Shown here: in pieces, positions 1 through 64,000 of the stretch
Numbering within the stretch: position 1 is the stretch's first letter
How the letters are laid out: each line of letters opens with the position of its first letter
NCBI RefSeq assembly: GCF_024700885.2
Contig: NZ_CP117016.1
Length of the DNA: 64,000 bases
DNA from: Escherichia coli
GTDB lineage: Bacteria > Pseudomonadota > Gammaproteobacteria > Enterobacterales > Enterobacteriaceae
Reading direction: 5' to 3' (one strand)
Translations under genes and position numbers: made by a program
Notes under the pieces: generated by a model
The model's input: the letters and a program-made list of their open reading frames with translations, nothing else
Databases searched by the model: none
Told to the model about the DNA's origin: nothing

Positions 1-185
1 GCCAGTTTGCTCATAATGAAGTAGTTGAACTTGTTGTTCACCATACCTTTGCGATCAAACTGCTCAATGCGCGCGCCATCCCCTGCTGACGTATCATTGC
101 GGAATTCGAGCACCAACAGGTCCGGGTTTTCCGTGCTGTATACGGTTTTCGCTTTACCACGATACAACTCAGCTTGCTTTTGCAT
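1..185 (-). CDS. purC: SAICAR synthetase PurC, N-terminal 61 codons only; gene continues off the left edge
   Basis: Reverse-complement translation from ATG at 183-185 gives [37 protein letters not shown]..., recognised as PurC N-terminus. Confidence 0.85.
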
Positions 186-238
186 CTTTATCACTCCTGG
201 GTGTGAATTAACGTTTTAAAATCTTTTGCTGTCTGGTG

Positions 239-286
239 TGCCGGATGTTTTGTCAGATGCGGCAAGAACGCCTTATCCGACCTACG
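239..286. repeat. REP-like extragenic palindromic element
   Basis: GCCGGATG...ATGCGGCAAGAACGCCTTATCCGACCTAC resembles the E. coli REP consensus. Confidence 0.45.
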
Positions 287-338
287 TCCGACAAACAAAT
301 TTAGTGCGAATTACCGCTAAAATCGCGTTTTCCTGCCG

Positions 339-354
339 ACGCACACGTTTGCGT
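339..354. promoter_or_regulatory. PurR operator (pur box) upstream of purC
   Basis: ACGCACACGTTTGCGT, near-perfect palindrome matching the PurR box consensus ACGCAAACGTTTGCGT. Confidence 0.6.
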
Positions 355-364
355 ATCATATCAG

Positions 365-392
365 AAAAAAGGGCCGGATGACTCCAGCCCTG
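365..392 (-). terminator. Putative rho-independent terminator after bamC
   Basis: GC stem GGGCCGG/CAGCCC followed by a T-run on the minus strand just after the bamC stop. Confidence 0.4.
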
Positions 393-397
393 TATTT

Positions 398-1432
398 TTA
401 CTTGCTAAACGCAGCCTGGAAGACAGCTACCAGCGCGTCGTTCTGACTCTGAGTCAGAGTATGACCTTTCGGATCGATGAACTGTAGGCTGCTGCGGTTA
501 TCTAAATCGCCAACCTGCAGTTTATAGTCACCGGATGCCAGGCCTGGATCGCTCGCGCCCAGTTCCTGCCAGTCGCTGTCAGACAGCGGCTTGTAAGTTA
601 CGGCCATGTTGCCCTGCGAACGGGTGCTGTCGGTCACTTTCATGCCCACTTTTTCCAGCGCCGCTGGCAGACGTTGCCAAACCACATTGAACGGCCCGCG
701 TACGACCAGCATTGGTAAACCGGTGTCATCAGCTGCACTTTGTACGTCCATAGTGGTGGAGGCACGATTTTGCGCAGCGTTCGCGGCGTCAGTGGCAGAT
801 TTATCCAGACCGGCGGAAATAACGTTCATCATCTCCGTGCTGTAACGCTGCATGGAAGCCGCGTCTGCAACCGGTTTGCCCGCCTGTTCCAGGTTCAGCA
901 GTTTAACCGTAACCGCCTGCTGATAACCCTGCGGCTTAACAGAGATTTGATAACGACCACGATACTGCTCGTCTTCGTCCAGACGGTTCCATTGTACCCA
1001 ATCGGTGGTCAGTGTCTGACCAGCATCATCACGTTGGGTGATGGTGTAGTTTTTCGCCTGCAGCACGCTAACCACCTGCGGCCACAGAGTATTGCCACGA
1101 CCATTTTCCACCAGCAATGAAGCGGTATCGCCCGTGAACTGGGTACGCGCGCCAGAAACCAGTGCCAGCGGCTGGGCTGGTGGACGAATGTCCAGCGCCT
1201 TACCGACAGCACCACTACCGTTGGTCACCGGGATTGCATAATCACCGGAGGTCACCGGCAAAATCATTCCAGCCGGGGCATGAAGCTCCGCAAGCGGTGC
1301 CGCTTCCAGGTAGGCTTCATCACCACTGACCTGACGCTTATAGCGTGAGTCAGAACTACAGGCAGCGAGTAATAAAACAAGCGAAACACCCGCAACCTTT
1401 GCCAGGCGCGACTTTTGAACAGAGTAAGCCAT
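398..1432 (-). CDS. bamC: Outer-membrane lipoprotein BamC (NlpB)
   Basis: ORF translation [27 protein letters not shown]... with lipobox; start taken at second ATG. Confidence 0.93.
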
Positions 1433-1448
1433 CAAATCTCCCTAAACT

Positions 1449-2327
1449 TTACAGCAAACCGGCATGCTTAAGCGCCGCTCTGACCGTCTCACGACCACTG
1501 TCGGTGATAGGTGTCATTGGCAGGCGCAGCGTATCGGTCGCCACAAGACCCAGTTCCTTACATGCCCATTTCACAGGGATTGGATTGGGTTCGACAAATA
1601 GTTTGTTGTGTAATGGCATCAGACGCTGATTAATAACGCGTGCCTCGGCAAAATGCCCTTCTGCTGCCAGTTTGCACATCTGGGCCATATCACGCGCTGC
1701 GACGTTAGCCGTAACGGAAATAACCCCATGACCGCCTAATTGCATGAAGTCCAGCGCGCTCGCATCATCGCCGCTCAGCAGAACAAAATCATCTGAAACC
1801 AGCTCTTTGATCTGGTTTACACGCGTTAAGTTCCCTGTTGCCTCTTTGATTCCGATAATATTTTTTACTTTCGCCAGACGGCCCACCGTTTCCGGGAGCA
1901 GATCGCAGCCAGTACGGGACGGCACATTATACAGAATTTGCGGCAGGTCAGTATGTTCAGCGATGGCTTTGAAATGCTGATACAAACCTTCTTGCGACGG
2001 ACGATTGTAGTAAGGGGTTACCGTCAGGCAGCCGACGATACCACTGTCATTGAAGCGCTGCGTCAGGCTAATGGCTTCCGCAGTAGCGTTAGCGCCGGTT
2101 CCGGCAATCACCGGAATGCGCCCGTCAGCCAGCTCCAGCGTCATCATCACCACATCAGCATGTTCGTCATGATTTAAGGTAGCGGACTCGCCAGTGGTGC
2201 CAACAGAAACGATCGCCGAAGTACCGCTGGCGACATGATAATCAATCAGTTTTTTCAAGCTAGCCCGACAGACATTACCTTTTTCATCCATCGGAGTAAC
2301 AATCGCGACAATACTTCCCGTGAACAT
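1449..2327 (-). CDS. dapA: 4-hydroxy-tetrahydrodipicolinate synthase DapA
   Basis: Translation [47 protein letters not shown]...; start at internal ATG of the ORF. Confidence 0.93.
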
Positions 2328-2472
2328 GGGCCATCCTCTGTGCAAACAAGTGTCTCAATGGTACGTTTGGTATGGCATTAAAAGCAAGCAGACAGAACCG
2401 TTCTGATTGTTGTATGCATGTTTTTTTTATGCTTTCCTTAAGAACAACTCACCCCTTAAAGGAATAACCAGT

Positions 2473-3045
2473 TTGACACTGTCATCGCAACATTATCTGG
2501 TGATCACTGCGTTGGGTGCCGATCGCCCTGGAATTGTGAACACCATCACCCGTCATGTCAGTAGTTGCGGCTGTAATATTGAAGACAGTCGCCTGGCGAT
2601 GCTGGGAGAAGAGTTCACGTTTATTATGCTGCTTTCCGGTTCATGGAATGCCATTACTCTGATTGAATCAACGTTACCGTTGAAAGGTGCCGAGCTGGAT
2701 CTTTTAATCGTGATGAAGCGCACGACGGCGCGTCCGCGTCCGCCAATGCCAGCATCTGTCTGGGTTCAGGTCGATGTGGCAGACTCCCCGCATTTAATTG
2801 AACGCTTCACAGCACTTTTCGACGCGCATCATATGAACATTGCGGAGCTGGTGTCGCGCACGCAACCTGCTGAAAATGAACGGGCTGCGCAGTTGCATAT
2901 TCAGATAACCGCCCACAGCCCCGCATCTGCGGACGCAGCAAATATTGAGCAAGCATTCAAAGCCCTATGTACAGAACTCAATGCACAAGGCAGTATTAAC
3001 GTCGTCAATTATTCCCAACATGATGAACAGGATGGAGTTAAGTAA
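2473..3045 (+). CDS. gcvR: Glycine cleavage system transcriptional repressor GcvR
   Basis: Translation (M)TLSSQHYLVITALGADRPGIVNTITRHV...; TTG start at 2473 gives 190 aa as I recall for GcvR. Confidence 0.85.
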   Translation: MTLSSQHYLVITALGADRPGIVNTITRHVSSCGCNIEDSRLAMLGEEFTFIMLLSGSWNAITLIESTLPLKGAELDLLIVMKRTTARPRPPMPASVWVQVDVADSPHLIERFTALFDAHHMNIAELVSRTQPAENERAAQLHIQITAHSPASADAANIEQAFKALCTELNAQGSINVVNYSQHDEQDGVK

Positions 3046-3515
3046 TGAATCCACTGAAAGCCGGTGATATCGCACCGAAATTTAGCTTGCCGGATCAAGA
3101 CGGAGAACAAGTTAATTTGACCGACTTCCAGGGACAGCGTGTTCTGGTTTATTTCTACCCGAAAGCCATGACCCCCGGCTGTACCGTACAGGCCTGCGGC
3201 TTACGCGATAACATGGATGAGTTGAAAAAAGCGGGCGTTGATGTGCTGGGTATCAGCACCGATAAACCCGAAAAACTCTCCCGTTTTGCGGAAAAAGAGC
3301 TGCTTAACTTTACGCTCCTGTCTGATGAGGACCACCAGGTGTGCGAACAATTCGGCGTCTGGGGTGAAAAGTCCTTCATGGGCAAAACCTACGATGGTAT
3401 TCATCGCATCAGCTTCCTGATTGACGCTGATGGCAAAATCGAACATGTCTTTGACGATTTCAAAACCAGCAATCACCACGACGTTGTGCTGAACTGGCTG
3501 AAAGAACACGCCTGA
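3045..3515 (+). CDS. bcp: Thiol peroxidase / peroxiredoxin Bcp
   Basis: Translation MNPLKAGDIAPKFSLPDQDGEQVNLTDFQGQRVLVYFYPKAMTPGCT... with peroxiredoxin PGCT motif. Confidence 0.93.
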   Translation: MNPLKAGDIAPKFSLPDQDGEQVNLTDFQGQRVLVYFYPKAMTPGCTVQACGLRDNMDELKKAGVDVLGISTDKPEKLSRFAEKELLNFTLLSDEDHQVCEQFGVWGEKSFMGKTYDGIHRISFLIDADGKIEHVFDDFKTSNHHDVVLNWLKEHA

Positions 3516-3709
3516 TTACTTTGCTCCATTCCGTGCTGGCTGCGCTTGCGGTCAGCACACCTCACTTCTCGTGATCAAGATCACATTCTCGCTTTCCCCT
3601 GCGACACGGGTGTCGAATTCATTTTTTACTGAACGTTAATGACCATCATTTTTGTACCATTCAGAATACAGTTAATTCATAACTTATTGAATACATTAAA
3701 TTAATCAGA

Positions 3710-3726
3710 CTGGTATCCTTTATGCA
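3710..3726 (+). promoter_or_regulatory. Putative sigma-54 (-24/-12) promoter of the hyf operon
   Basis: CTGGTATCCTTTATGCA: GG and GC separated by 10 nt as in TGGCAC-N5-TTGCA; 40 bp upstream of hyfA ATG. Confidence 0.5.
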
Positions 3727-3767
3727 ATATGAAATGCAATGTTTCATATCATTTTCAAGGAGCCGAC

Positions 3768-4385
3768 ATGAACCGCTTTGTGGTGGCCGAACCACTGTGG
3801 TGTACAGGATGTAATACCTGTCTCGCTGCCTGTTCGGACGTGCATAAAACGCAAGGTTTACAGCAACACCCGCGCCTGGCCCTGGCGAAGACGTCAACAC
3901 TCACTGCCCCTGTCGTGTGTCATCACTGTGAGGAAGCCCCTTGCCTGCAGGTCTGCCCGGTCAATGCCATCTCCCAGAGGGATGATGCGATCCAACTCAA
4001 CGAAAGCCTCTGTATTGGCTGCAAGCTTTGTGCCGTGGTCTGCCCATTTGGCGCAATCAGCGCTTCAGGAAGCCGTCCGGTGAATGCCCCTGCGCAATAT
4101 GTTTTTCAGGCTGAGGGCTCACTCAAAGACGGCGAAGAAAACGCGCCGACCCAACATGCTTTGCTGCGCTGGGAACCGGGTGTCCAGACCGTCGCGGTGA
4201 AATGCGACCTGTGTGATTTCTTGCCAGAAGGTCCGGCCTGCGTTCGCGCTTGCCCGAATCAGGCGTTACGGCTGATCACCGACGATAGCCTGCAACGTCA
4301 GATGAAAGAAAAACAGCGCATTGCCGCAAGCTGGTTTGCCAATGGCGGGGAGGATCCCCTTTCCCTCACTCAGGAGCAACGCTAA
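3768..4385 (+). CDS. hyfA: Hydrogenase-4 component A, 4Fe-4S ferredoxin-type
   Basis: Translation MNRFVVAEPLWCTGCNTCLAACSDVH... with multiple CxxCxxCxxxCP motifs. Confidence 0.9.
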   Translation: MNRFVVAEPLWCTGCNTCLAACSDVHKTQGLQQHPRLALAKTSTLTAPVVCHHCEEAPCLQVCPVNAISQRDDAIQLNESLCIGCKLCAVVCPFGAISASGSRPVNAPAQYVFQAEGSLKDGEENAPTQHALLRWEPGVQTVAVKCDLCDFLPEGPACVRACPNQALRLITDDSLQRQMKEKQRIAASWFANGGEDPLSLTQEQR

Positions 4386-6403
4386 TGGATGCCCTGCAAT
4401 TATTAACCTGGTCACTGATCCTCTATCTGTTTGCCAGTCTGGCTTCGCTGTTTTTACTCGGTCTGGACAGACTGGCTATTAAGCTTTCCGGCATCACATC
4501 GCTGGTGGGTGGCGTGATTGGCATCATCAGCGGAATTACGCAATTACATGCAGGCGTAACTTTAGTCGCCCGTTTTGCCACGCCTTTTGACTTTGCCGAT
4601 TTAACACTGCGAATGGATAGCCTCTCGGCATTTATGGTGATGGTTATCTCCTTGCTGGTGGTGGTTTGTTCGCTCTATTCATTGACTTATATGCGCGAAT
4701 ACGAGGGTAAAGGCGCGGCGGCGATGGGCTTCTTTATGAATCTTTTCATCGCATCGATGGTTGCCCTGCTGGTGATGGACAACGCTTTTTGGTTCATCGT
4801 GCTGTTTGAAATGATGTCGCTGTCTTCCTGGTTTCTGGTCATTGCCAGGCAGGATAAAACGTCGATCAACGCTGGCATGCTCTACTTTTTTATCGCCCAC
4901 GCCGGATCGGTGCTGATTATGATCGCCTTCTTGCTGATGGGGCGCGAAAGCGGCAGCCTCGATTTTGCCAGTTTCCGCACGCTTTCACTTTCTCCGGGGC
5001 TGGCGTCGGCGGTGTTCCTGCTGGCCTTTTTCGGTTTTGGCGCGAAAGCCGGGATGATGCCGTTGCACAGCTGGTTGCCACGCGCTCACCCTGCCGCACC
5101 ATCGCACGCTTCGGCGTTGATGTCTGGCGTAATGGTCAAAATCGGTATTTTCGGCATCCTGAAAGTAGCGATGGATCTGCTGGCGCAAACGGGTTTGCCG
5201 CTGTGGTGGGGCATTCTGGTGATGGCGATCGGCGCAATCTCCGCGCTCCTGGGCGTGCTGTATGCGCTGGCGGAACAGGATATCAAACGGCTGCTGGCCT
5301 GGAGTACCGTCGAAAACGTCGGCATTATTTTGCTGGCGGTCGGTGTGGCGATGGTCGGTCTGTCACTGCACGACCCGCTGCTCACCGTTGTTGGACTGCT
5401 CGGCGCGCTGTTTCATCTGCTCAACCATGCGCTGTTCAAAGGGCTGCTGTTTCTCGGCGCGGGTGCGATTATTTCGCGTTTGCATACCCACGACATGGAA
5501 AAAATGGGGGCACTGGCGAAACGTATGCCGTGGACAGCCGCAGCATGCCTGATTGGTTGCCTCGCGATATCAGCCATTCCTCCGCTGAATGGTTTTATCA
5601 GCGAATGGTACACCTGGCAGTCGCTGTTCTCACTAAGTCGTGTGGAAGCCGTAGCGCTACAACTTGCGGGTCCTATTGCTATGGTGATGCTGGCAGTCAC
5701 TGGTGGGCTGGCAGTAATGTGCTTCGTCAAAATGTACGGTATTACTTTCTGTGGAGCGCCGCGCAGTACACACGCTGAAGAGGCACAGGAAGTGCCAAAT
5801 ACGATGATCGTCGCCATGCTACTGCTCGCGGCACTCTGCGTATTCATTGCGCTTAGTGCCAGTTGGCTGGCACCGAAGATAATGCACATTGCCCATGCGT
5901 TTACCAATACCCTTCCCGTCACTGTCGCCAGCGGAATAGCACTTGTACCCGGCACGTTTCATACACGGGTCACTCCCTCATTACTGTTGCTGTTACTACT
6001 GGCGATGCCTTTGCTGCCTGGCCTTTACTGGCTGTGGTGTCGTTCGCGCCGCGCAGCGTTTCGTCGCACTGGAGATGCCTGGGCATGCGGCTACGGCTGG
6101 GAACATGCGATGGCCCCGTCAGGCAATGGCGTGATGCAGCCGCTGCGTGTGGTCTTTTGTGCGCTATTTCGTCTACGACAACAGCTCGACCCTACGCTGA
6201 GGCTAAATAAAGGTCTTGCGCATGTCACCGCCAGGGCTCAGAGCACAGAACCCTTCTGGGATGAGCGGGTGATCCGCCCCATCGTGAGCGCCACCCAACG
6301 GCTGGCCAAAGAAATACAGCATCTGCAAAGCGGCGACTTTCGTCTCTATTGCCTGTATGTGGTCGCCGCACTGGTTGTGCTGCTAATCGCTATTGCCGTC
6401 TAA
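4385..6403 (+). CDS. hyfB: Hydrogenase-4 component B, NuoL/antiporter-like membrane subunit
   Basis: 672-aa polytopic membrane protein with WLPRAHPAAPS motif; start overlaps hyfA stop. Confidence 0.9.
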   Translation: MDALQLLTWSLILYLFASLASLFLLGLDRLAIKLSGITSLVGGVIGIISGITQLHAGVTLVARFATPFDFADLTLRMDSLSAFMVMVISLLVVVCSLYSLTYMREYEGKGAAAMGFFMNLFIASMVALLVMDNAFWFIVLFEMMSLSSWFLVIARQDKTSINAGMLYFFIAHAGSVLIMIAFLLMGRESGSLDFASFRTLSLSPGLASAVFLLAFFGFGAKAGMMPLHSWLPRAHPAAPSHASALMSGVMVKIGIFGILKVAMDLLAQTGLPLWWGILVMAIGAISALLGVLYALAEQDIKRLLAWSTVENVGIILLAVGVAMVGLSLHDPLLTVVGLLGALFHLLNHALFKGLLFLGAGAIISRLHTHDMEKMGALAKRMPWTAAACLIGCLAISAIPPLNGFISEWYTWQSLFSLSRVEAVALQLAGPIAMVMLAVTGGLAVMCFVKMYGITFCGAPRSTHAEEAQEVPNTMIVAMLLLAALCVFIALSASWLAPKIMHIAHAFTNTLPVTVASGIALVPGTFHTRVTPSLLLLLLLAMPLLPGLYWLWCRSRRAAFRRTGDAWACGYGWEHAMAPSGNGVMQPLRVVFCALFRLRQQLDPTLRLNKGLAHVTARAQSTEPFWDERVIRPIVSATQRLAKEIQHLQSGDFRLYCLYVVAALVVLLIAIAV

Positions 6404-6413
6404 GGAAATCACC

Positions 6414-7361
6414 ATGAGACAAACTCTTTGCGACGGATATCTGGTCATTTTTGCGTTAGCACAGGCCGTGATTCTGCTGGTGCTAACCCCGCTTTTTACG
6501 GGGATTTCCCGGCAGATACGCGCGCGTATGCACTCCCGTCGCGGACCGGGGATCTGGCAGGATTATCGCGATATCCACAAACTGTTTAAACGCCAGGAAG
6601 TTGCGCCGACATCTTCAGGTCTGATGTTCCGCCTGATGCCGTGGGTATTAATCAGCAGCATGCTGGTGCTGGCGATGGCCCTACCACTATTTATTACTGT
6701 TTCCCCTTTTGCGGGCGGCGGCGATCTGATCACCCTTATCTATCTTCTTGCCCTGTTTCGTTTTTTCTTTGCTCTTTCCGGGCTAGATACCGGAAGCCCC
6801 TTTGCGGGAGTCGGTGCCAGTCGCGAGTTGACGCTCGGCATTCTGGTCGAACCCATGCTCATTCTCTCACTGCTGGTATTGGCGCTGATAGCGGATTCCA
6901 CGCATATCGAGATGATCAGCAATACGCTGGCGACGGGCTGGAACTCGCCGCTAACCACCGTACTGGCGTTACTGGCCTGTGGTTTTGCCTGCTTCATTGA
7001 GATGGGAAAAATTCCCTTTGATGTTGCTGAAGCAGAACAGGAATTACAGGAAGGCCCGCTGACCGAATATTCCGGTGCCGGGCTGGCGCTGGCGAAATGG
7101 GGGCTGGGGCTGAAACAGGTCGTGATGGCAGCACTGTTTGTGGCCCTGTTTCTGCCCTTTGGGCGCGCGCAAGAACTTTCTCTCGCCTGCCTGCTGACTT
7201 CACTTGTCGTTACGCTGCTCAAGGTTTTGCTGATTTTTGTACTGGCCTCAATCGCAGAAAACACGCTGGCACGCGGGCGTTTTTTACTCACTCACCATGT
7301 GACCTGGCTTGGTTTCAGCCTTGCTGCGCTTGCATGGGTCTTCTGGTTAACCGGTCTGTAA
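6414..7361 (+). CDS. hyfC: Hydrogenase-4 component C, NuoH-like membrane subunit
   Basis: Translation MRQTLCDGYLVIFALAQAV..., membrane protein in operon context. Confidence 0.88.
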   Translation: MRQTLCDGYLVIFALAQAVILLVLTPLFTGISRQIRARMHSRRGPGIWQDYRDIHKLFKRQEVAPTSSGLMFRLMPWVLISSMLVLAMALPLFITVSPFAGGGDLITLIYLLALFRFFFALSGLDTGSPFAGVGASRELTLGILVEPMLILSLLVLALIADSTHIEMISNTLATGWNSPLTTVLALLACGFACFIEMGKIPFDVAEAEQELQEGPLTEYSGAGLALAKWGLGLKQVVMAALFVALFLPFGRAQELSLACLLTSLVVTLLKVLLIFVLASIAENTLARGRFLLTHHVTWLGFSLAALAWVFWLTGL

Positions 7362-7377
7362 GGAGCACTGACGGAAT

Positions 7378-8817
7378 ATGGAAAATCTTGCTCTGACGAC
7401 GTTATTGCTGCCTTTTATCGGCGCACTGGTCGTTTCGTTTTCGCCACAACGTCGGGCCGCCGAATGGGGGGTTTTGTTCGCCGCGCTGACCACGCTGTGC
7501 ATGTTGTCACTGATCTCCGCGTTTTATCAGGCCGATAAAGTTGCCGTCACGTTGACGTTGGTCAACGTGGGGGATGTGGCGTTGTTTGGCCTGGTCATTG
7601 ATCGCGTGAGTACGCTGATTCTGTTTGTGGTGGTGTTCCTCGGTTTGCTGGTCACGATCTACTCCACGGGTTATCTGACGGATAAAAATCGCGAACACCC
7701 GCATAACGGCACGAATCGTTATTACGCATTTTTGCTGGTGTTTATCGGCGCGATGGCGGGACTGGTACTCTCCTCGACGCTGCTCGGTCAGTTGTTGTTT
7801 TTTGAAATTACGGGCGGCTGCTCCTGGGCGTTGATCAGTTATTACCAGAGCGATAAAGCGCAGCGTTCAGCACTAAAAGCGTTACTTATCACTCATATCG
7901 GTTCGCTGGGGTTGTATCTTGCCGCCGCCACGCTGTTTTTGCAGACCGGAACGTTTGCGCTTAGCGCGATGAGCGAGTTACACGGCGACGCACGTTATCT
8001 GGTTTATGGCGGCATCCTGTTTGCCGCGTGGGGGAAATCGGCCCAGCTACCGATGCAAGCGTGGCTACCGGATGCAATGGAAGCGCCAACACCGATCAGC
8101 GCCTATCTCCACGCCGCATCGATGGTGAAAGTGGGCGTTTACATTTTTGCCCGGGCCATTATCGACGGCGGCAATATCCCGCATGTGATTGGCGGCGTTG
8201 GCATGGTCATGGCACTGGTCACCATTCTTTACGGCTTCCTGATGTATTTGCCACAGCAGGATATGAAGCGGTTGCTGGCCTGGTCGACCATCACTCAACT
8301 TGGCTGGATGTTTTTCGGCTTGTCGCTCTCCATCTTCGGCTCGCGGCTGGCGCTGGAGGGCAGCATCGCCTACATCGTCAACCACGCGTTCGCTAAAAGC
8401 CTATTTTTCCTTGTAGCAGGTGCGCTGAGTTACAGCTGCGGCACGCGCTTGTTGCCGCGTCTGCGTGGCGTATTGCACACCCTGCCGTTGCCAGGCGTGG
8501 GTTTCTGCGTGGCAGCGCTGGCGATTACCGGCGTACCGCCGTTCAACGGCTTCTTCAGTAAATTCCCGCTGTTTGCTGCCGGTTTTGCGTTGTCAGTGGA
8601 GTACTGGATCCTGCTGCCCGCCATGATTCTGCTGATGATTGAATCGGTCGCCAGTTTCGCCTGGTTTATTCGCTGGTTTGGTCGCGTCGTGCCTGGCAAA
8701 CCGAGCGAGGCCGTCGCCGATGCCGCACCGCTGCCAGGATCAATGCGCCTGGTGTTGATTGTACTGATTGTGATGTCGCTGATTTCCAGCGTAATCGCCG
8801 CGACCTGGTTGCAGTAA
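7378..8817 (+). CDS. hyfD: Hydrogenase-4 component D, NuoM/N-like membrane subunit
   Basis: 479-aa membrane protein with WLPDAMEAPTPISAYLHAA motif. Confidence 0.88.
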   Translation: MENLALTTLLLPFIGALVVSFSPQRRAAEWGVLFAALTTLCMLSLISAFYQADKVAVTLTLVNVGDVALFGLVIDRVSTLILFVVVFLGLLVTIYSTGYLTDKNREHPHNGTNRYYAFLLVFIGAMAGLVLSSTLLGQLLFFEITGGCSWALISYYQSDKAQRSALKALLITHIGSLGLYLAAATLFLQTGTFALSAMSELHGDARYLVYGGILFAAWGKSAQLPMQAWLPDAMEAPTPISAYLHAASMVKVGVYIFARAIIDGGNIPHVIGGVGMVMALVTILYGFLMYLPQQDMKRLLAWSTITQLGWMFFGLSLSIFGSRLALEGSIAYIVNHAFAKSLFFLVAGALSYSCGTRLLPRLRGVLHTLPLPGVGFCVAALAITGVPPFNGFFSKFPLFAAGFALSVEYWILLPAMILLMIESVASFAWFIRWFGRVVPGKPSEAVADAAPLPGSMRLVLIVLIVMSLISSVIAATWLQ

Positions 8818-8828
8818 GGAGATGATGA

Positions 8829-9479
8829 ATGACCGGTTCTATGATCGTAAATAATCTGGCGGGACTGATGATGCTGACATCGCTGTTTGTGATTAGCGTC
8901 AAAAGCTATCGCCTGTCATGCGGATTTTACGCCTGCCAGTCGCTGGTGCTGGTGTCTATTTTCGCCACTCTCTCGTGCCTGTTCGCCGCAGAGCAACTGC
9001 TGATCTGGTCCGCCAGCGCCTTTATCACCAAAGTGCTGCTGGTACCGTTAATCATGACTTACGCTGCACGAAATATTCCCCAGAACATCCCGGAAAAAGC
9101 GTTATTCGGTCCGGCAATGATGACACTGCTCGCAGCATTAATTGTCCTGCTTTGCGCATTTGTCGTTCAGCCCGTGAAGCTACCGATGGCTACCGGGCTG
9201 AAACCGGCGCTGGCGGTGGCGTTAGGTCATTTTCTGCTTGGCCTGCTGTGCATTGTCAGCCAGCGCAATATCCTGCGGCAAATTTTTGGTTACTGCCTGA
9301 TGGAAAACGGCTCCCATCTGGTGCTGGCGCTTCTTGCCTGGCGTGCACCGGAACTTGTGGAAATTGGTATCGCTACCGATGCCATCTTCGCCGTCATTGT
9401 GATGGTGTTACTGGCAAGAAAAATATGGCGTACCCACGGCACGCTGGACGTGAATAACTTGACCGCGCTGAAGGGATAA
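8829..9479 (+). CDS. hyfE: Hydrogenase-4 component E, membrane subunit
   Basis: 216-aa hydrophobic protein in operon. Confidence 0.85.
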
Positions 9480-9483
9480 TGAG

Positions 9484-11064
9484 ATGAGTTATTCTGTGAT
9501 GTTCGCTTTACTCCTGCTCACGCCGCTGCTTTTTTCGCTGCTCTGTTTTGCCTGCCGGAAACGGGGGCACTCTGCGACTCGCACGGTGACAGTACTACAT
9601 GGCTTAGGGATCACACTGCTGCTGATTCTGGCACTGTGGGTGGTCCAAACTGCCGCTGATGCGGGAGAAATATTCGCTGCGGGACTGTGGCTTCACATTG
9701 ATGGTCTGGGCGGTTTGTTCCTCGCCATTCTTGGTGTGATTGGCTTTCTCACCGGTGTTTACTCGATTGGCTACATGCGTCATGAAGTGGCACACGGCGA
9801 GCTTTCACCCGTTACGCTGTGCGATTACTACGGTTTCTTCCATCTGTTTTTGTTCACCATGCTGCTGGTTGTTACCAGCAATAACCTGATTGTGATGTGG
9901 GCGGCAATCGAAGCCACCACCTTAAGCTCGGCGTTTCTGGTAGGCATTTACGGTCAGCGTTCATCGCTGGAAGCTGCATGGAAGTACATCATTATTTGTA
10001 CTGTTGGTGTCGCTTTTGGTCTGTTCGGTACCGTGCTGGTATACGCCAACGCCGCCAGCGTTATGCCGCAGGCAGAAATGGCGATATTCTGGAGCGAGGT
10101 TCTTAAGCAATCGTCCTTGCTTGACCCAACATTAATGCTGTTGGCCTTTGTGTTTGTGCTAATTGGCTTTGGCACCAAAACCGGGCTTTTTCCCATGCAC
10201 GCCTGGCTGCCGGATGCTCACAGTGAAGCGCCGAGTCCGGTCAGCGCCCTGCTCTCCGCCGTATTGCTGAACTGCGCGCTGTTGGTGCTTATTCGCTATT
10301 ACATCATTATTTGCCAGGCCATCGGCAGCGATTTCCCCAACCGGTTGTTGCTCATCTTCGGCATGTTGTCGGTTGCCGTGGCGGCATTTTTCATTCTGGT
10401 ACAGCGGGACATTAAGCGTCTGCTGGCGTACTCCAGCGTGGAGAACATGGGACTGGTCGCGGTGGCGTTAGGCATTGGCGGGCCGCTGGGAATTTTTGCC
10501 GCGCTGCTGCACACCTTAAACCACAGTCTGGCAAAAACGCTGTTGTTCTGCGGTTCCGGCAATGTACTGCTCAAGTACGGCACGCGCGATCTCAACGTCG
10601 TCTGTGGGATGCTCAAAATCATGCCATTTACCGCCGTGTTGTTTGGCGGCGGTGCGCTGGCGCTGGCCGGGATGCCGCCCTTCAACATTTTTCTTAGCGA
10701 ATTTATGACCGTTACCGCCGGACTGGCACGTAATCACCTGCTGATTATCGTCCTGCTGTTATTGCTGTTAACGCTGGTGCTGGCGGGCCTGGTACGGATG
10801 GCTGCGCGGGTGTTAATGGCGAAACCGCCGCAGGCCGTTAACCGGGGTGAACTTGGCTGGTTGACCACCTCGCCAATGGTGATTCTGCTGGTCATGATGC
10901 TGGCGATGGGAACGCATATTCCACAACCTGTCATCAGGATCCTGGCAGGCGCTTCCACTATAGTCCTCTCAGGGACGCACGACCTGCCTGCACAACGTAG
11001 CACCTGGCATGATTTTTTGCCTTCAGGCACCGCATCTGTTTCGGAGAAACACAGTGAACGTTAA
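9484..11064 (+). CDS. hyfF: Hydrogenase-4 component F, NuoN-like membrane subunit
   Basis: 526-aa membrane protein with [17 protein letters not shown] motif. Confidence 0.88.
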
Positions 11065-12769
11065 TTCATCGTCAAATCGTGGCGAAGCGATTCTCGCCGC
11101 CCTGAAAACGCAGTTCCCCGGCGCGGTGCTGGATGAAGAGCGACAAACGCCTGAACAGGTCACCATTACGGTGAAAATCAATCTGCTGCCTGACGTTGTG
11201 CATTATCTTTATTATCAACATGATGGCTGGCTTCCAGTCCTGTTTGGCAACGACGAGCGGACACTTAACGGTCATTACGCGGTTTATTATGCCCTTTCTA
11301 TGGAAGGGGCCGAAAAATGCTGGATCGTGGTGAAGGCACTGGTCGATGCCGACAGTCGGGAGTTTCCGTCAGTCACACCGCGCGTCCCTGCCGCGGTCTG
11401 GGGCGAGCGAGAAATTCGCGATATGTACGGGCTGATTCCGGTTGGCCTGCCGGATCAGCGTCGGCTGGTGTTGCCCGATGACTGGCCGGAAGATATGCAT
11501 CCGCTGCGCAAAGACGCGATGGATTATCGACTGCGCCCAGAACCGACGACTGATACCGAAACGTATCCGTTTATCAACGAGGGCAACAGCGATGCGCGGG
11601 TGATCCCTGTCGGCCCGCTGCATATCACCTCCGATGAACCGGGTCACTTCCGCTTGTTTGTGGATGGCGAGCAAATTGTCGATGCTGATTACCGTCTGTT
11701 TTATGTCCATCGCGGCATGGAGAAACTGGCAGAAACGCGGATGGGCTACAACGAAGTGACCTTCTTATCCGACCGCGTGTGTGGGATTTGCGGTTTTGCC
11801 CACAGTGTGGCCTATACCAACTCGGTTGAAAATGCACTGGGGATTGAGGTGCCGCAACGAGCGCATACTATTCGCTCGATTCTGCTGGAAGTCGAACGTC
11901 TGCACAGTCATTTGCTCAACCTTGGCCTCTCCTGCCATTTTGTTGGATTTGATACCGGCTTTATGCAATTTTTCCGCGTGCGGGAAAAGTCGATGACGAT
12001 GGCGGAATTGCTGACCGGGTCGCGTAAAACCTACGGTCTGAATCTGATTGGTGGTGTTCGCCGCGATATTCTCAAAGAGCAACGTCTGCAAACGCTGAAA
12101 CTGGTGCGCGAGATGCGCGCCGACGTGTCGGAGCTGGTAGAGATGCTGCTTGCCACGCCGAATATGGAACAACGCACTCAGGGCATTGGCATTCTCGACC
12201 GACAAATCGCCCGTGATTATAGCCCCGTAGGGCCGCTGATCCGCGGCAGTGGTTTTGCCCGTGATTTGCGCTTTGATCACCCCTACGCCGACTACGGCAA
12301 TATTCCCAAAACGCTGTTTACCTTTACCGGCGGCGATGTCTTCTCCCGCGTGATGGTCCGTGTCAAAGAGACGTTTGATTCGCTGGCAATGCTGGAATTT
12401 GCTCTCGACAACATGCCGGATACCCCACTGCTGACCGAAGGCTTTAGCTATAAACCTCACGCATTCGCGCTGGGCTTTGTTGAAGCGCCACGCGGTGAAG
12501 ACGTGCACTGGAGCATGCTCGGTGATAACCAAAAATTGTTCCGCTGGCGCTGTCGTGCCGCCACCTACGCCAACTGGCCAGTGCTGCGTTACATGCTGCG
12601 CGGCAATACCGTTTCTGACGCACCGCTAATTATCGGTAGCCTTGATCCCTGCTACTCCTGTACCGACCGTGTGACGCTGGTTGATGTGCGCAAGCGCCAG
12701 TCAAAAACCGTGCCGTATAAAGAGATCGAACGCTACGGCATTGATCGTAACCGTTCGCCGCTGAAGTAA
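11054..12769 (+). CDS. hyfG: Hydrogenase-4 large [NiFe] subunit
   Basis: NuoD/HycE-like; CGICGFAH N-terminal and [10 protein letters not shown]-terminal Ni-binding motifs; start assigned to GTG overlapping hyfF (start uncertain). Confidence 0.85.
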
Positions 12770-12778
12770 GGACAGAAG

Positions 12779-13324
12779 ATGCTGAAGTTACTGAAAACTA
12801 TTATGCGCGCCGGAACCGCGACGGTGAAATATCCCTTCGCGCCACTGGAGGTCAGCCCAGGCTTTCGCGGGAAACCGGACCTGATGCCCAGCCAATGTAT
12901 TGCCTGTGGTGCCTGCGCCTGTGCTTGTCCGGCAAATGCGCTGACTATCCAGACCGACGACCAGCAAAATTCGCGCACCTGGCAGCTCTATCTGGGGCGT
13001 TGTATTTACTGCGGACGTTGTGAAGAAGTGTGCCCGACCAGAGCCATTCAGCTTACCAATAACTTTGAACTGACCGTCACCAATAAAGCCGATCTCTATA
13101 CCCGCGCGACGTTCCATCTACAACGCTGCAGCCGTTGCGAACGCCCGTTTGCCCCGCAAAAAACCGTCGCACTGGCTGCAGAACTGTTGGCACAGCAACA
13201 AAATGCGCCACAAAACCGCGAAATGTTGCGGGCGCAAGCGAGCGTCTGCCCGGAATGCAAACAACACGCGACGCTGATTAACGACAACACAGATGTACCG
13301 CTGGTGGCTAAGGAGCAGGTATGA
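12779..13324 (+). CDS. hyfH: Hydrogenase-4 component H, 4Fe-4S ferredoxin-like
   Basis: [12 protein letters not shown] and [12 protein letters not shown] ferredoxin motifs. Confidence 0.88.
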
Positions 13325-14079
13325 GTCCAGTGCTTACGCAACATGTCAGCCAGCCCATCACGCTGGACGAGCAAACGCAAAAGATGAAGCTGCATTTGTT
13401 ACAGGATATCCGTCGCTCGGCTTACGTTTATCGCGTCGATTGCGGCGGCTGCAACGCCTGCGAAATCGAAATTTTTGCCGCCATCACACCCGTATTCGAC
13501 GCAGAACGTTTTGGCATTAAGGTTGTTTCATCACCGCGTCACGCCGATATTTTGTTATTTACTGGCGCAGTCACCCGGGCGATGCGTATGCCTGCACTTC
13601 GGGCGTATGAGTCTGCCCCCGATCATAAAATTTGTGTTTCCTACGGCGCGTGCGGTGTCGGCGGCGGTATTTTCCACGATCTTTACAGCGTCTGGGGCGG
13701 CAGCGACACCATTGTCCCCATTGATGTTTGGATCCCCGGCTGCCCGCCAACACCGGCCGCCACCATTCACGGTTTCGCCGTGGCGCTCGGTTTGCTGCAA
13801 CAGAAGATTCACGCGGTGGATTATCGCGATCCCACCGGGGTGACCATGCAACCGCTGTGGTCGCAGATCCCGCCATCACAGCGTATCGCCATTGAGCGAG
13901 AAGCGAGGCGGCTGGCGGGCTATCGTCAAGGGCGAGAAATTTGCGATCGACTCCTGCGCCATTTAAGCGACGATCCTACAGGAAATCGGGTTAACACCTG
14001 GTTGCGCGAAGCCGACGATCCGCGTCTCAATAGTATCGTTCAGCAACTCTTTCGCGTTCTCCGGGGGTTACATGGCTGA
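13321..14079 (+). CDS. hyfI: Hydrogenase-4 small subunit, NuoB-like
   Basis: Translation with CGGCNACE and GCPPTP motifs; 4-nt overlap with hyfH. Confidence 0.88.
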
Positions 14080-14485
14080 GGAGTGCGGGGAAATTGTTTT
14101 CTGGACGCTGCGAAAAAAATTTATCGCCAGTAGCGACGAGATGCCGGAACACAGCTCCCAGGTAATGTATTACTCGTTGGCTATCGGTCATCACGTTGGC
14201 GTGATTGATTGTCTGAATGTCGCCTTCCGCTGCCCACAGACGGAATACGAAGATTGGCTTGCACAGGTCGAAGAGGAGCAAGCCCGACGTAAGATGCTGG
14301 GGGTGATGACCTTTGGTGAGATTGTTATTGACGCCAGCCACACCGCCCTGTTGACCCGGGCATTCGCGCCACTGGCAGATGACGCGACGTCGGCGTGGCA
14401 GGCGCGTAGCATTCAATTCATTCATCTGTTGGATGAAATTGTGCAGGAACCGGCCATCTATCTGATGGCCAGAAAAATTGCGTGA
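14072..14485 (+). CDS. hyfJ: HycH-like hydrogenase maturation protein
   Basis: 137-aa ORF overlapping hyfI end; operon position. Confidence 0.8.
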
Positions 14486-14514
14486 GAAGGATTTCTCATT
14501 AATAAGGACTGTTG

Positions 14515-16527
14515 ATGGCTATGTCAGACGAGGCGATGTTTGCCCCGCCGCAAGGAATAACAATTGAAGCGGTAAACGGAATGCTCGCGGAGCGGTTAGC
14601 GCAGAAACACGGCAAGGCGTCTTTATTACGCGCCTTCATCCCGCTGCCGCCGCCGTTCAGCCCGGTACAACTTATTGAACTGCATGTTCTCAAAAGCAAC
14701 TTCTATTACCGCTACCATGATGATGGCAGCGATGTGACGGCAACAACAGAGTATCAGGGTGAGATGGTCGATTATTCGCGCCACGCAGTCCTTCTCGGCA
14801 GTAGTGGAATGGCGGAGCTACGCTTTATTCGCACCCACGGCAGTCGTTTTACTCCCCAGGATTGCACACTGTTTAACTGGCTGGCGCGGATAATCACCCC
14901 GGTTCTGCAATCATGGCTCAATGATGAAGAACAGCAGGTGGCGCTGCGTTTGCTGGAGAAAGATCGCGATCATCATCGGGTACTGGTGGATATCACTAAT
15001 GCAGTATTGTCACATCTTGATCTCGACGATCTGATCGCTGACGTCGCTCGTGAGATCCATCATTTTTTCGGTCTGGCTTCAGTCTGTATGGTACTGGGCG
15101 ATCATCGAAAGAACGAGAAGTTCAGCCTGTGGTGCAGCGATCTTTCTGCCTCACATTGTGCGTGTCTGCCACGCTGTATGCCTGGCGAAAGTGTATTGCT
15201 GACACAAACGCTACAAACCCGACAACCGACCTTGACGCACCGTGCAGACGATCTGTTTCTCTGGCAACGCGACCCGTTATTACACTTACTTGCATCTAAC
15301 GGCTGCGAATCTGCGCTCCTTATACCGCTCACCTTTGGCAACCATACACCGGGCGCATTGTTGCTGGCGCATACCTCTTCCACTCTCTTTAGTGAGGAAA
15401 ACTGCCAGCTACTACAACATATTGCCGATCGCATCGCTATTGCCGTTGGCAATGCCGATGCCTGGCGTAGCATGACCGATTTGCAGGAAAGCTTGCAGCA
15501 AGAAAACCACCAGCTTAGCGAGCAGCTCCTTTCGAATCTGGGCGTCGGTGACATTATCTATCAAAGCCAGGCAATGGAAGATTTGCTCCAGCAGGTAGAT
15601 ATTGTGGCGAAGAGCGACAGTACGGTGTTGATTTGTGGTGAAACCGGAACCGGCAAAGAGGTGATCGCCAGAGCGATCCATCAACTTAGCCCACGACGCG
15701 ACAAGCCACTGGTCAAAATCAACTGCGCTGCCATCCCCGCCAGTCTTCTGGAAAGTGAGTTATTCGGTCATGACAAAGGGGCATTTACTGGTGCGATTAA
15801 TACCCATCGTGGTCGTTTTGAAATTGCCGATGGCGGCACGTTGTTTCTCGATGAAATTGGCGATCTGCCGTTAGAACTTCAGCCTAAACTGCTGCGCGTA
15901 TTGCAGGAACGGGAGATTGAGCGTCTCGGCGGGAGTAGAACGATCCCGGTAAATGTCAGAGTCATTGCCGCCACCAACCGTGATTTGTGGCAAATGGTTG
16001 AAGATCGCCAGTTTCGCAGCGATCTCTTTTATCGCCTGAATGTCTTCCCACTGGAATTGCCCCCGCTACGCGACCGTCCGGAAGATATCCCTCTTTTAGC
16101 AAAACATTTCACGCAAAAAATGGCGCGCCATATGAATCGCGCAATTGACGCCATCCCGACCGAGGCGCTACGCCAGTTGATGTCGTGGGACTGGCCGGGC
16201 AACGTGCGCGAGCTGGAAAACGTGATTGAGCGAGCGGTACTACTGACTCGCGGTAACAGTCTGAATTTACATCTTAATGTCCGACAAAGCCGTTTACTGC
16301 CGACGCTAAATGAAGATTCAGCGCTTCGCAGTTCAATGGCGCAATTGCTGCACCCGACGACGCCAGAGAATGACGAAGAAGAACGTCAGCGCATTGTTCA
16401 GGTATTGCGAGAAACCAATGGCATTGTTGCCGGGCCCCGTGGCGCGGCGACGCGATTAGGGATGAAGCGCACCACGCTGCTGTCACGAATGCAGCGGCTG
16501 GGGATCTCGGTTCGCGAGGTGTTGTAA
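14515..16527 (+). CDS. hyfR: Sigma-54-dependent transcriptional activator HyfR
   Basis: AAA+ sigma-54 activator motifs GETGTGKE and [15 protein letters not shown] plus C-terminal HTH. Confidence 0.9.
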
Positions 16528-16548
16528 TCTGTTTTTGCAGGAGTATGC

Positions 16549-17397
16549 ATGAGAAACAAACTCTCTTTCGACTTGCAGTTGAGCGCCAGAAAAGCGGCAA
16601 TCGCTGAACGGATTGCCGCCCATAAAATTGCCCGCAGCAAAGTGTCGGTCTTTTTAATGGCGATGTCCGCAGGCGTGTTTATGGCGATCGGATTTACTTT
16701 TTACCTTACCGTTATCGCCGATGCCCCGTCTTCACAGGCATTAACCCATCTGGTGGGAGGCCTTTGCTTTACGCTCGGCTTTATTTTGCTGGCGGTTTGC
16801 GGCACCAGCCTGTTCACCTCGTCGGTAATGACGGTGATGGCAAAAAGTCGGGGCGTTATTAGCTGGCGAACATGGCTGATTAATGCACTTCTGGTGGCCT
16901 GCGGTAATCTGGCAGGTATTGCCTGTTTCAGTTTGTTAATCTGGTTTTCCGGGCTGGTGATGAGTGAAAACGCGATGTGGGGAGTCGCGGTTTTACACTG
17001 CGCCGAGGGCAAAATGCATCATACATTTACTGAATCAGTCAGCCTCGGCATTATGTGCAATCTGATGGTTTGTCTGGCGCTGTGGATGAGTTATTGCGGA
17101 CGTTCATTATGCGACAAAATCGTCGCCATGATTTTGCCCATCACCCTGTTTGTCGCCAGTGGCTTTGAGCACTGTATCGCCAATTTGTTTGTGATTCCGT
17201 TCGCCATTGCCATTCGCCATTTCGCCCCTACCTCCTTCTGGCAACTGGCGCACAGTAGCGCAGACCATTTTCCGGTACTGACGGTCAGCCATTTTATTAC
17301 CGCCAATCTGCTCCCGGTGATGCTGGGTAATATTATCGGCGGTGCAGTGCTGGTGAGTATTTGTTATCGGGCTATTTATTTACGTCAGGAACCCTAA
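16549..17397 (+). CDS. focB: Formate channel FocB (FNT family)
   Basis: 282-aa membrane protein with FNT-like sequence, directly downstream of hyfR. Confidence 0.88.
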   Translation: MRNKLSFDLQLSARKAAIAERIAAHKIARSKVSVFLMAMSAGVFMAIGFTFYLTVIADAPSSQALTHLVGGLCFTLGFILLAVCGTSLFTSSVMTVMAKSRGVISWRTWLINALLVACGNLAGIACFSLLIWFSGLVMSENAMWGVAVLHCAEGKMHHTFTESVSLGIMCNLMVCLALWMSYCGRSLCDKIVAMILPITLFVASGFEHCIANLFVIPFAIAIRHFAPTSFWQLAHSSADHFPVLTVSHFITANLLPVMLGNIIGGAVLVSICYRAIYLRQEP

Positions 17398-17401
17398 AAA
17401 T

Positions 17402-17429
17402 CAGCCCGGCGAAACAGTTCGTCGGGCTG
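17402..17429. terminator. Bidirectional rho-independent terminator between focB and yfgO
   Basis: Perfect hairpin CAGCCCG-N14-CGGGCTG between convergent genes. Confidence 0.6.
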
Positions 17430-17433
17430 AAGA

Positions 17434-18495
17434 TTATTCTTGCGCGATTTGCCCATCGGGCCAGGCGTGAATCACGGCTTTGATCAGCGTCGCCAATGGA
17501 ATGGCGAAGAATACGCCCCAGAATCCCCACAAACCACCGAAGATCACTACTGATAAAATAATGACCAGCGGATGCAGGTTAACCGCTTCGGAGAACAACA
17601 CAGGTACTAACAGGTTGCCGTCCAGCGCCTGAATAATCAGATACACCGCGAAGCAGCTCCAGAATTCCGTGCCAGCACCAAACTGGAATAGCGCCACGCC
17701 AACCACCGGAATGGTCACCACAAATGCACCAATGTACGGAATAAGTACCGAGAAGCCGACCAGCACCGCCAGCAGCAGCGAATAGTTCAGCCCGAAGAGT
17801 AAGAATCCCAGCCAGGTGGCAATCCCCACCACGATCATCTCCAGCACTTTGCCGCGGATATAGTTGGTGATTTGTTGATTCATCTCCTTCCACACCTGTC
17901 CTGCCAGTCCACGGTTACGTGGCAGCACCCGGCGAACGGCGCTCAGCATCTGCTCTTTGTCTTTCAGCAGGAAGAAGACCATCAATGGTACCAGCACCAG
18001 ATAGACGGCAATGGTCAGCAAACCGACCAGCGAGGCGAGGGAAATTTTCACCACCGAATCGCCCATGGTCAGCATCCGACTGCGCATATTTTCGGCCATT
18101 GCATCAATAATGCCCGCATCCATCAACGCCGGATAGCGGCGCGGCAACGTGGCGGCAAAGTCAGAAAGCTTATTGAGCATCCCCGGCATATCGCGAATTA
18201 AGTAGATGCCCTGCTGCCAGGCGATAGGCAATACCACGAACGCCATCAGTAGCAATATACCGACGAAAACCACCAATACAATCGACGTCGCCCAGCGGCG
18301 GGAGCAGCCAATAGATTGCAGGCGCACGGTTGGCCATTCCAGCAAATAGGCCAGCACAATAGCCACCAACAGTGGAGCAAGCAGGCCACTAAAGAAAAAG
18401 ATAATGCCAAATCCGGCAACTAAAATAACCAGCAAGGCAATCGCTTCCGGGTCGCTAAAACGGCGGCGATACCATTGCATCAACATTTCGAGCAT
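17434..18495 (-). CDS. yfgO: PerM/AI-2E family inner-membrane permease
   Basis: 353-aa polytopic membrane protein; K-12 gene order focB-yfgO-bepA. Confidence 0.85.
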   Translation of the reverse strand: MLEMLMQWYRRRFSDPEAIALLVILVAGFGIIFFFSGLLAPLLVAIVLAYLLEWPTVRLQSIGCSRRWATSIVLVVFVGILLLMAFVVLPIAWQQGIYLIRDMPGMLNKLSDFAATLPRRYPALMDAGIIDAMAENMRSRMLTMGDSVVKISLASLVGLLTIAVYLVLVPLMVFFLLKDKEQMLSAVRRVLPRNRGLAGQVWKEMNQQITNYIRGKVLEMIVVGIATWLGFLLFGLNYSLLLAVLVGFSVLIPYIGAFVVTIPVVGVALFQFGAGTEFWSCFAVYLIIQALDGNLLVPVLFSEAVNLHPLVIILSVVIFGGLWGFWGVFFAIPLATLIKAVIHAWPDGQIAQE

Positions 18496-18707
18496 AAAGA
18501 CCTTCCCTGAACCTCAAGAGCGGGATTGCGATCCGCAATTGTATCGAAATGTCACAAAAAAGACTTCGCTTTTTATGACGGATTCAGGAAACTGAAAAGT
18601 CATTTGAGTGGGCTAATCTTCGCCGTTACACTCAAAGGCGGCGCGGTGGGAACGATATTTCACAGTATCGGTCAAATGACTATCTTCAGAAATACAGGAT
18701 AGAGGTT

Positions 18708-20171
18708 ATGTTCAGGCAGTTGAAAAAAAACCTGGTTGCAACCCTCATTGCTGCCATGACCATTGGTCAGGTAGCCCCGGCGTTTGCCGATAGTGCAGAC
18801 ACCTTGCCGGATATGGGAACCTCCGCAGGAAGCACGCTTTCCATTGGTCAGGAAATGCAGATGGGCGACTATTATGTCCGCCAGCTACGCGGCAGCGCGC
18901 CGTTAATTAATGACCCGCTGTTAACGCAATATATTAATTCGCTGGGGATGCGTCTGGTTTCGCATGCCAATTCGGTTAAGACACCGTTTCATTTTTTTCT
19001 GATCAACAACGACGAAATTAACGCCTTTGCTTTCTTTGGCGGCAACGTGGTGCTGCACTCTGCCCTGTTCCGTTATTCCGATAACGAAAGTCAACTGGCT
19101 TCAGTTATGGCGCACGAAATCTCCCACGTCACCCAACGTCACCTGGCGCGAGCGATGGAAGATCAACAACGCAGCGCGCCGCTGACCTGGGTCGGCGCGT
19201 TAGGTTCTATTTTACTGGCGATGGCCAGTCCGCAGGCGGGGATGGCGGCGCTGACCGGTACACTGGCGGGAACGCGCCAGGGGATGATCAGTTTCACCCA
19301 GCAAAATGAACAGGAAGCGGACCGCATTGGTATTCAGGTGCTGCAACGCTCAGGATTCGATCCGCAGGCGATGCCGACCTTCCTCGAAAAATTGCTCGAT
19401 CAGGCGCGTTACTCCTCGCGTCCGCCGGAAATTTTATTGACTCACCCATTGCCGGAAAGTCGTCTGGCAGATGCCCGCAACCGTGCTAATCAGATGCGCC
19501 CGATGGTGGTGCAGTCGTCGGAAGATTTCTATCTGGCGAAAGCGCGCACACTGGGGATGTATAATTCCGGACGTAACCAGCTCACCAGTGATTTGCTGGA
19601 TGAATGGGCGAAAGGAAACGTTCGTCAGCAACGAGCGGCGCAATATGGTCGTGCTTTACAGGCGATGGAAGCCAATAAATACGACGAAGCGCGTAAAACG
19701 CTGCAACCGTTACTGGCGGCAGAACCTGGCAATGCATGGTATCTCGATCTGGCTACCGATATCGATCTTGGGCAAAACAAAGCCAATGACGCTATCAATC
19801 GCCTGAAAAATGCCCGCGATTTGCGCACCAATCCGGTGTTGCAGCTCAACCTGGCGAACGCTTATCTGCAAGGGGGGCAACCACAGGAAGCGGCCAATAT
19901 TCTGAATCGCTACACTTTTAACAATAAAGATGACAGCAACGGCTGGGATTTACTGGCACAGGCGGAAGCCGCACTAAATAACCGCGATCAGGAACTGGCT
20001 GCGCGAGCTGAAGGTTATGCGCTCGCCGGGCGACTCGATCAGGCCATTTCCTTGTTGAGTAGCGCCAGTTCGCAGGTGAAATTAGGCAGCCTGCAACAAG
20101 CGCGTTACGATGCGCGCATCGACCAGTTGCGCCAGCTGCAAGAACGCTTTAAGCCTTATACCAAGATGTAA
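18708..20171 (+). CDS. bepA: Periplasmic beta-barrel assembly-enhancing protease BepA (YfgC)
   Basis: Signal peptide, HEISH zinc-metalloprotease motif, TPR-like C-terminus. Confidence 0.9.
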
Positions 20172-20191
20172 TTCGCATTAAAGGAAGAACA

Positions 20192-20551
20192 ATGACCAAA
20201 CAGGTAAAAATCTACCATAACCCACGCTGTTCAAAGAGCCGGGAAACGCTGAACCTGCTGAAAGAAAACGGCGTGGAGCCAGAAGTGGTGCTCTACCTTG
20301 AGACACCGGCCGATGCGGCAACGCTGCGCGATTTGCTGAAAATGCTGGGGATGAATAGCGCTCGTGAATTGATGCGCCAGAAAGAGGATCTTTATAAAGA
20401 ACTGAACCTGGCTGACAGTTCGCTTAGCGAAGAGGCGCTGATTCAGGCAATGGTGGATAATCCGAAGCTAATGGAGCGCCCGATTGTGGTCGCGAATGGC
20501 AAAGCGCGAATTGGTCGTCCACCGGAGCAGGTGCTGGAAATCGTGGGTTAA
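20192..20551 (+). CDS. yfgD: ArsC-family arsenate reductase-like protein YfgD
   Basis: Translation MTKQVKIYHNPRCSKSRETLNLLKENGVEPEVVLYLETP..., ArsC/Spx fold. Confidence 0.85.
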   Translation: MTKQVKIYHNPRCSKSRETLNLLKENGVEPEVVLYLETPADAATLRDLLKMLGMNSARELMRQKEDLYKELNLADSSLSEEALIQAMVDNPKLMERPIVVANGKARIGRPPEQVLEIVG

Positions 20552-20581
20552 GAAGTGCTCCATCGCTAGTTGAAGCACATT

Positions 20582-20617
20582 GCCGGATGCGACGCTTGCC
20601 GCGTCTTATCCGGCCGA
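20582..20617. repeat. REP element
   Basis: GCCGGATGCGACGCTTGCCGCGTCTTATCCGGCCGA matches REP consensus; between convergent yfgD and hda. Confidence 0.65.
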
Positions 20618-20656
20618 CGAATACTATGGGGGCGCATCCGACAATAAACACCTTAT

Positions 20657-21358
20657 CTACAACTTCAGAATTTCTTTCACAAACGGAATGGTCAGCTTAC
20701 GTTGTGCGGTAATCGACGCACGATCCAACTGATCCAACGTCATAAATAACGTGCGCATTTCTCTGTCGAGCCGCTTCAGCAAGAAACGCCCCACATCTTC
20801 CGGCAGTTCAAAACCACGCAAACGCGCGCGTAACTGTAGCGCCTGCAACTTATCTTCATCAGAAAGTGGCTGCAATTTGTAGATCTGCCCCCAGTCGAGT
20901 CGCGACGCGAGATCCGGTAATCCCAGATTCAACTGCCGCGGTGGACGATCGCCGGTGATCAACAACCGTGTTTTGCCCGATTCCAGAATTCGATTGTAGA
21001 GATCGAAAATCGCCATCTCCCACAACTCATCGCCTGCAATACACTCAATGTTGTCGATACAGACCAGCGACAAATGCTCCATACCGTCGAGCACTTCCGG
21101 AACAAACCAGGTGCGTTTATCCAGCGGGACATAGCCCACCGCATCGCCACGCTGCGACAATTCCGCGCAAGCCGCGTGCAGCAGATGGCTGCGCCCCGCG
21201 CCTTCGCGTGCCCAGAGATAGATGTAACCGCTATGTTCCTGACGCAGCACGTTTTGCAGCGCGGCCAGTAAAGAGGAGTTATCCCCCGGCCAGAAACTTG
21301 CAAAGGTTTCGTCGTCAGGAAGATAAAGTGGCAAAGAGAGCTGTGCCGGTGTGTTCAG
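20657..21358 (-). CDS. hda: DnaA regulatory inactivator Hda
   Basis: Translation ...[26 protein letters not shown]...; start placed at the CTG that gives the 233-aa form (from memory of K-12 reannotation). Confidence 0.85.
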
Positions 21359-21452
21359 AGATACCTCAACCAGGATTTCACAAAATCGCGAGAAGTTTAC
21401 CACAGAATCCCATGATGTTTGAACCGGGCAGCAACACTGCCCGGTCGGTACA

Positions 21453-22742
21453 TTATTTGTCTGTTATATCCGCGTCTTCTGCGTCCAGCACCACTTCTTC
21501 AGGGCGCAGCACACTAATCAGTTTGAAGATCAAACTTAAGCCGATACCGACGATGGTCGCCAGCGCCATACCTTTCAGCTCCGCCGCGCCGATGTTTACC
21601 TTCGCGCCACTGACACCGATGATCAAAATCACGGAAGTCAGGATCAGATTCTGTGCTTTGTTGTAATCCACTTTCGATTCGATCAAAACACGAATACCGG
21701 AAGCACCGATGACACCATAAAGCAGCAGCGAAACGCCGCCCATCACCGGCAATGGGATCATCTGGATAGCAGCAGCCAGTTTACCGACGCAGGAAAGCAG
21801 GATAGCGAAAATCGCCGCCCCGCCGATAACCCAGGTACTGTAAACACGGGTGATCGCCATCACGCCAATGTTTTCCCCGTAGGTAGTATTTGGCGTGGAG
21901 CCAAAGAAGCCGGAGATCACGGTCGACAAGCCGTTAGCAAACATCGAACGGTGCAGACCTGGATCGCGCAGCAGATCTTTTTTGACGATATTAGCCGTTA
22001 CCACCAGGTGCCCTACGTGTTCGGCAATAACCACTAACGCCGCTGGCAGAATAGTCAGAATGGCAAACCACTCGAAGCGCGGCGTATAGAGAGTTGGCAG
22101 CGCAAACCAGTGAGCATTAATAATCGGCGTGGTATCGACAATTCCCATTGCGAAAGAGAGCGCGTAGCCCACCAGCACGCCAATTAAAATCGGGATAATT
22201 GCCAGGAAACCACGAAACAGCACGGAACCTAAAACCGTAACCGCCAGCGTGGTAATGGAGATGATGATGGTTTTGGAGTCTGGAGTTTGCCCTTCAGCCG
22301 GGAGTAAACCTGCCATACCGGCAGCTACGCCCGCCAGCTCCAGACCGATGACGGCAACGATTGCGCCCATTGCCGCAGGTGGAAACAGCACGTCCAGCCA
22401 GCCGGTCCCCGCTTTCTTCACGATAAAAGAAACCAGGCAGAACAGCACGCCGCACATAATAAAGCCGCCCAGCGCGACTTCATACCCCAACGGCAACAGT
22501 AACAATACCGGTGAAATAAAGGCAAAGCTGGAACCAAGATAAGCCGGAATTTTCCCTTTACAGATGAAGAGATACAGCAGTGTTCCTATACCGTTAAATA
22601 ACAGTACAGTCGCCGGGTTAATATGAAATAAGACGGGCACCAGGACGGTTGCACCAAACATGGCGAACAAATGTTGCAAACTAAGCGGGATTGTCTGTAA
22701 AAGTGGCGGTCTTTCACTCACCCCGATAGCACGGCGCGTCAT
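21453..22742 (-). CDS. uraA: Uracil:proton symporter UraA
   Basis: Translation [36 protein letters not shown]...; start at internal ATG. Confidence 0.92.
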
Positions 22743-22782
22743 AGTATTATCCTCTGTATTATGTGTTATAGGCGCTTTACTC

Positions 22783-22810
22783 AAAAAAAAGCCGACTCTT
22801 AAAGTCGGCT
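22783..22810 (-). terminator. Rho-independent terminator downstream of upp
   Basis: Hairpin GCCGACT-CTTAA-AGTCGGC followed by a T8 run on the minus strand. Confidence 0.65.
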
Positions 22811-22827
22811 TTAATTATTTTTATTCT

Positions 22828-23454
22828 TTATTTCGTACCAAAGATTTTGTCACCGGCATCGCCGAGGCCCGGAATAATGTATCCGTGCTCGTTCAGTCCC
22901 TGGTCAATCGATGCAGTATACAGTTCGACGTCCGGGTGCGCTTTTTCCAGCGCTGCGATACCTTCTGGCGCAGCTACCAGCACCAGAACTTTGATGCTGC
23001 TGCAGCCCGCTTTTTTCAGCAGGTCGATGGTCGCGATAACGGAACCACCGGTTGCCAGCATTGGGTCAACGATCAGCGCCATACGCTCATCGATGTTAGA
23101 AACCAGTTTCTGGAAGTACGGTACCGGCTCCAGCGTTTCTTCATTACGGTACATACCGACGACGCTGATGCGCGCGCTCGGAACGTTTTCCAGCACACCG
23201 TCCATCATCCCCAGACCCGCACGCAGAATTGGCACAACGGTAATTTTCTTACCTTTGATCTGGTCGATTTCTACCGGGCCGTTCCAGCCTTCGATAGTTA
23301 CTTTTTCCGTTTCGAGGTCGGCGGTCGCTTCGTAAGTCAGCAGGCTACCCACTTCGGAAGCGAGTTCGCGAAAGCGCTTGGTGCTGATATCTTGCTCACG
23401 CATCAGTCCCAGCTTGTGTTTGACGAGTGGGTGTTTGACTTCCACGATCTTCAT
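22828..23454 (-). CDS. upp: Uracil phosphoribosyltransferase Upp
   Basis: Translation [44 protein letters not shown]... Confidence 0.93.
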
Positions 23455-23698
23455 ACTCTTTCTCCTTTGAGGGGCAGCCACAAAAAAAATCGACGGATTA
23501 TACCTCCTTTCTTCAAGGCGGCAATATTATTTTCGTTGACTTTAGTCAAAATGATAACGGTTTGAGATAAAGTTATTTTATATTCAAATGGTTATGGAAG
23601 AAGATTATTCCATCCGAAAACGATCCTTTGCCCTGGTACAAGTATTGTTTTGCCGCGCGCCTGGGGAAAAGACGTACAAAAAGGTTGTGTAAAGCAGT

Positions 23699-23714
23699 CT
23701 CGCAAACGTTTGCT
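23699..23714. promoter_or_regulatory. PurR operator (pur box) of the purMN promoter
   Basis: CTCGCAAACGTTTGCT matches the PurR box core GCAAACGTTTGC, about 65 bp upstream of purM start. Confidence 0.65.
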
Positions 23715-23760
23715 TTCCCTGTTAGAATTGCGCCGAATTTTATTTTTCTACCGCAAGTAA

Positions 23761-24815
<1,055 letters not shown>

Positions 24816-24816
<1 letters not shown>

Positions 24817-47956: not shown

Positions 47957-48501
47957 TATAATCCTCCGGGTAATCTGGTTCCTGCTGCTGCCCCGATTGG
48001 CGCAGGGGTGCTTTGAGTAAACGGACTCCACGTCCCACCAAACATCTGGTACGCACCGTATGCCTTCAGAGGCGCAGTGAGCAATGTTGTTGCTGCTCCC
48101 ACATTCCCCTGTTTACGGGCTGAACTGGCTTCTGCTTTATAGTTGGCAGCCTGAACCTGATAACCGTAAGCCTCGCGTTGCGCGTTATTCACCGTCGTCA
48201 GCGAATCAAGAGCGCCAAACTGGGCAGTGTCGCCAAATATATCCAGCGCGTTACCGGTAGATAAATCGGCGCCGGTCGCCCCCATTGTCGCCGCCTGTGT
48301 ACCAAGCCGCTGTCGGGTCTCTCTGCGCCGTTGCTCAGCTTCAGCGTTACCTCTGTTTATTGCATCATTTGCCTGAGCTGTGGCTATATCTGCGTTCGCT
48401 TCTGCAACCTTCGAGGCATACTTTCCCTGTTGGTACTGGGTGTATGCCTGAATGCCACTCATGGCGAGCATTGCGCCACCAGCAATAACCGGATCGCACA
48501 T
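47956..48501 (-). CDS. Phage virion-associated protein (181 aa)
   Basis: ORF in virion block; Ala/Gln-rich. Confidence 0.4.
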
Positions 48502-48965
48502 TATTTTCTCTCCATGTGAAATCTGTGGAAATTAAGACCAAGAGCACCATAAGGCGCGGCTTCTTCAAGCCTGAATCCAAGCCAGTGCAGCCATGCTTTG
48601 GCAACATGGTTTCGCTCGTCGACGTAGTTTTCCAGGCGTGGATAAACTGCCAGCATCTGCTGCAATACAGGGCGGCAGTGGCGAAGAAATGTCTTCTGAT
48701 ATTTTTCAATACGGCTGGTTCCTACCAGCCAGGGCGTACCATTGCCACCGATCATTGACGCCGGAGATACGCCAAACATGGTTACCAGTTCTCCGTTCGC
48801 AAATCCTGACCAGGCCATAGTCGCAGTGCGAAGACCAACACGCAGCGCATCTTCGGTAGTCATCAGCGATACCGCATACAGTTCGTCAATATCAGCCTGA
48901 CGAACATCCGGAAAAATCATCTGAAGATGCTCTTCGGTAGCGGGAACAATTCGAACATCGATCAT
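48501..48965 (-). CDS. Putative GNAT-family N-acetyltransferase (154 aa)
   Basis: C-terminal NHVAKAWLHWLGF resembles the GNAT acetyl-CoA-binding signature. Confidence 0.35.
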   Translation of the reverse strand: MIDVRIVPATEEHLQMIFPDVRQADIDELYAVSLMTTEDALRVGLRTATMAWSGFANGELVTMFGVSPASMIGGNGTPWLVGTSRIEKYQKTFLRHCRPVLQQMLAVYPRLENYVDERNHVAKAWLHWLGFRLEEAAPYGALGLNFHRFHMERK

Positions 48966-51436
48966 CAGAATCCCCCAACAGTAAGGCGAGGAATAACGGC
49001 AAGAACAGACAGCGGCAACGGGTCAAGCTGACGGATTCTTACACGTCCGTTTTTGCCCCAGTTACTGTCCAGTTTCACTTCTACTTTTCCGGTAGCGTCA
49101 TCAACAGGATCATCGTAGAACTCGAATTCACGCTGTGGATATTCGTACCATTTACCGCCGGGCGTAGTCGCCCAGATGCCGCGGCTGGCATTCACAACCA
49201 GAGTAACGGATGGGATCACCTGTTTTTTGTCCAGCAGCGTTTCCTGTCCGTTAATGTTGATATCCAGTGTTTCGAATTCAGCAGTTATTGGCAGGCCGAT
49301 GTGCACTACAGCCCCCGGTGATTCCAGCGTGACGGCGCCTCCGGAAACTACTTTCTGTGGTTCCACGTTCGCATCAGAGAGGATGTTTACGGTCTGACCT
49401 TCAAGATGAGACAAGCCGCCAAATGCCCGGCGCGCCATCTGCCAGTTCGTGGTGGCCACATTCCTGAGGGATGGCGGGACGTTCCTGTTAGCACGAACCA
49501 CTACAGCGGTGTTGCTGGTTACAGAAATAATGTCGCAACGTAATTCTTTTGACACTTCATCGCCAGTATCAGGATCAGTTCCGGTATAAGGGAACTGTAG
49601 TTGCGCACCGACATCACTACTGGTGAAGTACGCACCGCCAGAAATACTGATTGTATATTCCGCGCGGTAATCCCATTCGCCAGAACCACCAGTGATGGTC
49701 ATCGTTCTGTCAGACGTATTTCTTCCATCATAGCTAAGGCCAGAATCAACAAAGAAAGCATCTTCATCGCTGGTAAATAAACGGCTGGACAGTCTCTCGA
49801 TGTATCTCACTGTTTGCCCGTTAACGGTTCGGTTAACGACGAAATACACCGCATCTTCATTTCCTTCGCTGATACTGCATGTGCTTTCATATTTTCCGGT
49901 ACTGGATTGTGGTGCCCATGCAAAAACCTGCTGATCACGCAAATAGGTCATCACCAGTAATTTACCGTCATCACGAATGCAGAAGGCGCTGGAGTAAGGG
50001 ACAATAGAGAAGCACCAGTCAACAATGCTGTGCTTCTGAAAAAGATGATTGGCAAGGATGGTCAGGTCGTTCCCCTGATAGCCGTCAACATCGAATGAGT
50101 AGGCCAGATCACGGACAACACTGCCTTTCTCCTGGACGAACAGAGCAATATTCGCCACGGCAATTGGTGGGACATTGCTCGAGCCATTTGATCCCTGAGA
50201 GCTGAATGCAAATGATGATGGGGTTAACACTTTGTTCTGGTCGCCGGTGATGACGTACTCACCTCCGGAAGTCAGTGCCACCAGCGAACCGACATCAATC
50301 AGGTGGCGGATCTCATTAACCTGACGCCCGGCATAGGTGTAGATAATTCTGTCGTTATCCTGCGTAGGATTGCTTTTGCCAAAATCCTTATAATCCCCAG
50401 TACGGCTGGCCCAGATAGTCTGAGGGAACGCAGTCGATGCGGCGAAGTAAAGACGTTGTTGATAATAAACAACAGTGCCAGGATAACCATTAACACTGTT
50501 CCAGGCATATTTAGCCCATTTATAGCTGGCATTATCCTCGCCAACGACCTGCGAAGGGATATAGGAAATCACCTCGGCAGTTGCAGTAGTGCCGTTTACA
50601 GCAGTGATACGGGCAATGCCAAACCCACTGTGCAGATACTCCCACTCAATGCCAGTATTATCATCACCGGATCCGCCCCAGCCATCCCATGATGTGCCTT
50701 CTGTATGCGAAGGGCGCAAAGTACCAGTTTTGCCTGCTGTAACGGCGCGATAGTAGTTACTGTCTGCACGGCGAATATCACCAATCGACGTACTCTTACT
50801 GGTTTCCCATACCGGCACTGAATCCACTGCTGGCTGTTCCAGATAGAACAATTTGCCTACCTGCTCCGCGCCAAAAATAGAGGCGCTTGCCGTTAACGTA
50901 ATTGTCCCGGTGCTGGCGCTGGCATAAACCGTCACTGACTCGTCAATATTGATATCTTCAAATGGCCCGTTCTTCGTTACCACATCAACCAGTTGCCAGT
51001 TGTCATGCGCATAGCGGCGCAACTCTTTCGGCGGGTATGCCGGATGAACCAGCGTAAGCACGTCTGCGCTTTGCGTGAATTTAATTCTGAACAGATCGGC
51101 TTCAGTATATGGCGTGGCAATTTCATAAATAACATTGCTGCTGTTCAGCACCAACGCACCATCTTTGATAACGCGCATGTACTGGTGTCCGAACTCCAGA
51201 GCATAAGTCTGAACCGTCGAGAACTGGAACGGGATCAGGCGGCATTTCCGATTTGGGTATTTGGCGGCACCGACAAAACGCGTACCAGGTCGATTCTCAA
51301 CGCCGCCATACTGCCGCACGATAAAGTTATCGCACTTGCGCAATGCCACCTGGTACTTCGCCATGTCGATACGACCGTACAACGACGGTCCAATCTCACC
51401 ACCGGCAAAGCTGGGCTGGATCCAACTGATAGCCAT
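48965..51436 (-). CDS. Tail protein (823 aa), probable tail tube/hub component
   Basis: Large beta-rich ORF downstream of head genes and upstream of ejection proteins. Confidence 0.5.
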   Translation of the reverse strand: MAISWIQPSFAGGEIGPSLYGRIDMAKYQVALRKCDNFIVRQYGGVENRPGTRFVGAAKYPNRKCRLIPFQFSTVQTYALEFGHQYMRVIKDGALVLNSSNVIYEIATPYTEADLFRIKFTQSADVLTLVHPAYPPKELRRYAHDNWQLVDVVTKNGPFEDINIDESVTVYASASTGTITLTASASIFGAEQVGKLFYLEQPAVDSVPVWETSKSTSIGDIRRADSNYYRAVTAGKTGTLRPSHTEGTSWDGWGGSGDDNTGIEWEYLHSGFGIARITAVNGTTATAEVISYIPSQVVGEDNASYKWAKYAWNSVNGYPGTVVYYQQRLYFAASTAFPQTIWASRTGDYKDFGKSNPTQDNDRIIYTYAGRQVNEIRHLIDVGSLVALTSGGEYVITGDQNKVLTPSSFAFSSQGSNGSSNVPPIAVANIALFVQEKGSVVRDLAYSFDVDGYQGNDLTILANHLFQKHSIVDWCFSIVPYSSAFCIRDDGKLLVMTYLRDQQVFAWAPQSSTGKYESTCSISEGNEDAVYFVVNRTVNGQTVRYIERLSSRLFTSDEDAFFVDSGLSYDGRNTSDRTMTITGGSGEWDYRAEYTISISGGAYFTSSDVGAQLQFPYTGTDPDTGDEVSKELRCDIISVTSNTAVVVRANRNVPPSLRNVATTNWQMARRAFGGLSHLEGQTVNILSDANVEPQKVVSGGAVTLESPGAVVHIGLPITAEFETLDININGQETLLDKKQVIPSVTLVVNASRGIWATTPGGKWYEYPQREFEFYDDPVDDATGKVEVKLDSNWGKNGRVRIRQLDPLPLSVLAVIPRLTVGGF

Positions 51437-52041
51437 CAGGACAACCTCGCAATGGTAAACTCGTCAACCGGTGGCTGTGGTTCCTGTGATTCATTCTGGC
51501 TATGCGAGCCAGCACTAAGAATCACGCGATTGTACATATTGAGGGCAAACGTACCGAGGTCTGCATTCCCAGTCAGCGCCATGTTAATAGCTGCCGCAAG
51601 ACGCCAGGCCAACGCCTCCATAAAAATGGCATCAAACATGTTCACATCTGTAACACGAGAGACATACTTGAGCCATGCCTGAGGCTGGTCTGTGTAGATC
51701 AACTTTCCTGTTCCGTTGGTGTCTACACCTACTTCGTACTGAACGCGCATTGCTGCTGTTGGATTGCGTACACCAGGAAGCATAATTTCAGTAATGCGCA
51801 GACAATCGGACGGGTACTGATACGCATATTCCCAGTCAGGCGGTAGATTGCTCGTATCTGCAAGCGCCACGCGTTTGGTAGCAAAGTTCCAGTCAAAATC
51901 AGAAAGCACAGCATCACGGCAGGCCTCAAAGTGCAGCGAACATTCCCCCGCTTCCTTGCTGGCTTCCGTCAGGCTGTTAATGCTGCGGCTATTGCCAATA
52001 TTGGACAGCGCACGATTGCAGATCTCTACTACAGAGGCCAT
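51436..52041 (-). CDS. Phage structural protein (201 aa), possible head-tail adaptor
   Basis: Position between head and tail genes; overlapping stop/start with neighbours. Confidence 0.4.
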   Translation of the reverse strand: MASVVEICNRALSNIGNSRSINSLTEASKEAGECSLHFEACRDAVLSDFDWNFATKRVALADTSNLPPDWEYAYQYPSDCLRITEIMLPGVRNPTAAMRVQYEVGVDTNGTGKLIYTDQPQAWLKYVSRVTDVNMFDAIFMEALAWRLAAAINMALTGNADLGTFALNMYNRVILSAGSHSQNESQEPQPPVDEFTIARLS

Positions 52042-52370
52042 TACTCACCCCCATTGCCGTACAGGGTTTCAGCCGCTGATTTTTCTACATCCCCGGAAAC
52101 AGGAGCGATCGCCATATCAGTGATCTGCAGATCGGCACTGCGATTAACACCATCGTCAGTTTCTCTGGCAGACAGGCCTCGAATAACAGCCTTTGCAGTT
52201 ATCATCACTTCTGTTCCGACGCCCTGAGGTTGCGCCTTCAGCTTATTCAATGTGTCGTTATTAAGAGTGATGCACAGCCCCCACGGGTATTCATCGCGAG
52301 TTCTGGTTTCTCCGCTCTCATCCTGGTAGCTGTCAGTGCCGGTTTTGAGGTTTACGAGTTCCATATACAC
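52041..52370 (-). CDS. Phage structural protein (109 aa)
   Basis: ORF in virion block. Confidence 0.35.
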   Translation of the reverse strand: MYMELVNLKTGTDSYQDESGETRTRDEYPWGLCITLNNDTLNKLKAQPQGVGTEVMITAKAVIRGLSARETDDGVNRSADLQITDMAIAPVSGDVEKSAAETLYGNGGE

Positions 52371-52414
52371 TCCTGCAATAAAGGGGCCGAAGCCCCTTGT
52401 CTGATCCGCGAGGC

Positions 52415-52759
52415 TTACACGCCCAGTTCTTTACGCTTATCTGCGATCTTCTCGCGGAGCGTTTCGGCTTTGGCGTTATGGTGTGGCTTCTCGTTAAAGA
52501 GCAATTCGTACTCTTCACGGAGCTTATCCAGTTCACCATCATCTGACACATCGTTGATGATTTTGGTGCTGGTTGCTGCCATTGACACCTTTCCTGCAAC
52601 TTTTGCTTTTGCCTGTCTGGCTGCATCGTTAACAGGTTCCAGTGCGCTACCAGGCTCACCTTCGTATTCGATTTCTGCCCCCTCCGGCCACAGTGTGTTA
52701 TGGATATGAGAGAGGCGCAGAACGCGGTATCTTGGTTTCTCACCTGACATCGATATCAC
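52415..52759 (-). CDS. Phage protein (114 aa)
   Basis: Preferred over the overlapping 52333..52743 frame, which has an implausible composition. Confidence 0.35.
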   Translation of the reverse strand: MISMSGEKPRYRVLRLSHIHNTLWPEGAEIEYEGEPGSALEPVNDAARQAKAKVAGKVSMAATSTKIINDVSDDGELDKLREEYELLFNEKPHHNAKAETLREKIADKRKELGV

Positions 52760-52760
52760 C

Positions 52761-53198
52761 TTAACCAGTTACTTTTGAGCGGATCGGGTACGGCGTATTG
52801 GCATCAACATCCAGACTGATACCAGCAGTGAATTTGCCATCCGTTAGTGGGCCAGTTGCGACGGAGTAGTTAACACGCAGATATCGCTGAACACCGGCTG
52901 GCACCTTTGCAGAAACAACTCGCTTACCTGCTGTCAGGGTGGCCTTTGCCAGTGCGCCACTATCATAAATAGTGGTCCAAGAGCTGTTATTCTCACTCGT
53001 CTGCAACTGGATGTTTACAGTTGCCTCACCACTTGCCGTGGCGGCTTCGTTAACCAGCGCCCAAAACTCAAGCGGGTAACCCACGTCGATATCGCGACGG
53101 TTTCCATCAATTGGACCGAGATCGATTACGTCAGTAGAAGCCGCGGTATCAGTTACCGCCTGTGCTTCGGAGAACATCAACAGTTTGTCGGTGATCAT
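52761..53198 (-). CDS. Phage structural protein (145 aa), possible capsid decoration protein
   Basis: Immediately downstream of the major capsid gene. Confidence 0.35.
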   Translation of the reverse strand: MITDKLLMFSEAQAVTDTAASTDVIDLGPIDGNRRDIDVGYPLEFWALVNEAATASGEATVNIQLQTSENNSSWTTIYDSGALAKATLTAGKRVVSAKVPAGVQRYLRVNYSVATGPLTDGKFTAGISLDVDANTPYPIRSKVTG

Positions 53199-53249
53199 CT
53201 TCTTTCTCCATTAGTGGGTCTGTTACGACCCACAGGTTAATAACAGGCG

Positions 53250-54242
53250 TTACACCACGCGGGCTTCTGTTTCCAGAAGCGCATCAGTTTCACGGATTGG
53301 TACACCACGGAATGACGTCCACCACTCGCCTTCTGTCTCTTTTACGCTGATAGCCAGAGATGTTTTCTCCAGAGACTGCAGATCAAGAGCCTGGCCTACA
53401 GTGCGGTTCATGTAGAACACCGGGCGGCCCATGCCACGGTTTGGAATGCGATGTAGTGCTTTAACCATCAACTTCGCAATATTTGCGGCAGAGGAAGGTT
53501 CTGAAAGATTGCTGACATCGATGTTTGCAATGCGAACAACATAACGCCAGTCACGCAGAGCAAGCCCGTTGTCCCATTTGTAATGGGTACGGTAGCCTTC
53601 GTACTTGCCGCCATTCGCATCTTCCAGTGTCACCTGGCCTTTATCTTCCATCTGGATGCCAGCCTTCTGCCCTTTCGGGAAGATGCCATGCACGGTGTTT
53701 TCACCCCACACCACTAACCAGATTGAGGTGTTATCTGTACCCGTGCCACCAGCATCAATGATGTTCTGAGCATTACCCGCAGACAGGCTGGAATAGCGGG
53801 AGGACAGTCCCATAAACTGCTGAGGGTTAACGCTGGAATCACCATAAAACAACGTCTGCGCCATCTGCTGATTCATCGCTTCAATAAATGCGCGGTCTTC
53901 AGACAGGCGGAACTCGGCGGTATTGCCGTTCAGATCAGCCAGTGACTTATCGACTTCAGCATAGGTTTCCAGCATGCCAACGGAATCGGTTACCTGCACT
54001 GTGGTTGATTTGCTTGGCTGTACGCCATAGTTCAGCAAACGCCAGGTAGCTGAAGGTAAACCAGAACGAATGGTGGTTCGGTGTCCGGTAGGAAGGTTCC
54101 CTTCGACAAAAGGCATATCCTGAAGGATCGGGTTAGTTTGACCGAGAAGCTCGATAATCTTATCGACTTTCCCGTTTGGATCGACGCGCTTACCCCAGTC
54201 AGCCAGCGTTAGCGCAGTTAAGCCTTTAACAGCCATTGTCAT
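53250..54242 (-). CDS. Major capsid protein (330 aa)
   Basis: Position after scaffold gene; size and composition typical of HK97-fold coat proteins. Confidence 0.65.
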   Translation of the reverse strand: MTMAVKGLTALTLADWGKRVDPNGKVDKIIELLGQTNPILQDMPFVEGNLPTGHRTTIRSGLPSATWRLLNYGVQPSKSTTVQVTDSVGMLETYAEVDKSLADLNGNTAEFRLSEDRAFIEAMNQQMAQTLFYGDSSVNPQQFMGLSSRYSSLSAGNAQNIIDAGGTGTDNTSIWLVVWGENTVHGIFPKGQKAGIQMEDKGQVTLEDANGGKYEGYRTHYKWDNGLALRDWRYVVRIANIDVSNLSEPSSAANIAKLMVKALHRIPNRGMGRPVFYMNRTVGQALDLQSLEKTSLAISVKETEGEWWTSFRGVPIRETDALLETEARVV

Positions 54243-54250
54243 TTCCTCTC

Positions 54251-54952
54251 TTATTTGCCATAGAGCACTTCGGCCGCACTACGCTGGCCTTCATTACCAC
54301 CGGTGACCATGCCATCTTCAGACATCGCCTTTCCGATTTTCACGAACGTTTTGACCAGATCAGGGTGATTACCCAGCCCGGTGGTGTTCAGATATTCTTT
54401 GAGTTCAGGTGTCCCGAACTGGTCAAGCGCACGCTGTGCGGCGCTAAGGTTAGAAATCAACTTGTCGCCACCGATTTCTTTGTCAGCTTTTACATCCGCA
54501 GCCCACTGCTCGGTTGTTTTCTGCCAGGCTTCTGCCTGGCGCTGCTGAACACCTGCCAGAATCTTCGGATAAGCATCAACCAGCTTTTGCGCTTGCTCGT
54601 TGGTCAGGTTAAGTTCTCGCGCCACTGGCTCGAATTCCTTCAACGCTTCTGTATCCAGCTCTACGCCTTCGGCAGCATGAAATTCGTACTTCTCCGGCGC
54701 ACCCTCTGGTTTATCGCCGTCCTTTTTTTCACCCTGCTTATCGTTTTCAGATTTTTTTTCATCATCAGGTTTATCGACATCAACAACAGGTTGTGGCTTA
54801 TCACCTTCCTGTTGTGATGGATCACCAGCTGGAGCAGGGTTATCACCTGCATGCGCTGACGGTTCTGACGCAGCCGGAGCTGCCCCACCATCGACTTGTT
54901 GCTCATTGCAAAGACGGCGATACAGCAAACGCTCAAATAAACTCATGATCAC
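54251..54952 (-). CDS. Scaffolding protein
   Basis: Acidic, low-complexity D/E/K/P-rich N-terminal region and helical C-terminus; between portal and capsid genes. Confidence 0.5.
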   Translation of the reverse strand: MIMSLFERLLYRRLCNEQQVDGGAAPAASEPSAHAGDNPAPAGDPSQQEGDKPQPVVDVDKPDDEKKSENDKQGEKKDGDKPEGAPEKYEFHAAEGVELDTEALKEFEPVARELNLTNEQAQKLVDAYPKILAGVQQRQAEAWQKTTEQWAADVKADKEIGGDKLISNLSAAQRALDQFGTPELKEYLNTTGLGNHPDLVKTFVKIGKAMSEDGMVTGGNEGQRSAAEVLYGK

Positions 54953-55245
54953 TCCTGTTCACTGGCCTCTTTGGCCATCTTCAAATACTGTTCAGGGCAA
55001 TGCGCCATAACGCGCTGAAACAGTTCCAGCGCCAGATTGCGTTGCCCCTCATTAAATGCCATTGCCATAGCATCCATCGGAGAGATAGCGGAAAACACCC
55101 GGCCTTTCTCCAGCACCGACCAGACAACGCGACGCCCCTGTTCACTGCTCATGACAAAGCGAATGTCATCAATTTCACGCTGTGCCATGTCACGTTGCTT
55201 ACGGGCGTTTTCTTCTTTCAGTTGATCGTCTTCGTAATCTGTCAT
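54949..55245 (-). CDS. Small phage head-assembly protein (98 aa)
   Basis: ORF with start overlapping the portal stop. Confidence 0.4.
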   Translation of the reverse strand: MTDYEDDQLKEENARKQRDMAQREIDDIRFVMSSEQGRRVVWSVLEKGRVFSAISPMDAMAMAFNEGQRNLALELFQRVMAHCPEQYLKMAKEASEQE

Positions 55246-56921
55246 TGTGATTGCCCACCCTGACCACTAACTGCATTCGCCATAGCTGACAAAACACTCG
55301 GATCCGAAGTTTTAGCTTCGCTTAGCGTCTTGGCACCCTGTGCCGCCGCCATCCCCATCGCCATCATTTGTTGCTGCTGTTGTTGCTGTGCCCGTTGCTG
55401 GCGAGCCTGCTCAACCTGTTCCTGCGGAACAATGACGGTTGGAGACACTCCGGACATATCAGCGAATGCATCGATCGCCTGATCAACGTTGAGTTTGTCG
55501 AGAGCTTCTGGTTTCGCTTGCGCAAGTTGACCAATAAAGTTGACCGTGGATGCCAGACTGGACAGGCCGATAGACTTCTGCGCCTGAGCCATGACGGAAA
55601 TGTATTCGACCTTCAGGGGCATACCTTCCATCGCGTCAGGCGGTGGCGGCAGCATGTTTTTACGCACCATCATCGAGAAAGCGCGGTCAATGAGAGGATT
55701 AAGACATTCGTCGTTCAGACGCTCCAGAACCGGCCCCAACATCAGAAGTTTTTCTTCTTTCATTTCGATCACCGCTTCAACAGGCATCGAGCGGGTATTG
55801 ATGTTCTGCAACATCATGAACAGATCGACAAAGTAGGCGCTGTTAATGATTTGACGAGTGTCCTGAATGTCTGCCACCAAATCTGCTGTACTGGGGTTAA
55901 CCAGATAAGCAGGCCTGAAACCATCCTGACCAGTAATCTGATCGATATACGTGATGTCGCCAGGAAGAAGGGAGGCACGCTGATTCTTGAGGGAAATCGG
56001 AGCAACCATCGGCGGATTGGTGGCTTTATCAATCAACTGCGACTTGCGCTTCTGGAGAAGCTGCAATGCCTTAACAGGTCCAAGCGCCAGCATACCCGGG
56101 CATGATGATCCATAAACATCTTCGCCGTTAACTTCCCAGCGCGGAGCCATAATTGGAAACTCATCGAATCCGGACTCACGCAACAACTTGTCGTTATCGC
56201 CACCAACCTCGTAATAAACCGATTTGAATGGCTTGTTCTTGCTATCCAGCTTCGATGTATCGCGGTCAATGTTCGGGTAAACCGAATGCATCACTTCAAT
56301 CCACTTCTCGTAGGTGCCGCTTTCCCACATGCTTTTTACGGATTCGCTGACGTTATTTAGCCCGAACTCCTGAACAAGCTGACGAACAGTCATAGAGAAC
56401 TTGCGAAAACAGGTGTCAACACTGCCACGAGGTGAGTTAGCCAGGTAGTAACTTCCTATCGGGAATGGCATTGTACGAATGATGTCCTCGTCATCCTCCA
56501 GCACCGCCATTGCGCCAGTGCTGTATGTGCCGAGGCTTCCGTATAACTGCGGCAGCGACTGATAGAGATTCGACTTATTGAACATATCGTTCATGCGGTT
56601 CTGCACCGCCTCAAGCCACAACTTAACAGGGCCATAATCCATCATTTCAGGATCTGGCGTAGCCAGGCGAAACCACGGACGCGCTGGGCTTGTGATGCCT
56701 GACATCATGCCGCTGGCGAGAGTGCGCGCCGCCATAGTCCCGGTCGAATCAATAATGCGTGTATTGCGTCGATCGTTACGGTTGACCTCAGAAGTCAGAA
56801 AGCGGGAACCACGCGGGTTGATGTAATCACTCAACTCGCGCCAGTGCGGCTCGAACGACTGACGCTCGCTTTCAAGTTGTGCGAACTGTTTGTTCAATCG
56901 CTCTTTAGTTGTTTCCGCCAT
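55242..56921 (-). CDS. Portal protein (559 aa)
   Basis: Size, first large gene downstream of terminase, GGAG RBS. Confidence 0.7.
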   Translation of the reverse strand: MAETTKERLNKQFAQLESERQSFEPHWRELSDYINPRGSRFLTSEVNRNDRRNTRIIDSTGTMAARTLASGMMSGITSPARPWFRLATPDPEMMDYGPVKLWLEAVQNRMNDMFNKSNLYQSLPQLYGSLGTYSTGAMAVLEDDEDIIRTMPFPIGSYYLANSPRGSVDTCFRKFSMTVRQLVQEFGLNNVSESVKSMWESGTYEKWIEVMHSVYPNIDRDTSKLDSKNKPFKSVYYEVGGDNDKLLRESGFDEFPIMAPRWEVNGEDVYGSSCPGMLALGPVKALQLLQKRKSQLIDKATNPPMVAPISLKNQRASLLPGDITYIDQITGQDGFRPAYLVNPSTADLVADIQDTRQIINSAYFVDLFMMLQNINTRSMPVEAVIEMKEEKLLMLGPVLERLNDECLNPLIDRAFSMMVRKNMLPPPPDAMEGMPLKVEYISVMAQAQKSIGLSSLASTVNFIGQLAQAKPEALDKLNVDQAIDAFADMSGVSPTVIVPQEQVEQARQQRAQQQQQQQMMAMGMAAAQGAKTLSEAKTSDPSVLSAMANAVSGQGGQSQ

Positions 56922-56935
56922 TTCAATGACTCCGG

Positions 56936-57142
56936 TTACTGACCAAGCAGCGTTTTACCGCTGGTATTAGCGGTTGATGTGTCGCCCTGAGAACCGGTAA
57001 GCAGCGTAGAACTACGACCAGCAGCAGCGCGACGGCGACGAGTTTCTTCGTCGCGGGCATCAACAACGGCGGCATCCTGCTCCTGTGGTGCTGCCTGAAC
57101 TTCTGGTGTTGCAGGCACTGATGGTGAGCTACCCATGCACAT
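56936..57142 (-). CDS. Small hypothetical protein (68 aa) upstream of portal
   Basis: ORF ending at the portal RBS; Arg-rich centre; could be non-coding. Confidence 0.25.
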   Translation of the reverse strand: MCMGSSPSVPATPEVQAAPQEQDAAVVDARDEETRRRRAAAGRSSTLLTGSQGDTSTANTSGKTLLGQ

Positions 57143-57168
57143 ATCAATGACTCCGTACGCAATTAAAT

Positions 57169-57248
57169 TATTACCAATTTAACCACATATGATTTATTTA
57201 TCGTAGATAGTTGACATTTAACGCACAAATTATTACCTTTAAGGTAAC
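57169..57248 (+). promoter_or_regulatory. Conserved cassette copy B: TATTACC, AACCACATATG, perfect -35 TTGACA, 17-bp palindrome ATTACCTTTAAGGTAAC
   Basis: Same block order as copy A at 39946-40013; TTGACA at 57211-57216 with the palindrome where a -10 would lie. Confidence 0.5.
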
Positions 57249-57568
57249 TAAAGAGTTCATTCCGGTTACTAACCTGACTGGCTTGTCGTTAAATTGAACA
57301 GGTGGAGTGAGCTTTTATTTTGAGCAGTACGGCGTATGGCACATGCGCCGATAGCGGTCTGGATACGTTTAAGGGGCACCCTCCCTTGCTCGGGCAAACG
57401 AACCAGGTAGCCGGAATGTGCAAGTCGAGCGGTTTTATTCCGCGCACGGGGATTCACCATCCCGGCTATTCGGTGTGACGCCTCGGAATAGACGAGGGTA
57501 CAACGATGAGAGCATTTATGGAGCTGCGACAAAGTGTGGCGCATTAACAGGCTAAGTGCTCTCAGCGT

Positions 57569-57645
57569 TGTGGCATTAGCTCAGCTGGACAGAGCAACCG
57601 CCTTCTAAGCGGTTGGTCGCAGGTTCGAATCCTGCATGCCACGCC
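57569..57645 (+). tRNA. tRNA-Arg (anticodon UCU), phage-borne
   Basis: Cloverleaf by hand: acceptor GTGGCAT/ATGCCAC, D-arm GCTC/GAGC, anticodon loop CTTCTAA, T-arm GCAGG-TTCGAAT-CCTGC, encoded CCA; resembles E. coli argU. Confidence 0.85.
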
Positions 57646-57688
57646 AGAATCACGCCTAAGGACCGTGATGCCAGAAGTTCCAGGTGCT

Positions 57689-57731
57689 TGGCGGTGATGG
57701 TTTCCCTTGAAGGACTATCACCGCCCTTTTT
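57689..57731 (+). terminator. Rho-independent terminator after tRNA-Arg
   Basis: GGCGGTGAT-N18-ATCACCGCC followed by CTTTTTT. Confidence 0.6.
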
Positions 57732-57809
57732 TACAGCAGGACGCCATTGCGATGACTTCATGCTGTAAACCCGTACAGCCACGGAAGGCATAACTCATTG
57801 CTTCCAGTT

Positions 57810-64000: not shown

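Follow-up and report, generated by a model that had tools for sequence, protein, structure and literature searches.

An Escherichia coli chromosome carries a complete hyf operon whose full-length hyfG appears ancestral to the shortened K-12 gene

The formate hydrogenlyase FHL-1 has two membrane subunits, whereas the hyf operon encodes five and adds an activator of its own as well as a formate channel. Hydrogenase 4, specified by hyf, forms the core of formate hydrogenlyase-2 (FHL-2) and belongs to the complex I-related, membrane-bound [NiFe] hydrogenases of group 4. HyfB, C, D, E and F make up its membrane part and HyfA, G, H and I its soluble arm, with HyfJ as a HycH-like maturation factor, HyfR as a dedicated sigma-54 activator and FocB as a formate channel. 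As the family suggests, formate together with HyfR or FhlA would switch on the sigma-54 promoter, formate dehydrogenase H would feed electrons into the Fe-S subunits, which would relay them to the Ni-Fe site in HyfG, where protons would be reduced to H2, and the antiporter-like subunits may link H2 formation to ion translocation. In HycE, R395 lies with H284 and E437 on a conserved proton pathway that leads to R478 and D529 in the canopy (Steinhilper 2022, PMC9474812). The hyf cluster of Pectobacterium atrosepticum, an organism without hydrogenase 3, includes the protease gene hyfK, whereas E. coli has hyc alongside hyf, and its hyf locus lacks a protease gene (PMC7654741). Native hyf expression in E. 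coli K-12 is reported to be poor in a paper that also cites a study under the title 'a silent operon, hyf' (PMC7384014). When promoters were swapped in K-12 and a C-terminal swap of HycE was made, no H2 dependent on hydrogenase 4 was obtained, and 'additional, unknown, biosynthetic problems' were concluded (Finney 2020, PMC7654741). Knocking out hyfG in K-12 reportedly has phenotypic effects (PMC10758574), and the genes that phylogroup B2 strains lack include hyfABCDEFGHIJ (Touchon 2009, PMC2617782).

The window analysed here is a 64,000-nucleotide stretch of an E. coli chromosome, in which hyfABCDEFGHIJR-focB occupies positions 3768-17397 in the same order as in K-12. A check of this interval showed that all 12 open reading frames are full length, with no internal stops, frameshifts or insertions, and the neighbouring genes overlap at hyfA/hyfB (1 nt), hyfF/hyfG (11 nt), hyfH/hyfI (4 nt) and hyfI/hyfJ (8 nt), exactly the four overlaps of K-12. 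The preliminary description had started its interval at 3710, 1 nt before the -24/-12 element, and ended it at 17397, the final base of the focB stop codon; its claims that all twelve genes from hyfA to focB, the expected overlaps and the HyfR activator are present were borne out. Several RefSeq genomes were 100% identical in DNA over the locus, and all 12 genes are annotated there without pseudogene flags; strain MLI114 (NZ_CP117013.1) matches the window identically over 3571-17430. An Rfam scan of 2400-19000 gave no match. The hyf locus in the window is an already known, ordinary textbook operon for which new annotation is unnecessary. It aligned to K-12 as a single colinear block, located between bcp and yfgO, and 11 of the 12 genes had exactly the K-12 length, the exception being hyfG. 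The same alignment, to MG1655 b2481-b2492, had been expected to show no indels, and instead it returned 286 substitutions and one 48-bp in-frame indel in hyfG. Hence the description of the locus as intact stood with respect to its 12 open frames, but not with respect to its being conventional relative to K-12.

The predicted products fitted the subunit set of a group 4 membrane-bound [NiFe] hydrogenase, with NuoB-, NuoI- and NuoH-like proteins and antiporter-like subunits (NCBIfam), and the curated family cut-offs were passed by HyfB, D, E, F, H, I, J and FocB. All genes lie on the plus strand. Among the membrane subunits, antiporter-like proteins are encoded by hyfB (4385-6403, 672 aa; NF005086, 973 bits, cut-off 667), hyfD (7378-8817, 479 aa; NF005097, 811 bits, cut-off 430) and hyfF (9484-11064, 526 aa; NF005041, 1178 bits, cut-off 951), the NuoH-like anchor by hyfC (6414-7361, 315 aa), which matched NuoH models below their cut-offs, and a further membrane subunit by hyfE (8829-9479, 216 aa; NF008556, 369 bits, cut-off 136). 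HyfD showed zero amino-acid differences between the window and K-12; hyfD is also the gene most frequently broken in other strains. The ferredoxin-like electron-transfer subunit HyfA (3768-4385, 205 aa) has 16 cysteines, the NuoI-like HyfH (12779-13324, 181 aa; NF006076, 362 bits, cut-off 270) has two CxxCxxCxxxC motifs for 2x[4Fe-4S], and HyfI (13321-14079, 252 aa; NF005012, 122 bits, cut-off 116) is the NuoB-like small subunit. The NuoC-NuoD-like [NiFe] large subunit is encoded by hyfG (11054-12769, 571 aa), which starts with GTG; nickel-binding motifs were found from residue 241 (RxCGxCxxxH type) and residue 531 (DPCYSCTDR), and the 32 aa that follow R539 form a C-terminal extension of the cleavable type in group 4 membrane-bound [NiFe] hydrogenases. 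Downstream lie hyfJ (14072-14485, 137 aa; NF011664, 208 bits, cut-off 145), encoding a HycH-family maturation protein, hyfR (14515-16527, 670 aa), encoding a sigma-54-dependent activator with Walker A (GETGTGK) and GAFTGA motifs, and focB (16549-17397, 282 aa; NF007261, 643 bits, cut-off 499), encoding the formate channel. HyfR is an FhlA paralogue, and it scored 639 bits against the FhlA model, under the cut-off of 830, covering FhlA positions 134-690.

The locus is not uniformly present in the species. Among 5,426 complete E. coli genomes, hyfG occurred in 4,294 and hyf was absent from 1,132 (21%), in which bcp and yfgO meet at a clean junction. In a hyf-less genome (L019), 97 bp separate bcp from yfgO, and homology to the window stops at about 3570 and restarts at about 17426, delimiting a presence/absence segment of about 13.85 kb (3571-17425, plus strand). 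The hyfG carriers divided into 2,179 with the long allele and 2,115 with the short allele bearing the K-12 deletion, which together account exactly for the 4,294. With about half of the carriers having the hyfG deletion and many loci having frameshifts or stops, hyf is not core genome of E. coli, contrary to what the preliminary description had stated.

In a sample of 18 hyf-bearing strains, seven, including the window, combined a lesion-free locus with full-length hyfG. With midpoint rooting, the hyf clade of the window branched outside both the O157:H7 clade and the K-12/O111/ETEC clade. All 12 open reading frames were full length in the sampled strains of the window's clade (4/4) and of the O157:H7 clade (3/3), whereas every one of the 11 strains of the K-12/O111/ETEC clade had at least one lesion, traceable to 14 or more independent disruptions, compared with none in the seven strains of the other clades. 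In K-12 and CFS3246 the 48-bp deletion was the sole lesion, and four long-allele strains within the K-12 clade carried other lesions, suggesting that relaxed selection may have preceded the deletion rather than followed it. The contrast in lesions is therefore one between clades and not strictly between alleles; the notion that pseudogene flags separate the short from the long allele was dropped when the larger sample revealed these broken long-allele strains. Sequencing error was also considered as the origin of the frameshifts in other strains and was rejected for most sites, as these lie outside long homopolymers, are accompanied by linked SNPs and recur in independently sequenced strains; a frameshift in the G6 run at 7466 remains doubtful in this respect. 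The median dN/dS was 0.153 in the lesion-bearing clade versus 0.118, which is only mildly higher and not decisive, so long-term neutral decay is unsupported. In the two intact clades, that of the window and O157:H7, dN/dS was 0.08-0.14 and synonymous divergence was larger than in the decaying clade.

A sigma-54-type -24/-12 element, TGGTATCCTTTATGCA, lies at 3711-3726 on the plus strand, 42 nt before the hyfA start, with the correct GG/GC spacing. A consensus scan recovered it only at three mismatches, a level at which the window contained 219 matches versus 239 expected, no better than chance. The preliminary description's plausible sigma-54 promoter consequently gains its credibility from its position and from prior knowledge of the hyf promoter, not from the pattern match. 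The -24 box reads TGGTAT in the window alone (T at 3714), compared with TGGCAT in K-12 and 16 other sampled strains, and this private C-to-T change could weaken the hyf promoter. Upstream, a perfect inverted repeat (CGACAC-GG-GTGTCG, 3602-3615), also picked up as a hairpin, was unchanged in all 18 sampled strains and is a candidate activator site for FhlA or HyfR. At the other end, a hairpin at 17401-17430 with a 13-bp stem containing eight GC pairs, located between the convergent focB and yfgO, was the best-ranked terminator-like site and is likely the operon terminator.

These features bear on the possibility that hyf, although intact in sequence, is silent in the window's strain too, for example because of a weak sigma-54 promoter, in which case intactness would be physiologically meaningless. 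The poor native expression in K-12 (PMC7384014), the private change in the -24 box and the lack of an own protease gene (PMC7654741) would all fit such silence, as would the promoter/terminator scan, which found no sigma-70-type promoter upstream of hyfA. On the other hand, it is not easy to see how the sampled strains of the window's and O157:H7 clades could keep 12 full-length open reading frames and a low dN/dS across their larger synonymous divergence if the product were not under selection, and HycI is able to mature a hydrogenase 4 enzyme (PMC7654741). We consider silence unlikely, though it is the strongest of the alternatives to a locus encoding a potentially functional enzyme.

The 48 bp present in the window and missing from K-12 occupy 12209-12256 on the plus strand and encode, in frame, HyfG residues 386-401, so that HyfG has 571 aa in the window and 555 aa, 16 residues fewer, in K-12. 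The segment is bounded by two copies of the 10-bp direct repeat GCCCGTGATT on the plus strand, the left at 12209-12218 and the right at 12257-12266; K-12 keeps a single copy, and its deletion probably formed between the two. Because the deletion is in frame, it goes unflagged by annotation pipelines, and PGAP annotates both alleles as intact. A literature search found no mention of the hyfG deletion within its reach, which did not include the subscription papers Andrews 1997 and Sargent 2016, and prior knowledge of it is possible. The segment encodes a GPLIRGSG motif, which follows the conserved pattern GPxxRxSG. With HyfG numbering equal to HycE numbering plus 2, as set by three anchor residues, R397 of this motif is the counterpart of HycE R395. 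All five corresponding residues, H286, E439, R397, R480 and D531, are present in the window and invariant among 41 homologues, while K-12 HyfG is without R397. Furthermore, 10 of the 16 segment positions were invariant in the 41 sequences, and HycE (7Z0S), MbhL (6CFW) and Aquifex NuoCD (7Q5Y) aligned gap-free across the segment. Among 120 database cluster representatives it was kept wherever residues exist, except in five with E. coli-type flanks, and it was present in HycE and all examined HyfG-type homologues beyond the E. coli/Shigella type. Long and short HyfG, each modelled with AlphaFold2 from a 41-sequence alignment, reached mean pLDDT values of 66.9 and 65.9, with residues 383-400 of the long form below 50, and the models were too poor to interpret. 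We infer that the 48-bp deletion impairs or abolishes HyfG catalysis; strains like that of the window would then encode a potentially functional enzyme and K-12 would not.

It might be argued instead that the difference in length between the long and short forms is neutral and leaves function unchanged, so that loci of either kind would be active or inactive together and the window would simply hold one common allele of an ordinary operon. Such equivalence agrees with the in-frame nature of the deletion and the intact PGAP annotation of both forms, with their nearly equal frequencies (2,179 versus 2,115), with the lack of any further lesion in K-12 and CFS3246 and with a dN/dS that is still low (0.15) in the short-allele clade. 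The reported phenotypes of the K-12 hyfG knock-out (PMC10758574) likewise argue against the short protein being null. However, the lost residues comprise 10 invariant positions and include the counterpart of HycE R395 in the proton pathway, and the failure of engineered K-12 strains to produce H2 through hydrogenase 4 (PMC7654741) is consistent with a loss of function. In addition, changes at invariant residues of the catalytic loop build up in the short alleles, as do frameshifts in the loci that carry them. T321I occurred in all seven sampled short alleles at a position invariant in homologues, and three of the sampled short alleles had private changes at invariant residues of the beta1-beta2 loop (P196L, G197S and R200P). 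Functional equivalence is accordingly improbable in our judgement, clearly more so than a silent promoter.

An insertion or local duplication in the window's lineage, with the K-12 form as the normal one, was suggested by the bordering 10-bp repeat, which could also stem from a duplication-type event, and by the status of K-12 as reference annotation, but it is refuted for practical purposes and hardly credible: the 38 bp between the repeats are no copy of neighbouring sequence, the motif sits gap-free at the same place in HycE, MbhL, NuoCD and all homologues beyond the E. coli/Shigella type with 10 of 16 residues invariant, and in the hyfG tree the short alleles fall into a single cluster, all with the derived T321I. 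As judged from these comparisons, the window's hyfG is the ancestral form and that of K-12 carries a derived deletion. This reverses the polarity assumed earlier, when K-12 was taken as the standard, because it is the homologues that keep the segment.

Collectively, we think it very probable that 3711-17430 holds the complete, uninterrupted, known hyf operon with an ancestral full-length hyfG, and that the K-12 deletion is derived and would impair or abolish catalysis. More tentatively, the hyfG deletion may be a main cause of the 'silent' K-12 hydrogenase 4 that has persisted despite promoter and maturation engineering, and lesion-free full-length loci such as this one may encode an active FHL-2; we hold this extension to be possible, though somewhat short of an even chance. 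If it is true, H2 dependent on hydrogenase 4 should appear once K-12 regains the 48 bp, probably along with I321T, or receives this operon, and hyf would be in the course of loss in the K-12/O111/ETEC clade, already lost in B2 and maintained elsewhere. Nearly all experiments on E. coli hydrogenase 4 have used K-12 derivatives, whose catalytic subunit is short of 16 conserved residues. Should the deletion prove inactivating, it would go some way towards explaining why work on hydrogenase 4 in K-12 has given conflicting and negative results, and naturally intact strains, such as the window's lineage and O157:H7, would be the ones in which to ask whether E. coli has a second formate hydrogenlyase, which might conserve energy. 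The comparison also cautions that K-12 is unsuitable as a yardstick of what is 'intact'.

Compared with known systems, the locus is closest to hyf of MG1655 (b2481-b2492), with which it shares its 12 genes, their order and overlaps and the bcp and yfgO flanks. DNA identity was 97.7-98.4%, with 57 amino-acid substitutions in all. Besides the 48 bp, the window has T at HyfG position 321, as do all homologues, in place of I321 in K-12, and it ends focB with TAA instead of TGA, at a stop whose A-run differs by 1 nt in length. HycE of hydrogenase 3 (FHL-1; PDB 7Z0S, 7Z0T) is a paralogue of HyfG encoded in the separate hyc operon. It aligned with HyfG over the full length (E = 1.8e-292, 7Z0S chain E), interrupted only by the inserted tag that the solved chain carries and by a single residue near HyfG 176, and the two proteins have in common the Ni-binding cysteines, the canopy residues and the H/E/R proton pathway; the HycE counterpart of the 16-residue segment, residues 384-399, is ARDFSNVGPMVRASGH. 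The Pectobacterium and Brenneria HyfG homologues were 75-81% identical, and the hyf system of P. atrosepticum, an experimentally active FHL-2, has a Hyf-type large subunit in which the 16-residue segment is kept.

The window is E. coli chromosomal DNA. Over positions 3000-18000 it matched strain MLI114 at 100% identity, and about 20 further RefSeq genomes were essentially identical there; the MLI114 locus (L001) reproduces window 2000-19000 base for base. In the MLI114 record, the PGAP annotation runs gcvR, bcp, hyfA-hyfJ, hyfR, focB, yfgO and bepA, and none of these carries a pseudogene flag. The twelve hyf/focB reading frames, hyfA (3768-4385), hyfB (4385-6403), hyfC (6414-7361), hyfD (7378-8817), hyfE (8829-9479), hyfF (9484-11064), hyfG (11054-12769), hyfH (12779-13324), hyfI (13321-14079), hyfJ (14072-14485), hyfR (14515-16527) and focB (16549-17397), contained no internal stop, bearing out the preliminary description of the operon as intact. 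They overlap as in K-12 (hyfA/B by 1 nt, hyfF/G by 11 nt, hyfH/I by 4 nt and hyfI/J by 8 nt). Position 17397, where that description ended, closes the focB stop codon; just beyond it, between the convergent focB and yfgO, a strong hairpin (17401-17430) was the top terminator-like site of the region. An Rfam scan of 2400-19000 gave no match. NCBIfam curated cut-offs were passed by HyfB, HyfD, HyfE, HyfF, HyfH, HyfI (NuoB subfamily), HyfJ (HycH family) and FocB. In HyfG we found the two nickel-binding motifs, a PRG motif and, at the C-terminus, an extension of 32 residues. HyfR, with its Walker A, ESELFGH and GAFTGA motifs, matched the FhlA model below cut-off across FhlA positions 134-690, which would fit a paralogue of FhlA whose N-terminus differs. 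Coordinates, family models and motifs together confirmed twelve genes with the K-12 overlaps and the HyfR activator.

When K-12 MG1655 (L002) was aligned to window 3400-17700, the two were colinear with 286 substitutions, but the alignment did contain indels, and on this point the preliminary reading of a locus conventional relative to K-12 does not hold. A stretch of 48 bp in hyfG (12209-12256; GCCCGTGATTATAGCCCCGTAGGGCCGCTGATCCGCGGCAGTGGTTTT) was absent from K-12. The difference is in frame, giving a HyfG of 571 aa in the window and 555 aa in K-12, and the extra residues are 386-401. A 10-bp direct repeat, GCCCGTGATT, opens the segment and recurs directly after it at 12257-12266, whereas K-12 has a single copy, a pattern typical of deletion between short direct repeats. 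Apart from this, length differed only by a single base in the A-run by the focB stop codon (17395-17400). The gene ends in TAA in the window, as it does in three related strains, and in TGA in the remaining 14 of the sampled strains, K-12 among them; FocB has 282 aa in both the window and K-12.

To establish which form of hyfG is ancestral, homologues were compared. Window HyfG aligned with HycE, the hydrogenase 3 large subunit (7Z0S chain E, from the solved FHL complex), at E = 1.8e-292 and gap-free across the segment (HycE counterpart, ARDFSNVGPMVRASGHARD), and the core GP..R.SG also aligned in Pyrococcus MbhL (6CFW) and Aquifex NuoCD (7Q5Y). Among the 120 best database clusters, from more than 20 genera, the segment was kept wherever the residues exist, except in five with E. 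coli-type flanks; K-12 HyfG itself also lacks it, and one more cluster sequence is truncated and has no residues there. Of the 16 segment positions, 10 were invariant across an alignment of 41 sequences (A386, R387, D388, S390, V392, G393, P394, R397, S399 and G400). From this retention across HycE, MbhL, NuoCD and the homologue clusters, the window sequence is ancestral and the K-12 deletion derived. Two long alleles, those of strain 48 (L004) and E203449 (L014), carry D388E, and one of them also P391H; both positions lie within the segment and hardly vary, if at all, in other genera.

Steinhilper et al. 2022 (PMC9474812) described a putative proton pathway that runs through HycE His284, Glu437 and Arg395 and, at the Ni-Fe site, reaches two canopy residues, Arg478 and Asp529. 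In their account FHL, MBH, soluble hydrogenases and complex I all share this pathway. The HyfG/HycE alignment was gap-free over the whole C-terminal part, with a 12-residue tag on the solved chain, and HyfG numbers equal HycE numbers plus 2 (anchors C533/C531, R480/R478 and D531/D529). HycE Arg395 therefore corresponds to HyfG Arg397, the arginine of GPLIRGSG, inside the deleted segment. Both alleles retain H286, E439, R480 and D531, and the full set of five residues, R397 included, was invariant in the 41-sequence alignment. From the aligned residues, the deletion would be expected to impair catalysis.

We examined how the two alleles are distributed among 5,426 complete E. coli genomes. The hyfG region matched in 4,294; the 48-bp segment matched in 2,179 (sensitive mode) and a 40-bp probe for the K-12 deletion junction in 2,115, which sum exactly to the genomes with the hyfG region. 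In the remaining 1,132 hyf was absent. Homology of these genomes to the window ends at about 3570 and returns at about 17426, and bcp adjoins yfgO across a 97-bp spacer with nothing inserted (1617-1713 of L019, a hyf-less genome). Touchon et al. 2009 (PMC2617782) listed hyfABCDEFGHIJ as absent from phylogroup B2 strains. Taken together, these observations indicate that hyf is not core genome, contrary to what had been proposed. Further downstream, most E. coli genomes matched only the first 14.5 kb (bepA to pdeF) of query 19000-43999, losing the match from about 33,555 onwards, and at least 80% was covered in only 276 genomes. In MLI114 this stretch also encodes a tail-fiber-domain protein and several hypothetical proteins, suggesting that part of it is a strain-variable island or prophage remnant absent from most genomes.

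Next, 17 further loci from evenly spaced rows of the long- and short-allele matches plus MG1655 were aligned with the window, giving an 18-strain sample. Trees built from the full locus and from separate parts of it yielded three groups: a first clade of 11 (K-12, CFS3246, HKUOPY1, E203449, O111:H8, STEC307, NCCP15648, 31B19CPO012, OkiPb01713, ETEC1731 and LD91-1), O157:H7, and the window with KY1497, 806883-9-2019 and 2020CK-00188. Every first-clade strain (11/11) had at least one lesion, whereas all seven strains of the other groups had 12 full-length ORFs. The hyfG deletion occurred in seven first-clade strains, alongside 1-bp frameshifts in hyfB, hyfD, hyfH, hyfI and focB and nonsense codons in hyfB, hyfC, hyfD, hyfF and hyfR (two different sites). 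The most often hit gene was hyfD, with 1-bp frameshifts at three separate sites and two larger losses, of 208 bp and 216 bp, and at least 14 independent disruptive events were counted in the clade. Lesions fell in loci L005-L008, L011, L014, L015, L017 and L018, at window-equivalent 4975, 7466, 7748, 7811, 8039, 8135, 13026, 13668 and 17229. Most of the frameshifts are real, since they lie outside homopolymers, are accompanied by linked SNPs and were seen again in strains sequenced independently. The same lesions appeared in differing combinations within the clade of K-12, O111:H8, ETEC and STEC strains, suggesting recombination within the locus. A 6-bp in-frame deletion in hyfH (window-equivalent 12909-12914), inside the first CxxCxxCxxxC iron-sulfur motif, was common to L006, L007, L011 and L015, with both hyfG alleles. 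Because dS reached 0.075 in the intact groups and 0.039 in the decaying clade, the contrast in lesions is not due to less opportunity for mutation. For the decaying clade, median dN/dS was raised only a little (0.153 versus 0.118); erosion of hyf is recent, or some constraint is left.

As for the origin of the deletion, short alleles clustered together in the hyfG tree. T321I (12014-12016) was found in all seven sampled short alleles, including K-12, and in one long allele, that of LD91-1, while residue 321 is invariably Thr in the window and in 40 homologues of other genera. The LD91-1 allele thus resembles the parental haplotype of the deletion; most simply, the deletion happened once, in an allele with I321, and then spread through descent and recombination. 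In the catalytic beta1-beta2 loop, changes at invariant residues (P196L, G197S and R200P) were private to three short alleles and occurred in no long allele. Long-allele strains within the first clade carried other hyf lesions, so relaxed selection on hyf may predate the deletion. Two database proteins, P0004 and P0005 (740 aa), are read-through fusions of short-allele HyfG with HyfH, the hyfG stop having become a Tyr codon.

Upstream of hyfA, a -24/-12-like element (TGGTATCCTTTATGCA, 3711-3726) begins 1 nt after position 3710, the start given in the preliminary description. It was a statistically weak match in a consensus scan using TGGCAC for -24. The -24 box of this putative sigma-54 promoter reads TGGTAT in the window (T at 3714) and TGGCAT in each of the other 17 strains sampled, K-12 included, which puts the predicted window box further from the consensus. 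A terminator/promoter scan of the region detected no sigma-70-like site upstream of hyfA. An inverted repeat at 3602-3615 (CGACACGGGTGTCG), unchanged in all 18 sampled strains, is a candidate activator site.

These results bear on the experimental record of hydrogenase 4. Finney et al. 2020 (PMC7654741) swapped the K-12 hyf promoter for hyc or T5 and grafted the HycE C-terminal peptide on HyfG, and Hyd-4-dependent H2 was not seen; those authors attributed this to further biosynthetic problems of an unknown kind. We found no mention of the 16-residue HyfG deletion in that study or in the literature searched, which did not cover several older papers. Phenotypes reported for a K-12 hyfG knock-out in redox-electrode assays (PMC10758574) count against the short hyfG being a null allele. 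In summary, the window locus is the known operon, correctly recognised and intact; its comparison with K-12 exposes a defect, of which we found no report, in the reference hyfG allele, and this makes an old question directly testable.

Follow-up and report, generated by a model that had tools for sequence, protein, structure and literature searches.

The 154-amino-acid open reading frame (ORF) at positions 48501-48965 of the window, that is, the whole 64,000-nucleotide stretch of Escherichia coli DNA that was analysed, encodes an "internal virion protein A" (IVP-A) of the epsilon15/phiV10 type, which belongs, as a diverged member, to the T7 gp13 family. The reading favoured here, with moderate confidence, is that IVP-A is a non-catalytic assembly factor of GNAT fold, which would bind the ejection proteins through its cleft, act without acetyl-CoA and not be packaged.

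The ORF is present as initially annotated, and its strand, which the initial annotation did not give, is the minus strand. Its start codon ATG is preceded by a Shine-Dalgarno-like run, GGGGGA, and overlaps the stop codon of an 823-aa gene by a shared base (TGATG). Its own stop codon overlaps the ATG of the IVP-B gene (TAATG), which is thereby translationally coupled to it. A stop/start overlap of either type, TGATG or TAATG, is found at each junction from a 201-aa gene to the large internal protein, so that the whole block is translationally coupled. The ORF matches PHROG 308, "internal virion protein", with E=3.9e-62. A profile built from 32 homologues retrieved 9164 clusters (50% identity) at E<=0.001, and 6225 at E<=1e-10, out of 1.84 billion representatives searched. 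An ORF with such a PHROG match and so many matching clusters is far from a chance reading frame. Its close homologues in enterobacterial prophages number 185.

Over the 3.6 kb surrounding the ORF, nucleotide identity is 98% both with Escherichia phage phiV10, an epsilon15-like Uetakevirus, and with numerous typing phages of E. coli O157. The phiV10 counterpart of the 154-aa ORF is PhiV10p16, annotated as similar to epsilon15 gp13. The genes of this region are, in gene order:

Minus strand: Bbp16-like protein, 145 aa (Pfam Bbp16), located before the 201-aa tail gene.
51436..52041, minus strand: tubular tail A or adaptor-like gene, 201 aa, matching PHROG 394 "tail protein" (E=1.1e-85) and PHROG 9239 "tail tubular protein"; equivalent to PhiV10p14.
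48965..51436, minus strand: tubular tail B or nozzle gene, 823 aa, matching PHROG 376 "tail protein" (E=0); equivalent to PhiV10p15, similar to epsilon15 gp12.
48501..48965, minus strand: IVP-A gene, 154 aa with an ATG start; orthologue of phiV10 gp16 and epsilon15 gp13, T7 gp13 family, GNAT fold (predicted).
47956..48501, minus strand: IVP-B gene, 181 aa, ejection protein of the T7 gp14 family (Pfam T7_gp14 E=2.5e-7, above the curated cut-off; PHROG 418 E=1.1e-72).
45149..47956, minus strand: large internal protein in the IVP-C position, about 837 aa from ATG 47956, with a muralytic-like region (PHROG 992, 1044, 873 and 7182, transglycosylase or endolysin-like); equivalent to PhiV10p18.
43350..45152, minus strand: epsilon15 gp16-like internal protein, 600 aa, PHROG 1145 (E=0); equivalent to PhiV10p19, similar to epsilon15 gp16.
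40870..43344, minus strand: epsilon15 gp17-like virion protein in the IVP-D position, 824 aa, matching PhiV10p20 "virion structural protein" by position.

This order corresponds to that of T7 gp11, gp12, gp13, gp14, gp15 and gp16, and the placing of the ORF between the 823-aa tail gene (nozzle or tubular tail B) and the internal-protein genes, already proposed in the initial annotation, is borne out by it. Epsilon15 gp12 has been described as the tubular tail B homologue (PMC4819975, Table 2), and gp17 has been assigned as the IVP-D homologue (PMC4819975). For the large internal protein, the ORF list gives a start at GTG 48031 (960 aa), whereas an ATG at 47956 follows GGAGGA and overlaps the stop codon of the IVP-B gene (TAATG); this ATG, which matches the phiV10 annotation (about 837 aa), is likely to be the true start.

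A close-alignment search for related loci returned only prophages 97-99% identical, and the synteny was examined in diverse loci (L084 and L086-L088). The succession of the nozzle gene, IVP-A, an optional gene of 145-153 aa, IVP-B of the T7_gp14 family, a muralytic protein and a giant protein was kept in all four. The association of an acetyltransferase-like gene with internal-protein genes had been considered an uncommon arrangement. It is the opposite: tubular tail A, tubular tail B, IVP-A, IVP-B, IVP-C and IVP-D constitute the standard operon of T7-, epsilon15- and P22-like podoviruses. The arrangement is thus the rule among such phages, and both the gene family and its acetyltransferase likeness are already known. 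The optional gene between IVP-A and IVP-B (L084 6920-7357, L086 5917-6366, L088 3121-3582) is conserved in these loci, has no Pfam match and is absent from the prophage of the window. At the IVP-D position, L084 (9977-12933) and L086 (9310-10924) encode giant proteins of 1929-2285 aa with the "large polyvalent protein" domains LPD22 and LPD3 and a faint ART-PolyVal match; they are possibly enzymatic cargo carried in the ejection-protein block.

Synteny also weighs on the idea that the ORF is a moron with an unrelated GNAT function, such as a TacT/AtaT-type toxin, an antibiotic or small-molecule acetyltransferase, or an anti-defence enzyme, for which a generic GNAT fold is the sole argument. 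All related phages examined have the gene in strictly the same position, with stop/start overlaps on both sides, and the gene has neither an antitoxin partner nor a promoter of its own. It is homologous to T7 gp13, has no acetyltransferase match in Pfam or NCBIfam, and its PHROG matches are exclusively to internal virion proteins or proteins of unknown function. Synteny and homology already amount in effect to a refutation of the moron reading, which is barely credible as it stands.

The prophage of the window and phiV10 differ in the module for the tailspike and O-antigen modification. The tailspike gene (36819-39893, minus strand) encodes a protein of 1024 aa whose C-terminal part is a Peptidase_S74 domain, an intramolecular chaperone. 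The tail fibre of phiV10 has 875 aa, and this difference in length points to a swap of the receptor-binding module in the prophage of the window. In the place of the phiV10 O-antigen O-acetyltransferase gene oac lies a 374-aa ORF (35644-36768, plus strand), which overlaps the ORF 36084-36797 (minus strand) and shows a weak hexapeptide-repeat transferase match (E=8e-4); it may encode a different serotype-converting acetyltransferase. A tRNA-Arg gene (anticodon TCT, 57570-57646, plus strand) is located inside the prophage, between the portal-side and the terminase-side genes, on the strand opposite to that of the structural genes. The left end of the prophage appears to be just left of an Rz-like gene (33666-34148). 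Beyond this end, the region 29277-33447 contains a DUF5384 protein, a glycine-zipper or TraT-like lipoprotein-like ORF and a MASE1-EAL protein, which are probably host genes or morons; no integrase was found in this region on the left side.

The assignment to the T7 gp13 family depends on profiles and on structure. The Pfam model PF11090 (Phage_T7_Gp13, formerly DUF2833) gave a sub-threshold score for the 154-aa query alone (E=0.089, 13.6 bits versus a cut-off of 25). It is matched individually by 58 of 111 diverse family members (best E=2.6e-7), one family member is named DUF2833 protein in UniRef, and the profile of these 111 members aligns with T7 gp13 over residues 45-135 with an hhalign probability of 93.5% (E=2.3e-7). 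Among predicted viral structures (BFVD), the top Foldseek matches are "Internal virion protein A" or "protein inside capsid A" of T7-like phages (Vibrio phage N4, Pseudomonas PFP1, Dickeya Ninurta and Ralstonia RSB2), with TM scores of 0.8-0.88. The same search returned several "putative acetyltransferase" proteins and one DUF2824 protein, the family of P22 gp14 (E=1.7e-7, TM 0.66-0.68). The query does not match the corresponding Pfam model, PF11039, and a direct sequence link to P22 gp14 was rejected (hhalign probability 0.1%, family profile against the single P22 sequence), leaving fold and synteny as its support.

Hardies et al. (2016, PMC4819975) describe the T7 internal virion protein operon as A-B-C-D, downstream of tubular tail B, report that T7 IVP-A matches acetyltransferases by HHpred (section 9), call P22 gp14 the IVP-A homologue of P22 and note a standard IVP-A in epsilon15. 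In the same work, IVP-A is called a "nonstructural IVP assembly protein" and the name "internal virion protein A" a misnomer, the T7 protein being needed for morphogenesis and not kept in the virion (PMC4819975, citing Kemp et al. 2005). Some reviews give the location of T7 gp13 as undetermined (PMC8811829, PMC2696425), and a study of Cobavirus equates the GNAT gene found beside the IVP genes of SIO1-like phages with T7 gp13 (PMC6775973). A literature search found no biochemical study of any IVP-A.

The initial annotation had suggested that a GNAT acetyltransferase could be delivered with the DNA to modify a host target; it would then be packaged with the ejection proteins, injected and used to acetylate that target. 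The co-transcription and translational coupling of the gene with those of the ejection proteins, its GNAT fold and the database name "internal virion protein" are all compatible with this idea, and phage GNATs acting on host targets do exist, for example LUZ19 Rac (cited in PMC10504331). However, the name is a misnomer for T7, whose virions do not retain the protein (PMC4819975). The cofactor motif is degenerate, and the gene belongs to a late operon whose synteny was strictly structural in every locus checked. Host-takeover GNATs of the Rac type are instead early genes with canonical motifs, and no signal or partner points to packaging. By analogy with T7 gp13 and given the degenerate motif, delivery with the DNA would be contradicted, and an injected effector is highly improbable. 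The absence of IVP-A from virions would then hold also for the epsilon15/phiV10 group, to which it is carried over from T7.

The structure prediction called for at the outset returned a GNAT fold. The AlphaFold2 model of the 154-aa protein has a pLDDT of 94.7 and GNAT topology, with the b1-a1-a2-b2-b3-b4-a3-b5-a4-b6-b7 order of the superfamily, and in this model the fold is shown to be complete. The protein N-alpha-acetyltransferases Ard1, Naa30, RimI, RimJ and RimL are among its top structural matches. Two segments of the protein correspond to the classical GNAT motifs:

48690..48707, minus strand: GNAT motif A position (beta4-alpha3 loop), residues 87-92, EKYQKT, without Gly and not conserved.
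48573..48611, minus strand: GNAT motif B equivalent, NHVAKAWLHWLGF, residues 119-131, covering helix alpha4 and the turn into beta6.

The second segment was at the origin of the initial annotation, according to which the protein ends with a GNAT-like acetyl-CoA-binding signature. The signature is real: NHVAKAWLHWLGF fits the pattern N-x-x-A-x-x-h-h-x-x-x-G-F of motif B, and no other stretch of the family is better conserved (N119 88%, W125 99%, L126 96%, W128 91%, G130 and F131 99%). It is not the C-terminal end of the protein, since 23 more residues forming strands beta6 and beta7 come after it, nor is it the main acetyl-CoA (pyrophosphate) signature, which is motif A. Within motif B, N119, A122, G130 and F131 are present and conserved, and the usual Tyr position is occupied by L126 (96% Leu). 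This Tyr serves many GNATs as general acid, although not every GNAT uses it. Searches of PDB sequences with the query and with the family profile gave sub-threshold matches only; the best match of the profile is E. coli YjaB (E=0.76), over exactly motif B (NEQNEQAVGFYKKVGF). The resemblance to canonical GNATs is thus not significant at the sequence level.

Motif A was located by means of the secondary structure and its distance from motif B, with RimI as a comparison. Its conservation was counted in 136 representatives, at most 50% identical to one another and taken from the best 150 of about 9000 family clusters. The pattern [QR]xxGx[GA] occurs in two of the 136; Gly is found at residue 90 in nine and at residue 92 in four. 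With an entropy of 3.05 bits, against 2.27 for the whole-protein mean and 1.30 for residues 111-131, residues 87-92 are among the most variable parts of the family, whereas this loop is normally among the best conserved parts of real GNAT families. The segment RLSGKA of T7 gp13 was considered as a retained motif A and rejected: a Gly is present there in just 9 of 119 T7-group homologues, which makes it a coincidence and not a conservation. The search against GNAT models was equally negative, as no Pfam Acetyltransf_* or NCBIfam acetyltransferase model (Acetyltransf_1/3/7/10 and others) matched the query, and none of the 111 family members was matched by the Acetyltransf_* models. An active acetyltransferase, as initially proposed, is not supported, given this lack of any HMM match together with a motif A that is absent and unconserved and a motif-B Tyr replaced by Leu; the 154-aa protein is probably not a canonical acetyltransferase.

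A different enzyme can nevertheless be envisaged, and the conserved residues have to be read in this light. The invariant or nearly invariant positions of the family are R22, D25, E28, G65, G76, P78, W79, L111, N113, V115, D116, R118, N119, W125, L126, W128, G130, F131, G140, F146 and F149. They are located on the elements lining the GNAT cleft, a placement compatible with a binding surface as well as with an active site of non-canonical type. A live enzyme would likewise agree with the intact predicted fold and with the invariance of N113, D116, R118, N119, R22, D25 and E28 on the elements of the active-site cleft. The length of the beta4-alpha3 loop is canonical, and at each of the two Gly positions Ala is more frequent than any other residue in the 136 representatives, so that the protein may still bind CoA. 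A possible, if doubtful, explanation is a live acyltransferase working during assembly: the GNAT domain of IVP-A, with a non-canonical donor site for acetyl-CoA or another acyl donor, would modify one or several ejection proteins, itself remaining unpackaged. The target could be, for example, the N-terminus of IVP-B after removal of Met, and it would be this modification that enables the ejection proteins to be incorporated or to insert into the membrane. The complete and confidently predicted fold, the N-alpha-acetyltransferases Ard1, Naa30, RimI, RimJ and RimL among the top neighbours, the invariant polar residues on beta5, the start of alpha4 and alpha1-alpha2, and the loop length and Ala residues just described all speak for it. 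So does the second residue of all IVP-B homologues, which is small (C, S or P) and precedes a hydrophobic helix; but a small residue at this position is common in proteins generally, and Cys2 is not conserved. Both T7 gp14 and the IVP-B of the window begin with Met-Cys and then a hydrophobic helix, and acylation of an N-terminal Cys of IVP-B was rejected as a general mechanism, the homologues in L084, L086, L087 and L088 beginning with MSG, MSG, MPP and MSM, respectively. The unconserved motif A, the absent Tyr and the acetyltransferase HMM result (0/111 members) argue against a live acyltransferase, and no acylation of ejection proteins was found reported in the literature searched.

Gene fusions provide a further view on this question. 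At least two relatives, among the best 150 of about 9000 family clusters, carry a second, canonical GNAT domain after the IVP-A domain: P0146 (L086 5001-5924, 307 aa), with the intact motif A RKTGAG, and P0167 (L084 6001-6933, 310 aa), with the motif RKRGAG. The second domain of P0167 is recognized by Pfam Acetyltransf_1 (E=1.6e-7, 32 bits versus a cut-off of 20.7), and the family profile does not match it (probability 0.1%). Both fused proteins occupy the slot after the nozzle gene. A related case is P0236 (L087 5001-5942, 313 aa), a tandem of two IVP-A-like domains located between the nozzle gene and IVP-B. No canonical GNAT partner adjoins the IVP-A gene in the prophage of the window. The fusions can be read in two ways. 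They tie acetyl transfer to the IVP-A locus in some phages, in favour of a live acyltransferase, but they also suggest that the IVP-A domain requires a separate catalytic partner for acetylation. In some lineages acetyl transfer would come from the added canonical domain, an argument against the IVP-A domain itself being the catalyst, and P0146 and P0167 are possibly pairs of an inactive and an active GNAT domain. It is unlikely that the GNAT domain of IVP-A is either a working acyltransferase with a non-canonical cofactor site or, by reference to P0146 and P0167, the substrate-presenting half of a two-GNAT enzyme, covalently modifying the ejection proteins before packaging. The quantified absence of motif A across the family and the fusions to canonical GNATs are mildly new.

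The loss, family-wide, of both the acetyl-CoA pyrophosphate loop and the catalytic Tyr makes IVP-A most likely a non-catalytic scaffold (pseudoenzyme) and not an acetyl-CoA-dependent enzyme. IVP-A is made from the late structural operon, its gene being translationally coupled between the nozzle gene and the genes of IVP-B, IVP-C and IVP-D. In the assembly pathway proposed for this non-catalytic factor, it would act in the infected cell as a morphogenesis factor that binds or escorts the ejection proteins, the contact surface being probably the conserved cleft formed by R22/D25/E28, W79 and N113/D116/R118/N119 together with the motif-B helix. The escorted proteins would then be built into the procapsid core, and IVP-A would not be kept in the finished virion, in line with what is reported for T7 gp13.

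For annotation purposes, "IVP-A / T7 gp13-family morphogenesis protein, GNAT fold" suits this gene, and "acetyltransferase" or "injected effector" do not. The question extends well beyond a single prophage: in a very large proportion of short-tailed phages, a GNAT-fold protein stands first in the operon of the ejection proteins, the 9164 clusters mentioned above representing this subfamily alone, and the GNAT domain of IVP-A is conserved in nearly all T7-, epsilon15- and P22-like podoviruses. T7 genetics indicate that IVP-A is needed for infectious particles, and its chemical role was not found described in the literature searched. With the acetyl-CoA loop lost throughout the family and a canonical GNAT domain added in some relatives, the choice between enzyme and chaperone is cheaply testable. 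Should IVP-A prove to modify the ejection proteins, post-translational modification would be a general requirement for building the DNA-ejection machine of podoviruses.

Several known systems can be compared with the protein of the window. Canonical GNATs (for example Ard1/Naa10 4pv6, PA4794 3pgp and RimI 5isv) have the motif B pattern N-x-x-A...G-F in common with it at 8-15% identity, but their Q/R-x-x-G-x-G/A loop, their motif-B Tyr and their Acetyltransf_* HMM match are missing. Mycothiol synthase MshD is a protein with two GNAT domains, one of which is catalytically inactive. MshD and the pseudo-HAT domain of OGA (6r45) illustrate that the GNAT fold can be kept without the canonical cofactor signature, as in the family studied here, and P0146 and P0167 share with MshD-type proteins the architecture combining an inactive and a canonical GNAT domain. 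The protein of the window, in contrast, is a single domain with no canonical partner beside it, and the analogy with MshD-type proteins is functional, without homology beyond the superfamily. P22 gp14 (Pfam DUF2824) agrees with it in synteny, its gene preceding that of the IVP-B-type ejection protein gp7, but sits in a separate Pfam family. T7 gp13, described as a "probable scaffold protein", is flanked directly, like the protein of the window, by tubular tail B (gp12) and IVP-B (gp14). Identity between the two proteins is about 20%. Strand beta4 has an invariant W in both, N-x-V is found in beta5 and N...(W/F)L..(L/I)G(F/A) in motif B, and a conserved motif A is missing from both. T7 gp13 is shorter (138 aa versus 154 aa), with a 4-residue insertion in its beta4-alpha3 loop; the epsilon15-type family, unlike T7 gp13, has its own conserved N-terminal block R22/D25/E28, and genetics are available for T7 alone and not for the epsilon15-type family. 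The closest known system is the orthologue epsilon15 gp13 / phiV10 gp16 (PhiV10p16, Uetakevirus), which has the same length and the same neighbours, and from which the protein of the window does not differ in any substantive way.

Follow-up and report, generated by a model that had tools for sequence, protein, structure and literature searches.

Repeated 17-bp palindromes of an epsilon15-like prophage in Escherichia coli MLI114 as probable operators of the repressor Rep

Dispersed repressor operators and the MLI114 prophage

In phage P1, with its repressor C1, and in mycobacteriophage L5, with gp71 and its "stoperators", one repressor acts on operators dispersed over the genome. The L5 stoperators are located inside operons in one orientation and block elongation. 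In phage lambda, the late genes are controlled by Q antitermination and not by CI operators placed before structural genes. The ant gene of Salmonella phage SPC32H, which encodes an antirepressor, is reportedly under LexA control. The Rep repressor of SPC32H binds palindromic sites as a tetramer in which the DNA-binding pairs come from different dimers, and it has a tetramerisation domain of the looping type (PMC9638917, PMC9986798). Rep is not cleaved; it is inactivated by Ant, which takes it apart (PMC9638917).

In phage epsilon15, sites of the form ATTACC-N5-GGTAAT are labelled "protein_bind: repressor, lysogeny" in the RefSeq record (NC_004775.2). These "repressor" features are located at 12-27 (terS), 2931-2947 (gp3), 19895-19911 (gp19/gp20) and 35906-35922; three further ones are found downstream of the repressor gene, and the places annotated include one after the replication gene. 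The features may themselves be predictions. A full-text literature search on an ATTACC/GGTAAT repressor operator returned nothing relevant.

We analysed a stretch of 64,000 nt of E. coli DNA, called the window here. Its right half is an epsilon15-like podovirus prophage (genus Uetakevirus), which E. coli MLI114 carries in its chromosome (NZ_CP117013.1) at the 3' end of guaA, and the prophage DNA is 97-98% identical to that of phages TL-2011b and phiV10. The late genes are on the minus strand of the window, in the order gp49-like regulator, terS, terL, a variable opposite-strand region, gp3, and portal through gp17-like. They are followed by ant on the opposite strand, and then by the tailspike gene and the lysis genes. 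The variable opposite-strand region contains tRNA-Arg(UCU) and a phiV10p03-like ORF. The gp3-like gene (56936-57142, minus strand; phrog_831) is the first of the head-morphogenesis block, and the tailspike gene (36819-39893, minus strand) is annotated as "tail fiber domain-containing protein".

The rep gene is located about 3.2 kb beyond the end of the window (NZ_CP117013.1, 1467239-1467823). It encodes an XRE-type helix-turn-helix protein, a homologue of SPC32H Rep (PDB 5d50_A, "Repressor", E = 4e-42). The ant gene (40089-40346, plus strand) encodes the antirepressor of Rep (PDB 5d50_E, "Anti-repressor protein", E = 3.3e-47). Like the Uetakevirus phages epsilon15, SPC32H/SPN1S and phiV10, the prophage has the same ATTACC-N5-GGTAAT site at syntenic positions, homologous Rep and Ant proteins (PDB 5D50) and a LexA box on ant. 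It is one more member of the phiV10 lineage, and nothing essential in it differs from the known phages with Rep operators.

As with C1 of P1 and gp71 of L5, one immunity repressor would serve roughly ten or more dispersed copies of its site, in many separate transcription units. The P1 and L5 sites are asymmetric, whereas those of the prophage are symmetric, located at promoters and often paired 62 bp or 17-18 bp apart. Lambda CI resembles Rep in being a helix-turn-helix repressor, in using 17-bp dyads and in forming higher-order oligomers that hold two operators, as in OL-OR looping. The two differ in their inactivation, in that CI is cleaved with the help of RecA while Rep is not cleaved and is dismantled by Ant (PMC9638917).

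The palindrome and its copies

The sequence-only reading of this DNA had described two loci, 39946-40013 (copy A) and 57169-57248 (copy B), with three shared blocks in one order, and this arrangement was confirmed. The TATTACC block is located at 39946-39952 in copy A and at 57169-57175 in copy B, and the AACCACATATG block at 39958-39968 and 57181-57191, respectively. The third block is the palindrome, ATTACCTTTCAGGTAAT at 39997-40013 in copy A, between ant on the plus strand and the tailspike gene on the minus strand, and ATTACCTTTAAGGTAAC at 57232-57248 in copy B, between the tRNA-Arg/moron region on the plus strand and gp3 on the minus strand. By sequence match, both are putative Rep operators.

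When the window was searched with the palindrome pattern of that earlier reading at up to 3 mismatches, 7 matches were found against 0.60 expected, and none of 100 shuffles reached 7. Position 1/17 of the MLI114 palindrome is degenerate (A/G...T/C), and the half-sites were generalised to RTTACC-N5-GGTAAY. With at most 1 mismatch, this pattern gave 4 matches in the 64-kb window against 0.12 expected, all of them in intergenic DNA of the prophage. The perfect ones were copy A, copy B and one terS copy.

The terS copy (60461-60477) is the first of a pair. It is located just upstream of terS, directly after the terminator that follows the gp49-like gene, and its epsilon15 ortholog is the feature at 12-27. 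The second operator of the pair, ATTACCACGGTGGTTAT (60443-60459, minus strand), has 1 mismatch and overlaps the terS ribosome-binding site and first ATG. In the RefSeq/PGAP and phiV10 annotations, terS begins with a TTG at 60522 (minus strand), and such a frame would have to cross both Rep operators and an intrinsic terminator (hairpin 60496-60513, T-run 60488-60495). A likelier start is the ATGATG at 60439-60444, which the records of TL-2011b, SPC32H and epsilon15 use. A perfect 12-bp palindrome of another kind, GTGACATGTCAC (60555-60566, minus strand), extends over the stop codon of the gp49-like gene. Of the six phages compared, five have it unaltered, and phiV10 has one substitution.

If the two loci share a phage repressor operator, as had been proposed from the window, the palindrome should recur in the immunity region and in related phages. 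It was found in the immunity region of the MLI114 prophage, just outside the window, and in all seven Uetakevirus genomes examined. The MLI114 prophage as a whole has 9 sites with at most 1 mismatch, plus weaker ones, all intergenic. Downstream of rep are two of them, spaced by 62 bp, which flank the leftward early promoter; the rep-cro intergenic region contains one, accompanied by a weaker second one; and two, again 62 bp apart, follow the replication genes. The remaining sites are the two adjacent ones before terS, copy B before gp3 and copy A between ant and the tailspike gene. For TL-2011b and phiV10 the counts are 12 and 10, respectively, where about 0.2 would be expected. In the seven genomes, which are phages of E. 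coli, Salmonella, Enterobacter and Klebsiella, there are 9-13 sites each and 76 in total, always between genes and syntenic. They comprise 56 distinct 17-mers with near-invariant half-sites and a free 5-bp spacer, as would be expected of sites to which a symmetric protein dimer binds on duplex DNA.

The 62-bp operator pairs bracket good sigma-70 promoters, TTGACA-17-AATCAT after rep and TTGATT-17-TTTAAT after the replication genes. In both cases the second operator starts near -8 and extends over the transcription start and the Shine-Dalgarno sequence. On these predicted promoters the placement is a repression geometry, and it suits a tetramer with two sites.

Both loci have annotated counterparts in epsilon15. 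The feature at 2931-2947 is the ortholog of copy B and lies 89 nt before gp3, which is the distance of operator B from gp3 in MLI114. The feature at 19895-19911 is the ortholog of copy A and is located between gp19 (ant) and gp20 (tailspike). Because these orthologs carry "repressor" labels and the prophage encodes homologues of Rep and Ant, the palindrome is best read as the operator of Rep. The occurrence in the immunity region, the seven phages and the epsilon15 annotation together support the earlier proposal that one repressor operator is common to both loci. We consider it very probable that RTTACC-N5-GGTAAY is the operator of the master repressor Rep of this prophage and heads its transcription units. 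The palindrome is thus real but ordinary, since orthologous sites were already annotated in the reference phage; judged by this comparison, it is a known part of the Rep-Ant switch of the epsilon15/SPC32H type.

The distribution of the sites varies at two places. TL-2011b has extra Rep-type operators inside an accessory-gene insertion (33332-33348, 34384-34400 and 34477-34493), near genes of the Bro-N and YafO types, and some acquired genes thus appear to have come under the same repressor. The MLI114 prophage is without the Rep operator of the lysis cassette, which is located about 100 nt upstream of that cassette in phiV10, SPC32H, Tyrion and epsilon15. When the window at 35455-35640 (minus strand) was compared with L004 (24691-24707), the region adjoining an acyltransferase gene was found to be replaced, and a second motif, described below as motif 2, alone remains there.

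Two promoter regions and a second motif

A perfect -35 hexamer had been noticed at copy B, and it proved to be a conserved element with its -10 within the operator. The predicted Rep-repressed promoter toward tRNA-Arg (57211-57239, plus strand) consists of TTGACA at 57211-57216, a 17-bp spacer and TACCTT at 57234-57239, the latter inside operator B. A survey of IMG/VR gave 115 contigs with copy B, which were reduced to 77 distinct sequences. In all 77, operator B is at the same distance from the gp3 core, with 0-2 mismatches. GTCAA, the complement of TTGAC, is found at a fixed 15 nt from the operator in 76 of the 77 while the 15 intervening bases vary, and the operator spacer ends in AA (plus-strand TT, which completes TACCTT) in 74. 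The plus-strand promoter is well supported by this conserved position of TTGACA-17-TACCTT. It was missed by a consensus promoter scan because its -10 matches at 3 of 6 positions only. Rep bound at operator B should block this predicted promoter directly.

The tRNA-Arg gene (57570-57646, plus strand, anticodon UCU) is located about 320 nt downstream of the predicted promoter, behind a leader. This leader, within 57246-57646 (plus strand), folds somewhat better than shuffles (z = -2.9), and the epsilon15 record predicts an RNase III site in the region corresponding to this leader. Terminator-like hairpins follow the tRNA gene at 57690-57725 and 57811-57826.

Copy A is organised differently on its plus strand. 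According to the sequence-only reading, each copy stood at the start of an opposite-strand cargo unit; this holds for copy B and fails for copy A, where the plus-strand gene is the antirepressor gene ant. This gene has a promoter of its own, predicted at 40027-40068 (plus strand), with a -35-like TGGATA at 40027-40032 and a LexA box, TACTGTATAAATATACAGT, at 40050-40068. The box is perfect and overlaps the likely -10 of ant. For copy A, 118 IMG/VR contigs gave 91 distinct sequences, and the LexA box, CTGT-N8-ACAG/T, was present in 89 of them. The operator was at the same column in 90 of the 91, with the intervening bases free. The order is constant: the start of ant, the LexA box, 36-37 nt, the operator, and 25 nt of free sequence and fixed length. 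The 25 nt are followed by CATATrTGGTT-N5-GGTAATAGAAT. The GGTAATAGAAT segment is invariant in the seven genomes; it formed part of the search anchor of the copy A survey in IMG/VR.

Operator A is located 103 nt upstream of the tailspike gene. It is centred at about -57 from the likely start of ant and at about -70 from the likely start of the tailspike transcript. As it overlaps neither core promoter, direct occlusion is not evident at copy A. A plus-strand TAGACA-17-GATATT that overlaps operator A was considered as a promoter; it occurs in the MLI114 prophage and is not conserved in Salmonella, Enterobacter and Klebsiella phages, and it was rejected as lineage-specific. No conserved plus-strand sigma-70 promoter over operator A was found across the relatives compared.

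The sequence-only reading had taken the first two blocks as part of a plus-strand cassette together with the palindrome. This assignment had to be abandoned, for in every genome examined they keep a fixed distance to the minus-strand gp3 or tailspike gene. Since the opposite-strand DNA varies while these distances are kept, both blocks belong to a promoter-like core of the late genes. The TATTACC block is a lone operator half-site. On the minus strand its GGTAAT abuts a -10-like TAGAAT (39942-39947) before the tailspike gene, the half-site being at 39947-39952, and TAATTT (57165-57170) before gp3, with the half-site at 57170-57175. The putative minus-strand promoters of gp3 and the tailspike gene showed no canonical -35, the best candidates being TCCATA/TTCATA-17-TAGAAT and ATCATA-17-TAATTT. 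The half-site and part of the second block form a 17-mer, ATTACC-N5-AACCAC, the centre of which is 50 bp from the centre of the palindrome at copy A and 62 bp at copy B, where the 17-mer is GTGGTTaaattGGTAAT. The 50-bp spacing is not a whole number of helical turns.

In the tailspike 5' UTR (39895-39935, minus strand), a G+C-rich hairpin separates the -10-like TAGAAT from the Shine-Dalgarno sequence. The hairpin is gcggcgcaacgggtgctgc in the MLI114 prophage and gcatgcgcgccgggcgcat in Salmonella phages; every lineage has it, in differing sequence, a pattern which suggests a conserved stem-loop at the 5' end of the mRNA.

The second block, AACCACATATG, was not significant when searched alone (3 matches with at most 1 mismatch in the window against 1.36 expected). 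It is one half of a second palindrome, here called motif 2, with the consensus (A/T)(A/T)CCA(T/A)AT(A/G)TGGTT, which is not annotated in the epsilon15 record. For the 12-14 bp palindrome CCAWATRTGGTT, 5 matches were found in the window against 1.23 expected, and 0 of 100 shuffles reached 5. With the looser pattern AACCA-N4-TGGTT the matches reached about 1.5 times the expected number, which was too noisy, and the tighter pattern alone was significant. On the minus strand of the window, motif 2 is ATCCATATGTGGTT at 39958-39971 (block 2 of copy A), AATCATATGTGGTT at 57181-57194 (block 2 of copy B) and AACCAAATATGGTT at 35525-35538; this last copy precedes the holin-like gene, the first of the lysis cassette, by about 70 nt. 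Copies are also located in L004 (24736-24749 and 33132-33145), and phiV10 and Tyrion have motif 2 in its perfect form, AACCATATATGGTT. Throughout the genus, motif 2 is located in or beside the core of the gp3, tailspike, lysis and post-cro promoters, and degenerate forms are found inside the spacers of both paired-operator promoters. Apart from P_R and terS, most Rep-controlled promoters of these phages have motif 2 within their core or next to it.

Motif 2 could possibly be the operator of a second regulator that acts beside Rep, such as the Cro-like gp39, a suggestion we make tentatively. If it were correct, every delayed-early and late promoter of the genus would be under two-key control.

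Candidate binders and the proposed switch

The same gp39, or the gp49-like zinc-finger protein acting as a late activator, might instead be the main binder of the 17-bp palindrome. gp39 is a helix-turn-helix protein (phrog_35, "transcriptional repressor") and is present in exactly the phages that have Rep. Lambda Cro shares the operators of CI; gp39 may likewise share those of Rep, and such sharing would add to the binding of Rep and not replace it. The NLVNRW stretch in the N-terminal domain of Rep is invariant across the genus, while overall Rep identity falls to 42%, and this invariance fits the unchanged half-site. As the motif does not change between phages, covariation does not separate Rep from gp39. 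The gp49-like protein is encoded just upstream of terS and belongs to a class of transcriptional regulators (phrog_536); it has no Pfam match and no solved relative. The palindromes precede late genes, where an activator would be expected, but they are also found within the rep-cro region, and the positions of the second sites of the pairs over the start or ribosome-binding site, and of the terS sites at the start codon, suggest repression and not activation. Pectobacterium phage ZF40 has a gp49-like protein that is 66% identical and yet contains neither the 17-bp palindrome nor motif 2, which speaks, if weakly, against this protein as the binder of either. With the sites assigned to the repressor in the epsilon15 record as well, we regard a main binder other than Rep as unlikely.

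It is still less probable that the shared blocks are junction or recombination scars of opposite-strand moron insertion with no regulatory role. Both copies do mark places where conserved late genes meet variable opposite-strand DNA, the sequence on the far side of operator B differs among E. coli, Salmonella, Klebsiella and Enterobacter phages, and the accessory-gene insertion of TL-2011b holds extra copies. The motif, however, flanks core promoters without morons, in the immunity region, before terS and after the replication genes, and a scar is therefore a poor explanation. These moron-free regions show precise -35/-10 geometry at the palindrome, and conserved half-sites around a free spacer are the signature of dimer binding.

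Very improbable, too, is a function of the inverted repeat as an RNA or DNA hairpin, be it a terminator, a processing site or a boxB-like antitermination site. The palindrome is able to form a stem of 6-7 bp with a loop of 3-5 nt, and copy A folds better than shuffles (z = -4.5), but the stems are weak (-3.6 to -5.9 kcal/mol) and without a T-tract, and shuffled sequences fold as well as copy B and the terS copy. Several copies are found just after terminators, and predicted RNase III sites are nearby in the epsilon15 record; an Rfam search gave no match at either palindrome site and found the tRNA alone. Against a hairpin, the half-site sequence is conserved at about ten non-homologous places while the loop is free, and the palindromes are found in either direction of transcription and also at the divergent promoters between rep and cro. 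Deviations are one-sided, so that pairing is broken (CTTACC...GGTAAT, ATCACC...GGTAAT, ...GGTAAA), which adds weak support, as the palindrome search accepted no more than 1 mismatch and their count is thereby biased. A host transcription factor with a similar palindrome, such as the antitoxin MqsA (site TAACCT-N3-AGGTTA), is equally improbable as the binder: the ACCT-N3-AGGT of copies A and B resembles the MqsA palindrome, but other copies such as ATTACCAAAACGGTAAC are without ACCT/AGGT, the conserved letters are TTACC/GGTAA, and the motif is confined to the prophage in the 64-kb window and conserved in Salmonella, Klebsiella and Enterobacter phages.

With Rep as the preferred binder, the simple dimeric regulator of the sequence-only reading gives way to a larger assembly, as Rep is described in the literature as a tetramer that engages two palindromes (PMC9638917). 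A tetramer offers two pairs of DNA-binding domains, and each Rep tetramer would therefore be able to hold two sites. Phage ZX5 encodes a Rep that is 100% identical to that of the MLI114 prophage. Overexpression of ZX5 Rep lowered holin and endolysin mRNA by 99.97-99.99% (PMC9782041), which could be an indirect effect of Rep.

In the lysogen, a Rep tetramer on the operators would silence the transcription of early, late and accessory units. Operator B lies over the -10 and the start of the predicted plus-strand promoter toward tRNA-Arg. At both copies, the operator is at a fixed 50 or 62 bp upstream of the promoter-like core facing the late genes, and the lone GGTAAT half-site at the -10-like hexamer could be occupied by a bridging Rep tetramer. 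After DNA damage, LexA would leave the ant promoter, and Ant would disassemble Rep and release all units together. For the MLI114 prophage, we infer the binding of Rep, the transcription starts, the bridging of half-sites and the SOS-triggered release by Ant, the latter from the LexA box seen upstream of ant and the mechanism described for SPC32H.

These findings are of limited importance. They show the MLI114 prophage to have retained what appears to be a complete SPC32H-type Rep/Ant/LexA switch. The gains are in annotation, namely the boundaries of the regulon, a likely correction of the terS start and the recognition of ant as a regulator and not as cargo. Beyond the immunity region, the repressor sites would also guard the units for structure, packaging and accessory functions, and tRNA-Arg(UCU) of the prophage is predicted to be silent in the lysogen.

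Follow-up and report, generated by a model that had tools for sequence, protein, structure and literature searches.

A conserved structured RNA module upstream of a tRNA-Arg(UCU) gene in an Escherichia coli prophage recurs in unrelated enterobacterial phages

GOLLD and ROOL are ornate, covarying non-coding RNAs of phages and prophages, of unknown function and often located beside tRNA genes, and HDV-like theta ribozymes likewise occur next to phage tRNAs. In lambdoid phages, the early-left genes are generally dispensable for plaque formation. The put RNA of phage HK022 measures about 70 nt and consists of two stems (PMC9378689), and phage LLS, which is without an N gene, may use a put-like RNA (PMC12315714); a 2025 paper on LLS explicitly left open how the early-left operon runs in N-less lambdoid phages. 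Here we describe an RNA unit found in a 64,000-nt stretch of E. coli DNA (contig NZ_CP117016.1, assembly GCF_024700885.2; hereafter the window), in which a phiV10/epsilon15-like prophage carries a tRNA gene preceded by a structured RNA, designated module A, which was unannotated in every record examined.

The unit lies between the genes for the large terminase (58376–59851) and the portal protein (55242–56921), as stated in the first-pass annotation, but it is not a part of the late operon: it occupies the strand opposite to both genes and forms a divergently transcribed island. Its parts follow one another in the order promoter/operator, hairpin B0, module A, hairpin B1, tRNA-Arg(UCU), a small hairpin, and terminators T1 and T2 (Table 1). 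The tRNA-Arg gene, initially recognized by its clean cloverleaf and encoded CCA, is genuine: its Rfam score compares with a gathering score of 29 and covers the full model (1–71), ARAGORN places the anticodon TCT at position 35, and the 3′ end reads ...ATGCCAC-G-CCA at 57646. The gene already appears as tRNA-Arg in the annotation of E. coli MLI114 and of several phages. T1 and T2 both display a G+C-rich stem-loop with a U-run directly after it, as expected of intrinsic terminators; however, the interval 57249–57731, to which two tandem terminators had been assigned, contains T1 and not T2. The latter is also retained by epsilon15, with the next gene immediately adjoining it. The small hairpin between the tRNA and T1 was rejected as an intrinsic terminator, having no U-tract, but it is conserved, and is also found 3′ of the tRNA, or of the stem-closed domain described below, in eight other copies, with a variant form, AUCACG-UAGCCAG-CGUGGU, in six more.

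Table 1. Features of the RNA unit and of its co-oriented neighbor, in window coordinates.
Feature	Coordinates	Strand	Basis and remarks
Sigma-70-type promoter	57211–57239	+	−35 TTGACA 57211–57216, 17-nt spacer, −10 TACCTT 57234–57239; from sequence
Operator palindrome TTACCTTTAAGGTAA	57233–57247		Overlaps −10; equivalent in epsilon15 annotated as repressor site
Hairpin B0, B-type long stem	57251–57316	+	MFE fold; outer 13 bp 57251–57263 with 57304–57316, three G·U pairs
Module A, conserved structured RNA, ~170 nt	57330–57497	+	Alignment A2 of 58 diverged copies
H1 of module A	57330–57338 with 57342–57350	+	
Long-range pairing of module A	57354–57356 with 57419–57421	+	
H2 of module A	57357–57361 with 57404–57408	+	Encloses variable hairpin H3
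H4a of module A	57424–57426 with 57464–57466	+	
H4b of module A	57449–57452 with 57460–57463	+	
Pseudoknot of module A	57455–57458 with 57472–57475	+	
H6 of module A	57481–57485 with 57493–57497	+	
Hairpin B1	57500–57571	+	ACAAC-GAUGAGAGCA ... UGCUCUC-AGC-GUUGU; 3′ end overlaps the tRNA by 2 nt
tRNA-Arg, anticodon UCU, CCA encoded	57570–57646	+	ARAGORN; Rfam RF00005, 71.7 bits, E = 1e-13
Hairpin 3′ of tRNA, AUCACG-CCUAAGGAC-CGUGAU	57649–57669	+	From sequence; conserved; no U-tract
Terminator T1	57690–57731	+	Terminator scan; 14-bp stem 57690–57725 plus CTTTTTT (T6); loop carries UUUCCCUUGAAGG
Terminator T2, GCCCGG-UUCG-CCGGGC	57811–57834	+	Terminator scan; stem-loop 57811–57826 plus ATTTTTTT (T7)
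115-aa gene, phrog_3163, variable cargo slot	57943–58290	+	PHROGs; co-oriented context, outside the RNA unit

The −35-like TTGACA pointed out in the first-pass annotation is indeed present. The −10 hexamer that accompanies it is weak, and the pair was not reported by a consensus promoter scanner; nevertheless, we accept the promoter because both hexamers and their 17-nt spacing are conserved across diverged relatives, recurring with different spacer sequences in epsilon15 and in the IMG/VR copies L112 and L075. The combination TTGACA/TACCTT was also the commonest best promoter 5′ of module A in a survey of copies, and a strong promoter match was found in this position in 97 of 173 unique copies, against a background of 3%. 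The epsilon15 equivalent of the operator palindrome (NC_004775, 2931–2947) is annotated as “protein_bind: repressor, lysogeny”, and L112 and L075 carry the same palindrome directly 5′ of module A. Since the promoter bears a palindrome annotated as a repressor site in epsilon15, the unit is probably silent in the lysogen. The leader is GC-rich, as had been noted earlier (G+C content 0.545–0.565 versus 0.365–0.45 in the flanks), and its co-transcription with the tRNA is the natural reading of a structured non-coding RNA that shares the strand of the tRNA and separates it from a conserved promoter.

The leader, placed at 57,270–57,568 in the first-pass annotation, is not a spacer, but is made up of B0, module A and B1. 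In alignment A2, on which the pair counts for module A are based, 98.1% of cells were paired, compared with 24–50% when the partners were slid, and changes on both sides were observed in 13 pairs (117 cells); the observed values of pairing and covariation were reached in none of 500 shuffles. Module A and B1 have a conserved fold on the plus strand, and it is the invariant G·U pairs that fix the strand of module A. A covariance model, R1, with 163 model positions and 29 modeled pairs besides the pseudoknot, detects one copy in the window, at 132 bits. Module A contains long, nearly invariant unpaired stretches, and both segments of a candidate kissing pair, GCACAU (57339–57344) and AUGUGC (57416–57421), are nearly invariant; overall, its sequence is more strongly conserved than its 3′ flank. 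Rfam 15 (4227 models), applied to the whole window at gathering thresholds, yielded no match to the leader. The first-pass annotation had proposed an Rfam search of the region, which at E ≤ 10 over 57100–57950 returned the tRNA alone and no family for the leader, while the homologous region of mEp460 produced no match at E ≤ 1. Module A is also undescribed in the literature that we searched by conserved strings and keywords, although a subscription journal may contain an earlier account.

Taken literally, the statement that the leader is non-coding in all frames does not hold, as a 91-aa ORF with an ATG start occupies 57269–57544 on the minus strand and ORFs of 52 and 45 aa are present on the plus strand. 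In substance, the leader is non-coding: no reading frame is conserved across module A among the 58 homologs, and a decayed gene was discarded on the basis of this frame analysis. We find it hardly credible that the region represents a decayed or small protein gene on the minus strand. It is true that the 91-aa ORF lies on that strand, that some records annotate hypothetical proteins there, that mEp460 gp37 and a phiV10 ORF have been annotated over homologous DNA, and that at least one stop-free minus-strand frame extends across module A in 48 of the 58 copies. However, distances between blocks take all three values modulo 3 (25/8/25 and 16/28/14), the frame that is open relative to an invariant block varies among copies, the translated peptide is Arg-rich and of low complexity, and substitutions compensate plus-strand base pairs, including the invariant G·U pairs. 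Several records mis-annotate the region as a “hypothetical protein” on the wrong strand, an error that could be put right with a covariance model of the R1 kind.

The 3′ strand of B0, GGAGUGAGCUUUU, resembles the B consensus, GGAGUGCGCUUYC. The hairpin is kept in epsilon15, where an RNase III site is annotated on the other strand, and its G·U pairs favor reading the B0 RNA as the plus strand. B1 retains a stem of 13–14 bp in each of its 30 unique variants, in compensatory versions such as GAGAGCA/UGCUCUC, AAGAGCA/UGCUCUU, GAUGGCU/AGUCAUC and AAGGCG/CGCCGUU, among others, with a duplex energy of −15.9 kcal/mol for cognate strands versus −11.4 for non-cognate ones. In many copies, the 3′ strand of hairpin B contains a boxA-type string (CGCUCUUA or UGCUCUUU), which reads UGCUCUCA in the window. 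The string is base-paired and has compensatory variants, which weakens a boxA/nut reading of the hairpin. As for a lambda-type nut system, no N-like family was found among the first early-left ORFs of mEp460, and N is not annotated in mEp460, cdtI or LLS.

We found module A in 1832 of 5426 complete E. coli genomes (about a third). It is confined to phages of Enterobacterales, which include Uetakevirus, the lambdoid phages mEp460 and cdtI together with Stx2a and Stx2c phages, P1, P7, D6 and SJ46, and phages of Klebsiella and Enterobacter, each having one copy and none carrying it in the PR operon. In the N-less lambdoid phages, module A is situated in the PL leader, just beyond cI and its terminator, and starts a few to ~40 nt past the inferred transcription start site of the operator-flanked promoter; in the window, ~90 nt separate it from the −10 element. 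At least one intrinsic terminator precedes the first early-left ORF in the lambdoid copies, with no obvious promoter in between. In P1, module A lies between trnI and ban, in a conserved block separated by 14 nt from the end of the tRNA-Ile. Of the 173 unique copies, 162 have a terminator-like site no more than 800 nt past module A on its 3′ side, versus 44% of background windows. The next long ORF has the same orientation as module A in 60 of 82 copies; small ORFs follow just 3′ in L028, L104 and L117, as does ban in P1.

A tRNA is present 3′ of module A in only ~30% of unique copies, where it is tRNA-Arg(UCU) with rare exceptions (53 copies, versus one with tRNA-Ile). In 67 tRNA-less unique copies (~40%), module A is followed by a 3′ domain closed by an exact 7-nt stem, GUUGUGN...NCACAAC. 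The Rfam tRNA model did not match the closed domains. Most of those inspected have a ~5-bp hairpin beside the closing stem, and the canonical T-loop GGUUCGAWUCC, seen in a few, suggests that in this minority of copies the domain may be tRNA-like. These data bear on the possibility that the leader serves only the folding, processing or expression of tRNA-Arg(UCU) and has no function of its own, which we regard as very unlikely. Its location immediately 5′ of the tRNA, in the same orientation, and the near constancy of the tRNA type agree with such a role, but the remaining ~70% of unique copies have no 3′ tRNA, the P1-type module A comes after the tRNA rather than before it, and module A is better conserved than the sequence downstream. 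Thus, module A is not a leader of the tRNA, as the first-pass annotation would have it; it is an autonomous module that moves among unrelated phages, whether accompanied by a tRNA or not, and its positions in P1 and at PL differ.

The RNA unit is accessory, as would be expected of a moron-like RNA, because in epsilon15 a deletion has removed most of module A, B1 and the tRNA. Furthermore, LLS possesses the scaffold of B, closed domain and two leader terminators without module A, which is therefore an optional cargo module.

We tentatively favor, at somewhat short of even confidence, the reading of this locus as a repressor-controlled early “stable RNA” unit, from which host RNases would release module A and the tRNA, and in which module A would act on a conserved host component. 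Upon induction or infection, the unit would be transcribed as a single precursor. RNase P would cut at the 5′ end of the tRNA or, in other phages, at the stem-closed domain that replaces it, and the architecture of the B hairpins suggests that a double-strand-specific RNase, with RNase III as the candidate, may cut within them. The expected products are mature tRNA-Arg(UCU) and, as a discrete species, an RNA of ~170–240 nt containing module A. The tRNA would supply decoding capacity for AGA-rich tail, injection and cargo genes, and the near-invariant unpaired stretches of module A may bind, in trans, a component conserved across Enterobacteriaceae. Contrary to the stable-RNA reading, module A resembles a 5′ UTR in P1, L028, L104 and L117, with their ORFs just 3′, and the terminators located between PL and all early-left genes of lambdoid phages fit antitermination in cis equally well.

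The main rival to the stable-RNA reading, which we consider possible though unlikely, is that module A, with or without the B hairpins, acts in cis as a processive antiterminator that would modify the very RNA polymerase transcribing it. It would then be similar to HK022 put, an RNA that favors read-through of terminators by binding the β′ zinc-binding domain of RNA polymerase, and early transcription would pass T1, T2 and the leader terminators to reach the cargo or early-left genes beyond. The put-like position, with an early promoter 5′ and terminators 3′, is seen in the lambdoid copies and, loosely, in the window. In lambdoid phages module A lies near the operator-flanked promoter at the PL position, ahead of terminators that precede the first early-left ORF, and these lambdoid phages have no N gene; to this can be added the enrichment of terminators 3′ of module A, the prevailing co-orientation of the next long ORF, the small ORFs and ban directly 3′ in some copies, and the near-invariant unpaired sequence, which would be appropriate for contacts with conserved machinery, for example RNA polymerase. 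However, module A is unlike put in size and fold (see below), and homology to put was rejected, as the 22000–30000 region of HK022 contains neither an R1 match nor a B-type motif. Phage LLS has its two leader terminators and the B/closed-domain scaffold without module A, which also weakens the proposal that A supplies the antitermination missing in N-less lambdoid phages; epsilon15 has lost module A and yet keeps T2 directly before a cargo gene; module A is single-copy in each phage and missing from the PR operon; and, given the general dispensability of early-left genes for plaques, no argument from necessity can be made.

Module A could also be a ligand-sensing element, controlling in a riboswitch-like manner the pairings of B1 and the tRNA domain, or a self-cleaving ribozyme for processing of the transcript or the tRNA. 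Either role would be compatible with its compact architecture of several helices, a pseudoknot and invariant joining segments, mutually exclusive pairings (ACAAC/GUUGU or GUUGUGG/CCACAAC) are possible, and ribozymes beside phage tRNAs are a known theme. Nevertheless, this appears quite improbable, as no riboswitch or ribozyme family in Rfam matches, the nearest terminator is located ~190 nt past module A, unlike in known expression platforms, and no cleavage site or ligand can be deduced from the sequence. A low probability is also given to the idea that module A represents a new class of trans-acting phage “RNA moron”, a highly structured, protein-free RNA produced in large amounts by an early promoter, which would neutralize or hijack a conserved host or defense component, and could, for example, be a decoy or sponge for a defense nuclease or an immune signaling molecule. 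It was suggested by the movement of module A between unrelated phage types, by its dispensability for growth (epsilon15 being without it), and by its location ahead of a variable cargo slot, which in a Klebsiella relative holds a DUF2829 (Tad2-family) gene.

This slot contains the DUF2829 protein gene in Klebsiella phage ST512-KPC3phi13.3, three small genes in Tyrion, and others in SPN9TCW and PAT1. The 115-aa ORF found there in the window has no significant Pfam domain, and its identification as DUF2829/Tad2 was discarded, that domain being present only in the Klebsiella relative. Codon usage bears out the earlier remark that AGA codons are numerous in the AT-rich cargo: AGA and AGG together amount to 10–37 per 1000 codons in AT-rich cargo and tail/injection genes, as opposed to 0–7 in the host genes of the window and 0–2 in head genes. 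The suggestion that the tRNA serves the cargo genes is sustained as far as codon enrichment is concerned, but the case is weaker for lysogenic-conversion cargo, since the unit is unlikely to be expressed in the lysogen; the tRNA would more probably benefit late tail and injection genes.

If these interpretations are correct, module A is among the commonest structured RNAs of E. coli prophages, including Shiga-toxin phages and P1, and has gone unannotated; both leading readings would constitute new biology in the best-studied phage–host system. An early RNA released to act in trans would provide temperate phages with an accessory function at the RNA level, and an RNA-only antiterminator would explain how the early-left operon runs in N-less lambdoid phages.

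Comparison with known systems shows that module A shares with putL/putR of HK022 the character of a structured phage RNA that opens a repressor-controlled early operon in N-less phages, with terminators downstream and no evident gene for a partner protein. It differs in having ~170 nt, five or more helices and also a pseudoknot as opposed to ~70 nt and two stems, and one copy per phage as opposed to two, as well as in occurring far from promoters (in P1) and in being missing from the related N-less phage LLS. GOLLD and ROOL, whose Rfam models gave no match to the module A region, are larger (500–800 nt) and belong mainly to Firmicutes and related hosts, whereas module A resides in Enterobacterales phages. 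The c4 RNA of P1/P7 and the CI RNA of P4 (Rfam C4 clan) are likewise regulatory RNAs of temperate phages, which RNase P, a host tRNA-processing enzyme, cuts out of longer early leader transcripts, as it may do with module A, but they are ~80-nt antisense RNAs with known complementary targets, and module A folds differently; a genuine C4 RNA is present elsewhere in mEp460. The unit as a whole resembles rrn-type operons in its strong promoter, its untranslated structured RNA with long flanking stems, its embedded tRNA and its tandem terminators, and the boxA core, as UGCUCUUU or CGCUCUUU, is frequent in the 3′ strand of B. In contrast to rrn-type operons, the unit lacks rRNA, RNase III is here a candidate for cleavage, and the boxA-like string is paired, covaries away in some copies (for example, L071) and departs from the core in the window. 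Finally, the tRNA corresponds to the argU-like tRNA-Arg(UCU) genes that phages ordinarily carry to read the rare AGA codon, but differs from them in occupying a fixed slot within a larger conserved RNA array, a slot that in other phages is filled by the closed domain.

The DNA 5′ of the tRNA-Arg(UCU) gene, which the first-pass annotation had called an unexplained, GC-rich leader, fits that description (G+C 0.545-0.565 versus 0.365-0.45 in the flanks), but it is a conserved module rather than a spacer. When positions 57240-57569 were compared with phage genomes by sensitive BLAST, a core of about 57329-57569 turned up, with some 70-81% identity, in phages of widely differing types: lambdoid phages (cdtI, mEp460, 2H10, Stx2c and Stx2a phages), P1, P7, D6, SJ46 and RCS47, phages of Enterobacter, Salmonella and Klebsiella, and two phages deposited as Stenotrophomonas phages. 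The matching DNA is unannotated in most phage records, and a few put a “hypothetical protein” or other feature there. Of the 5426 complete E. coli genomes, 1832 also carry the core, which sits at 1912 sites on chromosomes and 550 on plasmids, with no annotated feature on it among the genome matches listed, and an exact 19-mer of it occurs in genomes of Citrobacter, Klebsiella, Kosakonia, Phytobacter, Buttiauxella, Pseudescherichia and Ca. Erwinia.

Comparison of more than 170 unique copies from IMG/VR and from phage and genome collections splits the leader into three modules, hairpin B0, the multi-helix module A and hairpin B1. For module A, standard pairs make up 98.1% of pair cells in the alignment of 58 sequences (A2), versus 24-50% after a shift of the 3′ partners by 1-3 columns; two-sided changes are seen in 13 pairs (117 cells), and none of 500 shuffles matched the observed pairing values. 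Invariant G·U pairs assign the function of module A to the plus strand, and three G·U pairs of B0 also favour a plus-strand RNA. Module B is a long stem (ACAAC-N-GAGAGCA...UGCUCUC-N-GUUGU), of which B1 keeps 13-14 bp in 30/30 unique variants via many compensatory versions, with duplex energies of −15.9 kcal/mol for cognate versus −11.4 kcal/mol for non-cognate strands; B0 is a hairpin of the same type. What had been left unexplained is thus the part of interest, an RNA module that is widespread, covaries strongly and has gone unannotated.

Two short motifs recur in these structures. YCCUUG (UUCCUUG, CUCCUUGG or CCCUUG) occupies the apical loop of H3 and the T1 loop (57703-57712) in the window and the A2 copies, and is reminiscent of the 16S rRNA anti-Shine-Dalgarno end. 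Complementary ACAAC and GUUGU(GG) repeats stand at every module boundary (A-B, B-tRNA, the 3′ end of the closed domains that replace the tRNA in other phages, and around leader terminators), in the window at 57500-57504 and 57567-57573 and likewise in many loci; they allow mutually exclusive pairings or, alternatively, may mark recombination joints. Module order is not fixed, as two IMG/VR copies (L203 and L218) have module A immediately preceded by a B-type 3′ strand and a short GUUGUGAA...UUCACAAC hairpin.

Taken literally, the description of the leader as non-coding in all frames does not hold, given a 91-aa ATG ORF on the minus strand, although no frame is conserved. Spacing between the invariant blocks of module A takes all three classes modulo 3, and the open minus-strand frame shifts from copy to copy, so that the ORFs which some records annotate on this DNA are spurious; the same two features speak against a decayed gene, which has next to no chance of being the source of the leader.

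phiV10, TL-2011b, vB_EcoP_ZX5 and further epsilon15-like phages (Uetakevirus) share 97-98% identity with the region, and a prophage of E. coli MLI114 shares 100%. Because the tRNA, leader and next ORF occupy the strand opposite to the terminase, gp3 and portal genes, they form a divergently transcribed island: the unit does lie between large terminase and portal, as proposed, but not within the late operon. The TTGACA noted before the leader is followed, after 17 nt, by TACCTT; diverged relatives keep both hexamers and their distance despite different spacer sequences. A palindrome, TTACCTTTAAGGTAA, overlaps the −10 element, and its equivalent is labelled as a repressor binding site in the epsilon15 record. 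Of the two tandem terminators assigned to 57249-57731, T1 falls within that range and T2 outside it. T2, as well as the T-run that follows the T1 stem, is overlapped on the other strand by a 57-aa ORF, whose start region is not kept in epsilon15. The gene slot beyond the terminators is variable among relatives; in Klebsiella phage ST512-KPC3phi13.3 (4197-4718) this cargo slot holds a protein with a DUF2829 domain, the family to which the anti-Thoeris sponge Tad2 belongs, and the window ORF beyond the tRNA unit has no such domain.

Features of the tRNA-Arg(UCU) locus and its surroundings (window positions)
Feature	Position	Strand	Remarks
Portal	55242-56921	-	
gp3	56936-57142	-	
−35 element	57211-57216	+	TTGACA
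Palindrome	57233-57247		
Hairpin B0	57251-57316		B-type long stem
91-aa ORF	57269-57544	-	ATG start
Module A	57330-57497	+	hairpin H1; long-range 3-bp pairing; helix H2 around variable hairpin H3; helices H4a and H4b with variable hairpin between; hairpin H6
Module A pseudoknot			H4b loop (CACC) with downstream GGUG
Hairpin B1	57500-57571		B-type long stem
tRNA-Arg(UCU)	57570-57646	+	
T1	57690-57725, then T-run	+	14-bp stem; canonical terminator
57-aa ORF	57718-57891	-	PGAP hypothetical protein; match to phrog_4647, E = 1.5e-19
T2	57811-57834	+	second terminator
Next ORF beyond tRNA unit	57943-58290	+	
Large terminase	58376-59851	-	
Small terminase	59848-60522	-	

The tRNA, the only one called by ARAGORN in the 64-kb window, scores 71.7 bits with the Rfam tRNA model (gathering score 29), and its gene ends in ...AUGCCAC-G-CCA, so that the CCA is encoded, as had been read. 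It is itself ordinary, and relatives already carry its annotation. The argument that it aids AGA-rich genes agrees with codon usage: AGA plus AGG amount mostly to 10-37 per 1000 codons in the prophage's left part, which spans 33-51 kb and holds AT-rich cargo along with tailspike and injection proteins, versus 0-7 in host ORFs, with 0-2 in the head genes. The first-pass observation was largely right, and its interpretation right as far as taken. With an operator lying across its promoter, however, the unit is probably off in the lysogen, so that lytic-phase genes would be more likely beneficiaries than lysogenic-conversion genes. AUA codons are also numerous in the left part (about 32900-51400), and three ORFs of low G+C (0.39-0.44; 35644-36768, 36819-39893 and 39966-40346) have the look of cargo gained by horizontal transfer; host genes fill about 1-32 kb. 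By megablast, part of the query, presumably the tRNA, was matched in 64 Synechococcus phage records; the identity of 80-95% is surprisingly high for phages so far removed.

A census of the 3′ neighbour of module B in 173 unique copies found a real tRNA beginning within the terminal GUUGUGG of B in 53, always tRNA-Arg(UCU), and tRNA-Ile in one; 67 have a 52-286 nt domain closed by GUUGUGN...NCACAAC, and 52 have neither. That the leader serves the tRNA only is highly improbable. Closed domains often have a ~5-bp hairpin beside the 3′ strand, and a few have canonical T-arms (e.g. GCCGG-UUCGAUU-CCGGC, then ACCA); since neither ARAGORN nor the Rfam tRNA model calls them, we only infer from this minority of copies that they are tRNA-like. 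A conserved hairpin (57649-57669 in the window), then a terminator, stands 3′ of tRNA and closed domain alike in several lineages, and some copies have small ORFs between A and B. In the 190 nt preceding module A, 97/173 unique copies show a strong promoter match (versus 3% of control windows), and in the 800 nt after it 162/173 have a terminator-like site (versus 44%). In P1, 14 nt separate the end of a tRNA-Ile from the conserved block with module A that comes next, and ban stands beyond the block; between A and ban (P1 2728-2775) stands a Shine-Dalgarno sequence with a 14-codon upstream ORF (MPIISDIQHAWVEC), whose stop overlaps the ban start (UAAUG), suggesting translational coupling.

The lambdoid copies (mEp460, cdtI, Stx2a_1447, 1720a-02 and related IMG/VR copies) have the order cI, terminator, operators and promoter at the PL position, A, B, closed domain, terminator, second B and first early-left gene (yfdP/yfdQ type), and the N gene is absent from them. 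N is also missing from the related phage LLS, for which a 2025 paper suggests a put-like RNA (PMC12315714). The main rival to the reading that we prefer treats module A as a cis-acting element that works on RNA polymerase like put, the HK022 antiterminator RNA; its PL-leader position, the downstream terminators and the missing N all fit this. However, the PL leader of LLS (PQ299149, 31740-32300, minus strand) consists of a terminator-like hairpin, B, closed domain, terminator and second B, a conserved and itself undescribed multi-terminator architecture, without module A. Epsilon15 (NC_004775, 2549-2654), moreover, is a deletion derivative with respect to window 57330-57731, in which the first ~60 nt of A are joined to the 3′ half of T1 via a shared UUCCCUUGAUGCU repeat, so that B1, the tRNA and what remains of A have been lost. 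Hence module A can be dispensed with and is optional, and it behaves as cargo. The LLS and epsilon15 observations speak against cis action, as do the presence of only one copy in each phage and the fact that module A does not resemble put; cis action is the less likely reading. The antirepressor region of mEp460, a carrier of module A, also has Rfam matches to C4 antisense RNA (83.6 bits) and isrK (67 bits) on the minus strand, at 206-293 and 318-394.

Module A is autonomous, mobile and dispensable and is associated with real tRNAs and processing-type structures, and terminators close the unit; on these grounds we favour, tentatively and somewhat short of an even chance, a repressor-controlled stable-RNA unit releasing the tRNA and an RNA that binds a conserved host component. 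The unit would be transcribed as one precursor, which RNase P would cut at the tRNA or closed domain and a double-strand-specific RNase within the B hairpins; these cuts would free the tRNA as well as a discrete RNA that includes module A, whose long invariant unpaired stretches would bind the host component.

Rfam 15 yielded no match to the core, even at E<=10, and a description of module A was not found in the searchable literature, which covers subscription journals only in part. A riboswitch or ribozyme is improbable. Module A matches none of the families tested (all Rfam families, put, nut and GOLLD/ROOL), and we rate it as a new RNA family of an already known kind, as it resembles in kind the ornate ncRNAs that phages carry beside tRNAs, as well as c4 and CI, leader-embedded phage RNAs freed by tRNA-processing enzymes.
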